DNA of 52,428 nt, from IMG/VR virus record IMGVR_UViG_3300033153_009436, positions 1 through 52,428 of that record. One strand, given 5' to 3'. The notes under the pieces are model-generated. The model was given only the letters and a program-made list of their open reading frames with translations, searched no databases and was not told where the DNA came from. Both the position numbers and the translations under genes were made by a program. This document shows, piece after piece, positions 1 through 52,428 of this stretch. Source of the DNA: a virus. Lineage: Duplodnaviria > Caudoviricetes. How positions within the stretch are numbered: position 1 is the stretch's first letter; each line of letters begins with the position of its first letter.

Positions 1-1
1 A

Positions 2-3000
2 GAACCAGCAGCTCCTGCAGAAGATATATCTAAATTACCTATTCAAAAAAGAATACAAGCACTAATAGACAATGGAACAATAGTAAGTACCTCTACCCAT
101 AACTTAGGGGGAAGATTTCCTATTATAATAAATATTAATGGAGTTCCAACTCCTTTTTATAGAAGCAGTGTAGGTACAGAAGGCAAAGTAAAAGGAAATT
201 GGTATCCATTCTTTGGATTTGGAAAAAACAAAAACAATTCATGGCTAATAAAAGGGCCAGTAAAAGATTCAAAGGAAGGATATGGAATTGCTGCTATACA
301 AGAAATGATGGAGTATCTAAATAATACTCTTAATTGGGATCATTCAATTGACAAGGTACTTACAGTTAAAAAGCATCCATTTTTCAATGTACTTACAGTG
401 GTATCTGAAGAAGATTTCAATAAAGAAGTATTTGGAAAAGATGTAAGTAATATCAACAAAAAAACAGCTACAGATTTTATTAGAGAACAATTAAATAAAA
501 TTGAAGAAGCACCAGCAGTTCCTGCTGTTGAAGAACCAGTGTATGATCCAGTTTTATATGAGAAGGATACTGCTATAAAAGAAGCTCTGGAAGAATCTGC
601 TGTTAATGGTGATACATTTAAGGAAGCTCTTGAAAAACTAAATATTACTGAAGAAGATCTTCAGGAGATGATTGCTGAAAGAATGATGACAGAGTTTAAA
701 GAGTTTGAAATATTAGTTGGTGGTTTAAAGGCTGATACGGAAATTTCTGAAGATATTAAGCATGGACTTATCTCTGAGACAGGAAAAGTTACTGAAGAAG
801 GAAAGAAATCTATGGAAGCTCTCAATCTTAGAGAAGAAGATCCTGGTTTTAATTTAGCACAGGTGTTCTTCAATGACTGGTTAAATACTAAATCATTTAA
901 TGATCTACTACTTGGTGATCAGGCTATGACATTAAAGAATGCAATTGATCAGATTAAAAGAGCTAAGATGCAAAATGCTGCTGGCCCTAGTGCAGCTAGT
1001 ATAATAGCTGCTCCAAAACATGGAATAGATCATCCCAATCAACATATTAGTTTATTAAGTTTTGATGATCCAGAATTTAAACAGAAATATGGTGTATTTG
1101 AAGAAAATACAAAACCAGGAGAAGAAGCTAATGCTCAAGTATATGGAACTGTTAAGGCATTTAGATATATGTGGTTTGGAATAGGACAACTTAGTATTAA
1201 ACAAGTTGAACTTCTTGATAAGATAGAAAAGGGTGAGTGGGTTAGTTCTGAAGAGTTTTGGGGAAATGTTAGTCAAGGCATGCGAGGGTTTAAAGATGAT
1301 AATGCAATGACTAACTCTAAGAAATTTGTATATGGAGATGGAAAAACATATCTCAAGTTTTCTCTTGTTACATTAAGTAAAGAGCTTACTTCCAGACTAG
1401 ATGAGAATGGGAACTGGATTGCTCTTGAAACACGTAAGGAGCTTCATAATCTTAGAGTAAAGATGGAGAAGTGGGAGAGTGAGACAGATCAGAATGGAAA
1501 TTTAATAAGAGAAACTATTGCTATAGCTGGTCCAGCATCTGCAATTAAGATGTTAAAAAGAAATCTTACTACAGCTACTGAAGCTTTTAGTGGAAACGAT
1601 ATTAATTCAGAGAATATAACAGACTTGGATGCAAATTATATGAGATTGCAGATGGTTAATCCATCAAATAAATTAGAAATAATTGATCCAACACAGATTA
1701 AAACTATTATTACTTCAGAACAAAAAGATTCAGTAGAAGTTTGGATTGGTAATAAGAAAATGACTGTTGGTCAAATTAGAAAAGCCTATCATAAATCTAT
1801 AGCAGATAGGGTTACTCTGCAGTATATAGGAAGAAGAAACTTAATATTTACACTTCCTGCAGCAATGGATGAATTACATAAGAGTATAAATCTAGGAGAG
1901 ATTACTACAGATCTACGATCTTTTCTAAGGTATGCTCTAATAAATCTAGAGGCATCACAAGTTAAAACACAGATGTTAGAGTTCTTTAGTTTAGATCTTA
2001 CTGGTGAGCCTAAATATGATTTAAATAATTCTTTAACAATGCAAAAGTTTCAGGAATTATTTTTAAGTTATTTTAGCAAGGGTGTTCTGCAAGAACATAT
2101 GCCAGGACACAGTTTATCTTTGGTTTCAGGTAAGGGCATGAAGGTTTGGAAAAAGGTTATAGCTATTGATGAAGAGACAGGACAACCAAGCCGTTGGGAA
2201 ATTGTAAGGACAGATGAGTGGGTTGCTATGGACATAAAGGACAAAAATAAAATATTGAATGCAAAAAGCACAAAGTTAGACTGGGATAACACAAAAGAAA
2301 GAACATTTTCAGGACTTAAGGTTGGAGATTATTATATTGATGGTCTTAGAGCCAATGTGAAAGCGTATAAAGAAAATGGAGAAGAAGAAGGAGATAGTTA
2401 TTCTGAGATGATGATGCCTGCTCACTTTAGATCAGTGATGGATAATGTAATAGTTACAAACCCAAATTTTTATAAGTCAAAAGAAGAAATACTTAGTGAA
2501 TGGTGGAATTGGGCATATAAAAGTAATTGGTCACCAGAGGCACAACAAGATATAGTTAGAAGTGATATAGAAGATTTTGATCCTGCTAGATCAAGAAAAG
2601 AATTTGCAGATTGGAAAAATTATCCATACAATGGAATAAAAGATGAATTTGGAGATAATGGTAATAACAAAAGTCAAAAAATACCTGATGTAGTTGGTAA
2701 AATGTTTAGTATAAGAATACCATCTCAGGATAAACACTCAGCTGTAAATGTAATGCTTGTAGATTTCTTACCTGTTTTTTATGGTTCTTCTGCAGTCTTT
2801 CCAGAGGATCTAATTGAGATATCAGGAGCTGATTTTGATATTGATAAAGTATACACTCAGATAAAAGACTTCTATAATGAGGGTAGAAACTTTTATGAAT
2901 ATGGTAAAGCCACCACAGAAGAAGGTCAATATGCTGACTATATAAGATATATAATAAAACAAGGTAACAAAAAAGGAAATGTTATAAGTGATGCTCTAGA

Positions 3001-6000
3001 AGCATGGAATGAAAAGCTTCCAGGGAATCTTGGAGATAAAAAAGGAATCATTAGCCGTTATCTCACTGAAGATGAAATAGCAGATCGTATAGGACTAAAA
3101 CCAGAAGTGGGAGATCCTGAATATCACACATATGTATTGAATTATAGTTCTCTAGTATTAGAATCAATGCTTGAATTTGCTAAAGAAGCTGATGAAACTC
3201 TTATAAAACTATGGGAGACGAAGAAAACTAAAGACTTGATGGGTGCATTAGAAACACTTCAATTACCTGTAACAAGAAAGGAATATAAAGAATATAAGAA
3301 AAAACATGACAGAGAGCCTTATGTAGGAGCTATGAATAATGATGTACTTGATTATAAGTTTGCTCTTCTTGGACATAAAGGAATGACAGAACCCCAGGAT
3401 GGACGTAGAATAGGTTTGGCATTTGAACCAGCAGATGTTAAAGCATTAACTGATCTGTGGGATTGGATGGCAGGAGTAAAAGATGAAAAAACAGGAGAAT
3501 GGATAATGGAGCCCGCATTGCCTGAGTTTGCAGAAACAGTTAAAGAAGAAGGTATTGATGTAGACAATTTACTTGGAAAAGCTTTAACTTTTAAAAATAA
3601 TAAAGAAGGTTCTAGATCTATTGGAGCTGTTGTATTGCCTAATATAGTTATGAGTCTCTTGTCTGAACATAATATTAAAATACGTTCTAAGAAAAAAGGA
3701 AGGACTGAAGAAATTTCTCAACTTAGATTAAATGGTCATACTTATAAAAACTTTAATATAAAGTATGAGATAAATCCTGAGACAGGAAAAGAAATTAAAA
3801 CGAAAGGATTAAGAAGTCAATATGTACTCTCTGCACTTATAACGGCAATGACTGATAATGCTAAAGAAAGATTATCAGCAAAACTTGGATTAAATAAAGA
3901 TGCACTTGCTGTTGTAACTAATCTTGTAGCTTTAGGTGTTGGTATTAGGACAGCAATTTTATTAATAAATCAACCAAGTATTAAAGAGGCTTATATTTCA
4001 GCCATTGATAAAGAGAAACCCAGAGATCCAGGAGTAGCTGCAATTCTTCGTTTAGAAATTGACCAAATGGATAAGGATTACGGAGATGAGGTTTATCTTG
4101 TACCTGTTACTGATAAACAAATGATCCATGTATTGAGAAAAGAAGAGAATGTAGATTTGGATATGGAAAAACAATTCTTAACTGCACATGAAATAAAAAC
4201 ATATACATCAAAGATGCTCTCTCTTGTCAAATTAACTAAAGGAATGGGTAGAGATACTGAAGCTATTAATCAAAGAGATATAGATATAAGAGATCTGGGA
4301 ATTGATCTTACTGATTCAGAGTTTGCTACTAAAAGGGATGCTGATGGAAACTTAATCCCAATAGATGTAAGGAAAATTTTTAATGAAGAACAGGGTGCAA
4401 CAAGTTGGCAATCTAGATTTTATACCATCTATAAAGAGTTTACTCAACAATTATTACCTTCTGTATTCCTAACGAGAACTCCAGATTTTATAAAGATGAA
4501 AGATGTAGTTCTTGCTAACTTAACAAATGATAGTTTCTATATGAGCCCATATAGAGTTAATCAAATTGAAAAAGACTTACTCAGTTATATTACCATAAAA
4601 GCTTATATGAGAGCTCTTAGTGCTCAAGGTAATGACATTCTGAAGAGATCATTAGAAAATGGTTTTATATATGATCAGAAAAAACAGGATGGATTGAAAC
4701 TAAATGATGTAGTTTCAAGAATCAAAAAATATTTAAAAGGAAAAGAGAAGAAAAACTACTTTATTGAGAAATATGTTTACCAGGATAAAGCTACTGATGA
4801 TGCTAATAACTCAGGAGTTAATAGATTGAGATCAAACACTTGGACAAAAATGAGTGATAGTCAGATTGTAAACATACAAAATAGTTTTCTTGAACTTTAT
4901 AGTGATCTTAATACACGTGAAGATGCAATTCATCTGGTACATTATGTACTTGTTAAAGATGCCATGCAATATAAGGGTGGTACTATATTAGATGCAATTC
5001 CTGCATTTATGTTTGATAATCTACTTCAACAAGTAAAGAGTACTCATAATGCATTTAATCTTAAAACTAAAACAGAAGAAGCATTTAAAAGAGTGCTAGG
5101 AAGCAGTCTTCCAGAATTATATAATGAATTTGTGGATGGATATCTCTCCGCACAAAATAATTATTGGCTTTTAAAGAAAATGAAAATAGACGATACTTCT
5201 ATTTATAATCCTAAGAAGTATGTGAGTACTGGTGTTAAAAGGTATGGTGCTAATATAAGAAAGGTGGCTCAGGATGATGAAAATAGTTTGTATGTATTCG
5301 CAGATAATGCTACTGGAACAGGAAAGGTTGGACAGCAACTATTAAGAGGAATTCCTAATGCTAAACCACTTCACTATAAATTAAACGTTGGATACTCTAA
5401 AAGTGATTACTATAATGATGCCCACTTTACAGAGAATGTTCAAATCATAGATGAGAATATAAATGATATCCAAAAGTATGCTAAGGATAACGCAGTAGAG
5501 ATTATTTTTCCTGATAACATATTGGCAAATACTAAAAAACAAACTGAGGCAGAGGTTGCTAGGATGAAGAAATATATGCCAAAAACACTTGAGTATTTAC
5601 AAGAAAGAATTAAAGCGGAATTTGGTTATAATATTACTACAGGTGTTAGTGCTAAATTAAAAATAGACACAGAGGCACTTATGCAACCTGTTCATATAAA
5701 TATGGAAACCAAAAAACTTATTGTTGATCTTTATAAAGGACTTGGCGTTTATACAGATAAAGAAACAGGAGTAAGGAAAATGAAAAGGTGGGCAGTAAAA
5801 AAGAAAAAAGGAGAAAAAAGAGCTCCGGCTTGGAAGGTGGCTTTAGGTGACTTTAGTACACTTAAAAAGAACATGAGTAAGATCATGAAAAAAGGATGGA
5901 ATACTTTTGATACTGAGAGTATTGAAGGAAAAAATATAGCACGTGTAGGATTTCCTTATATGGTAAGAGTAAATGTTGGAGGAGTTAGGGAAGAGTGGAG

Positions 6001-6757
6001 ATACTACAAATTAGAGACAGTGTGGGGAAACAAAGATTCAAAGACAACTGATTTTGTTTCTATGATTGAAGATGGAGATCTTATGGCATATGGTAATAGA
6101 GCTGAATATGTTGAGATGGAACTTAATGGTACATTTACACAGAATCCTATTGGTTTTGTATATGGGAAAGAAGGTTTACCAACAAATGCTGAGGTAAACC
6201 AATTTGTTGATGACAAAAATGAAACTATTGGAATAGAAGAAGAACCTGAGATTTTACATGATGAAGAGAATCTAGCTCAACTTCAGGAAGACTTTGAGCA
6301 GCAAGCTATTGAAAATGCAGTAATAGGTGCAGATGAAATAATCTTTGATGAGGATAACATAATTGTCAGAAAAGGAGAGACTAAAGGTAATATAGCTGAT
6401 GCATCAGTAATTAAGAAAATACAAGATAAGATCAAGGAAGAATCTCAACCAGTAGAAAAATCAGATGTTATATCAGAAGAAGAAGCAATAGACTTATCAG
6501 CAAATTTTGAAGAAGAAGTTGAAGGACGAGGACAACCGTTATCTGAAGGTTTAAAGAAGTTAATTAAATCTAATAAACCAACGCATTCTGTGATCACTAA
6601 TTGGTGGAACAAGTTAGAACGTCCAGACAGAGCAAAAGTAAGAAATGCTTTAGGAATACAGACATTAGATGGGGTAATTGATGAATTTACTTCAGAAAGT
6701 AATACCTTTACAGAGGAAGAGTTTATTAACGATATAAAATTATGCCACTTAAAATGA
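2..6757 (+). CDS. Virion-packaged multisubunit-type (double-psi beta-barrel) RNA polymerase, crAss-like; 5' end lies outside the window
   Basis: Catalytic loop ISGADFDIDK (DFDIDK at 2831-2848) preceded by RIPSQ, and an upstream MRLQM motif, as in crAss-like virion RNAPs. The frame is open from position 2 (EPAAPAEDISK...) into the called Met at 305. Confidence 0.92.
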   Translation, partial: EPAAPAEDISKLPIQKRIQALIDNGTIVSTSTHNLGGRFPIIININGVPTPFYRSSVGTEGKVKGNWYPFFGFGKNKNNSWLIKGPVKDSKEGYGIAAIQEMMEYLNNTLNWDHSIDKVLTVKKHPFFNVLTVVSEEDFNKEVFGKDVSNINKKTATDFIREQLNKIEEAPAVPAVEEPVYDPVLYEKDTAIKEALEESAVNGDTFKEALEKLNITEEDLQEMIAERMMTEFKEFEILVGGLKADTEISEDIKHGLISETGKVTEEGKKSMEALNLREEDPGFNLAQVFFNDWLNTKSFNDLLLGDQAMTLKNAIDQIKRAKMQNAAGPSAASIIAAPKHGIDHPNQHISLLSFDDPEFKQKYGVFEENTKPGEEANAQVYGTVKAFRYMWFGIGQLSIKQVELLDKIEKGEWVSSEEFWGNVSQGMRGFKDDNAMTNSKKFVYGDGKTYLKFSLVTLSKELTSRLDENGNWIALETRKELHNLRVKMEKWESETDQNGNLIRETIAIAGPASAIKMLKRNLTTATEAFSGNDINSENITDLDANYMRLQMVNPSNKLEIIDPTQIKTIITSEQKDSVEVWIGNKKMTVGQIRKAYHKSIADRVTLQYIGRRNLIFTLPAAMDELHKSINLGEITTDLRSFLRYALINLEASQVKTQMLEFFSLDLTGEPKYDLNNSLTMQKFQELFLSYFSKGVLQEHMPGHSLSLVSGKGMKVWKKVIAIDEETGQPSRWEIVRTDEWVAMDIKDKNKILNAKSTKLDWDNTKERTFSGLKVGDYYIDGLRANVKAYKENGEEEGDSYSEMMMPAHFRSVMDNVIVTNPNFYKSKEEILSEWWNWAYKSNWSPEAQQDIVRSDIEDFDPARSRKEFADWKNYPYNGIKDEFGDNGNNKSQKIPDVVGKMFSIRIPSQDKHSAVNVMLVDFLPVFYGSSAVFPEDLIEISGADFDIDKVYTQIKDFYNEGRNFYEYGKATTEEGQYADYIRYIIKQGNKKGNVISDALEAWNEKLPGNLGDKKGIISRYLTEDEIADRIGLKPEVGDPEYHTYVLNYSSLVLESMLEFAKEADETLIKLWETKKTKDLMGALETLQLPVTRKEYKEYKKKHDREPYVGAMNNDVLDYKFALLGHKGMTEPQDGRRIGLAFEPADVKALTDLWDWMAGVKDEKTGEWIMEPALPEFAETVKEEGIDVDNLLGKALTFKNNKEGSRSIGAVVLPNIVMSLLSEHNIKIRSKKKGRTEEISQLRLNGHTYKNFNIKYEINPETGKEIKTKGLRSQYVLSALITAMTDNAKERLSAKLGLNKDALAVVTNLVALGVGIRTAILLINQPSIKEAYISAIDKEKPRDPGVAAILRLEIDQMDKDYGDEVYLVPVTDKQMIHVLRKEENVDLDMEKQFLTAHEIKTYTSKMLSLVKLTKGMGRDTEAINQRDIDIRDLGIDLTDSEFATKRDADGNLIPIDVRKIFNEEQGATSWQSRFYTIYKEFTQQLLPSVFLTRTPDFIKMKDVVLANLTNDSFYMSPYRVNQIEKDLLSYITIKAYMRALSAQGNDILKRSLENGFIYDQKKQDGLKLNDVVSRIKKYLKGKEKKNYFIEKYVYQDKATDDANNSGVNRLRSNTWTKMSDSQIVNIQNSFLELYSDLNTREDAIHLVHYVLVKDAMQYKGGTILDAIPAFMFDNLLQQVKSTHNAFNLKTKTEEAFKRVLGSSLPELYNEFVDGYLSAQNNYWLLKKMKIDDTSIYNPKKYVSTGVKRYGANIRKVAQDDENSLYVFADNATGTGKVGQQLLRGIPNAKPLHYKLNVGYSKSDYYNDAHFTENVQIIDENINDIQKYAKDNAVEIIFPDNILANTKKQTEAEVARMKKYMPKTLEYLQERIKAEFGYNITTGVSAKLKIDTEALMQPVHINMETKKLIVDLYKGLGVYTDKETGVRKMKRWAVKKKKGEKRAPAWKVALGDFSTLKKNMSKIMKKGWNTFDTESIEGKNIARVGFPYMVRVNVGGVREEWRYYKLETVWGNKDSKTTDFVSMIEDGDLMAYGNRAEYVEMELNGTFTQNPIGFVYGKEGLPTNAEVNQFVDDKNETIGIEEEPEILHDEENLAQLQEDFEQQAIENAVIGADEIIFDEDNIIVRKGETKGNIADASVIKKIQDKIKEESQPVEKSDVISEEEAIDLSANFEEEVEGRGQPLSEGLKKLIKSNKPTHSVITNWWNKLERPDRAKVRNALGIQTLDGVIDEFTSESNTFTEEEFINDIKLCHLK

Positions 6758-6891
6758 GTCAAGAACCTACAGCAGCAGAATTTGTGAATTGGTTAAGGGG
6801 TTATTTAGACGCTTTACCCAAAGAAAAAATGGATTATACAGTGTTTGACAAAATAAAAGAGAAGTTGCACTATATTAAAAAAGAAGATTAA
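6754..6891 (+). CDS. Small hypothetical protein (45 aa, MSQEPTAAEFVNWLRGYLDAL...)
   Basis: Read by hand. ATGA overlap with the RNAP stop, and its TAA abuts the next ATG at 6892. Confidence 0.75.
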   Translation: MSQEPTAAEFVNWLRGYLDALPKEKMDYTVFDKIKEKLHYIKKED

Positions 6892-9800
6892 ATGAAATGT
6901 TATAATAGAAGTGCTCCAGAATATCAAGTTCTTACATCTAAATATAAGAGTGTACTTGCTGTTGATAGTATTATAAATAAATGGCAAGATCTTCATAAAA
7001 CTGAAAATTTTCCTACCCTTTCAGATGCGGAGGAGATGATGGAGTCTAGAAAGGTGGTTTTTAATTTAAAGAAAAGAGAATTTGCAGAAACTGTTCTTGC
7101 TAATCTTAGCAGAAAGAATTGGATCAGTAAACTTGGAAAAGATTATTATGTAAATAAATCAAGTGGCTTAACAAGAGGGTTTGATGCAGGAGTACTATGG
7201 AAGAATATAAGAAATATTAATAAGTATCTAGAGTTTAAAAATATTCCTTTAGAAACAATAGAAATACAAAAGAAAAAACCATATAGGATCACTGTTAAAG
7301 AAAATTTATTTACAAGACAAGATATCATACAAGAGAGTAGGGAAAATGATGGGGTTCATACTGCAGATGTGATTGAACATTTAGTAAGAATGTTTCCTGG
7401 AGTAAATGTACAAGCAGTAAGTGTGGCTGCTGCTAAGGAATACTATGATCGTCTTCCTACATGGCAAAAAGCAAAACTTTCTTTTGATCAGGTGAAATCT
7501 TATTATGTAAATAACCAGGTAAAACTTATAGAAGGAAGAACCACTGCAGAAACTTCTATAGAAGAGATACTACATCCTTTTATAGATGGTATAAAAAATG
7601 ATAACATTAAACTATTTGAGGGTCTCTTGTCTGAAGCAAAGAAGAACTTTCCTCAACTTACTCAACAGATTGAAGATTCTTATACAGAGCGAAGAGGGTT
7701 TACTACTGAAGAAAGAGATCTGGAACTTGTAACTCAAGCTCTCTCAAGACATTTTAATAAAGAATTTAAAGAAGAACCCACTATAGGTTGGGAAGCTAAA
7801 GTTAAAGAATTTTTGGAGTGGTTCATGAATATAATAGAGAACCTTCATGAATATCTTACTGGAAAAGGTTTACAAGTTAGTGTTATAAATCCTAATGCAA
7901 CTATGACAGATCTTGCAAGACTTTTAAACACTAAAGATCTGGAGTTTACAACAGAAGAAGCTGTAAGTAGAAAGATAAGGTATTCTCTAAATCCTGAGAA
8001 GAAAAAAATGTTAGATAAGATCATGGGACCTGCTAATCCTGTACAGAAGGCATTAATGATGAAGATGTTTCATCTGGCTATAACAAGTAAGAAGGATACA
8101 GAAGGTTCATTAACTGCTAATGTTAGTGAACTTACGGGAAGTGATCCTTTAGTTGTATTGAATGAACCAAACCACACCTATTATGATCTGGAAACAGGTG
8201 AGGAATATACATCTGTAACAAAAGCAATTAAAGGAACATTTGTTAATAAAGGAGATAAGCAATTAAATCTTGATATTGGAAATGATTTTGATGCAATAGC
8301 AGATGGACTGGCAGCAGGTCTCACATATGAAGAGATACTTCCTAGATTAGTGGTAGTTCATAAATCAATGAAAAAGGTAGGAAAAGGAAAAGATGCGTTT
8401 ACTGTCTCAAATGCATTCATAGCATATAACCAGCTATTAGGTACAATAGAAACTATAAAACAGAATGGTTCAATTATAATACCACAGGTTATATTTGCAG
8501 ATGCAGATTCAAAGATAGCAGGAATGGCAGACTTGGTAGTCATTAGTCCTGAAGGAAAAATAGGAATCATAGATCTCAAAACAGGGAAAGGACCAATAAA
8601 GGCAGCAGGCTATGATAAACCACACCCATTAGAAAAGGATAGTATTCTTAAAGAAAAAGGTGTAGATGAACTCTCAACTAGAAACCAGCATGGTATACAA
8701 GTTAATACTTATAGACGTATGGTGGAGAATCTAGGATATGAAGTTTTAGATCAACAATCATTTGGCATATCTACTCTTCATATGAATGTTGATATAGAGG
8801 GGTATGGTAAAAAACAAATATTTAAGGATAAATTTGAGTATGATGGTTGGGAATCTCATGCTCCTTCCAAGAATCAACCTTGGGTAGATAAGATTGTTCC
8901 TATTAAGAAAAAGGAGGTATCTGCTGCAGATATAGCAAATGCAGAAGAAGCAGCAGGTGTAGATAATCCTACTAGAGATGAAGATTTTTTATCTGATGAG
9001 GATGCTATGCCAGAAGAAATAGAGACTGGTGCATTATATGCAGTTCTCTTTGAAGCACTTCAAGATTTTACAATAGGTCTAAAGAAGAGAAAAGAAGCTA
9101 TTGAGCTAATGAGAGATGGCATTTTTCTTGATAAAACAAGACAAGAAAATGTAGAAAATATAGCAGATACAATGTCAAAAATAAATGTAGCTCTTAATGA
9201 GGGAAGAGATGCTGTTGAGATAGTATACACAGAGTTATTAAGAGATTCAATTGCTGAGATTAAAAAATTTACTGAGTATATTAAGGATCCTATAAATTTT
9301 AATAAGAATAAAACTCAAAGTACACTTGTTTTGAAGCTCATGTCTGAGCTCAATAAACTTGAGACTGTCACAGCAGCTGATGGAACAAGAACTCAAGGTC
9401 TTATTGATGAAGCAATGGATAATTATTTTAGATCTTTTGTTATAGATAACTCTAATAGAGATTTTTCACCAGAAGATTTAGATGAGTTAATGACTAAGGC
9501 TAAAGATATAAGTTTATGGGAAGCAAGTTCATATGATCTAGATAGTTCATCTGATCCGCTCTCAGCACTGATGGCCAAACTGTATAAAAGAAAAAAACAA
9601 GAAGTATTAGATAGAGTTGATAATAGGAATAATAGTATAAGAGTAGTGCTGGCAAAACTTTTAAAACTATCTAATGGTAACAAAATTGACTATAGCTTCA
9701 TGTTACAAGAAGATAATACACGTTATATTCAAGAGATAGGATATGATTATTTTAGAATGGCCGCAGATCTTAGAAATGATATATATGCAGATGAAGATAT

Positions 9801-12396
9801 GAATGAGGGTGAGTATATATTCATAGAAGATCTTGAAACTGCTAAACCAGAAGATATTGCTTTTAATAAAGAGCTTTATAAGAGAAAGAAAAAATATACA
9901 GAATTTTTAAGATCAGAAATAAAAACATCAGAGGGTTATAAAGATGGTACTTATCATAGATATACAAAAGAATTTAAAGTATTACGTGCAAAGTATCAAA
10001 TATATAATCCTATAGGGAATGGGTTTTGGGAAAGAAGGAAAGATGTATCAGATGCAGCCTATGCAAGATTTGAGGCTAGAGAATTTGATGTAAGAGATGC
10101 ACAGTTTGCTACATTTGATTCTAACAATGAATTTACTGGAGTAACTAGACTTGATACAATTAGAGTGCCTAAGAAAAAGCATAGTGAAATAAGATCAGTA
10201 AGTGCTCCTACACAAAGCCAGCCCAATGGTAAGGATATGCGGGATGCTAAATGGGTTAAACTGATGAATCCAGATAGTGCTTTAGGGGAAGCTCAGAAGG
10301 ATTTTTATTTAATGTTTAGAAGAATGTTTGAAGAGGAACTTCTAGCAAAACTGCCTATGTCAGTACGAGATAATATGCTGGGTAAGATTCCATTACAAAA
10401 AGATGCATTATATGATACATTAAAAGATAAACCTAATATTGTAACACGTCTCTGGGCCAAAGCTACAAGAAGTGCAACTGATTTCTTTACTGAGACAGGA
10501 TCTGCTAAAAAAGTTATGACAGATGAGAATGGTAATTTTATTGATACACTTCCAATATGGATGGTGGGTAGTCCAAGAAATGAGAAGGCACTTAAGACTA
10601 TTGAGAATAAAATTATGGCTCTTAAGAAAAATTATAATAGTGGAGCTCTTTCAACTTTACAATATGAAGAACAAAAGCAAGAACTTGAAGGAAAAAGAAG
10701 TAGAATATTAGCACAACCTACACGAGATGAAATAAGTAAAGATTTAGGAGATAGCTTGCTTAGGTTTAGCCACATGGCTGAGAATTATGAGGTGATGGGA
10801 ACTATAGAAGATACTCTCACAGGAATGATAAAGATCTTAGAAAAGAGAGAATATACTCCTGCAAGTGGAGCTAAACTGATGGGTAGTATAAAAGGTAAAA
10901 TGAAAGAAGTGGGCATTCCAGGTGTATCTACTGGTGGTGAAGCTGAAATAGTAAAGAGAGCCAAGAAATGGATGAAAATGGTTTACTATGATAATGATAA
11001 AATGACAAGAAACTGGTTTGACAAGGCTACTGCAGGTCTTATAAGGTATTCATCTCTTTCTTATGTTGCATTTAACCCATTTGGAAATATCAATAACTAT
11101 ACAATAGGTAGAATTAATAATGCAATTGAACAAGCTGGCGGATTATTCTTTGGAACTAAAGAATATACAAGAGCTACATATGAATTTAATAAAAGAGGTC
11201 TTTCTGATGTAGTAAGAAAGACATCATACTTGGCAACTAAAAAAGCTTATGAAAAGTATATACCTCATAGTAAGTATGAAGTACTAGTAGAACTTTATAG
11301 AATGATGGATGCTAAATCTGATATTCGTGAGTCTGGACAATTTGACAAAAAAGAAACTTTGTGGGATAAGTTTACGGGATTTGGATATATGCTACAAGAT
11401 GCTGCTGAATATAATGTACAAACTAAAGTAGGTATGGCTGTCTTGATGACTAAACAGATTAAGAATAGTAAAACAGGTGAAACATTAAGTTTATATGATG
11501 CATATACGCTTAATGGGGATGGTACAGCCACATTAAAGGAAGGTTATGATACTTTAATAGATAGAGAAGGTAAGGAACTTAAAGATTTTAGTAATGATGT
11601 ACGTTATGATATACGTAATGAGATACGTGAAGTTAATAAGCAGATCCATGGTAACTATGCTTACGAGGACAGAATGGTTATACAGTCACACGCATTAGGA
11701 GAATTAGGAGCTCAGTTTCATAAATGGGTTATTCCTGCAATTAAGGCAAGATTTAGACCTGAATATTTTGATGAAAATGTAGGTTGGTTAGAGGGAAGAT
11801 ATTTATCAATGTGGAGTTTTATGAAATATGCAGCTACACATATAGGAGAAATGCAGAAGTGGAGTACTAATTTTCAAGAGCAAGTTAGAGGAGGACCAGA
11901 GCAATCTAGAATGAAAATGCTAAATGTATGGAGAACTTCAGCTGAGTTGGCATTAATGATGACTACTGTAATAACAGCAATACTGCTTGAGATGCTATTT
12001 GAAGATGATGATGATGACTCAGTTTTACAAAAGAGACTTGAGAATGCATTAATTTACCAAGCTGACAGAGCACACAAAGAAATGATTCAGTTTATGCCTT
12101 TTCTTCCACCATTCACTGGTACTAAACAAATTTACCAAATGATGAAGTCTCCAATTGCATCTACCAGGACACTAGGTGAGCTGGCAGAGGCATTATCAGC
12201 AACAATGGACTATGGATATGGAAAGATGTTCCTGAGTGAGAAAGAATTTAGAACTAATCCTAAGTATGTGTACCAACAGAAGCCAAGAAAAGGGTACCTT
12301 AAGTTGGCAAAACAATGGATGGATGCTGTACCTATTCTATATGGTATACAAAGATGGTATGGATATGATAGACAGAAAAGTTTTTATATTAAATAA
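6892..12396 (+). CDS. Large virion (ejection/cargo) protein with a degenerate zincin-like domain and a PD-(D/E)XK nuclease-like domain
   Basis: 1834 aa, directly after the virion RNAP as in crAss-like phages. Motifs IEEILHPF and IAGMADLVVI...IIDLKTG...QVNTY; helical C-terminal half. Confidence 0.8.
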   Translation: MKCYNRSAPEYQVLTSKYKSVLAVDSIINKWQDLHKTENFPTLSDAEEMMESRKVVFNLKKREFAETVLANLSRKNWISKLGKDYYVNKSSGLTRGFDAGVLWKNIRNINKYLEFKNIPLETIEIQKKKPYRITVKENLFTRQDIIQESRENDGVHTADVIEHLVRMFPGVNVQAVSVAAAKEYYDRLPTWQKAKLSFDQVKSYYVNNQVKLIEGRTTAETSIEEILHPFIDGIKNDNIKLFEGLLSEAKKNFPQLTQQIEDSYTERRGFTTEERDLELVTQALSRHFNKEFKEEPTIGWEAKVKEFLEWFMNIIENLHEYLTGKGLQVSVINPNATMTDLARLLNTKDLEFTTEEAVSRKIRYSLNPEKKKMLDKIMGPANPVQKALMMKMFHLAITSKKDTEGSLTANVSELTGSDPLVVLNEPNHTYYDLETGEEYTSVTKAIKGTFVNKGDKQLNLDIGNDFDAIADGLAAGLTYEEILPRLVVVHKSMKKVGKGKDAFTVSNAFIAYNQLLGTIETIKQNGSIIIPQVIFADADSKIAGMADLVVISPEGKIGIIDLKTGKGPIKAAGYDKPHPLEKDSILKEKGVDELSTRNQHGIQVNTYRRMVENLGYEVLDQQSFGISTLHMNVDIEGYGKKQIFKDKFEYDGWESHAPSKNQPWVDKIVPIKKKEVSAADIANAEEAAGVDNPTRDEDFLSDEDAMPEEIETGALYAVLFEALQDFTIGLKKRKEAIELMRDGIFLDKTRQENVENIADTMSKINVALNEGRDAVEIVYTELLRDSIAEIKKFTEYIKDPINFNKNKTQSTLVLKLMSELNKLETVTAADGTRTQGLIDEAMDNYFRSFVIDNSNRDFSPEDLDELMTKAKDISLWEASSYDLDSSSDPLSALMAKLYKRKKQEVLDRVDNRNNSIRVVLAKLLKLSNGNKIDYSFMLQEDNTRYIQEIGYDYFRMAADLRNDIYADEDMNEGEYIFIEDLETAKPEDIAFNKELYKRKKKYTEFLRSEIKTSEGYKDGTYHRYTKEFKVLRAKYQIYNPIGNGFWERRKDVSDAAYARFEAREFDVRDAQFATFDSNNEFTGVTRLDTIRVPKKKHSEIRSVSAPTQSQPNGKDMRDAKWVKLMNPDSALGEAQKDFYLMFRRMFEEELLAKLPMSVRDNMLGKIPLQKDALYDTLKDKPNIVTRLWAKATRSATDFFTETGSAKKVMTDENGNFIDTLPIWMVGSPRNEKALKTIENKIMALKKNYNSGALSTLQYEEQKQELEGKRSRILAQPTRDEISKDLGDSLLRFSHMAENYEVMGTIEDTLTGMIKILEKREYTPASGAKLMGSIKGKMKEVGIPGVSTGGEAEIVKRAKKWMKMVYYDNDKMTRNWFDKATAGLIRYSSLSYVAFNPFGNINNYTIGRINNAIEQAGGLFFGTKEYTRATYEFNKRGLSDVVRKTSYLATKKAYEKYIPHSKYEVLVELYRMMDAKSDIRESGQFDKKETLWDKFTGFGYMLQDAAEYNVQTKVGMAVLMTKQIKNSKTGETLSLYDAYTLNGDGTATLKEGYDTLIDREGKELKDFSNDVRYDIRNEIREVNKQIHGNYAYEDRMVIQSHALGELGAQFHKWVIPAIKARFRPEYFDENVGWLEGRYLSMWSFMKYAATHIGEMQKWSTNFQEQVRGGPEQSRMKMLNVWRTSAELALMMTTVITAILLEMLFEDDDDDSVLQKRLENALIYQADRAHKEMIQFMPFLPPFTGTKQIYQMMKSPIASTRTLGELAEALSATMDYGYGKMFLSEKEFRTNPKYVYQQKPRKGYLKLAKQWMDAVPILYGIQRWYGYDRQKSFYIK

Positions 12397-12398
12397 TT

Positions 12399-12728
12399 AT
12401 GAGTTTTATGATACCTATATTATCTAGCATTAATAATAAAAAAAATAATCACTTAAACCAAGATAGGGATGAGAGAGGAAGATTTATGAAAACCAAGCAA
12501 AATAAAGTAAATAAATTTTGGAAAGATGTGAAGAATAAATATTTTGAAATTCTTTTTCTTCTAACAGTTTGTATTTTAACAGGATGTGCCACTAAGTATC
12601 AGGTTGTATCTGATTTAGGAAATAATTCATATCATATGCACAATATAAAGAAAAACAAGATAGAAATTATTACTACTACAGAGACATTAAAGATTGATGG
12701 ATGGTATAATTTAAAAAGATTAAAATGA
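12399..12728 (+). CDS. Putative lipoprotein
   Basis: Hydrophobic stretch ending in lipobox-like LTGC. The true start may be the internal MKTKQ. Confidence 0.55.
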   Translation: MSFMIPILSSINNKKNNHLNQDRDERGRFMKTKQNKVNKFWKDVKNKYFEILFLLTVCILTGCATKYQVVSDLGNNSYHMHNIKKNKIEIITTTETLKIDGWYNLKRLK

Positions 12729-12946
12729 AAAAGTGGTTAATATTTTGTGTATTTTTGCATACATTTTTTTCCTGTGGTTCCTCTAGTGAGAGGAAATTGG
12801 AAACATTAACCCCACCTCTTATTATTATTGAGACAGATAGTGCTGTTGTAATAGAGGATGCAAAAGGAGAACAATACACGCTTAATACAATAGATAGAAT
12901 AGATTATAGTGTTTATAATTTAAAAATTGGAGACACATTAAAATGA
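12725..12946 (+). CDS. Putative lipoprotein
   Basis: MKKW followed by a hydrophobic core and FFSC lipobox; ATGA overlap with the upstream gene. Confidence 0.65.
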   Translation: MKKWLIFCVFLHTFFSCGSSSERKLETLTPPLIIIETDSAVVIEDAKGEQYTLNTIDRIDYSVYNLKIGDTLK

Positions 12947-13047
12947 AAATTATGAAAAAGATTTATAGAGGTTTTGAATATTGGAAATATGAATTTGTTA
13001 TTATTATAGGAGTTTTATCTATAATAGCAACTATAGTTATAATCTAA
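12943..13047 (+). CDS. Small single-TM membrane peptide (34 aa)
   Basis: Read by hand: MKIMKKIYRGFEYWKYEFVIIIGVLSIIATIVII; start overlaps the upstream stop. Confidence 0.5.
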   Translation: MKIMKKIYRGFEYWKYEFVIIIGVLSIIATIVII

Positions 13048-13065
13048 GATTATTTCTTATGATAT

Positions 13066-13101
13066 AAAAAGGGAGGCACTACACCTCCCTTTTTTATTTT
13101 T
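13066..13101. terminator. Bidirectional intrinsic terminator
   Basis: AAAAAGGGAGG-cactaca-CCTCCCTTTTT inverted repeat with A and T tracts, between convergent genes. Confidence 0.85.
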
Positions 13102-13144
13102 ATTATACTGATAAATACTAATTTCCTGCAAATGCAGTGAATTT

Positions 13145-15010
13145 TTATTTTACTTCACATGTACCACCCGCACAAGCTAGTTCACCAGTAAGATTTGTTT
13201 CATCTGTAATTTCTTTGATTTTAGACAAATCAACCTCAGTTAGTGATTTTATTAGTTTATTATATTTATCTTTAGTGATATCTTCAAGAGGTAATTGAGG
13301 ATGAGTTGTATCATCTCCCCAAAATGGAAAGATAGCTAAACCATTATAAGCATTTCTATTTTCCCACATCCATTCACCTGCTAAATCCCAATCATTATCC
13401 TTAAGAGAGACAGTAGCTGAAACATTATGAGTGTTTGATCCAGTTCTATGACCAGTTTTAACCCATTCTGTAGCAACATGCTTTATTCTTTTAAGCATAT
13501 CAAAACAAGACTCTGTTCTAAAAATAGAACCTTCAGGTGCTTTCTGAGGAGAACAAATCCAAGCAGTATCATGAGGTCTTTCAAAATCATCCTCTATTAA
13601 CTCAGAATGATTTTCTAGTAAATAATCATAAATAGCTTCATTTTTTCCTACTTTAATCCTTCTTATAAAGTAATCATTGTGCCAAGGATGTATTCCTGAA
13701 CTAGTTCCTAAAGCTAATGATGTTGTACCAGCAGGTTTTACAGTAGTGCATCTAGATGATTGATTAATTCCAATTACTTTGGCAACTCTTTTATTTTCCT
13801 TTTTTACTATTCCTGCAGCTTCAGCCATATCATAACCAAGAACTCTGCCACTAGCTATCCCAGTCATACTTACACCAATCAATGCATCCTTTTCAGTATT
13901 TGTACGCCATACATCCCTTAGATAATGAAAATTAGTATAACTTGCTTGAAGTGTTCCAATAAATGAAGCAGCTTTTACACGTTCATTTAGATCTTCTTGT
14001 GAAGTTATATTAGATACATTTACTTCACATAGATTACAGAATTGATATGGACGTAAAGCAATCTCACAACAAGGATTGGTACCCCAGTCTTTATCATTAC
14101 TAAAGTATATACCGGGATCTCCAGACTTAGTTAATTCCATTCTGTTCCACAACTTTAAAAAGAATTCCTTACTAATCTTATGCCTCATGAGAACTGCAGA
14201 GTTATTAGCACGACCACGTTGCCCGTTTAATTCATGCCAGTTTCCTGATTTACAACTAATCATTTCATCATCATAAGCACTAAACAAACTAATTAAAGCT
14301 GCTCTTCTAATACCTCCTGCTAATACAGCATCTGCTATATGACAAACAATATCATGTACTTCTAGAGTAGATAATCTTTCACCATCTTCTTTATTCTCTA
14401 GAATACCGCTTAATTTAAGAATACACTCTTTCAATGGTTGTGGACCAGGTGCTTTACCACCAGATGTCACAAGTCTTGCACCTTTAGGACGGATATCAGA
14501 AAAATCAAACTCTATACGAGACCCTTTGCCATTCATATAAGATTTCATCAATACTCTTATTGAGTCAGCCCATCCTTCAATGGAATCACCAATTAAGAAT
14601 CTCTTCTTACGGTTAATATATGGTTTGTTTATTGCAGGTAATTGATCTACATGATGTTTTTGTACAGAGTACCCAACTCCAGTTCCACCAAGTAATAAAA
14701 ACATACACTCACTAAATGAATCAATATGATCTATAGGCATATAAGCACAGTTATACATTCTATTAGGTGAAATCTCAATTGGTTTACCACCAAATTGCAT
14801 ACTTCTCATAGAAGGAAGAACCCTCTTAGCATAAACAAATCTATAAGCTGATATTATTTCATCTTTTAGTTCTGGATATTTTTTAATATGCATGTTCTTA
14901 TTACGTGTAACAAGTTCTTGCCAAGTCTCTCTTCTGTTTAGTTCAGGCATGTATCTTGCGTACTTCATATAGATAGTAATTTCACTAAGAATTTTATTGC
15001 TTAATTCCAT
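13145..15010 (-). CDS. nrdJ: Class II (adenosylcobalamin-dependent) ribonucleotide reductase
   Basis: Motifs RRETW, PSMR, YNC, GGTGVGYSV, GGIRRAALI, TNPCCEI, TTVKPAGTTS, and a C-terminal CAGGTC cysteine pair. Likely start MELSNKIL at 15010 rather than 15073. Confidence 0.93.
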   Translation of the reverse strand: MELSNKILSEITIYMKYARYMPELNRRETWQELVTRNKNMHIKKYPELKDEIISAYRFVYAKRVLPSMRSMQFGGKPIEISPNRMYNCAYMPIDHIDSFSECMFLLLGGTGVGYSVQKHHVDQLPAINKPYINRKKRFLIGDSIEGWADSIRVLMKSYMNGKGSRIEFDFSDIRPKGARLVTSGGKAPGPQPLKECILKLSGILENKEDGERLSTLEVHDIVCHIADAVLAGGIRRAALISLFSAYDDEMISCKSGNWHELNGQRGRANNSAVLMRHKISKEFFLKLWNRMELTKSGDPGIYFSNDKDWGTNPCCEIALRPYQFCNLCEVNVSNITSQEDLNERVKAASFIGTLQASYTNFHYLRDVWRTNTEKDALIGVSMTGIASGRVLGYDMAEAAGIVKKENKRVAKVIGINQSSRCTTVKPAGTTSLALGTSSGIHPWHNDYFIRRIKVGKNEAIYDYLLENHSELIEDDFERPHDTAWICSPQKAPEGSIFRTESCFDMLKRIKHVATEWVKTGHRTGSNTHNVSATVSLKDNDWDLAGEWMWENRNAYNGLAIFPFWGDDTTHPQLPLEDITKDKYNKLIKSLTEVDLSKIKEITDETNLTGELACAGGTCEVK

Positions 15011-15081
15011 ATCAATTGTTTTAAATAAGTTAATATTAAATGTTTGAACGGGTGTCCGTTCAATAAGATACACAATTTATT

Positions 15082-15318
15082 TTAGTCTAAATCACTATAA
15101 TCAATGTTTGTGTAACTGAGTGTTAAAAAAAGTATACCAATTTCAACTCTAAAGAGTGGTCTATCTATATTATCTTTATGTAATATGTGACAATTTATAA
15201 ATTTTATTCCAATTAAGGGTTCTGATGGAAGTATTTCTATGTTAAGTTTATGTTCAAATATTTTATTAGGTTGTTTATCCATATGATGATTTGTTGTTGA
15301 TTTGTTATGTTTTTTCAT
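15082..15318 (-). CDS. Hypothetical protein
   Basis: ORF track; co-oriented upstream of nrdJ. Confidence 0.5.
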   Translation of the reverse strand: MKKHNKSTTNHHMDKQPNKIFEHKLNIEILPSEPLIGIKFINCHILHKDNIDRPLFRVEIGILFLTLSYTNIDYSDLD

Positions 15319-15355
15319 ATATATATTGTATATTATATATGAAGATTTAGTTATA

Positions 15356-15363
15356 CAAATATA
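15356..15363 (-). promoter_or_regulatory. Bacteroidota-type -7 promoter element (TATATTTG) for the nrdJ unit
   Basis: CAAATATA on the + strand matches TAnnTTTG on the - strand, in a divergent intergenic region. Confidence 0.55.
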
Positions 15364-15403
15364 ATTAAATCATACAGATTTTATCAAAAAATATTTATAT
15401 ATA

Positions 15404-15643
15404 ATGTCTGGGTTACCGCTTACTTTTTCACAATTTGTTAAAAATCCAATTGCTGCAATAACTTTTTTGTCACTTATTGCGATGGTGTATCTATATATAG
15501 ATTCTAAGAGTGCATATGCGGCTCAAATAGAAGCATGTGTACATAGAGAACAAGTGACAAATGAACGTATTACAAAGCTTGAAGGGGATTTAGAACGATT
15601 ACATGATAAATTTATTGAGCTGGTTACAGAGATGAACAAATAA
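15404..15643 (+). CDS. Single-TM coiled-coil protein (holin or i-spanin-like)
   Basis: N-terminal hydrophobic helix followed by a coiled-coil-like C-terminus. Confidence 0.6.
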   Translation: MSGLPLTFSQFVKNPIAAITFLSLIAMVYLYIDSKSAYAAQIEACVHREQVTNERITKLEGDLERLHDKFIELVTEMNK

Positions 15644-15647
15644 ACAA

Positions 15648-16109
15648 ATGAGCAAATTATTGTTAATTTGTATTTTTATGTTATTTGGTTGCGAACCTAG
15701 TAATACAACTATTGATGTTTCTCATTATGATCCTTCATTTGCAGAAATTAATTGTTCACAAACAATTTCAACAGATTCACTTTTGATCCTTGCAGAGGAA
15801 TTTAAAATCAAATACTTTAACGATAAGGAAAAAAGTACTTTAAATTTTGATAGCTTGCATGCACTTCTTAAGAATGATAAAAAATTACAATATGTTTTCA
15901 CTAAACAAATTCATAATATTACTGCACAATATGAGAAACAAAAAATTATAAATGAAAAATTAAAGAAACCCTCCTATAGAAGGAAGGATTCAATTATTTA
16001 TAAATATGTATATAAAGACTCAATTATTTATAAGTTTGACACCATAAGAAAAACAGATACAATTATTAGTTTTGTGAAATTTAAAAAGAAAAAAAGAAAA
16101 AACAATTAA
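15648..16109 (+). CDS. Putative lipoprotein (o-spanin-like candidate)
   Basis: LFGC lipobox; DSIIYK repeated twice near the C-terminus. Confidence 0.55.
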   Translation: MSKLLLICIFMLFGCEPSNTTIDVSHYDPSFAEINCSQTISTDSLLILAEEFKIKYFNDKEKSTLNFDSLHALLKNDKKLQYVFTKQIHNITAQYEKQKIINEKLKKPSYRRKDSIIYKYVYKDSIIYKFDTIRKTDTIISFVKFKKKKRKNN

Positions 16110-16121
16110 TCATCAGAACTC

Positions 16122-16559
16122 ATGGCAATAAAAAAAATATATAGAACAAACCCAGATCCAATCTTGGTAAAAGCTGATAATGATCAGGCACAAGGAGCAT
16201 TAGCTAAGATAGCACATATAAATTGGTTAATTGAGCAGATAGATGAACCAACTTTAGAATCTGTATCTGTGGTAGGTTCAAACTTTGAGATGGATATAAG
16301 AAAGGGAGATTATTTTAATATCACACTTCCTGATGGACCCGGTCCTTATACATTATCTTTTACTTACTTAACAGTAGGAACTTATATTGTATATATTAAG
16401 CAAAATGCTACAGGCAATGGTGTAGCAACATTAACAGGAGTAGAGTGGCCTGCGGGAGTTGCTCCCACTATAACCGCAACCCCAGATAAGATAGATATTA
16501 TAACATTGATTTATGATGGAACCTCCCTTAGAGGAGTTATAACACAAGATTACGTATGA
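16122..16559 (+). CDS. Virion fibre/decoration protein
   Basis: C-terminal beta-rich domain (IKQNATG...WPAGVAPTIT...DII) typical of phage fibre-associated modules; N-terminus shared with the 18370 ORF. Confidence 0.65.
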   Translation: MAIKKIYRTNPDPILVKADNDQAQGALAKIAHINWLIEQIDEPTLESVSVVGSNFEMDIRKGDYFNITLPDGPGPYTLSFTYLTVGTYIVYIKQNATGNGVATLTGVEWPAGVAPTITATPDKIDIITLIYDGTSLRGVITQDYV

Positions 16560-18091
16560 AAGTAATACCTTTTGGCTTTTTTAATGTTGGTGGTGGAATC
16601 ACCCCCTTTCCCAATACTTATAGTCTTGACTTTGATGGAGTGGATGATTATGTTGATTGTGGACATGTAGATGCACTTATTAGTGCAACTACATTTACTA
16701 TTTCAGTATGGTTTAAATTAGATGATGCAGTAGGAGGCTATGATGTGATTGTCTCACAGTCTCAACTTGCAGGACGGCTTAATATCTATCATCAGCCAGG
16801 AGAATTAGGTTTTCAGGTAATGGATTTAACAATATGTTATCTCGCTATAGACTTTACATCTAATGATTGGACTCACGTTGCAATGGTATTTGATGGCAGT
16901 CAAGGAGGATTAATTCCAGGACCACCATATTATCAGCCAGGACTACAATGTTACTTAAATGGTTCAAAGATTACGACCTTTACTGATGGACTTGGAATAG
17001 TTCCAGCAGTTTCTGCAGCATTAACTAATAGTCTTTTAATTGGTAAATATGAGATAGCTGCAGGTTATGAGTTAGGTGGAAATGTGGATGAATTAAGCAT
17101 CTGGAGTACGGCACTAACTGATGCAGATATTTCTACACTCTACAACTCAGGTACTCCTACTAATCTAAATACTGCTTTAGCAACTACGCCTGTTATCTGG
17201 TATAGAATGGGGGATTCTGGAACATTTTTCAACGGAAATTGGGAACTGAAAAACCAACCTCAATTAGATAATTGGTCAAGTCATTCAATGAACTTTGATG
17301 GGATTGATAACTATGTTAACTGTGGTGCTGCATCTTTAGGGATTACAACAGCAATTACAATATCAGCATGGGTAAAACCAACGGTTCTAGATCCTTCACC
17401 CAGCGGGGGAGTTATAGATAAATATGCTACTGGTCCCTTTAGTGGATGGTCTATATGGCAATCAACTGCATTCCCAGGCAAATGGAGAGCGAGTTTTGGA
17501 ATTGAAGAGCCTTCTAATCCAGGTGTTTATATTAAAACAGAAGTAGAATTTGATGTTCCTAATACAGATTGGCAGCATGTAGTTGCAACTTTTGATACTA
17601 CTGGAGATTTAAAGTTGTATCATAATGGAAGTCTTGAAAATACAGATCCTAATGAAGCTTTCTCTATAATTAATACTAATCTTGAAGAAATAATATTAGG
17701 GGCTAGAAGTGATACACCAGCAGGAGAATATGCTGGATTCATAGACGAAGTTGCTATTTGGGATGTTGCATTAGATCTAGCTACAATAGCTTCAATATTT
17801 AACGCAGGAGAGCCAAATGATTTAACTTTAGCAGCTTCTTATACTACAGGAGGGGGAACTGATAAAAGTGGAGATTTACAAGGCTATTGGAGAATGGGCG
17901 AAGATGCAATGTGGGATGGAGTTGCAAATGAATTGACTATTCCAGATGCTTCAACCAATTCCAATGATGGCACAAGTAGTGGAATGGCTGAAGAAGATAA
18001 AATTAATAATGCACCAGGAAACATTAATCAAGGACTCAGTGATGGAATGGGGGAAACAGCACCCTCTGGCAGATCAACTGATGTTCCTTAA
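16556..18091 (+). CDS. LamG/concanavalin A-like tandem-domain protein (receptor-binding/fibre)
   Basis: Two repeats: SLDFDGVDDYV/SMNFDGIDNYV, TISVW/TISAW, WTHVA/WQHVV, GNVDE/GFIDE, WYRMG/YWRMG. Confidence 0.85.
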   Translation: MKVIPFGFFNVGGGITPFPNTYSLDFDGVDDYVDCGHVDALISATTFTISVWFKLDDAVGGYDVIVSQSQLAGRLNIYHQPGELGFQVMDLTICYLAIDFTSNDWTHVAMVFDGSQGGLIPGPPYYQPGLQCYLNGSKITTFTDGLGIVPAVSAALTNSLLIGKYEIAAGYELGGNVDELSIWSTALTDADISTLYNSGTPTNLNTALATTPVIWYRMGDSGTFFNGNWELKNQPQLDNWSSHSMNFDGIDNYVNCGAASLGITTAITISAWVKPTVLDPSPSGGVIDKYATGPFSGWSIWQSTAFPGKWRASFGIEEPSNPGVYIKTEVEFDVPNTDWQHVVATFDTTGDLKLYHNGSLENTDPNEAFSIINTNLEEIILGARSDTPAGEYAGFIDEVAIWDVALDLATIASIFNAGEPNDLTLAASYTTGGGTDKSGDLQGYWRMGEDAMWDGVANELTIPDASTNSNDGTSSGMAEEDKINNAPGNINQGLSDGMGETAPSGRSTDVP

Positions 18092-18102
18092 TAACAAAAA
18101 CA

Positions 18103-18360
18103 ATGGCAAAATCGTATATAACAATAAAGACAACGCAAATAGATGTAGTTGATTTCTCACAGGTGATTGAAAACAGAGAACCTTTGAGATACTCTTTAGA
18201 TGACTCTGAGTTTATAGTTAAGTGGATATTTGGTTCACCTCATATTCCTACGAGTATAGAGAGTGTTCCAGAAGCAGACAGAAGTGCAATAATGACACAC
18301 GCACAGGCATTAGAAAAAATGGCAACTCCAGAATGGAGTGATCCTAATCTTCCTGAATAA
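18103..18360 (+). CDS. Small protein accompanying LamG fibre (possible chaperone)
   Basis: DFSQV...LRYSLD...VKW...TPEW pattern recalled from phage proteins next to LamG genes. Confidence 0.6.
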   Translation: MAKSYITIKTTQIDVVDFSQVIENREPLRYSLDDSEFIVKWIFGSPHIPTSIESVPEADRSAIMTHAQALEKMATPEWSDPNLPE

Positions 18361-18369
18361 TTAATAATT

Positions 18370-18927
18370 ATGGCACTTAGAAAATTAAAACAAGAAAGTC
18401 CAGGTAAAATTCTGCAGAAAGCAGAGGATAGTAGAGCTGAAGGTGGCTTAGCTAGACTAGCTCATGTTAACTATGTGGTAGAATATCTAAACAATCTTGG
18501 AAAAACTACGTATGTAGATAATGCTGCTGCTCTTGCAGATGGTAAAAAACCAGGAGATATTATTGCAATAACAAGTAATCCTGGTTACCTGAGTCCACTG
18601 GCAGTAGTAGTAGAAGCAATTCCTGTGATTATGGCAGATGTAAGATATATAAGTTGTGTTATGGGACCTGGTGCTTCACCTGATGTTTTGTTAAGTGATG
18701 CAGAAGTTTTATTACTTATAACTGCTATGATGCCGCCTTTAGGCTGGACTTCTTTCTGGTTAACAGATACAGAGCCTCCTGAATTTATTCATTGTTATGT
18801 AGTAGATCCAACTTATGTTGCAGGAACATTAGAACAAAATACAACTGCTTTAGAACTTTCACAACCAGGATTAACAGGTTATGCTGATTGTACAGCGTGT
18901 GAAGCAGCTCATCCACCACCACCATAG
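18370..18927 (+). CDS. Virion fibre/decoration protein, paralog of 16122
   Basis: Shared N-terminal module (LARLAHVN vs LAKIAHIN), YVDNAAALADG motif, C-terminal YADCTAC. Confidence 0.65.
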   Translation: MALRKLKQESPGKILQKAEDSRAEGGLARLAHVNYVVEYLNNLGKTTYVDNAAALADGKKPGDIIAITSNPGYLSPLAVVVEAIPVIMADVRYISCVMGPGASPDVLLSDAEVLLLITAMMPPLGWTSFWLTDTEPPEFIHCYVVDPTYVAGTLEQNTTALELSQPGLTGYADCTACEAAHPPPP

Positions 18928-18957
18928 AAAATTAACTTTAACAAATAAATAGAAATT

Positions 18958-19353
18958 ATGGCAAGAAAAAAACCATTACCAGAATATCAAGGATATACAA
19001 AGTCTGAAACAGATTCAGTACCAGCATGGGAAGAACGTGAAGAATTATGGACTCCTAATAATGAATATCATCCTACACCTCTACCTGATTTTATTCAAGA
19101 TCCTAATGAAATTGGTCCTTCAACAGAAGAACAATTTAATTATAAAAATCAATTTAATCGATGGAATCAGGATAGTATTCCTGAGAGTATACCTATAATT
19201 GATCAAATAAAAAGGAGACACCTTCAACGCCAGAAAGGGCAAGACTTTTATATAAAAAGAGAAGGTGGTCAAATACTTGACTCTTTTAAGAGTGCAGCCA
19301 GATTTGATCAGAAGACTTATAAAAAGAATCCAGGTAGGAGAAGTAAAGGATAA
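18958..19353 (+). CDS. Hypothetical protein
   Basis: ORF track; part of the late + strand run. Confidence 0.7.
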   Translation: MARKKPLPEYQGYTKSETDSVPAWEEREELWTPNNEYHPTPLPDFIQDPNEIGPSTEEQFNYKNQFNRWNQDSIPESIPIIDQIKRRHLQRQKGQDFYIKREGGQILDSFKSAARFDQKTYKKNPGRRSKG

Positions 19354-19356
19354 GTT

Positions 19357-19524
19357 ATGCATGGAATTACAGATCTTGTAGGAATTACATTTCCAGGTAC
19401 GAAGGCACATAGAAGGAAAAGGCTTGAAAACATAGCTAAAAAGTGCAGTAAAGTATCTGGTTGTTCTGGTAGAGCACGAAGATTACAAGCAAGAAGTGCT
19501 AGAATAGCAAGGAGGGGATATTAA
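19357..19524 (+). CDS. Small highly basic protein (55 aa)
   Basis: Read by hand: MHGITDLVGITFPGTKAHRRKRLENIAKKCSKVSGCSGRARRLQARSARIARRGY; tightly packed with neighbours. Confidence 0.6.
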   Translation: MHGITDLVGITFPGTKAHRRKRLENIAKKCSKVSGCSGRARRLQARSARIARRGY

Positions 19525-19647
19525 ATGGGGTGTGGTTGCGGAAATAAGAAAAACACTTCTGGCAAACTGCTACCTCATTTGAGTGTGAATAAGAGAAAGA
19601 AAACCATGGCTAAGCCTAAAACAAATAAATATGGAAGAGTTAAATAA
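19525..19647 (+). CDS. Small basic protein starting MGCGCG (40 aa)
   Basis: Read by hand; ATG directly follows the upstream TAA. Confidence 0.6.
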   Translation: MGCGCGNKKNTSGKLLPHLSVNKRKKTMAKPKTNKYGRVK

Positions 19648-19756
19648 AGTAAAGTGTCAATGTGGACATACTGAGGATCCTGATGGAAATTGTGATGGTT
19701 CTCATGAAAAGCTAGTTAAAGATGGCAAAGCTAAGCAAGAAGACAAAAGCTGCTAG
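19631..19756 (+). CDS. Mini CDGSH iron-sulfur motif protein (41 aa)
   Basis: Read by hand: MEELNKVKCQCGHTEDPDGNCDGSHEKLVKDGKAKQEDKSC. Confidence 0.7.
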   Translation: MEELNKVKCQCGHTEDPDGNCDGSHEKLVKDGKAKQEDKSC

Positions 19757-20014
19757 GAAAAAGCCAGGGGGATCTAATGTAGGTACGTACAAAGACGTGA
19801 AGTCCTTTTGTGGTCCTGCAGGTGGAGCACCCGCTGGTTCTTTTCCCACTAATACTATTGAAAGAGGTAGGTCAGCTCTTAAATTAGCTCACAATGCCCT
19901 AATCCAGGAGGAATTAAGGCTTGTGTACTCAGGAAGTACCCTTCTTTAAGAAAGAAGAAGGATGGTGGAAGTGTACATGGTACCTTTGAGCCCAATGGAA
20001 TGGGATGGTTATAA
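19722..20014 (+). CDS. Basic hypothetical protein with an apparent single-base frameshift near 19898
   Basis: The called ORF ends at 19949. Restoring one C in GCCC gives AHNAPNPGGIKACVLRKYPSLRKKKDGG...GWL, ending at 20014 just before the next ATG. Confidence 0.6.
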
Positions 20015-20020
20015 AAGACT

Positions 20021-20149
20021 ATGAGTTGTAAAGAATGTAATAAAAAGAAAAAGGGAGTTTCACATAAACTGCTACCTTATCTAACTGATAAGAAAAAGAT
20101 TGATCCTATAATGGAAGCTTGGAGAATTAAATATGAAATAACAAAGTAA
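20021..20149 (+). CDS. Small basic CxxC protein (42 aa)
   Basis: Read by hand: MSCKECNKKKKGVSHKLLPYLTDKKKIDPIMEAWRIKYEITK. Confidence 0.6.
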   Translation: MSCKECNKKKKGVSHKLLPYLTDKKKIDPIMEAWRIKYEITK

Positions 20150-20151
20150 CC

Positions 20152-20595
20152 ATGGCATTACCAATAATAGCTAAAATATTTGGAGGTCTTTTAGGTAAGG
20201 CTGACAAGATCATTGATGATGTGGTCACTTCAGGTGAAGAGAAGTTGATATTAAAGAACCAGCTTGAAGAACTTCTAGCCAAGAGTGAACAGATTATTAA
20301 TCAAAATGTAACTGATAGGTGGAAGTCTGACATGGCTAGTGATAGCTGGCTCAGTAAGAATGTGAGACCAATGGTTCTTTTATTTCTGGTCTTCTGTACT
20401 GTCTTGATGGTTTTTATAGATGCGGGGAGTATTACATTCAATGTAGAGGATAAATGGGTTGACTTACTTCAATTAGTATTAATTACAGTAATTGGTGCAT
20501 ACTTTGGAGGCAGATCCATAGAGAAGGTGGGAAAGATTAAATCTTGGAGAGAAAAAAGAGCTGAGAGAAAGGCAGCAAAAAACTTAGATGATTAG
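20152..20595 (+). CDS. Holin (3TM holin, GTA-type/DUF3154-like)
   Basis: RWKSDMASDSWLSKNVRP...GAYFGGRSIEK signature with two clear TM helices. Confidence 0.85.
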   Translation: MALPIIAKIFGGLLGKADKIIDDVVTSGEEKLILKNQLEELLAKSEQIINQNVTDRWKSDMASDSWLSKNVRPMVLLFLVFCTVLMVFIDAGSITFNVEDKWVDLLQLVLITVIGAYFGGRSIEKVGKIKSWREKRAERKAAKNLDD

Positions 20596-20702
20596 ATGCT
20601 TAGGATCTCTTCTTTATAATACAGCATTAGTTACAATCACATTTGCACTCCTTCCTTTTCTAATAGTAATTGCTACTATAGGTGTTATTCTTAAATCAAA
20701 AT

Positions 20703-20735
20703 AGAAGGCTCCCGTATTGCTACGGGATACCTTCT
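20703..20735. terminator. Strong hairpin, probable terminator at the convergence of the + and - blocks
   Basis: On the - strand: AGAAGG..TCCCGTA-GCAA-TACGGGA-GCCTTCT followed by ATTTT. Confidence 0.65.
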
Positions 20736-20825
20736 TATTAAGAACTAATAAATACCATGCTTTATTAGGCTGAAAAACCCTGACGGGACATGATATCACT
20801 CATAGTGGAGCATTAACCATACCCA

Positions 20826-21083
20826 TCATATTTCCTTGTATAGAAGATTTTCAAGTTGTTCTATAATATCATATCTATTAGTGGAATCCTCCATTATATT
20901 GTAGATCTTTTTGGCAAGTTCTTTTATATATTCTGATTTATAATCTTCTTCTAATCTTTCATCTTTTTCAATTGCATCAATTACTTCTTTCATATCATCT
21001 ACTGTACTATTCTTTATAGTATTTAACACAATATGCAATCTTTTTTTATACATTGTCTCATAAAACTTTACATTTTCATCCAT
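20826..21083 (-). CDS. Hypothetical protein
   Basis: ORF track. Confidence 0.6.
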   Translation of the reverse strand: MDENVKFYETMYKKRLHIVLNTIKNSTVDDMKEVIDAIEKDERLEEDYKSEYIKELAKKIYNIMEDSTNRYDIIEQLENLLYKEI

Positions 21084-21228
21084 TTTTATTATTTGAGTTA
21101 ACTATCAAAATTTGATACTTTTTCTGGGTAAAAGAGAGAAGAATTTACCCTCTTATTGCTAAAAGGGTAGACTCAAACTCATTTATACATAATAAAGTAA
21201 ACCGCACATATTTTGCGGTATGTAGACT

Positions 21229-22290
21229 TTAAATTTCAAAGCCATCTTGGTCCTCAAAATCTAATTCTTCATCTTCAGGTGTAGAAAAGACTGTCTCATT
21301 AGCATTGTCTTTTTTGGTACTATAAAATGGTTTTTCCTGAGAAGATTCTTCAACTCCAGTGTGCACCCTATGTGCATGTTGGTTTTCAGTTGAAGATTCA
21401 GAGGGTATAGGTTCTGACTCAGTATCATTTATATTAATATCCTCTATCACGGGGCTATCCGTACTACTTTGTGATGATTCTGACTCAGTCAATACATCAT
21501 CAGGATTTGTGGTATCTTGTTGATTAACACCCATCTTCCCAAGAACATCCGCCACTATAAAGTCATGAAACTTCTGTTGGTCACTTAACCAGGTCCTGGG
21601 ATGAGACTTCTTAAATGCATGCGTCACATGATTGTAAAAAGCCCAAGCATTATCTTGATCAGCCTTATAATCATAAGAAGCTTCATTCATTTCAGACTTA
21701 ATACATGACATCTGTGTTACATCTAGAACTTTTTCATCAAAAAATAGTCGTCCCAGCAACTCTGATTGCTCTTGAATAGACAGGTCAATTGTTCTGAGAG
21801 AGTTCTTATCAGTAACAAGATTCTTAAAGAACTTGTGTGCATGCTTAATTTGTGATGAAATTTGTGATTTTACTTCACTATCTGCAGATCCTGTGTGTTT
21901 TCTAGCAAAGTTTGCCATATCGCCACATACCATTCCATTACTGCAGCACATAACATATCCTCCTACAGCACATTGAAATCTTGTGCTCTTATCATAAGAG
22001 TTTGTCCATGCAAACATCATTCCCAGGTCTTCTTCCTCCTGAACTTCAGGTGAATATAAATTAAATACCTGCGGTATTGCTTTGATGTGATATATACCCT
22101 GAGCTACTTGGGCGTTCATATTGGCTCTATAAAGTACTTTCTCTATCATGAAGCCATTTGCCTTTAATAAGTCTTCTGTGTGACTTATTACGTCTTTATG
22201 AGGTATTACAGTGTAAGTATCCCCATGTTTTGGTAACGGACTGGTTTCTAAAAAGTATTTAGTTGTTTCTGTTGGTCTTGTGTATCCCAT
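21229..22290 (-). CDS. DUF932/DUF945-like phage protein with acidic C-terminal tail
   Basis: NSYDKS...VMCCSNGM...RKHTG...NAWAFYNHVT pattern. Confidence 0.75.
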   Translation of the reverse strand: MGYTRPTETTKYFLETSPLPKHGDTYTVIPHKDVISHTEDLLKANGFMIEKVLYRANMNAQVAQGIYHIKAIPQVFNLYSPEVQEEEDLGMMFAWTNSYDKSTRFQCAVGGYVMCCSNGMVCGDMANFARKHTGSADSEVKSQISSQIKHAHKFFKNLVTDKNSLRTIDLSIQEQSELLGRLFFDEKVLDVTQMSCIKSEMNEASYDYKADQDNAWAFYNHVTHAFKKSHPRTWLSDQQKFHDFIVADVLGKMGVNQQDTTNPDDVLTESESSQSSTDSPVIEDININDTESEPIPSESSTENQHAHRVHTGVEESSQEKPFYSTKKDNANETVFSTPEDEELDFEDQDGFEI

Positions 22291-22309
22291 TTTTTGTTGG
22301 TTTTAATTA

Positions 22310-22507
22310 TTAATATCCACTCATTTTTAAATAGCTAATTAAATACTTAGCGTATACAATATCAAAAGTCTCTCCGTTATATCTGAAAGATCTTTCTTCA
22401 GAGTCTGTTGCTTTTGCATATGCATCTCTGAATTCCACAGCTTCCTCTTTAGAGAAGAATGTAGTTTTTCTATGTAAATCATTTATTTCTTTTTTAGGTT
22501 CATCCAT
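22310..22507 (-). CDS. Hypothetical protein
   Basis: ORF track; start overlaps the polymerase stop. Confidence 0.7.
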   Translation of the reverse strand: MDEPKKEINDLHRKTTFFSKEEAVEFRDAYAKATDSEERSFRYNGETFDIVYAKYLISYLKMSGY

Positions 22508-24495
22508 TAAAATAATTTTAATTGATTTGATTCAGCCATAATATTACTAATCTCCTTTTCAATGGCTTGTATATAATATCTATTATCAATATCATATGCA
22601 CTCCATCTCACATAAAGTTTCATTTTATTATAAACTGTTTGTAACCATTGTCCAGATTCAAGTTGAATTTCTCTTTTATCATCAGAGTTTACTTTGATGA
22701 TCTTAGATCCTTTATTAGATATATAGTATCTATTAATTTTCTGAAGATTGTCTTCTACTTGATGATCTACATCAATATATCTAGATATTTGTTGCCATTT
22801 ACCCTTACTTTTTCCTCCTATACAAAAATCAAGAATATTTTTATTAGATTCTATATAGTCAGAAGGGAGCATTCCTTTAACAAAGTAAGCATAAATTCCT
22901 TTAGGAATTACAAGTTTTGACTTATTTTTATGCAACATTAAGTTGTTGAATTCAAACCGTCCCTTACATTTTGTTTTACCATAAAAGAACTTATTACCTT
23001 TTACTATGAACACGTAGTGAGGATTTTTAGCTTTAATATCTCGCCATAAACCCATTTCTACCTCTTTATAATCATGAATTGCAATATAATTATTTACATC
23101 AGCAAGTATGATTTTTTGATATTGATCATGATCAAGTTCTAAATTTGTAAGACTTTCCCATTTTTTACACACATCTCTATATGTTTCAATAGAATTTCTA
23201 GGTATACGTGTCTCAATACCATCAGTGTTCTGCAATAAACCCTGGGCTTCTGGAATTGCTTCCATGATCATCTCATAAAGCATCATTAAGCTTAGTTGCC
23301 CATTAACAGTGACACGCATTGTATACTCAGGATCATAAAAGAAAGATTTATCCTCATTACTAAGGCCATAAACACAATTAAGTGCAATCTTATAAACATA
23401 GTTCATAGGATTACTCTTTGGTATCTTAATTCTTTCATTATAGAACCATTGATACAGATCACAAAATTCTTTTTTGGGTAAGTGAGCTGGGGACCATTCA
23501 TTCTTTATAGCTAAATTTGGATAAAAACTTTTAACATCTGAGCTCATTATAACCCATTCATCATCTGCTTCATATACTCCTGAAGTAATGGCTCCGTGAG
23601 CTCCACCTAATCCAAAGTTAGTTTTCATACCTCTATAATTAACAGAATATTTGAAAACTCCTTTTAATTGTGTAGGATCAAGTTCAACAGATTTGAATTT
23701 ATCCAAAAGTAAATTAAACTCTGGAGTATTAAATTCAATATAATCAAGAAGGATATTGTTTACTTTGATTACTTCTCTATATGTGCGTAAACTTTTAAGT
23801 TCTTTCTTGGAGATTCCAAGTTCCTTACTTAAATAATGTGCAAATATTTCCTTACTAATAGCTGGTTCTGAAGAAGAAAATAAATTGATCTTATATTTCT
23901 CCGTAAGTTCTTTACGCAATCCTATTTCAGACTTGGATCTATTATAAATTTCCTTAGTTGAGTCAACATCATTAATACAATACTGAATTATTGTTTTTAT
24001 TTCCTTTTTGGTCCCAATTTCAGTTTCATGATGTATTGGCATGTCCAGGATGTTATCCCAATCCATACTATACTGAATCCACTTTAGTGAAGATCTTTTA
24101 GCTGGATTATCCCAATGATTTAACTTAAACACATCTATCTGACCAATCTTCATCTCCCAGGGAGCATAATCTTGCCAAGATTGATTGTTACTTTTACTTA
24201 TACATTTTTGTGCATATGTATATATAGACTTTGCTATGTCCTCCGCTTTAAGAGAATTTAATGTTGTATAATTATCTAGTATATAGTGAGTGACTTGTGC
24301 ATCAAAGGCTAAACCATTATATGATATATGCCATTCTCTATACATTTCATTCTTTCTAAGAAATTCCATGAAAGCATCAAAGTCATTCTGTAGTTCATGT
24401 ATTACAAAAACTTCTTGCTCAGAGGTCTTGTAATGTTTAAATACTGCTACAAAACAATTGCTTAATGTTTCATAATCCATCACATAGTGGTTCAT
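22507..24495 (-). CDS. polB: DNA polymerase family B (crAss-like)
   Basis: Exonuclease motifs DYET, YNGLAFD, YCIND; polymerase motifs DVKSFYPN, KIALNCVYG, NTDG. Confidence 0.93.
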   Translation of the reverse strand: MNHYVMDYETLSNCFVAVFKHYKTSEQEVFVIHELQNDFDAFMEFLRKNEMYREWHISYNGLAFDAQVTHYILDNYTTLNSLKAEDIAKSIYTYAQKCISKSNNQSWQDYAPWEMKIGQIDVFKLNHWDNPAKRSSLKWIQYSMDWDNILDMPIHHETEIGTKKEIKTIIQYCINDVDSTKEIYNRSKSEIGLRKELTEKYKINLFSSSEPAISKEIFAHYLSKELGISKKELKSLRTYREVIKVNNILLDYIEFNTPEFNLLLDKFKSVELDPTQLKGVFKYSVNYRGMKTNFGLGGAHGAITSGVYEADDEWVIMSSDVKSFYPNLAIKNEWSPAHLPKKEFCDLYQWFYNERIKIPKSNPMNYVYKIALNCVYGLSNEDKSFFYDPEYTMRVTVNGQLSLMMLYEMIMEAIPEAQGLLQNTDGIETRIPRNSIETYRDVCKKWESLTNLELDHDQYQKIILADVNNYIAIHDYKEVEMGLWRDIKAKNPHYVFIVKGNKFFYGKTKCKGRFEFNNLMLHKNKSKLVIPKGIYAYFVKGMLPSDYIESNKNILDFCIGGKSKGKWQQISRYIDVDHQVEDNLQKINRYYISNKGSKIIKVNSDDKREIQLESGQWLQTVYNKMKLYVRWSAYDIDNRYYIQAIEKEISNIMAESNQLKLF

Positions 24496-24842
24496 ACATC
24501 TGAATTTAATTTTCTTATTTGTACACTTATTGGAACTCTTAGTCTAGGGTGTATAGTTTTTAATTTTACAAACCATTTTAAATATAATAAATCTTTGCAT
24601 TCTGCAATTTTCTCTCCCTTATACTTACCAAAAGGCATCTTAGTAAATACAGTACCATTATGTGTTGTCTTATTTCCATAAAGCACATCTCTAAATATAT
24701 ATTCTTTACCATTAGATGCTTTATAGCTTTTTTTGGAGAACAAACTCTTCTTTATATCCTGAAGAGTTATATTACATGTTTGACTTGCTAGTCTCATGCT
24801 TTCATATTGACATCCTGATATTAAATCTTTAACTGGTTTCAT
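24492..24842 (-). CDS. NUMOD1-like HTH fused to a DUF3820-like (MPFGKYKG) domain
   Basis: YESMRLASQTCNI and MPFGKYKGEKIAEC...YLKW motifs. Likely start MKPVK at 24842. Confidence 0.6.
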   Translation of the reverse strand: MKPVKDLISGCQYESMRLASQTCNITLQDIKKSLFSKKSYKASNGKEYIFRDVLYGNKTTHNGTVFTKMPFGKYKGEKIAECKDLLYLKWFVKLKTIHPRLRVPISVQIRKLNSDV

Positions 24843-24859
24843 AATTTCTAATTTTAGGC

Positions 24860-24888
24860 AAAAAAAAAGGGACACATTAGCATCCCTT
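24860..24888 (-). terminator. Intrinsic terminator
   Basis: AAGGGA...TCCCTT stem with a long T tract on the - strand. Confidence 0.55.
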
Positions 24889-24931
24889 CCTCTTTACATA
24901 TAAATAAATTAGCCGTATGGCTAATGCTTTC

Positions 24932-25369
24932 TTATACTTTAGCCAATGACTCTTGCATAATAATTTTTGATTCTGGTTTTTCTGGAGCTGCTTTTAAGAA
25001 AGGTTTAAATTTGAATTCTGATGCATTTACTGCAAAAGTATTTATGAAATTTACAATTTCTTTCTCTTCAGATATATAGAATTCAGAGAATGTATCAACC
25101 ATAACTCTTTGTTCTTTAATTGTTTTACCACTTTCACGTCTTGCTATTTTTAATCTTGCTGGATCTCCATTATCATCTATTTTTGGAACCATATGATATG
25201 ATCCTTTCATTGTTTTTGTAATTACTGCTAATATCTTTGACTGTGGGTCAAATAAGCATTCTACATATGGACATTCAGGTGTTGCTGGAACAAGAGTAAA
25301 TGTTTTTTCATTCCTAAAACTTGAGGTAATCATGATCATATTCTGACCAAGTGAATTTTTTGCATTCAT
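24932..25369 (-). CDS. Conserved phage replication-region protein
   Basis: ORF track; CPYVECLFDP motif recalled from related phages. Confidence 0.7.
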   Translation of the reverse strand: MNAKNSLGQNMIMITSSFRNEKTFTLVPATPECPYVECLFDPQSKILAVITKTMKGSYHMVPKIDDNGDPARLKIARRESGKTIKEQRVMVDTFSEFYISEEKEIVNFINTFAVNASEFKFKPFLKAAPEKPESKIIMQESLAKV

Positions 25370-25393
25370 GAAAAGTTATTTTTATTTGTTAGA

Positions 25394-25963
25394 TTACAAA
25401 GATAAAGAATTATTTTTAAATAAATCAAGTTCATTCACACTTATTTTTAGATTCTCTTTATCTAGATCAGGTTTGCTGCATAATTCATATACTTGTTCTA
25501 TTGTATTTAATGGAACTCCCAAATGTTCAGCATATAATTCATGAAATCCTTCTGGATTTATATAACTTTGGATATAATCAGCAATAGTACCCACATCTCC
25601 AAAAAAGTTTGAGATTTTTTCTTTAGTTTTAAGTGTAAACTTAGAGTATTTACCTAGTATAAACATATCAAGATCATGTTTAAACTTAGAATAATCATAA
25701 ACATAAAGATGAAGATCTTCTTCTGGTTTGTAATATTCTTCAAATAGTTTATTCTTTGTTAAATAAACTTGTTCAAACCTTTTGAACTTTTCATCATCTT
25801 TTGCAGAGTAAAGACATATAAATTTACAATCTTTTATATGGTATTTATCATCCCAAGATAAATATGTTTCAATAGGCACATATTGAACACCTTTTCTTAT
25901 TTGCAGCAAGGGGTATAGAAAAACCTTGCTCTTTTGAAAATATTCTGCATATACTTGCTTCAT
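25394..25963 (-). CDS. Hypothetical protein next to the exonuclease
   Basis: ORF track; KSKVFLYPLL and GKYSK motifs. Confidence 0.7.
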   Translation of the reverse strand: MKQVYAEYFQKSKVFLYPLLQIRKGVQYVPIETYLSWDDKYHIKDCKFICLYSAKDDEKFKRFEQVYLTKNKLFEEYYKPEEDLHLYVYDYSKFKHDLDMFILGKYSKFTLKTKEKISNFFGDVGTIADYIQSYINPEGFHELYAEHLGVPLNTIEQVYELCSKPDLDKENLKISVNELDLFKNNSLSL

Positions 25964-25964
25964 G

Positions 25965-26951
25965 TTATAATTCTACTGTATCAACTAAAAATTCATAAGG
26001 AAGTGTATAATTTCTTTCTTTATAATGATGTTCTGCACATTTTAGAACACCCACCATTCCTGTAGCCCATGAACTCAGTGTTTTTTCTGATACGGGAAAT
26101 GGATACACTTGGTTATATTTATCTATTACAACAAAGGTAAATAAAATTTTATAATTTTCTCTTTTTGCTACAATATGATTATTAAGAGCTAATGTAATAT
26201 AAATAGAAGCTTGTAACCAATAATTATAAAAGTCTATTGATTCAGAGAAATCAGATATTGTCTTTGATGTTGTTTTAAGATCAACAATATGAAGCACTTT
26301 TTTATCATGATCTATAGTATAATAATCAACTATACCTTTAAGTCCAAAATCATAATTTTGAAGTTTACACTCAAGTGGTTTTTCTTTAAAAACCTCTAAA
26401 GTGTCTAATTCAAAATCAGTTGCACCTGTATTAAATAGTTCCATTACCCCCGGATTTTGCTTTATGATATTAGCTTGATCCTGACATCTTAAGAGAGTAT
26501 CATTGTCTATAATGTCCTTTCCTGTAGTACAAATGAACTCATAATAATCTTCACTATCAGTAGTTTTAATTTTTGCCACTCTTTGTTCATCTGTTTTTAA
26601 ACTCTGATAAAGATTTTGTTCCTTTAATGAATCAAGAATTACAAAATCTTCTACATCAGCAAGAAGTGGAGTATCTGTGTGTAAAGTGAGACTCTTAAGA
26701 ACTTTTTTAACATTCTCAGATGGGATCTTCCCAGGTACTGTAGAGAATAGAACGTTTATATTCTCTGGCTGAAACACTAAGCAGTGCACTAACTTACCTT
26801 CAATAAGGTGTTTATCTGTTTTAACCTCTCTGTCTTTAAGTATATAGTCCTTATAGAATAAGGATGGTGAAAATAATAACCTATTCAATGAAGAATAGCT
26901 AAAATTAAATGGCTTGGAATAAAACTCTTCTTCTTTTTGTTTATTAATCAT
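25965..26951 (-). CDS. PD-(D/E)XK exonuclease (Exo VIII/RecB-like)
   Basis: FSYSSL, GKLVHC, LKGIVD, VDLKT, QASIY motifs. Confidence 0.85.
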   Translation of the reverse strand: MINKQKEEEFYSKPFNFSYSSLNRLLFSPSLFYKDYILKDREVKTDKHLIEGKLVHCLVFQPENINVLFSTVPGKIPSENVKKVLKSLTLHTDTPLLADVEDFVILDSLKEQNLYQSLKTDEQRVAKIKTTDSEDYYEFICTTGKDIIDNDTLLRCQDQANIIKQNPGVMELFNTGATDFELDTLEVFKEKPLECKLQNYDFGLKGIVDYYTIDHDKKVLHIVDLKTTSKTISDFSESIDFYNYWLQASIYITLALNNHIVAKRENYKILFTFVVIDKYNQVYPFPVSEKTLSSWATGMVGVLKCAEHHYKERNYTLPYEFLVDTVEL

Positions 26952-27041
26952 TTTTGATTTATTTTAATTACTACATATATAAGAATTATAAGTGCAAATG
27001 CCCAAGCAAATACTACTATCTCTATCATCTTTGTTTTGGTT

Positions 27042-28112
27042 TTATTTATCTAATCTAACTCCTACACATACAGGAAATCTAGGTATTCCATCATCACTAT
27101 ATTCAAAGAACCTAATTTCTGCAGTCTCACCACAATAATCAGATGCATTAATAAGTATATCTTCCCTTTCTTTATGAGAGAATTTCATTCCACAGCCAAA
27201 TTCAACACCATTGTATGAACATATAAATTGTCCTTGTTCAGGTCTTTTTGTAGAAGGTACAACATCTACAATAGTACATGCCAGGTCCTGGAAGTCTTTA
27301 TACTTAAGTAAGTTGCTGCTCCTGCTCTTAGGTTTATATCCAGCATCTCCCCATCTCACAATTGTTCCTTCATATCCCATTTTCAATGCTTTACCGTGCA
27401 GTGTCTTGAGCTCCTTCTCATCTTTAATAGTTATAGTTGGTACTAGCTCAATGTATTTAAAAGGAACAACAGAAAACATCTCTATTAAATTATTTAATAC
27501 AACCAGTCTCTGTTCAAAAGACATATCAGGATCAGCATAATCATAGATATGATACTTAACGTCTTCAGTTTCCCCTGGTCTATACTTCTTAATAAGTCTC
27601 ATGTTTTCTTGAAAAGTCTTTCCATGAGCATACAATTCACCGTCCAATGGTGCATTTAGCTCAAATTTATTTAGTTCTTCAAGTATATGATCCATATTAA
27701 GAATGGCCTTCCCTTTTCTTGATACAAATTTATCAGTATATCCTAATGCTCTCATTCCATCTAACTTAGGCTGTGCATAACACGGATATTCCACCTTATG
27801 AGATTCCTTATCATAACTCTTTGCTAACATAGGTAATATAACATCAAATGCTTTAGCATCTTCTACAGAGTCAAAGTACCCTGTGCTCATCTTATTATCT
27901 ATTTTACTTTTAGCTTCTGCCAAAGCCTGCTCTATTGCAGTTGTTGCATTAGCTTTACCAACATTCTTAGCTATACATGTACTTTGATGCTTAACTAATT
28001 GTCCCTCTAATAGACCAGATTCTTGTATAAGATCTGCTCCTTTAGTATATACATGTAATACACGGACTCTTCCTTTAGAGTCCAGTTTATAAATCTTTTT
28101 TGAATAATTCAT
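27042..28112 (-). CDS. ATP-dependent DNA ligase
   Basis: PMLA, QPKLDGMR, LDGELY, EGTIVR, LLKYK, PRFP motifs. Confidence 0.93.
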   Translation of the reverse strand: MNYSKKIYKLDSKGRVRVLHVYTKGADLIQESGLLEGQLVKHQSTCIAKNVGKANATTAIEQALAEAKSKIDNKMSTGYFDSVEDAKAFDVILPMLAKSYDKESHKVEYPCYAQPKLDGMRALGYTDKFVSRKGKAILNMDHILEELNKFELNAPLDGELYAHGKTFQENMRLIKKYRPGETEDVKYHIYDYADPDMSFEQRLVVLNNLIEMFSVVPFKYIELVPTITIKDEKELKTLHGKALKMGYEGTIVRWGDAGYKPKSRSSNLLKYKDFQDLACTIVDVVPSTKRPEQGQFICSYNGVEFGCGMKFSHKEREDILINASDYCGETAEIRFFEYSDDGIPRFPVCVGVRLDK

Positions 28113-28137
28113 TGGTTTTAAATTTAATTGTTAAAAA

Positions 28138-28587
28138 GAACGGAGTGAAACCACGGACAGTGGTGGCTGTCCAATGGTTTCAACTATGGCAACTCCGTTC
28201 AATAAAAAATAAAGCTATCAAGAGTAGAGCATTTCACCATATACTAGTGTTCCATATAGTATACACCAGATGATACTCCTGAATTAACTAGCGGCTCCGT
28301 GCATTAGCCCCAACATTACTAAGGGCACAAACTAGTTATTTTTGAATGTACTGATTCCACGGGTTGCTCATCATCCGCTCAGGGACCTACTACCAACACA
28401 AGGCTGGGTTCAATATAAATACACCTTTTTTTACCAAGGTTTACACAGACTTAGCATAACATTGCCATAACGTAATACATTCAAACTTTAAAATTATAAT
28501 GTGTATAGAGGCTATAACTCTATCCATACAGGTATTGACTAGTTTACCTGAGACTCCAGCATGGTTTTCACGTACAGAGCACACATT
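28138..28587 (-). ncRNA. Candidate structured ncRNA(s): tandem array of five folded domains
   Basis: ORF-free and GC-enriched. Closing stems GAACGGAGT/ACTCCGTTC, TAACTAG/CTAGTTA, TTTGAATGTA/TACATTCAAA, AATGTGT/ACACATT; G-U pairs favour the - strand. Confidence 0.6.
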
Positions 28588-29764
28588 AAAAAGGTAAAAC
28601 ATCCAGTTCTAGATCTTTTACATTTTTAGCTGTAATCTTTTTTTTATATTCATCTTTTAATATAAGAGATGATGGATCAATCTTAAATACACTCTCTTGG
28701 TCTATCCCAAAAGTACCATTTAATACACTATTAAACATATTCTTTGCAATTATTTGAACTGCAAATTCAGTTAAAGCATCATCTTTAACTAGTTTTTTAA
28801 TTAAATTATCATATGGATGTGCTGAACCAAAATAAGAACTATGGATATAATTCTCAAATCTAATACGCAAGGACTTAAAATTTACATAATTCCAATTTTT
28901 TGTTTCTTTTAAATCATCAGAATGAAAAAAGAATAACATAGCTAAATAAGTGTAAGATTCTTCAGTATTACAATTAGCCATTATTTCAACGCCTAAAGAT
29001 CTGTCATCTACATAATCACTCTTTATCATTTCAACTATATTACTATAGTTTTCTTCATTTAATGGTGTTGAATCTTCACTAGATACATTATTTATTACAG
29101 AATCTAAACACAATAAATGTTGATTATTTTTTAACCAATTAAAATTTGATATTTGTTCAGGTTCTATATAATATACATAACCTCCACTAGTTGAATGCAG
29201 TACGGATTCTAACCAAGTTTTCTTTGAGTTAGTAGATCCACCTTGATGATAATAATAAGGTTTACTAACACAAAATTGATCATCATCATTTACTGTATCC
29301 AGAAATTGTTTAATTTTAACAATAGCTGCATCTGTAAAACGGGCAGGCTGGTTTACATTACAATGTAAAAGATGTAAAAGATCCTTTTTTGATGTGTAAT
29401 TAGGAGTATTATATGTAGAACTATTTAGTGTACCAAAATATTTTTCTGATACTATTGCAATATCTGCTTTTTCTTTATCTCTAATTACTTGTGAGTCATA
29501 TTTTTTATTAATAATATTGACTTTTTCTCTAGGTAAAGCTAGATGAGGAAATCTATAAATTTTTGCTGAATTAAGTTTTGATTTATCAAACTCTGGTATA
29601 TCAATACCATAGAACTTCAGCCAGGCTTCATTCCATTGTTTTGTAATACCAATATATAGTCCTTTATGATGAAAGTCTAGTTCAGATACATCAAATAATT
29701 GAGTACCACAACTATCAATATAATTTATAGTTATATCATATAAGTTTTTTGTTACATTTATCAT
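28586..29764 (-). CDS. MoxR/VWA-associated protein (BRCT-like N-terminal region plus helical domain)
   Basis: ORF track; motif similarity to the adjacent 29766 ORF. Confidence 0.7.
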   Translation of the reverse strand: MINVTKNLYDITINYIDSCGTQLFDVSELDFHHKGLYIGITKQWNEAWLKFYGIDIPEFDKSKLNSAKIYRFPHLALPREKVNIINKKYDSQVIRDKEKADIAIVSEKYFGTLNSSTYNTPNYTSKKDLLHLLHCNVNQPARFTDAAIVKIKQFLDTVNDDDQFCVSKPYYYHQGGSTNSKKTWLESVLHSTSGGYVYYIEPEQISNFNWLKNNQHLLCLDSVINNVSSEDSTPLNEENYSNIVEMIKSDYVDDRSLGVEIMANCNTEESYTYLAMLFFFHSDDLKETKNWNYVNFKSLRIRFENYIHSSYFGSAHPYDNLIKKLVKDDALTEFAVQIIAKNMFNSVLNGTFGIDQESVFKIDPSSLILKDEYKKKITAKNVKDLELDVLPF

Positions 29765-29765
29765 A

Positions 29766-30830
29766 TTACTTCTTTTTTGATTTTAAATATTGCCTATACT
29801 CAGGTTTTACTTGAATTTTAAATACATATAGACTTCTATTTTCTATTCTTATTTCTCTTCTGACAATTGGTTCTAGATATCTAAAGTTTTCTTCATCAAG
29901 AAGCTCCTTTTCATCCAACCATAAGATCATTTCTTCTGCAGTTCTGTATGAAAAAGAACTAATATCTGCAGTATTTGACCAGTACTGAACATCTTTGTTC
30001 CTATTAAATTTATACATGGCATTATCAATACCATTTGCCAGCGTCCACAGTAAATGATAATTAGATCCATAGTCAATAGTTGGTAATATTTTACTAGCTA
30101 TTGCATTATCCTCATCATTGTAAGAGTTAACTTGTGTTATGATATCTTTTACCAGTTGCTCATCCAATATTTGTTTAGTTGCTGATTGATGCATAACATC
30201 TTCAACAGCCATAACAGAAAGTGACTCAGTATCAATTTTATGTGCCAGATTAACAGCCATTCCAGTTAACAACCAGGCATCATAAAGAGTATCATATGTG
30301 TCAACAGAACTGCTCCAAAGATTGAACCAATTACTTACTTTATCATCATAAAGTATAAGATTGCTTTTTCCATTAAGCATGGTATCTTTACTATACTTGA
30401 CACTAGATGGCATACTATTTGACTCTTTAAAAGTTTCATAGTTCCAAATTTTTGCCAGCATAGTGGTGGAATTAATATTATTTCCATTCTGAAAATGATC
30501 ATGGAAATCATCATGAGTTATGATGACTTCTGCTGCATTAAGATCACTTACTAATGTTATCCCGTGTTCTTTTAGTGCACTTCTCACTCTATCTATAGAA
30601 ACTGGTGATTTTGGGAGCAAAAATGCTCTCTTCCAGGATGTTTTAAGTTGCTTTGTAGTGCTAGTCTTTATGAGATCCTTTATTGTTTCATATTTAGTTT
30701 CAGAATCAGTAGAAATTATAGTCTCTATATCTCCATTGGAGTTAGAACACACCCCATATTCTGGGGTGTCTTCTAATCCAAAGTGTTTTAGAGCATCTTC
30801 ATTATATTCTTGATATACACTTTTACTCAT
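29766..30830 (-). CDS. MoxR/VWA-associated protein, probable paralog of 28586
   Basis: ORF track; start overlaps the ATPase stop. Confidence 0.7.
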   Translation of the reverse strand: MSKSVYQEYNEDALKHFGLEDTPEYGVCSNSNGDIETIISTDSETKYETIKDLIKTSTTKQLKTSWKRAFLLPKSPVSIDRVRSALKEHGITLVSDLNAAEVIITHDDFHDHFQNGNNINSTTMLAKIWNYETFKESNSMPSSVKYSKDTMLNGKSNLILYDDKVSNWFNLWSSSVDTYDTLYDAWLLTGMAVNLAHKIDTESLSVMAVEDVMHQSATKQILDEQLVKDIITQVNSYNDEDNAIASKILPTIDYGSNYHLLWTLANGIDNAMYKFNRNKDVQYWSNTADISSFSYRTAEEMILWLDEKELLDEENFRYLEPIVRREIRIENRSLYVFKIQVKPEYRQYLKSKKK

Positions 30831-32104
30831 TATTTTACAGTCATTTTAATTATTTCTGGATTCATCATTAGTTTATTAAACTTTTGCTTGTTTCCATTAA
30901 ATATAGTTCTCACAACAAGATACTTTAGATCATTATTAAAATGTTCTTTTGTACAAAGAGCAATTAATCTATCTGTAATCTTTTGTGTCACTGAATTTTC
31001 TTTAGAATAAACTACAGAATAGTTAGCTAATCTGGTTGCTAAAGTTGATGCAATATCTGCACGATAATTATCTCCTTCACCAACACAACCTTTTAATTCA
31101 CCTAAGATATATTTCTCATTATCATGAGTTAATAGATCTTTTGGTGTTACCAGTTTATCCAGTTTGTTATTTATAAAGGTAGTAAACATAGATGCAAATG
31201 TATCTCCAACAGAACCTTCACCAATTAATTGTATCATACTGAGATTTGATTCAAAATCATCAAAGCTTGATATAGAATTAAAAAAGGTTGTAATAGATCT
31301 TGCATTTGTTTCTTGAGTTACAAGTTCAGGATTTAATAATAGAAAGTTAATACATCTTGTATCTATACCTGATTCTTCTGCCCAACGAGCCCACACATCT
31401 ACATTAAACTTTAAATTTGCTGTGATGTATCTGGTCTTTTGTGCTGAGTCAACAGAATTAACCATATAATCTCCATTATCTGGATTAGCTGTTAACATGA
31501 TATGCCAATCTTTAGGTAATGTCCAAGAAATATATGTTTGTCTATCAATTAGTTCCATTACTGCTTGAATAAATCTAGTATCTGCTCTGTTCCAATCATC
31601 AAGAAGTAAGATACCACCCTCTTTCTTATCAGCTATCCATTCTGGTGCACAATAAGACATTCTGTTTTTACCAGTCATCTTATATCCATTCTTTAGATAT
31701 TCTTGTACTGCTAGTTCATCTACCCATAATCCAACTTTCTTGATTATTGAGTTTGATTCATCTAGCTTAGCTAAATCTGCTGATGCTGAAGTACGCTGAG
31801 CCGCAGTATAAGTAAGTTCATCTATTTTTTTTAGAACTTTTTTCTCTTTATACATTTGAAATTGACGTACAGGAAATCCAACAAGATCTCCTAGTTCCTC
31901 TATCTGAGCAAGATTTAATTTTACAAAATTTAGATTATTATCTTTTGCTAATTGAACAACTGCAGAAGTTTTACCAATTCCTGATTCTCCAACTACTTCT
32001 ATTGCAACAGGTGGTTTAGATTGTTCTTGTAAGAATCTATTATTTATAATAATATGATTTATAAAATCATTTAATTCATCAATGTTTAAATTTACTTGTG
32101 CCAT
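30830..32104 (-). CDS. MoxR-like AAA+ ATPase
   Basis: Walker A GESGIGKT, ELGDLVGFP, Walker B ILLLDDWNR, sensor TANP, arginine finger DSAQKTR. Confidence 0.88.
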   Translation of the reverse strand: MAQVNLNIDELNDFINHIIINNRFLQEQSKPPVAIEVVGESGIGKTSAVVQLAKDNNLNFVKLNLAQIEELGDLVGFPVRQFQMYKEKKVLKKIDELTYTAAQRTSASADLAKLDESNSIIKKVGLWVDELAVQEYLKNGYKMTGKNRMSYCAPEWIADKKEGGILLLDDWNRADTRFIQAVMELIDRQTYISWTLPKDWHIMLTANPDNGDYMVNSVDSAQKTRYITANLKFNVDVWARWAEESGIDTRCINFLLLNPELVTQETNARSITTFFNSISSFDDFESNLSMIQLIGEGSVGDTFASMFTTFINNKLDKLVTPKDLLTHDNEKYILGELKGCVGEGDNYRADIASTLATRLANYSVVYSKENSVTQKITDRLIALCTKEHFNNDLKYLVVRTIFNGNKQKFNKLMMNPEIIKMTVK

Positions 32105-32108
32105 TTTT

Positions 32109-33275
32109 TTAATTTAATTTAATTACTAATCCTGGTAACTCATCGTTGTCTCCTGAACTTGAACTTAAACACCATAAAGTGTTCTTTGGACATTCATCTG
32201 GAGCTGGTGCTTCACCATCTGTGCAATATATAAGTGCAGTATATGCACGTTTGTTTTCATTGAAATGATCTACAACTGGTTGAAAACTTGTGCCTCCTCT
32301 ACCTTTTATTTCCCAATCTTTTTTAGGATTGAATACTTCTACGCCTGCAAGGCTTGCATCACACTGTGCAACACTGATTTTATGCCCTGTCTTATGCATA
32401 TGGCATAATTCATTATAGAATTCCTTTAATTCATTAGATGATACTGAGCCAGATGTATCCACACCTACAAGAATATGATTCTTGAACTTGATCTTAAGTC
32501 CAGGATTTTCTTGATAACGTTTATTATACTTTCTCCGCATCTTCTTGGTGTAAACAATACTAGAATTGCCCACAAACCGTCTTAAATAACCTCTCCAGTC
32601 AAATTTAGGAGGTGGTATATTGAGTATTCTACTAATGATTTCTGATAGTTCTCCAGGAATAGTTCCTCTTCTCTTTTCAGTAATATCTGCAGTTTCTTTA
32701 AGCTGATGATCAATTTGCTTTTCTACAAGTCTTTTCTCAGCCTCAGTTAACTCATCAAATTCATCCCATGTTTTATGATCATCATAAGGACTATCTCCGG
32801 GTGACTCATTTAATATTGCATTTAATGAATCACAGGTTCCTTCTTCAGATGCCTGTTGTAGTAAATAATAGTATACTTTAGTTCCTGCTCTTTCAGGTAA
32901 ATTAAGTTCAGGAAATGAATCCAATGTTAATCCACCTTCTGGCAATTGTATACTACTTATGTATTGATTAATTTCAAGATCAGCTGCTATGTTAAATAAC
33001 TTTTTACTTTCAAAACTATCCCTATAAATAAGATGTCCAAAAGAAATATGTAATAGTTCATGTTTTAATAAACCTATTCTTTGTTCATTGTTCAGATTCA
33101 TAAAGAAATCTGGATTAATTGCTAATTGAACACCTATACCATGTTTACTGACACCCGCTGTTGGAATATCTTTTCTAAATTTCTTATTTAAACCAATAAG
33201 AAATAATCCATAAAATGCTTCATTTAATATTAAATTTTTAGAAGCTCTTGATAATTCTTCTGATATATCTACCAT
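32109..33275 (-). CDS. Metallopeptidase-VWA fusion (DUF2201-like)
   Basis: HELLH zincin motif, NIAADLEIN, MIDAS DTSGS, GRGGTSF, TDG. Confidence 0.88.
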   Translation of the reverse strand: MVDISEELSRASKNLILNEAFYGLFLIGLNKKFRKDIPTAGVSKHGIGVQLAINPDFFMNLNNEQRIGLLKHELLHISFGHLIYRDSFESKKLFNIAADLEINQYISSIQLPEGGLTLDSFPELNLPERAGTKVYYYLLQQASEEGTCDSLNAILNESPGDSPYDDHKTWDEFDELTEAEKRLVEKQIDHQLKETADITEKRRGTIPGELSEIISRILNIPPPKFDWRGYLRRFVGNSSIVYTKKMRRKYNKRYQENPGLKIKFKNHILVGVDTSGSVSSNELKEFYNELCHMHKTGHKISVAQCDASLAGVEVFNPKKDWEIKGRGGTSFQPVVDHFNENKRAYTALIYCTDGEAPAPDECPKNTLWCLSSSSGDNDELPGLVIKLN

Positions 33276-33667
33276 TTTAATTCTAATTTTACTTTATTAA
33301 TAAATGTAAACTCTAAACTTTGAAGAGCTTCTTCTACCATAGTATCCAGTTCTAAATTAATTATCTCTTTATCAAAATCAGTTATATTAAGATTTTTTGA
33401 AAAACGGAAAAATAAATTATCCCAGGATAAATCTATTTTAGAACTATCTTTTATTTCTAAAATTGAAAGAATACACTTTTCAAATTTATTTACAAATACC
33501 TGTCTTTTTCCATATATTAGACATTTTGCTAATATTACAATAGCAATGTTACTTATATCAATATTCTTGATATTAGAACAAGCTATTTCAAAATCTTCAT
33601 TAGAAGCAATTAACATTTTCTTTAATTCTTTATACGTTTTTATATCTAATTTTACTTTATTTGCCAT
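33269..33667 (-). CDS. Hypothetical protein of the MoxR/VWA cluster
   Basis: ORF track; overlaps the neighbouring genes on both sides. Confidence 0.7.
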   Translation of the reverse strand: MANKVKLDIKTYKELKKMLIASNEDFEIACSNIKNIDISNIAIVILAKCLIYGKRQVFVNKFEKCILSILEIKDSSKIDLSWDNLFFRFSKNLNITDFDKEIINLELDTMVEEALQSLEFTFINKVKLELKW

Positions 33668-34014
33668 TAATCTTCTATTTTTATAGTTTTAATCATCCAC
33701 TTTGGTTTTGTTTCTGAATGTAGTGCTACTAACCATTCTTTTGCTGATGGAATGTAGTTATTACAATCTTCTTTAACATGTTGTTCTCCAACATACCTTG
33801 TATATACAGTCTTTCCTTCACTATTACTGAAGTTTGACCCAAATATTTTTTCTAGTTCAAAGATTCCTTCACTATGATGTCTAAATAATCTATGTTCTGA
33901 GTGTCCTACCCAAGATTTAGTTGCATCAAACCACTCATGTATAGGAAGATAATCTTCTAGAACTCCACCAAACTTTCTTACAGAACTTTTAGCATGTAAT
34001 AAAGGATGAGCCAT
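33667..34014 (-). CDS. DUF6915-like His-rich protein
   Basis: HPLLHAKSS...IHEWFD...HRLFRHHSEG...EQHVKED...IPSAKEW pattern. Confidence 0.8.
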   Translation of the reverse strand: MAHPLLHAKSSVRKFGGVLEDYLPIHEWFDATKSWVGHSEHRLFRHHSEGIFELEKIFGSNFSNSEGKTVYTRYVGEQHVKEDCNNYIPSAKEWLVALHSETKPKWMIKTIKIED

Positions 34015-34382
34015 TATATAAAGATTTGTTCATTCCAGGAAGTGCTATCTATGCATCTTAAATGAAGATCCATCTCATAGCTATTATGTTCTAAATTTAT
34101 TGTTAATGTACCATAACCACCATCATTATTAATCCAATCTCCTGTAGAATCTGCATGCTCATGAATAATTTGGTAAAATATATCATCTAACTTTCTTATT
34201 GTTTCTCTTGTGTTTATTATTTTTGTATTGTGATCATAACTGACTACTTCATCAATACCACCATCATCTCCTGATCCAGAGAAAGCAATTTCTATAGTGT
34301 GCACATCTTTATCTTTTAGGCACATCATCTCCAACCTTTGTTCTAGGGTCAGTTTTCTTTTTAACTTTTTTTTTGTTTTCAT
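34014..34382 (-). CDS. DUF6878-like protein
   Basis: FSGSGDDG...WINNDGGYG pattern, a usual partner of DUF6915. Likely ATG at 34382. Confidence 0.75.
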   Translation of the reverse strand: MKTKKKLKRKLTLEQRLEMMCLKDKDVHTIEIAFSGSGDDGGIDEVVSYDHNTKIINTRETIRKLDDIFYQIIHEHADSTGDWINNDGGYGTLTINLEHNSYEMDLHLRCIDSTSWNEQIFI

Positions 34383-34746
34383 AGTCTTCAATTTCTATAT
34401 AAACTCCAGGTTCTTTTTTATCATAATGAAATGGTTTAAATGCAGGTATAATAAATTCACAGTTATCATCTTCAATCCATTCATGCTCCACCATATCATC
34501 TTGAACTGTCTGAGCTGGATTTATATAATCAAATTTATGTTTTGAACCTCTTATAAACCTGAATGATACTGTGACAGGCTCTTCATACTTTGAATATGTC
34601 TTGATAAAAGAATTTTTAAGCTTTTTATATAGAGCTTTAGTATCCTTTCTATACTTCATAACAGCTTTACTTGAGATGAAATACTTACCTGTCCATCTTC
34701 TACCATTCTTTGAACTTGGTACATTACCTGGTATAAACCATTTCAT
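34309..34746 (-). CDS. RusA-like Holliday junction resolvase
   Basis: NVPSSKN, FDYIN...VQD...IEDD motifs. Confidence 0.75.
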   Translation of the reverse strand: MKWFIPGNVPSSKNGRRWTGKYFISSKAVMKYRKDTKALYKKLKNSFIKTYSKYEEPVTVSFRFIRGSKHKFDYINPAQTVQDDMVEHEWIEDDNCEFIIPAFKPFHYDKKEPGVYIEIEDYENKKKVKKKTDPRTKVGDDVPKR

Positions 34747-35726
34747 TTTAATGTTTTTTTAAGGATTGAACTTAGATTTTCATGGGTTTTCTTGAATCCA
34801 TGTTCTTTTACAGAATCAGATACATCTTTACTTAAGTCTGGAATAGTACCTTTTATAGCATACTGATCATGATACTTTTGTACAGCTTTCTGACCTGCTT
34901 TATCATTATCAAATAGAGTGATCACTTTCTTATACTTCTTACATAAATTATCAATGATATAAGCTTTAATTATTGTGTTCTCACTGTCTGGTGCAATATA
35001 CTCTGCATTATAACTAAAATGTCTCAGAGTCATTATGTCTTTAAGTGATGAACATATGATTAAGTAAGGTTGATTGTATTTAAGTTGATCTACCCCCTGA
35101 ATATGATGGAATGCTTTAATAAATTTATGCTTCTTTTGTAAAGGTTGGTATACTTTATAAACTTTCCCACTTTTATCAAAATAACCATATATTTGAGAGC
35201 CTCTTATAGTAATGGTTTTAAGTTTTCCATCTTCTTCTTTAGACATCTTATAATACTCTAAAGCTTTTACATTATATTCAAAAAGAATTGATGTTCCTAT
35301 ACCAAATTGTAACCAGAAATCTCTATCATTTGAATTCCAACCTCTTGATTTAGTAAAATCAATTTGATATTTGGAATATTTTTTAAAATCTGATTGTTCA
35401 TAACTTCCATGTTCAAGGACATATGAGTTAAAATCTTGTATAATTTTAAAAACTGCTTCTGAATAAGTATTTACATCACTGTACAGTTCTTTTATTAAAT
35501 CAATTTTACTACCATATTTTCCACTAGAGAAATCTTTAAACTTATACTCACCAGATTTGTCATCCATAAAGATGCACATACTTGGTGTTCTCTCAGAAGG
35601 ATTAAATATTGATTTAATTTTTATGTCTTGTCCTGCCAATTTTTCTGGTAGATCTAAATAATACTCAAATACCCAGGTACTTGGGATTTGTACATCTGTT
35701 ACTATTAAATTTTTTGTAGTTAGCAT
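34743..35726 (-). CDS. DNA primase (Toprim, crAss-like)
   Basis: ERTPS...FKDF N-terminal domain, SSLKD, FDNDKAG, KDVSD. Confidence 0.85.
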   Translation of the reverse strand: MLTTKNLIVTDVQIPSTWVFEYYLDLPEKLAGQDIKIKSIFNPSERTPSMCIFMDDKSGEYKFKDFSSGKYGSKIDLIKELYSDVNTYSEAVFKIIQDFNSYVLEHGSYEQSDFKKYSKYQIDFTKSRGWNSNDRDFWLQFGIGTSILFEYNVKALEYYKMSKEEDGKLKTITIRGSQIYGYFDKSGKVYKVYQPLQKKHKFIKAFHHIQGVDQLKYNQPYLIICSSLKDIMTLRHFSYNAEYIAPDSENTIIKAYIIDNLCKKYKKVITLFDNDKAGQKAVQKYHDQYAIKGTIPDLSKDVSDSVKEHGFKKTHENLSSILKKTLK

Positions 35727-35736
35727 ATTGTAAAAT

Positions 35737-35772
35737 AAAAAGAGGGACTACAATTTAATGCAATCCCTCTTT
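35737..35772 (-). terminator. Intrinsic terminator
   Basis: AAAGAGGGA...TCCCTCTTT inverted repeat. Confidence 0.65.
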
Positions 35773-35791
35773 ATTTTATACTTAACAGCTA

Positions 35792-36496
35792 TTAGAGTTC
35801 AAAATCTGAGCCATTATTACTTGATTTTGGTTCAAATGAAGTAACATCATCCTTTTTCTTGATAGGTTTAATGTGTTCTTCCTTATTAAATTCTAGCAAT
35901 CTAGAGTTCTCTTTACCAACAGCTTCCAAAGGAATACCATCTTTACTCATACGTGGTAAATAAAGATCATTATTTATATAACCTTCTTTATTCTCCCACT
36001 CACGTCCAGCAATGCATGCATTAAAAAAATCAGAAGAACCTTTACTTGATGTAAACAACTTATTAGCCTCAACCATAAAGTCAAAAATGTCTTTAACTTC
36101 AATTGCATCAAGCTCATCTCTACAACCAAGTACCTCAGAAAGATAAATCATTGACTTTAGTACCTCAGTATCTCTGGAAATTTCTCTTCCACTTGGAAGT
36201 TTAGCATCCTTATAAGGCCATGGTCCAAATCTTACTCTTCCAACTTGTCCTTCATATCTTGGAGATTTTTCATTAGTTGGGTCCGTTAGGAACCCTTCAA
36301 ACTCACCCTCCACTGGCTTAGTTTCTACGTGCAGAAGAATATTATAAGCTTCTTTATCATATGGTGTTTGATCAAAAGTTATATTATTAATCCTGATCTC
36401 ATGATTTCCTGGATCAAGAACAGGTCTTACTTTACCACTTCCTGCGGTCATGTCTTTTGTACTTAACATAGTTTTGTTTTTAGTTGTTGTATTCAT
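35792..36496 (-). CDS. Putative single-stranded DNA-binding protein
   Basis: PGNHEIRI beta-rich start, acidic/aromatic tail DFEL, position after the Sak4-like ATPase. Confidence 0.6.
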   Translation of the reverse strand: MNTTTKNKTMLSTKDMTAGSGKVRPVLDPGNHEIRINNITFDQTPYDKEAYNILLHVETKPVEGEFEGFLTDPTNEKSPRYEGQVGRVRFGPWPYKDAKLPSGREISRDTEVLKSMIYLSEVLGCRDELDAIEVKDIFDFMVEANKLFTSSKGSSDFFNACIAGREWENKEGYINNDLYLPRMSKDGIPLEAVGKENSRLLEFNKEEHIKPIKKKDDVTSFEPKSSNNGSDFEL

Positions 36497-36518
36497 TTTT
36501 ATAGTTTTTGATTATTAA

Positions 36519-37205
36519 TTACTCATTTTCATACATAGCTATCTTGCGATTGACATAGTCAAAGCAATTTGGTATAAATCTGTCATCAAACATACCAGCT
36601 GGTGATTTACAAGTATTTTCTCCGTTGGTTTGTGTGTCAAACCCATATTTAAAAGAACCATCATCTTCTTTGATGACTCTTCCAAAGAGAACAATAGTGA
36701 AAAGTCCTTCCAAAGTTAATGAATTATCTATCATTTTCCCAACAGTTTTGGCTTTAACTTTGCGGTGTCCATTGACATCCGTTGACTCCTCAGAATGAGT
36801 TAAATAATACACATGAAGATCTTCTCTCATGTCTTTTGGCAGTTTAGAAACTGATGCTATATTGGTAGCAATATCAGTGAATTTATCATAGCCCTTTTCT
36901 TTGGACCTATCAAAATATTCAAAACTTGCCATATATTGAAAATCATCAATGATGAGATTCTTAATTTGAGGCATATTTTCTTCTACATGCTTCATAGCTC
37001 TTATTATACCATTTGCTGATGAAACAGAACTTATATTACCTTTAGGATTATCCTTTGATATTGGTGTATAATTCTTTTTCCATCCTTTAAAGGGTAATGC
37101 TTTACCAGCAACATTTATAATAAAGGTTTCTTTAGGATCTAGCTCTCTAATTGCAGTTGATTTACCTGCTCCTGAGTCTGCAATAATTAAAATTGATTGT
37201 GCCAT
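36519..37205 (-). CDS. Sak4-like AAA ATPase (AAA_24)
   Basis: ADSGAGKST, LIIDDFQY, KTVGKM, CKSP motifs. Confidence 0.82.
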   Translation of the reverse strand: MAQSILIIADSGAGKSTAIRELDPKETFIINVAGKALPFKGWKKNYTPISKDNPKGNISSVSSANGIIRAMKHVEENMPQIKNLIIDDFQYMASFEYFDRSKEKGYDKFTDIATNIASVSKLPKDMREDLHVYYLTHSEESTDVNGHRKVKAKTVGKMIDNSLTLEGLFTIVLFGRVIKEDDGSFKYGFDTQTNGENTCKSPAGMFDDRFIPNCFDYVNRKIAMYENE

Positions 37206-37206
37206 T

Positions 37207-37725
37207 TTATTTTTGTTTTAAATAATGTGTCATAATTACTAATTGATCATATATCTTTTCAAGCTGGTCCTCTACATTAGAATTAGAGCTTGGTTTTAAT
37301 TCATCTAATGATAATATATTCTGAATTTGTTTTTTAACTCCATTTCTAGAATTAATATCACTTATTACTTGTAATTCACCTACAGGTATAATATGTCTCT
37401 GAAACCCTGAACTACTTTCAATTAATTCATATTCTTCTTTCCAATGTTTATTATATTTCCATAGATACAATGTTCTCTTAGGGTCTTCAGACTCATAGTC
37501 TATACTTACAAATTCTGTATAAATACTATTTCCTTTTTCTAGTTCACTTGGAAAAAAGCTTATATGCAATTCATCTTTTCCTGATGGTCTATAAGCCATT
37601 TTTGGAATATATACAGAATTAGACATATCTGTACTGCTAAAGTAATTTTCATGTTCCACATGAAGATCTTTAACTTTTTGTTTACGGTCTTCTGGTGTCA
37701 TTTTTTTTTCTTTTGTACTAATCAT
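37207..37725 (-). CDS. Hypothetical protein
   Basis: ORF track. Confidence 0.7.
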   Translation of the reverse strand: MISTKEKKMTPEDRKQKVKDLHVEHENYFSSTDMSNSVYIPKMAYRPSGKDELHISFFPSELEKGNSIYTEFVSIDYESEDPKRTLYLWKYNKHWKEEYELIESSSGFQRHIIPVGELQVISDINSRNGVKKQIQNILSLDELKPSSNSNVEDQLEKIYDQLVIMTHYLKQK

Positions 37726-38675
37726 CTTCTTATTTGTTGAGGAGGTGTATCCATTTCAGATATCTCCATTTTTTCAAATTGTGCTTTAAAGAAACTCATT
37801 CTTGTATCTCCATTTCTAGCTTTTAAAAAATGCATAATTAATGTTCTATCATCTTCAATAATATACCTATCTGGTCCATAAAACTTAATCTTTTGTTTGG
37901 CCGGTCTATTAAGACCTATTAAAGTATCAGCATGTTGTAACATTGCATCTGAACCAAATATATCTGATTCAAGTACATAATTACCATATTTACCATCTGT
38001 TGCTCTATCTGGATTATCTATATTTCTGTTTAGTTGTGATAGACATATTATCATGCATGGATATTGTCTTTTTATTTCAGTAAAGAATTCACCTAATTCA
38101 AATAACATATCTATTCTATTATTTTGATAAGGTGCTCTTTTTACTAATATACTATGATCTAATGTTATCATAGTTTTTTCTTTATGCTCATTAAAATACA
38201 TGTCTACTTGTTCACGCATTTGATTCACTGTCATTGGTCTCCCAATAACATCTACGGGATGTCCCACTCTTTCTTTTGCATATTCATGACATTTATTAAA
38301 AGTATCAGCAGTTAATATACTACCTGCACTACACAATTCTTTATAAGTTTTTCCAGTTATTGATGAAAATTCTCTAATTGCTGAAGTTCTTCCTACCATT
38401 TCAAATTGAAATTGTAATACTCTAAAATTATCATCTGGATTTAATACAAATGATTCTCTTATAATCTGATCTTTAATTAAAGTCTTACCAGATCCCGGTC
38501 TGCCTCCAATTACAGTGAGAGTATTCCATTCTAATCCATCTGTTGTAGCATCATTAAACTTAGGCCACGGAGTGTATATAGATTTTTCTTCTCCATTTTG
38601 CCTATTAAGCATATACTTTAGAGCTTCATTGAAAGATGTATGTTGTCCTTCCCATTTTTTTATTACCTTACTCAT
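37722..38675 (-). CDS. dnaB: DnaB-like replicative helicase (C-terminal RecA domain)
   Basis: GGRPGSGKT, FEM, LDH, SQLNR, LKARNG motifs. Confidence 0.9.
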   Translation of the reverse strand: MSKVIKKWEGQHTSFNEALKYMLNRQNGEEKSIYTPWPKFNDATTDGLEWNTLTVIGGRPGSGKTLIKDQIIRESFVLNPDDNFRVLQFQFEMVGRTSAIREFSSITGKTYKELCSAGSILTADTFNKCHEYAKERVGHPVDVIGRPMTVNQMREQVDMYFNEHKEKTMITLDHSILVKRAPYQNNRIDMLFELGEFFTEIKRQYPCMIICLSQLNRNIDNPDRATDGKYGNYVLESDIFGSDAMLQHADTLIGLNRPAKQKIKFYGPDRYIIEDDRTLIMHFLKARNGDTRMSFFKAQFEKMEISEMDTPPQQIRR

Positions 38676-39271
38676 ACTACTTTCTCTTTAAAGGATTGAT
38701 CATCTGTTTCTACACCTTCCTCAATCATATCACAATAGTCTGCTAGTTCAGAATGTTTTACTTTGTTCTTATCTTCTTTTGATATAAAATATTGACTAGT
38801 TTTCATATACATATATTCTTTATCTTCATATTCATTCACATATTGAGCAGTTGCTTTTAGAATTTGTTCCCAGGAATAATCATACTCTTCAAAAAACCAT
38901 CTAAAGGATTTTTCAAGAGTTTTTATATTTACTCTTGCAGGTTTACCACTAGGTAACTTCCTTGCAGGAAATAGAACTCTATATTTTTGTATACTTTCAA
39001 GAAAAGCTTTACCCATTAATTGAGAATTGGTTTTCTTTTTAGCTTTTATAAAATAATTATCAAAGATTCTAATCAACTTTTCACCTTTAATGGTTATACT
39101 TACTGATCCATCATGATTTACTTTTGTAAGATCTTCTACTAATAATCCCTTAATCTCTAAATGTTGATTAAGTGTGCCATTTAATGAAATCTTATTTTTA
39201 ATCCCAAATAGCAGTAGACATTGATTTGGTGTTATCTTGTTTTTCAGCATCATCTGAAATAGTTCCCACAT
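38672..39271 (-). CDS. Replication-initiator-like protein adjacent to DnaB
   Basis: N-terminal wHTH-like segment, YMKTSQYFI; position upstream of the helicase. Confidence 0.55.
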   Translation of the reverse strand: MWELFQMMLKNKITPNQCLLLFGIKNKISLNGTLNQHLEIKGLLVEDLTKVNHDGSVSITIKGEKLIRIFDNYFIKAKKKTNSQLMGKAFLESIQKYRVLFPARKLPSGKPARVNIKTLEKSFRWFFEEYDYSWEQILKATAQYVNEYEDKEYMYMKTSQYFISKEDKNKVKHSELADYCDMIEEGVETDDQSFKEKVV

Positions 39272-39713
39272 AGTGATTTTTTTTAGAAATTAATATATTT
39301 AAAATTGACCAAAAATATATATCTGTAAATTTTAAATTATTACAGAATAAATAGTTCTCTGCTTGTTTAATAGCATGTATGGTACTGGCGTGGTTTCTTT
39401 TTATATAATTAGCTATAGATACTTTAGTAAATCCACTTTTATGAGCGATATGCTGGAAAGTTTGAGAATATCTTGTAAATTTTGTAGTTCTAAGTCTATT
39501 CTTAAATGAAGTTATATGAAAGAGTGTTGGCTCATCCATATGCATTTTAGCAATTACAATAGATTCAATAAATTTTAAAGACTTTTTATGATAGCAAAAT
39601 TGACTTTTTGTTGAGCCTATCTTTATATCAACAGAAAGACCATATTTATGTTCAAAGTTCTCTATGAATTTTTGAACATCATTGATCATTTCCAATAAAT
39701 TCAGATTGGACAT
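39198..39713 (-). CDS. Protein with a DnaA C-terminal-like HTH
   Basis: IANYIKRNHASTIHAIK resembles DnaA domain IV (IG..FGGRDHTTVLHA). Confidence 0.6.
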   Translation of the reverse strand: MSNLNLLEMINDVQKFIENFEHKYGLSVDIKIGSTKSQFCYHKKSLKFIESIVIAKMHMDEPTLFHITSFKNRLRTTKFTRYSQTFQHIAHKSGFTKVSIANYIKRNHASTIHAIKQAENYLFCNNLKFTDIYFWSILNILISKKNHYVGTISDDAEKQDNTKSMSTAIWD

Positions 39714-39733
39714 ATGTTGGTTTTGAATGTTAA

Positions 39734-39741
39734 CAAATATA
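39734..39741 (-). promoter_or_regulatory. Bacteroidota-type -7 promoter element (TATATTTG)
   Basis: CAAATATA on the + strand, 20 nt upstream of the 39713 start. Confidence 0.6.
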
Positions 39742-39749
39742 AGAAATTT

Positions 39750-40436
39750 TTACCATATTATTGGTAGTTTATCTCTCTTTTTAAGCTCTTCATTTACGTC
39801 ACTGAAGACGTTTTTACAATCCCATTCTCCTCCTTTATAAGCAGCAGATGCAGGATGTGCAACTTTAAATATTTTTTGTTTATCAAGTAATGGTTCCCAT
39901 TCTTCTGCTTTTTTACCCATAAGTATGAATATTCCATCAAAATTATGATTAATATGATCTAGTAATTGAGTAGTGAAAGGTTTCCATAGATCATAATGAG
40001 ATCCAATATTACCTATTTGTGTAGTTAATGCTGTATTAATTGGAAGCACTCCTTGTTTACACCATCTTTTTAAATCTGGATTACACTTATCCCAGTTGTC
40101 CCCGTGTAACGCCTTAAAAATAAATTGTAAGGATTTTTCTGGTTTTCCTTTAATGCTGCAGCTAAATGCTATACCATCTGCAGTATTTAGTTGAGGATAA
40201 GGATCTTGACCTATAATAAATACATTTGTATTGTTATATGATGTTGATTCAAATGCATTAAAAATGTATTTTAGTGGTGGAGTAAATCTGAAACCTTCAT
40301 CTACTTCCTTACGTAAAGTAATAATAAGTTCACTAAAGTCTGAACTGTTCATGAAAAATTTAAGTGCTTTACTCCATTCACTTATTTCTAATTTTTCAGT
40401 AAGTTTTTCACGAATATAATTTACTTCATTATTCAT
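39750..40436 (-). CDS. ung: Uracil-DNA glycosylase (family 1)
   Basis: GQDPYP, ADGIAFS, QGVLPINTALT, HPAS motifs. Confidence 0.93.
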   Translation of the reverse strand: MNNEVNYIREKLTEKLEISEWSKALKFFMNSSDFSELIITLRKEVDEGFRFTPPLKYIFNAFESTSYNNTNVFIIGQDPYPQLNTADGIAFSCSIKGKPEKSLQFIFKALHGDNWDKCNPDLKRWCKQGVLPINTALTTQIGNIGSHYDLWKPFTTQLLDHINHNFDGIFILMGKKAEEWEPLLDKQKIFKVAHPASAAYKGGEWDCKNVFSDVNEELKKRDKLPIIW

Positions 40437-40450
40437 AATTTAAATTTTTA

Positions 40451-40458
40451 TATATTTG
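40451..40458 (+). promoter_or_regulatory. Bacteroidota-type -7 promoter element (TATATTTG)
   Basis: Exact TAnnTTTG match upstream of the counter-oriented + strand ORF(s). Confidence 0.55.
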
Positions 40459-40577
40459 TAAAATGAAATTTCCATTTTTATCAATAGAAGAATTAAATAA
40501 AGCTATTAAATCTCCGGGTCTCCAGAAATTAAAGCTAGAAAATAATAAAAGTTTTATAAAAAAATTACAAGCTGTTT

Positions 40578-41045
40578 ATGACAACCAAGGAACTTAAAAA
40601 ATCAATAATCCCTGATCCAAGTAAAGTATTAAAAGATCTAGAAGTAAATGCAAGTTATATAACTAATCTTCAACAAACTTTAATATTAGTATTATCAACT
40701 GCAACAGAAGCAAAACAAATAACAGATTGTTATGCAAAAATCAATGATCTTTCTAAAAGAATGGCAGATAAAGATAAAGATAAAAAAGAAGATCAGCCAC
40801 CTCTTTCATTTTCTACTTTTGAGACTTCTGTTTTTACATTAATAAGTTTTACAGCTTATTTAAGAGACCAAGCAATTAAACAAAAAGCTGTATTAGAATT
40901 TGAAGGTGATCTTGATATAAAAGATTATAAAGCTAATATTGAATCTTTAATATCAGCATCTCCTGAAAATATTGATGAAGAGATGGGTAAGCTTGCAAAA
41001 AAGATGACAGATGCTCTTACTAAAGTTAATACTACCTCAAATTAG
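40578..41045 (+). CDS. Hypothetical helical protein, counter-oriented within the replication block
   Basis: 155-aa ORF with no long competing - strand ORF. Confidence 0.75.
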   Translation: MTTKELKKSIIPDPSKVLKDLEVNASYITNLQQTLILVLSTATEAKQITDCYAKINDLSKRMADKDKDKKEDQPPLSFSTFETSVFTLISFTAYLRDQAIKQKAVLEFEGDLDIKDYKANIESLISASPENIDEEMGKLAKKMTDALTKVNTTSN

Positions 41046-41415
41046 TATTACTAAAATCACCATATTCTAATAAAGCTTGAATTACTAAATTTAATTCATC
41101 CTTATCACAATCAGCAAAGGATTTACAGTATTCTGTTTTATTTTTTACCATACATAGGCCTGCTTTTCTTTTAGTTAGTAATTTTACTTCTTCAAAAGTA
41201 TATCCTAACACATTAGCCAGCTCTTTAATCATGACATGAACTTTAGCTAGTTGTGCATTAGTCCCTTTTTCACTAGAAACACTAACAAACATTTCTACTT
41301 TAGTTCCTTCAGGAAGTTCTTCTATAAATTTATTATATCTTTTTTCCTGGGTCTTTATATTGTATTCTAACTTTCCACTTTTTTTAGTAAGATTAGCCTG
41401 TATATTATCTTTCAT
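41032..41415 (-). CDS. NinB-like protein
   Basis: TNAQLAKVHVMIKELA...GYTFEEVK...KSFAD...EL pattern. Confidence 0.6.
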   Translation of the reverse strand: MKDNIQANLTKKSGKLEYNIKTQEKRYNKFIEELPEGTKVEMFVSVSSEKGTNAQLAKVHVMIKELANVLGYTFEEVKLLTKRKAGLCMVKNKTEYCKSFADCDKDELNLVIQALLEYGDFSNTNLR

Positions 41416-41737
41416 CTTTTTTTTTATAATTTTTTATTTGATCTCTTATATAACATGCTTCTTCATATTGTTCCAACTCTAATGCTTTTTTAAGTGATAT
41501 ATATAAAGCTTCTTTTTCTGTAATATTAGATTTTGTAATTTGTATTGTCTTATTAGTTTCATCAAAAGGAAAACCTTGTTGTAAACCAAATGTTATTAAA
41601 TGATATAAAGTATTTCTTAAATACTCTGTATGTTTATCTATTTGTCTTTGATTTCTCATAAACATTATTTTTTTACCTACCATAAAGCCTGAAATAAAAC
41701 ATAATATTCCACCTGTTATAATACCTATAACTATCAT
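41405..41737 (-). CDS. Membrane-anchored protein with a C-terminal UVR motif
   Basis: N-terminal TM; LKKALELEQYEEACYIRDQI. Confidence 0.65.
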   Translation of the reverse strand: MIVIGIITGGILCFISGFMVGKKIMFMRNQRQIDKHTEYLRNTLYHLITFGLQQGFPFDETNKTIQITKSNITEKEALYISLKKALELEQYEEACYIRDQIKNYKKKDER

Positions 41738-42051
41738 ACTTTTTTAGGTTTAACTTTATTATAGTTTATTTTTATTATTTCTTCTTCAGCCCATTCATAA
41801 GCTTGTTTAGGATCTTCAAATCCACTCTTACATACATCAGTAACCCAGGCTGTTTTACCCTTTATATATATTGCAGCTATCCATACTGTAGATTTTATTT
41901 TAGATAGTGGACTTACTTGAATCCAATATCCTTCTTTTACCAAGTCCATTAGTTTATCACATACAGTCCAACTACCTGTTGGGTCCCATGATAAGTTATC
42001 TAACATTTCTTCCCGTTGTTGCATAAATAATTCTTTCATTTTTCCCATCAT
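41734..42051 (-). CDS. Hypothetical protein
   Basis: ORF track; ATGA overlaps. Confidence 0.65.
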   Translation of the reverse strand: MMGKMKELFMQQREEMLDNLSWDPTGSWTVCDKLMDLVKEGYWIQVSPLSKIKSTVWIAAIYIKGKTAWVTDVCKSGFEDPKQAYEWAEEEIIKINYNKVKPKKV

Positions 42052-43148
42052 TTTGGATTTAAAGGATTAAAATATTTAATTTTATCTGAGTCAAGATCTT
42101 TTAATGCAGACTTAACCCATTTTTCATCCACAGTGTCTTTATAAGACAAAATATGACAGGTTGCCTTTTGATCAGGATTAAGTCTTAACAATCTACCTAT
42201 TCTTTGTGATGATTTTCTTTCATTTCCATATGAATGCATTATTATACCTTGTTGTAAACCAGGAATATTAACTCCTTCACTTAGTTGCAATACACATGAT
42301 AATTTATCTATTCTACCATCAGAAAATAATTGAAGATTATCTTCAGATTCTGAGTTGCCAGAATGATAACTATGAGAACATACTCTATCAGCTTGTTTGT
42401 GAGTATTTGCAAAGATTATACACTTTTGACCTATGTTTTTAATTAGACCTTTCATATAATTTTCTTTGGTTTTATAATCCATTAATCCTCTCATTCTCAT
42501 TATAGATGCAAACTGCTTCTGTTTTTGAGTTTGAGCATCATATACACGTCCAGTATAATATTCATAGTCTTTATGTTCTGAAGTATACCATTTCTTATCT
42601 TCCTTAGTTTTTTTAGATAATGTCTGAAGTTTAGATAATGTTAATTCATGTACAATTATTTGATAATCATTTAAAATATCTTGATCTGTAGCTTCATCTA
42701 CACTAAACGTGTATACAATAGGACAGTATTTATCTACTAGTCTGTATTTTTCTGATCCACGTCTTTGTGGTGGTGTACCAGTAAGTCCCACAATCTTTCC
42801 TTTAAATTCAGATAAAAATGGTTCATGTGTCTCTAATAAACTATGACATTCATCCAAATACACTATATCAAAATCATTAGGATTATATTTATTTATAGAA
42901 AGATAAGTGCTGAATGTTATATGTTCTGTTAATCTTAAACCCATTTTTACAAGTTCATCAGTCCAAGATTGAAATATTGATTTCTTTGGAGCAACTACCA
43001 ACACTTTTAAAAATGGTTGATAATTTTTCTGCATATGTTGAATTGCTATCCTGGTTTTACCCACTCCCATAGAGATACCTAATCCACATCTATTATGCTT
43101 TAATGTCTCTTGTAAAGCTGCTTCTTGTACTATTTCTTGATTGCTCAT
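42048..43148 (-). CDS. Superfamily II (DExH) helicase
   Basis: MGVGKT, DECH, LTGT, LSEGVN, QRIGRLLR motifs. Confidence 0.9.
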   Translation of the reverse strand: MSNQEIVQEAALQETLKHNRCGLGISMGVGKTRIAIQHMQKNYQPFLKVLVVAPKKSIFQSWTDELVKMGLRLTEHITFSTYLSINKYNPNDFDIVYLDECHSLLETHEPFLSEFKGKIVGLTGTPPQRRGSEKYRLVDKYCPIVYTFSVDEATDQDILNDYQIIVHELTLSKLQTLSKKTKEDKKWYTSEHKDYEYYTGRVYDAQTQKQKQFASIMRMRGLMDYKTKENYMKGLIKNIGQKCIIFANTHKQADRVCSHSYHSGNSESEDNLQLFSDGRIDKLSCVLQLSEGVNIPGLQQGIIMHSYGNERKSSQRIGRLLRLNPDQKATCHILSYKDTVDEKWVKSALKDLDSDKIKYFNPLNPK

Positions 43149-43366
43149 AATTTTTCTCCTTTATATTTTTCTATTTTATCTGGTTGATATTTATTCATAT
43201 AATCTAAGAATGCTTCTTCTATTGTTTCTCCTTTGCCTACATTAGCATCACCATTAAAGTAATTTCCTTCACTCCTATTAAAACAGAACCAAGCTTTTTT
43301 ATAGAAACTGTAATGAAATAATACACTATATAAATCTATTCCAAATATATCTTCAAATTCTGTCAT
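43145..43366 (-). CDS. Hypothetical protein
   Basis: ORF track. Confidence 0.6.
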   Translation of the reverse strand: MTEFEDIFGIDLYSVLFHYSFYKKAWFCFNRSEGNYFNGDANVGKGETIEEAFLDYMNKYQPDKIEKYKGEKL

Positions 43367-43387
43367 TGTTTATTATTTTAAAATTAG

Positions 43388-43460
43388 TAGCGGGTATAGG
43401 ATTTGAACCTATGACCTTCAGGATATGAGCCTGACGAGCTGACCACTGCTCTAACCCGCT
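43388..43460 (-). tRNA. tRNA-Met(CAT), initiator-like
   Basis: Cloverleaf: acceptor AGCGGGT/ACCCGCT, D stem GAGC/GCTC, anticodon arm TCAGG-CTCATAT-CCTGA, T arm ATAGG-TTCAAAT-CCTAT. No encoded CCA. Confidence 0.92.
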
Positions 43461-43464
43461 TAAA

Positions 43465-43713
43465 CTATTCTTTACAAAAGGGATTTTCTTTGTCTGATCC
43501 AGTAAGTTTCATATATATTAATTGACTTCTAAAAGCATCTATAGCTTGTTTATAACCTGCTAATGCAACAATAAGTTGTCTTGTATCTCCAGATTCTTGA
43601 TACTTTTCATATTGATCATCAGCTATAGCTAAAGATCTTCTTCTAAGGTCTCCTATAGTTTTAGTTTCTTTTGTAGATTTTACTGATAACTTATTTTTCT
43701 TTTTTGTTGTCAT
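43465..43713 (-). CDS. Hypothetical protein
   Basis: ORF track. Confidence 0.6.
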   Translation of the reverse strand: MTTKKKNKLSVKSTKETKTIGDLRRRSLAIADDQYEKYQESGDTRQLIVALAGYKQAIDAFRSQLIYMKLTGSDKENPFCKE

Positions 43714-44227
43714 TTTCTTTCTTTTTTATTGATAATAGTTCTCTCCATATATTAAGTTGTTTCCTTTTTAATTCTATTAACTCAAGTGGAATATCTTTTC
43801 TGGTAAGAATAGTATCTCTGTATAGATTATACGCTATATAATGATCAGAATTTAATTCATATGTTCTATTTTCTTCATTTGACCGCCATTTTCTATGATA
43901 TAATTTATGACGTTTAGTGTAACCTGGAGAATTTTCACTATAGGTCTTATAATATTTTTTATAACATTTAATACATTGTGAGGTTAATCCATATATTCCA
44001 CTCTTCTTTTTATAAAAATCACTAAGAACTTTTTCTTCTTTACATGTAAAACAAATTTTAGTTGTAACACCAGAAAGAGGAAATCTACGAGCATTTGCAC
44101 ATTTTTTACATTGTGATGTACAATTATCTAATTGACGCTTATCAGAATGAAAATTATCTAAAGTTTTAAGATTATGACAAGCTATACATTTTTTTCTAAG
44201 AGAGATCTTCTTCTTCACAACATTCAT
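43691..44227 (-). CDS. Cys-rich tandem zinc-ribbon protein (homing-endonuclease-associated type)
   Basis: Two CxxC...F...CxxC repeats and a C-terminal DIPLELIELKR. Start uncertain (44287, 44260 or 44227). Confidence 0.6.
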   Translation of the reverse strand: MNVVKKKISLRKKCIACHNLKTLDNFHSDKRQLDNCTSQCKKCANARRFPLSGVTTKICFTCKEEKVLSDFYKKKSGIYGLTSQCIKCYKKYYKTYSENSPGYTKRHKLYHRKWRSNEENRTYELNSDHYIAYNLYRDTILTRKDIPLELIELKRKQLNIWRELLSIKKKENDNKKEK

Positions 44228-44498
44228 TCTCTTCTCCTTTCCCTGTATAACCAAAGCCATATTCTTTGGCTTCTTGTATATGATCATGTATAAAACTATG
44301 ACATTGTCTACATGCTGCTACCCAGGTGGTTATGTCTAAATGATACTTACCTCTTCCTTTCTTATGATGAATATCTGTAGCTTGTAAACCACAATCACCT
44401 ACTTTTATCTGACACATTGGGTGCTCAAGAAGGAAGTCCTTCCTGAGTTTTGTATAAGCTCTATTGGTCTTGGCCATTTTCTTTGATACTTTTCTCAT
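44196..44498 (-). CDS. Small HNH endonuclease
   Basis: CQ...C...ATDIHH...CRQCHSFIH motif. Confidence 0.8.
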   Translation of the reverse strand: MRKVSKKMAKTNRAYTKLRKDFLLEHPMCQIKVGDCGLQATDIHHKKGRGKYHLDITTWVAACRQCHSFIHDHIQEAKEYGFGYTGKGEENECCEEEDLS

Positions 44499-45007
44499 TT
44501 TACTTGTAAATAATTTTTAGTTAATAATCCTTTTCCCATAAAAAAAAGAATAACATCTTCATACTTAATTCCAAGATCCTTGAATGATATAGTATTTTTA
44601 TATAGATCACATGTATTTTCTACAGGTATATCTAAAATATTTTTTGCAAGTTTACTATTATGAAATACTTTAAATACTTTATTAGCTGATCCATTGCATA
44701 TTACTTGTTTCCAAGCATTAAGTTCTTTTTGACCACGAGTCCATACTTTTCTTATTCTTCTCTTTTTATCCCAATGCATTTTATTCAGATCTTGTTGATT
44801 GTAGACATTTATACCATGAAGAACTCTTTTAAACAGAAAGTGTTGGTAAGGATTTAATTTTGTATAAATTATAGTTTGTTTTGGTTCTTTGACATATAAC
44901 TGATACTCACTTAATATACCCAGGTACATATATTTTTGTTCTATATCAGTTGTTCTAAGATTTTGCTTTAAGTTTTTGAGTGAATTTAATTGGTTTTTAG
45001 TGAACAT
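44495..45007 (-). CDS. Hypothetical protein
   Basis: ORF track. Confidence 0.7.
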   Translation of the reverse strand: MFTKNQLNSLKNLKQNLRTTDIEQKYMYLGILSEYQLYVKEPKQTIIYTKLNPYQHFLFKRVLHGINVYNQQDLNKMHWDKKRRIRKVWTRGQKELNAWKQVICNGSANKVFKVFHNSKLAKNILDIPVENTCDLYKNTISFKDLGIKYEDVILFFMGKGLLTKNYLQVK

Positions 45008-45053
45008 GAGTGTGGGTTTAGAGGGTTATAAAGATAGTAAATTTAATAAGTTT

Positions 45054-45088
45054 AAAAAAATGGGCAGCTCAATTAAGAACTGCCCATT
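45054..45088 (-). terminator. Intrinsic terminator
   Basis: AATGGGCAG...CTGCCCATT stem with a T tract on the - strand. Confidence 0.75.
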
Positions 45089-45147
45089 ATAGAGCTTTTG
45101 GGGTAGTGTTCATTACCAAGGTGCTACCTTGAACCTTACTCTAATTT

Positions 45148-45738
45148 TTATAATTCAAAGGATTCATCTTCTTTTTCTTCCACCTCTTCTAATTCTTCCA
45201 CTTCTTCCACCTCTTCTGTTTTCTCCTCTTCTTCAATATTCTCCTTGATTTTCTCAAGGTCTTCTGCACTTATAGTTACAGCCTTATCTGGTTCATCAGC
45301 ATCTTTAGCTACTGAATCAACTCCTTGAGCTTCTTTAATAGCATCCCCATTTGTATGAGGTATAAGACAATCTTCCTGAAGCCCTGAAGCATCATAGAAT
45401 GTCTTTCTGTAAATTGGCTCACCATGTGAACAACATACAACACCTGTTTCACCAGCTATTTTAAGATCTCTATCAGGTTCATTTGTACTAAATGGTTCAG
45501 TTCCCTCTCTTACAATGATTTGACCTGGTAAGCTTTTTTGCTTTGCTATACCTATGGCATTCAAATCTTCAACAGTACCATGAATTAATGTACTTAAAAC
45601 TGAACTTTTTACCCAACCACTAGCTGAAAATGCTACTTTTTCTTGAGTTATTCTAACATGTCCAAATTCTGGATTGTTTTTAGATTGACGGATTACATTA
45701 CCCAATTCATCAGGCTCAATTGTTACCTTGTTTTTCAT
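45148..45738 (-). CDS. Conserved phage protein with acidic tail (possible SSB/OB fold)
   Basis: Beta-rich N-terminus with GEPIYR, Glu-rich tail ending SFEL, own terminator. Confidence 0.6.
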   Translation of the reverse strand: MKNKVTIEPDELGNVIRQSKNNPEFGHVRITQEKVAFSASGWVKSSVLSTLIHGTVEDLNAIGIAKQKSLPGQIIVREGTEPFSTNEPDRDLKIAGETGVVCCSHGEPIYRKTFYDASGLQEDCLIPHTNGDAIKEAQGVDSVAKDADEPDKAVTISAEDLEKIKENIEEEEKTEEVEEVEELEEVEEKEDESFEL

Positions 45739-45769
45739 TTGTTTTGATTTTTGATTAATAAATGATTAA

Positions 45770-46027
45770 TTATTCTTCTCTATGGAAATCTTCATCCTCT
45801 CTCTTTTGTTCTGAATCAATATCAGTAAGATCAGGTTCAATTTCATGATCTAATTCAGGATCCTTATACTTATTTTTAATATTAAAGGGCTGAAAAAAAG
45901 GATTATTTGTTTCTATAGAGTAACTTGAACTTAAACCAATAAGTTCATGAATGTCATTATCATCAAGCTCAAGATATTGCTCAATAGACAATTCAATAAT
46001 TTTACCATTAGAGAGTTGGTAGATCAT
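45770..46027 (-). CDS. Hypothetical acidic protein
   Basis: ORF track. Confidence 0.7.
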   Translation of the reverse strand: MIYQLSNGKIIELSIEQYLELDDNDIHELIGLSSSYSIETNNPFFQPFNIKNKYKDPELDHEIEPDLTDIDSEQKREDEDFHREE

Positions 46028-46148
46028 TTGTTAATCTTTGAATTCTTCAAAAATAACAAATTAATTTACCTAATTATAGTTTAAATCTTTAACGGTTTAA
46101 AATAGAATGCAGAAATATAGCTATCATTAAACTTGATTGTTATGTTTC

Positions 46149-46397
46149 TTACATGAGTCTTAATAGTTTTCCCTCACGTTTAATATAGTTCTTGTTTTTT
46201 AATTCTTGTATACTTCTATCCACTGTTCTACAACTTACTCCTCCTGTATCAGCAAGAGTTGCTATAGAAGGATAACAAGTTCTACGTTTATTTGCATATA
46301 CGCACAACATGCTGTAAATGGCTTTAGCTTGAAGTGATAATTCTGGATCTGTTATTACGGCATGTGATATAATTCCAAATTTATATTTTTTTGACAT
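46149..46397 (-). CDS. Winged helix-turn-helix protein (HTH_36-like)
   Basis: LSLQAKAIY...CYPSIATLA...TVDRSIQELKNKNYI pattern. Confidence 0.8.
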   Translation of the reverse strand: MSKKYKFGIISHAVITDPELSLQAKAIYSMLCVYANKRRTCYPSIATLADTGGVSCRTVDRSIQELKNKNYIKREGKLLRLM

Positions 46398-46569
46398 GTT
46401 TTCTTCTTACTATAGCAATAACTTCTTCAATAGTCTTTACCTTTTCAAGATCTGGATCATTAAAATCATATTTTATATTGAGAAACTTTCCAAAATTATC
46501 TTGGGTAGGTCCTCTTAAATAATAGTCCTCTTTTTCTTTATTCAATAATTGTACTGAAATTTTAGCCAT
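46381..46569 (-). CDS. Hypothetical protein
   Basis: ORF track. Confidence 0.55.
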   Translation of the reverse strand: MAKISVQLLNKEKEDYYLRGPTQDNFGKFLNIKYDFNDPDLEKVKTIEEVIAIVRRKHVKKI

Positions 46570-46686
46570 TTTTATTGCAACTTTTTATATGCCCTTATTA
46601 CATTTTCTTGTTTTTCTATTTCAGTTTCAGTAGCATATGGATCATCATATAAATATTGTAAATGTCTTTCTAGTTTTTTTAAAAAA

Positions 46687-47193
46687 TTATCGTGTGGCAT
46701 TATTTTTAAGTTTAAAATATTTAATTGAATCTACATTTGGTAATAACTCTAAGTCAGAACTAGCTATTTCTTCTGGTATTATTTCTAATATCCATTTACC
46801 AGCTTTGTTTTTCTTTAAAATGAATAAATCAACTTTAAACTGAGAATAGTATGGATTAAATTTATCATCATCCCAACTACTATCATTTGTTATTTGTCCA
46901 TAAATTCTATCATCTTTATGAAGTAAACCAAAGTCTTTCATTATATCCTTTTCATATATATCACCAGCCCAATAATTTTTAGGAGTTGCTACTACATAAC
47001 AATTTCTATAAAATGGTTCATATACTGTTTTTTGAAGACTCATATTTATTAATAATTCTACTTGACTTGAAGTAAAAACATGTGTTATCATTGATTTAAT
47101 TATATCCTTATTTACAAGTCCTTTAGTAAATATAGGATCAATAATATGATCTACAACTTTTACAGATAAATTATATTTCTCTTTTCTACTCAT
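46687..47193 (-). CDS. Hypothetical protein
   Basis: ORF track. Confidence 0.7.
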   Translation of the reverse strand: MSRKEKYNLSVKVVDHIIDPIFTKGLVNKDIIKSMITHVFTSSQVELLINMSLQKTVYEPFYRNCYVVATPKNYWAGDIYEKDIMKDFGLLHKDDRIYGQITNDSSWDDDKFNPYYSQFKVDLFILKKNKAGKWILEIIPEEIASSDLELLPNVDSIKYFKLKNNATR

Positions 47194-47347
47194 ACTATTT
47201 CTTTTTAATTATTTCCATCTTGAATTTCCAGAATATAATACGGTTGAAAAGATGTAATCCCCCTGGTGTATCTACTTGTACCTTCAAACGATTACTATCT
47301 TTACCCTTTCCTCTATTTTTCCTTATTCTTATCATAATGATTTAGTT

Positions 47348-47734
47348 TTAATATTTTATATTTTTCACTTCAAAATAAATATGTTTAGGTGCTTTATTAA
47401 AATATTTAAATAATGCTGGACATAACCATACATTTAATGATCCAAAAGGAGTATCATATATATAATTAGTCCCCACTGGTGCTTTTATAGAAGATCTTTT
47501 TATCTTAAAATTATGAGTGGGAAAACTTTCTTTAGAAAATACTAAAGTACATCTATCAGCATCTTTAGTTACATGACTTAACATTGTATCTGCTCCTGCA
47601 ACAAATGGTTCTTTAACTAAATCTACATCAGGATCATCAAAAACCCATTGATCAAACCACATATATGGATGAACTATATTAAGTTGATTACCTGTTTTAT
47701 ATTTTCTCTTAAATAATTTTTCTAGTATATTCAT
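47348..47734 (-). CDS. DUF6717-like protein
   Basis: WVFDD...EPFVAGAD...WLCPALFKYF...P pattern. Likely start MNILEK at 47734. Confidence 0.75.
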   Translation of the reverse strand: MNILEKLFKRKYKTGNQLNIVHPYMWFDQWVFDDPDVDLVKEPFVAGADTMLSHVTKDADRCTLVFSKESFPTHNFKIKRSSIKAPVGTNYIYDTPFGSLNVWLCPALFKYFNKAPKHIYFEVKNIKY

Positions 47735-47832
47735 GATTTTTATTTTATAGTTAATAAAGTAAGAGAATACTGCTGTATTATACACTTACGTCTCAAAAGA
47801 ACAGTATTTCTTACCCCTCCACTCACTCTTCT

Positions 47833-48171
47833 CTATCTTTTTGTTTCAAGTATTTCTCTCTCTTTTATATACTTGTGTTGTTTGTACGACACTGATGGCG
47901 TCTTTTCTAATGAAACAATAACTTTTTGTATGTTTTCTATATATAATGCTCCTATTTCTAAAGAAATTGTTTCATTATGCATATCCTCATCTAACCATTC
48001 AATACAATCTTCTAATGTATTTATCTCTTCATAAAATGGATTTATATACATATCTGTTTTTTGTATAATTGGTTGATGATATGTTATTTGAGCATTTACA
48101 GCTAATGCTACTAATGTCATTATACTAAAAAATAGTAGTGCTGTAACCAAACCTTTTATTGAATCTTTCAT
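47833..48171 (-). CDS. Hypothetical protein with signal/TM segment
   Basis: ORF track; N-terminal hydrophobic stretch. Confidence 0.65.
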   Translation of the reverse strand: MKDSIKGLVTALLFFSIMTLVALAVNAQITYHQPIIQKTDMYINPFYEEINTLEDCIEWLDEDMHNETISLEIGALYIENIQKVIVSLEKTPSVSYKQHKYIKEREILETKR

Positions 48172-48758
48172 ATTATAAAATTTTTAGACATGTTTAACAT
48201 AAAACTATCTGGATAACCATTTAAATATTTTTTAATTATATCAACATTAGAGTATTTCAATTTTTCTCTAAGTGTTTTATAAAGTTCTCCTAGTTTTTTT
48301 AATTCATTAATATTATCAAAGTGATTATTAAATTTCACCTCATTTTTACTAGTTTTATACATAATTGTGTATTCATTTCCGTATATAACTATTTTTGGAT
48401 TAGCATCTATATCTATAAACCATGTATTCCATGGACCACCTGTTGAAACTTTTGTAGTGTTAGGACAAACTTCTTTTCCAAGTATTGTTAATTTTTCTCT
48501 TAACCATTTAGGAGTATTTCCACGTTTATGATATGTTGTATTGGTCATATGTTTATCAATATTATATTCTTGATGTACAAAACCACTATAATAAGCATTA
48601 GTTACATTAATTATTCCTTTATCAGTCTCAATCCCATTACAAAAACTAACATCAAATGAATGACCTTTAAATAAACAATTTCTTCCGCCCTTTACTATAC
48701 TTTGATAATCATCAAAACAAGCTTCTATTTTTTTAAGTTTTTTCTCTAACTTTTTCAT
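48168..48758 (-). CDS. Hypothetical protein
   Basis: ORF track. Confidence 0.7.
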   Translation of the reverse strand: MKKLEKKLKKIEACFDDYQSIVKGGRNCLFKGHSFDVSFCNGIETDKGIINVTNAYYSGFVHQEYNIDKHMTNTTYHKRGNTPKWLREKLTILGKEVCPNTTKVSTGGPWNTWFIDIDANPKIVIYGNEYTIMYKTSKNEVKFNNHFDNINELKKLGELYKTLREKLKYSNVDIIKKYLNGYPDSFMLNMSKNFII

Positions 48759-48777
48759 AGTTGTTTTAAATTATTAT

Positions 48778-49161
48778 TTATGGAACATCTACAGTAGAAG
48801 GATCAGGTAAACCTAATAACAATTCATTATCTCTCTGTACTCTTTCTCTAAATTGCTCTGTTTTACGATCATATACTAAACCTTTGTAAGTCAGTATTTT
48901 TGCTCTTATTTCTCCTTCTCTCTCATCATCATCAGGCCAGTAACAATCTGTAGTATCAGTTTCCCAATGAACTGCAGCTTCAATTAATCTCCTCATATTA
49001 GGTTCAAAATCCTCATCTTTGTTATGACCTATAAATACCCTTTCTAATATTTGTGCAGCTTCTTTCTTAGTCATCTCAACACCCTGTTTTTTTCCTTCAT
49101 CAAGAACTTCCTGAGCAGTAATAACAATCATTACTTTATTATCTATCATCTGTACTTTCAT
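48778..49161 (-). CDS. Hypothetical protein
   Basis: ORF track. Confidence 0.7.
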   Translation of the reverse strand: MKVQMIDNKVMIVITAQEVLDEGKKQGVEMTKKEAAQILERVFIGHNKDEDFEPNMRRLIEAAVHWETDTTDCYWPDDDEREGEIRAKILTYKGLVYDRKTEQFRERVQRDNELLLGLPDPSTVDVP

Positions 49162-49170
49162 AACTCTATA

Positions 49171-49353
49171 CTATTTTTTATTAGTTCTTTCTTTAGTTAT
49201 ATGATATTGTAATAATATTGTACTAATCACAATACCAACAATACTTAAACATCCTGCAATAATGAAAACTTCAATGTTTATAGTACTTGCTAAAACAGTT
49301 AAAAAAATAAATATAAATATAGGAATCAATAAAAAAATCAATTTCTTTTCCAT
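49171..49353 (-). CDS. Small 2-TM membrane protein
   Basis: Two hydrophobic helices. Confidence 0.6.
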   Translation of the reverse strand: MEKKLIFLLIPIFIFIFLTVLASTINIEVFIIAGCLSIVGIVISTILLQYHITKERTNKK

Positions 49354-49357
49354 AATA

Positions 49358-49660
49358 CTATTCTTTAAATTTAAATCTTACTGCTACAAATGGTAATACA
49401 ATCATTAAACCATGATCATATGCTGCATAAAATCCAATTCCTTTTACAAACTCAAGTTTAATTGTAGGAATTATATCTATATCCATCTTATATGCCTGGA
49501 TAAATGCTATAACTGCAGCGATATGGAATATTATTACTATTAAAATAAATGTAGGTATATCAGTTACTACATCTATTGTTCCTAACAATAAACCAATATC
49601 TATAACTGCTAACATTGCAGGCATTACTATTAAATACAAAAATTTATATAGTCTCTTCAT
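49358..49660 (-). CDS. Membrane protein
   Basis: Two or three hydrophobic segments. Confidence 0.65.
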   Translation of the reverse strand: MKRLYKFLYLIVMPAMLAVIDIGLLLGTIDVVTDIPTFILIVIIFHIAAVIAFIQAYKMDIDIIPTIKLEFVKGIGFYAAYDHGLMIVLPFVAVRFKFKE

Positions 49661-49832
49661 TTTTCTTTAGTTTTATATGTTTAGTCACTGATTTTTTATA
49701 TACTTCACCCTTCCTATTTTTAATTCCAGGTTGCTCAGTTATTTCAACTATTTGTTTATAATATTTATTTCTTGAAATTTCAATAATCTTTTTTGCTATC
49801 ATTTTTTCTATTTTTATGAAATTCTTCATCAA
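49644..49832 (-). CDS. Small basic hypothetical protein
   Basis: ORF track; start uncertain. Confidence 0.5.
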   Translation of the reverse strand: MMKNFIKIEKMIAKKIIEISRNKYYKQIVEITEQPGIKNRKGEVYKKSVTKHIKLKKNEETI

Positions 49833-49968
49833 TTTTTTGCAAATTATCCATTAGTTTAGCTTCACTTCTCTTTTCTTTGGCTTCTTTAGGCTTATCAAAG
49901 ATCTCAAAGGCTAATGCTTCTTTTCTTAGATGTTCTGCCATTTTTTGAAATGGTGTTTTTCTACTCAT
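49780..49968 (-). CDS. Hypothetical protein
   Basis: ORF track. Confidence 0.55.
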   Translation of the reverse strand: MSRKTPFQKMAEHLRKEALAFEIFDKPKEAKEKRSEAKLMDNLQKIDEEFHKNRKNDSKKDY

Positions 49969-50001
49969 ACAAATATTGGTCTATTATAAAATGGGTTTAT
50001 A

Positions 50002-50217
50002 TCATTCATTTATTTTCTTTATTGAGGTTACATTAATTGGAGTAAGATCATCAAAATAGATAGTATATAAAAAGCCACCCTGTTTTTTTTGTTTTTTACT
50101 AACATCCTCCCAATGTAAAGAATCCTTCCAAATTGGACTGTCTTTTACATTCTTCCTAATATTTTTATCATCAATAGATGAAAATACTTGTTCTAGCATT
50201 AACTTTTTGGTTTTCAT
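50002..50217 (-). CDS. Hypothetical protein
   Basis: ORF track. Confidence 0.6.
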   Translation of the reverse strand: MKTKKLMLEQVFSSIDDKNIRKNVKDSPIWKDSLHWEDVSKKQKKQGGFLYTIYFDDLTPINVTSIKKINE

Positions 50218-50239
50218 AAATTTCTGGTTTTAAAAGGTT

Positions 50240-51021
50240 AGAATAAAAGGTTGAGTGTTGGCCTTTAGTATTATCATTCTGATCCTTTTCAAGATCTTAC
50301 ACACACACTGCATTACGGCAGGTAGATAATATGTTCACGTGAAGTGAAGTTCACGCTCTCTTTACAATTGGGGTCATAGATTCCTTTTCTTACTAACTTT
50401 CTTCCCAGAATTAACAGAATGGCTTCTGCTAGTTAAATAATACTCATTCCTCTCATCATCAGCCTTGCGAGCTTCTAATGCCTACATATTTCAGCAGGAT
50501 AAGAACATTGTTGCCTTTAGTGGCATCCCAAAAGTCTCCAAGTTATTTTGCTTTTTATCTAAATTACTAAAATTTAGTTTAAAGGTTCCAGGTAAATGAC
50601 AGAAGACACTTAGAGTTTATATAATCATGCTACCTTTGGGGTAGTTTAGACTATAACTCCTATCTGTTTTAAGCTGCCAAGCCTACTCACTACGATACAT
50701 TTAACATCAGTGTATTTCTACAACCAAATCAAAATGTCAGTTGATTACAGCTTCACATCCGGCAAGATGTTACTACCATAACTTATCACAATTCTTATTG
50801 ATGTTTCCATCTCAATCACCAGCCTGTCTGATGATCTATATCTCTAGCAACCTGTAGGCCCATTCCAAGACATAGATATTGTAATACTCTTCAGTGAAAT
50901 GCAAGTAAACTTACATCCCCAACCTTGTGCCTTATACACTTAGTCAGGTTTATCCCATTACTGGTTTATCCTTAAGGCCACGAGAGCTGACCTATTACCC
51001 CGAAGGGTTATTCTTTATTCT
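50240..51021 (-). ncRNA. Candidate giant structured ncRNA (~780 nt, GOLLD/ROOL size class)
   Basis: No ORF of 60 aa or more in any frame. Nested long-range stems; UUCG and GNRA tetraloops read on the - strand. Confidence 0.75.
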
Positions 51022-51173
51022 CTAGTTTGTTCATTACACCATTGACATTCATGAAATCTATCACATGTACATTCAATAATGCCATAATTAACTGAATCTA
51101 ATGCTGCATCACCATTTAATAATGATACATCTATAACATCTACAATTCTACAAATATCCTTATCTTTATCCAT
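51015..51173 (-). CDS. Small Cys-rich protein (52 aa, CTC...CQWC)
   Basis: Read by hand: MDKDKDICRIVDVID...ECTCDRFHECQWCNEQTRE. Confidence 0.55.
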   Translation of the reverse strand: MDKDKDICRIVDVIDVSLLNGDAALDSVNYGIIECTCDRFHECQWCNEQTRE

Positions 51174-51189
51174 ATATTTCTATTTATTA

Positions 51190-51573
51190 TTAATTTAAAC
51201 AAACTTCAAATTTATGAAATTTAAAAGTTGGTACATAAGTATCTTCATCCTCCTCTATTTCCAAATACTCTCTTGTCATTTCAATTAAACCCATTTCACT
51301 TGCTATTACAGCAAGTGGTTCACTCTTAACACAAGCCTTTATTATTTCTTCAGTAGTTGGTCTCTTGAAATCATATTTATCATCCATATGATGCTCACCT
51401 GTACTATTATACCAACCAAAATTACGGTTATTAGAAGTAAGATATTCATTACCTTCTGTCTCTGCAAAAATATCACCTGCAATATAACCATCAGCTATAC
51501 CCACTTCTTCACCCTTGTATATACAAAAGGGATTTCTATTTATAAGTTTAAAAGTTCCTTTTATTTTTATCAT
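51190..51573 (-). CDS. Hypothetical protein
   Basis: ORF track. Confidence 0.7.
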   Translation of the reverse strand: MIKIKGTFKLINRNPFCIYKGEEVGIADGYIAGDIFAETEGNEYLTSNNRNFGWYNSTGEHHMDDKYDFKRPTTEEIIKACVKSEPLAVIASEMGLIEMTREYLEIEEDEDTYVPTFKFHKFEVCLN

Positions 51574-51835
51574 TTTTAGGGAGATTATTTGTTATTTCTT
51601 TTATTTTATCTTTAACCCACGTATTCTTCTCTTTCTTGCATTGATCTTTTATTTGTATTACTATGACGGTTGTACATACAATAAGTGTAACAACAGTAAA
51701 TGTAACAAAAACAGGTATTATTCCAAAAGCTCTCTCTAAACCTGCTACTCCAAGAGAACCAATTAAACTTATTATTAATAAAGTTCCAAAGAACTTACCC
51801 CAATCAGTTGGGTTATCCATTTTAAGCTTTTTCAT
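51548..51835 (-). CDS. 2-TM membrane protein
   Basis: Two hydrophobic helices. Confidence 0.65.
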   Translation of the reverse strand: MKKLKMDNPTDWGKFFGTLLIISLIGSLGVAGLERAFGIIPVFVTFTVVTLIVCTTVIVIQIKDQCKKEKNTWVKDKIKEITNNLPKNDKNKRNF

Positions 51836-51846
51836 AATATTTAGTT

Positions 51847-52077
51847 TTAAGGTTCAACCTGACCACCATAATCAGAACAATGTTCTATACGTAAAGGACG
51901 AATTTCATCAAACACATCTTCTATAAGCTCCTCAATCTTATCAATAGCTAAACTTACACTACTTGATTTAATATTTGAAGAATCATTAGCCTCCTTTAAT
52001 TTCCATTTAGTTTCTTCTAATGATCCAATTGCTGTACTAAATACATCATCTAATTTTTCATATTCTACTACTGTCAT
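51847..52077 (-). CDS. Hypothetical coiled-coil protein
   Basis: ORF track. Confidence 0.65.
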   Translation of the reverse strand: MTVVEYEKLDDVFSTAIGSLEETKWKLKEANDSSNIKSSSVSLAIDKIEELIEDVFDEIRPLRIEHCSDYGGQVEP

Positions 52078-52095
52078 GATCTTTAATTTTAAAAA

Positions 52096-52428
52096 TTATG
52101 TTATTGAATCTCCACTTCCTATTGCTTTTTTATTGATGACACCTGCTTCCACAATATCTTTCTCAAAAGCTATTACCTCATCATCATAGCTGTCCCAATT
52201 TGGTTCAGGTTCAATTGTATGATCTTTAACTATATAAACTACTGGTTTAGCATACCATTCATCAGTTGGCAATTCAAAAGCATCTCTTAACTCTTGATCA
52301 TTAATAGAACAGTTAATTTGATCAACATATTCTCTAACCATTCTCCCTAAAGCTTTTACAGCACCATAATGCTGTGTTTCAAATCTATCTAACCTATCTC
52401 TAGCAGATACTACCTTCTTTGGATCAGC
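52096..52428 (-). CDS. Hypothetical protein, 5' end outside the window
   Basis: The frame stays open from 52341 to the window edge (ADPKKVVSARDRLDRFETQHYGAVKALGR-MVREY). Confidence 0.7.
   Translation of the reverse strand, partial: ADPKKVVSARDRLDRFETQHYGAVKALGRMVREYVDQINCSINDQELRDAFELPTDEWYAKPVVYIVKDHTIEPEPNWDSYDDEVIAFEKDIVEAGVINKKAIGSGDSIT

Follow-up and report, generated by a model that had tools for sequence, protein, structure and literature searches.

GOLLD RNAs are among the largest structured RNAs of bacteria and phages. The solved example, env-38, was seen by cryo-electron microscopy as an RNA-only cage, a D7 14-mer in which the 3′ domains form the rings, the 5′ domains form the caps and a disordered linker lies inside (Kretsch et al. 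2025, PMC12286853); its 3′ region comprises residues 421–833 of 833 (PMC12286853). GOLLDs are described as often lying near tRNA islands, with a linker that sometimes carries tRNAs (PMC12286853, PMC5737381). Cages made of RNA alone are also formed by ROOL, another ornate RNA of large size associated with phages (Kretsch et al. 2025, PMC12286853; Weinberg et al. 2017, PMC5737381), the sequence and secondary structure of which are described as distinct from those of GOLLD (PMC12286853, PMC5737381). The collection of Kretsch et al. 2025 gathered 806 GOLLDs with the Rfam model and cmsearch at E < 1e-5 (PMC12286853), in a search space of NCBI bacterial genomes and GenBank phage records that left metagenomic virus records outside (PMC12286853).

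In this work, we analysed a metagenomic virus record of this kind, IMGVR_UViG_3300033153_009436 from IMG/VR, the whole 52,428 bp of which we refer to as the window (estimated completeness 45%). Close to one end, among small open reading frames (ORFs), it holds a gap of about 0.8 kb that is very probably the gene of a GOLLD-class giant structured RNA, encoded on the minus strand of a distantly crAss-like uncultivated phage and built in the two-domain layout of that family.

The source phage and the gap

The window carries phage genes for a DNA polymerase, a ribonucleotide reductase, a helicase and a tail-associated protein. The DNA polymerase is less than 40% identical to any GenBank phage counterpart, and a megablast search with 12 kb of the window against GenBank phages returned no match. 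A 2150-aa protein (305–6757) matched 47 GenBank phage records, with about 30% identity over about 140 aa (E 4e-7); of the 12 matches listed, 11 are to crAss-like phages, which also account for most of the count by organism name, and in these phages the match falls on features annotated as RNA polymerase subunits. This weakly supports the earlier note's assignment to a crAss-like phage, and, given the low identity over so short a stretch, the phage is at best a distant relative of that group. Two complete related viral records measure 112 and 118 kb, and pieces 85–95% alike to the stretch are present in runs labelled marine metagenome.

When ORFs of at least 50 aa on both strands are considered, the longest uncovered stretch in the window runs from 50218 to 51014 (797 nt), the next longest being 304 nt, at the edge of the window, and 197 nt, within it; ORFs in the gap reach only 30–44 aa. 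Its G+C content (0.371 for 50240–51021) exceeds that of the left flank (0.261, 48000–50239), the right flank (0.300, 51022–52428) and the whole window (0.311). The gap is thus both the longest ORF-free one and less AT-rich than its flanks, as had been noticed from the letters alone. Folding energy says less: on the minus strand the single sequence folds marginally better than its shuffles (z = −1.73, with 1 of 20 shuffles equally good), which is not convincing by itself, and the plus strand shows no such tendency (z = +0.11). The case for an RNA rests on comparative evidence and not on this margin. The strand is indicated jointly by this difference in z, by many conserved G–U pairs and by the orientation of the Rfam match.

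An end-to-end match to the Rfam GOLLD model

The Rfam GOLLD model, RF02032, has 416 positions and the 3′ region of env-38 spans residues 421–833, so a GOLLD in an 800-nt gap would be expected to match in its 3′ half. An Rfam scan, the check that the earlier note had proposed, was run permissively over 50000–51300 and found RF02032 at 50248–50664 on the minus strand, covering model positions 1–416 of 416 with 45.8 bits (E 1.5e-10, bias 10.7 bits). Nothing else in this 1.3 kb was significant (next best E 0.79), and ROOL, OLE, group I/II introns, RNase P and tmRNA were absent at E <= 10.

The gathering score that Rfam sets for RF02032 is 150 bits, and the window element lies far below it. A gathering-mode scan of the whole window accordingly reported a tRNA-Met (43388–43460) alone, without GOLLD, and an RF02032 search of the window's own record gave no match at E <= 1 (10 candidates scored). 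Four relatives' loci, scanned as 67 kb at E <= 0.01, gave none either, from which it follows that detection of this GOLLD depends on lax filters. Since scans restricted to 1.3 kb give 45.8 bits for the window and 47.2 bits for a homologue (L038, 61% identical; E 5.9e-11, model 1–416, bias 0.8 bits, same relative place), we attribute the negative outcome of the own-record and 67-kb searches to filtering or to their first-look step.

The cryo-EM study worked with a cut-off of cmsearch E < 1e-5, and by it the window RNA, matched end to end and well inside that limit, is a GOLLD; by the gathering score, neither the window element nor any of 31 related viral records (0/31 reach 150 bits) would be annotated. 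The RNA is a divergent member of the known GOLLD family below the Rfam cut-off.

A large family of homologues

Loci of helicase homologues yielded four full-length homologues of the element, 59–61% identical to that of the window, with nhmmer matches in relatives spanning query positions 23–790. Two patterns built from invariant columns retrieved 31 further viral loci, and full-length copies are present in about 30 viral loci in all, representing 23 distinct sequences including the window. Searched with RF02032 at E <= 1, 20 of the 31 related viral records match; the match is end to end in 19 of the 31, at 45.7–100.4 bits (E 1.4e-29 to 1.7e-12), and absent in 11, including the record that holds L038. 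The family extends well beyond viral records: a pattern built on the 5′ motif retrieved at least 120 stretches of metagenome contigs, and the family profile matched 117 of the 120 metagenome loci scanned, 62 of them near full length. In prokaryote genome contigs the same pattern found 11 loci, with the element only in L109; the other 10 share the short motif alone, which we took as chance. An 18-mer pattern from the GCAA hairpin led to 29 loci, every one of them protein-coding (charged EEARKAEE-type repeats) and unrelated, with no GOLLD match in gathering mode among them. Distant-mode blastn of the element against GenBank phages found no match, nor did the element of L080.

More divergent relatives, which have both the 5′ motif and the 3′ core, are located in tRNA islands, in some cases together with a tmRNA; 15 tRNAs lie near L078 and 11 near L087. 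In L116, L119, L173, L174 and L178 the 5′ motif and the 3′ core are separated by a tRNA, at what profile coordinates indicate to be the linker position. Close relatives mostly have no adjacent tRNAs, no tRNA island lies beside the window copy, and the sole tRNA of the window, a tRNA-Met at 43387–43460, is 6.8 kb from the RNA element. A further GOLLD-type element is found in Prevotella phage Lak-A2 (MK250019.1), at a sub-threshold 65.2 bits to RF02032 (E 2.4e-16, model 1–416), although an RF02032 search of the Lak-A2 genome missed it. The profile of the window family matches its 3′ domain at E 5e-43 and its 5′ part weakly (E 0.005), and with L116 as query the match to Lak-A2 also covers the part of the query that carries the tRNA.

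These low scores can be held in favour of a different reading, in which the gap holds a new giant phage RNA class unrelated to GOLLD, its 3′ domain alike through convergence or compositional chance. The window score is under one third of the gathering score, no match in the 31 records or in the 20 divergent loci scores as much as 150 bits (0/20 for the latter), and the long A-rich unpaired stretch of the model could favour AT-rich DNA, as the bias of 10.7 bits in the window match allows. However, the end-to-end match recurs in sequences only about 60% identical, one of which (L038) has a bias of only 0.8 bits, and the scores of the related records form a continuum up to 100.4 bits, whereas noise matches among them reach only 16.5–20 bits over about 170 nt of sequence. 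The fold, described below, also weighs against a new class.

A conserved two-domain fold

Structure was examined on two alignments: A2, with 23 sequences, and A3, with the window plus 24 metagenome and genome sequences, each less than 90% identical to any of the 23 used for the 5′-domain fold and for the corrected and crossing helices. The features of the RNA are as follows.

50240..51014, minus strand: whole candidate RNA gene, about 770 nt, from the ORF-free gap, nhmmer homology and A2/A3; ends approximate
50666..50992, minus strand: 5′ domain, 327 nt, 13 helices and 83 pairs, from the A2 fold, tested on A3
50949..50970, minus strand: conserved 5′ motif GAUAAACCAGUAAUGGGAUAAA, in which A-rich runs flank a short hairpin capped by a GUAA (GNRA) loop
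50800..50811, minus strand: GAUG-GAAA-CAUC hairpin (helix 8), within an invariant UUGAG...GAAA...CAAUAAG block
50248..50664, minus strand: 3′ domain, RF02032 model 1–416 end to end, with covariation on A2 and A3
50598..50664, minus strand: first stem-loop of the 3′ domain, CAAA(A) loop, model positions 1–62
50544..50597, minus strand: A/U-rich linker, 54 nt, aligned to the unpaired model stretch from position 63 to about 129
50608–50615 with 50536–50543, minus strand: pseudoknot 1 (helix 16), from a bulge of the first stem-loop, closing off the linker
50527–50535 with 50364–50372, minus strand: long-range helix (helix 17) in the corrected register, enclosing the central multi-helix junction
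50503–50508 with 50331–50336, minus strand: pseudoknot 2 (helix 18), 6/6 pairs canonical in the window
50454..50480, minus strand: hairpin with the invariant CGCAAG loop region (GCUCGCAAGGC), loop identical to the Rfam consensus
50249..50263, minus strand: 3′ terminal hairpin (helix 30), invariant CUCA in the loop, then a U-rich tract, model 401–416

Folding the 23 sequences with RNAalifold gave 139 pairs, 107 of which show at least one compensatory change. As a structure test independent of A2, we used the window row to project the consensus structure of Rfam onto the homologues, which gave 95 pairs, 81 of them canonical in the window. Across the 23 homologues 77.8% of cells pair, against 37.7–47.6% in slid controls; compensatory changes affect 56 of the 95 pairs, against 28–35; and the covariation score is 0.434, against 0.09–0.16, with 0 of 500 shuffles reaching the observed values. 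Of the 17 helices projected, 15 have more than 48% of their cells paired. The other two (helices 4 and 5, 29–36% of cells) represent one long-range helix, marked '[[[ ]]]' in the model, in a wrong register placed by cmscan, which we rejected.

We then assessed on A3 a curated model of 191 pairs, comprising the 5′ domain from the 23-sequence fold, the Rfam projection of the 3′ domain, the corrected long-range helix and pseudoknots 1 and 2. In this alignment 84.6% of cells pair (36–45% in slid controls), 142 of 191 pairs are compensatory (70–84) and the covariation score is 0.508 (0.10–0.14), values that 0 of 500 shuffles attain. The GOLLD structure of the 3′ domain is therefore backed by covariation among homologues on both alignments, the check that had been asked of it. 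The paired core of the RNA runs from 50992 to 50249.

The 5′ domain is itself well conserved: its helices 1–13 have 72–100% of cells paired on A3 and all 13 contain compensatory pairs. The GAUAAACCAGUAAUGGGAUAAA motif near its start has one match in the window, with 0 expected from shuffles; 16 of its bases were invariant in the first 5 sequences, and the pattern retrieved 20 viral loci. The cells of the GAUG-GAAA-CAUC hairpin are paired in 100% (A2) and 96% (A3) of cases, with 43 and 40 compensatory cells, respectively.

In the 3′ domain, the first stem-loop corresponds to helices 1–2 of the Rfam projection, which pair in 87% and 77% of cells, and to helices 14–15 of the curated model. The linker that follows (50544–50597) has no conserved pairing in the A2 and A3 alignments and varies among homologues in length and sequence, some carrying an extra hairpin (A2 columns 530–628). 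Pseudoknot 1 is canonical at 8/8 pairs in the window, with 73.6% of cells pairing and 8/8 pairs compensatory on A3; the long-range helix in its corrected register pairs in 85.1% of cells, with compensatory changes in 9/9 pairs; and pseudoknot 2 pairs in 99.3%, with 4/6 pairs covarying. The hairpin with the CGCAAG loop (helices 7–8 of the projection) pairs in 88–94% of cells and the 3′ terminal hairpin in 86.7% on A3; no canonical intrinsic terminator was called at the 3′ end.

Both pseudoknots (helices 16 and 18) thus covary in the family on A3, and their strands sit on mutually complementary segments of the Rfam consensus, which we read by eye as model 46–52/130–136 and 151–156/324–329. Pairs of this kind do not enter the score of a covariance model, so the agreement adds to the evidence for common descent. 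With most projected helices covarying and two pseudoknots falling on complementary, unscored consensus segments, a new RNA class, which the earlier note had offered as an alternative, is not needed, and we consider it very unlikely.

Several of the hairpins and pairings proposed from the single sequence can be judged by the same alignments. All the complementary segments exist in the window (8/8, 8/9, 7/7 and 7/7 pairs for the long-range ones and 4/4, 4/4, 6/6 and 4/4 for the hairpins). Relatives keep three of the four hairpins with compensatory changes: GAUG-GAAA-CAUC (50800–50811), at the frequencies given above; GAUCUU-GAAA-AGGAUC (50281–50296), paired in 82% (A2) and 77% (A3) of cells; and the GCAA hairpin (50461–50473), in 93% (A2) and 89% (A3). 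The UUCG hairpin (50997–51008) pairs in 50–56% of aligned cells, in a poorly aligned region. The nested pairing of the ends did not carry over to the family: only 39–66% of cells pair in relatives, against a background of 36–48%, and the strands concerned are used instead by local covarying hairpins at 50976–50992 and 50249–50263. The broader proposal made with them, a giant structured non-coding RNA on the minus strand that resembles GOLLD, is borne out by the end-to-end Rfam match, the covariation of the 3′ domain and the many full-length homologues.

The comparative data also bear on whether the gap is a decayed protein-coding gene or a non-functional spacer, for which nothing speaks beyond the absence of ORFs. 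No reading frame is conserved among 47 family members: taking the longest stretch without a stop codon in any frame of each, the median is 72 aa and the largest value 139 aa. The gap is strongly conserved while its flanks diverge, and compensatory change at 142 of 191 pairs contradicts decay; this is the least probable of the explanations considered here.

Neighbouring genes, signals and expression

The RNA is oriented like the small ORFs around it, with which it may be co-transcribed, as the earlier note proposed for early genes. This raises the question of whether it is a structured part of a neighbour's transcript, as a long untranslated region or a cis-regulatory leader, for instance of the 71-aa ORF at 50002–50217. 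The downstream ATG lies about 25 nt past the terminal hairpin, and the lack of separate signals above shuffles would suit a leader: promoter-like sites number 7 against 7.2 expected, and the two terminator-like sites are both on the plus strand and not above shuffles, neither result being informative. However, the neighbours do not travel with the RNA. Across about 200 loci, conservation of the flanking genes falls far behind that of the RNA, which is present in about 100: upstream, the 127-aa protein occurs in 6 loci and the 52-aa one in 3, and downstream, the 71-aa protein occurs in none. In L071 the counterpart of the 52-aa protein even stands on the opposite side of the RNA. A search for relatives' loci with the upstream 127-aa protein found none. 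Furthermore, divergent relatives sit in tRNA islands and not before genes, and an 800-nt, two-domain, pseudoknotted fold far exceeds known leaders. We judge a leader to be slightly less probable even than a new RNA class.

A large ornate RNA might also be a ribozyme, such as a self-splicing intron, or a mobile RNA element inserted between genes, as its size and structure are within the range of group I/II introns and crAss-like phages carry introns. Yet at E <= 10 there is no match to introns, RNase P, tmRNA, ROOL or any other family of large RNAs, the flanking ORFs are complete (stop at 51015–51017, start at 50217) with no split gene evident, and there is no ORF for a homing endonuclease or reverse transcriptase inside. 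This explanation ranks lower again than a leader, and a GOLLD-class RNA gene remains our preferred reading of the gap.

Expression was approached through sequencing runs, in which the share of the stretch's words was at most 0.11. One RNA-library run (X17) contains a 572-nt contig, about 91% alike and wholly within 50287–50858, and a 93-nt contig at 50829–50903. These contigs are a weak hint of expression of the element, being strandless and from a library type that may hold DNA; that the flanks are without cover in this run proves nothing.

Possible function and comparison with known systems

In the RNA, the 5′ domain (50992 to 50666) is followed by the 3′ domain (50664 to 50248), homologous to Rfam GOLLD; the A/U-rich linker (about 50597 to 50544), which appears unstructured, comes after the first stem-loop of the 3′ domain and is closed off by pseudoknot 1. 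By analogy with env-38, copies of the RNA probably come together, unaided by protein, as a closed homo-oligomeric cage, in which the 3′ domains would form the rings, the 5′ domains the caps and the linker would face the interior. Extending the analogy, the cage may act during infection as a container or scaffold for a cargo.

A more specific interpretation, possible but doubtful, is that the window element belongs to a large unannotated GOLLD clade hidden by the Rfam cut-off. It would comprise more than 100 metagenomic and viral contigs, all under 150 bits, with a well-conserved 5′ domain (13 covarying helices and a near-invariant GNRA-hairpin motif) set against a published 5′ region that is poorly conserved. 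If the 5′ cap differs from that of env-38, a cage of another stoichiometry or geometry is conceivable; and were this interpretation true, the role of the RNA would be independent of tRNA islands, since the element has no tRNA link and sits among small genes of a crAss-like phage. Members of such a clade may already be included in the supplementary sequences or alignments of PMC12286853. Whatever its standing, annotation by the Rfam gathering score misses a large number of related GOLLDs, including copies in crAss-like marine phages and Lak megaphages. The roughly 50 diverse full-length sequences with a validated two-domain structure provide comparative data on conserved contacts, as well as natural variants for tests of cage formation.

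No link between GOLLD and crAss-like phages was found in the literature searched (supplements and subscription journals lie outside it), and, because no paper there names both, the association appears to be unreported. ROOL resembles the window element in being a large, ornate, phage-associated RNA, but the window element has no Rfam ROOL match at E <= 10. The element of Lak-A2 shares with that of the window a sub-threshold end-to-end match to RF02032 and, unlike it, lies in a 541-kb megaphage.

The closest system is GOLLD itself, from which the window element differs in several respects. Its score of 45.8 bits is far short of the 150 bits set for gathering, and no tRNA island adjoins it; its family has a clade-specific extra hairpin at 50509–50526 (A2, A3); and its host is a distantly crAss-like uncultivated phage with relatives in marine metagenome runs. 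Its 327-nt 5′ domain of 13 covarying helices is a possible counterpart of the separate, less conserved 5′ region of about 400 nt in GOLLD. The likenesses are extensive. Both are phage RNAs of about 0.8 kb in a two-domain layout with a conserved 3′ domain, the part for which homology is established. The helices, the order of the junction and the two pseudoknots are the same, the pseudoknots being matched to the Rfam consensus and not to published names. Both have the invariant CGCAAG loop and the 3′ terminal hairpin with ...CUCA..., and in both the 3′ domain contains, past its first stem-loop, an unstructured linker that varies. The more divergent relatives of the window family carry a tRNA at that linker position and sit in tRNA islands, as is described for GOLLD.

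Divergent relatives in megaphages and tRNA islands

A GOLLD-type element lies in the 541-kb megaphage Prevotella phage Lak-A2 (GenBank MK250019.1; positions 2502-2945 of locus L233, + strand). It aligns with the whole of the Rfam GOLLD model RF02032 (model positions 1-416) at 65.2 bits (E 2.4e-16), a score under the gathering score of that model, and its 3' domain is also found by the profile of the window RNA's family (E 5e-43). Further divergent elements were seen in seven metagenome loci (L116, L119, L142, L159, L173, L174 and L230), where they sit within dense islands of tRNA genes, close to a tmRNA gene. All seven have in common the 5' motif and the 3' core, and in several of them a tRNA stands between the two. 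With a query from L116, Lak phages made up all 15 of the matches listed, each of them to the same part of the query.

A full-length member of the window RNA's family (428 bits, nhmmer) was also observed on L109 (positions 493-1285, - strand), a contig of 4.6 kb assigned to the bin of an alphaproteobacterial MAG; the contig is probably phage DNA misplaced in that bin.

Other genes of the window

305-6757, + strand: giant ORF of 2150 aa, DUF7831 (Pfam)
6892-12396, + strand: giant ORF of 1834 aa, adjoining the 2150-aa ORF
16556-18091, + strand: protein of 511 aa, Laminin_G_3 (concanavalin-like lectin) in two stretches (E 4e-40)

The likeness of the 2150-aa protein in GenBank phages is almost confined to RNA polymerase subunits of crAss-like phages, and its 1834-aa neighbour has no Pfam match. 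PHROGs labels the 511-aa protein a tail terminator or virion structural protein; we consider it probably a receptor-binding or fibre protein.

tRNA calls in RNA-bearing loci and in the window

L035, 2827-2901, + strand: odd tRNA-His, anticodon ATG (ARAGORN)
L077, 1002-1076, - strand: odd tRNA-His, anticodon ATG (ARAGORN)
Window, 43387-43460, - strand: tRNA-Met (CAT), the sole tRNA of the window

In L035 the tRNA-His call and the RNA's 3' end overlap, and in L077 the call is downstream of the RNA by about 250 nt; these ATG-anticodon calls may represent a tRNA-like element or be false. The window tRNA-Met is encoded on the same strand as the GOLLD-type RNA, 6.8 kb downstream. Env-38, the GOLLD solved by cryo-EM (PMC12286853), has been described as downstream of a Met-tRNA, whereas the window RNA and the window tRNA-Met are not adjacent.
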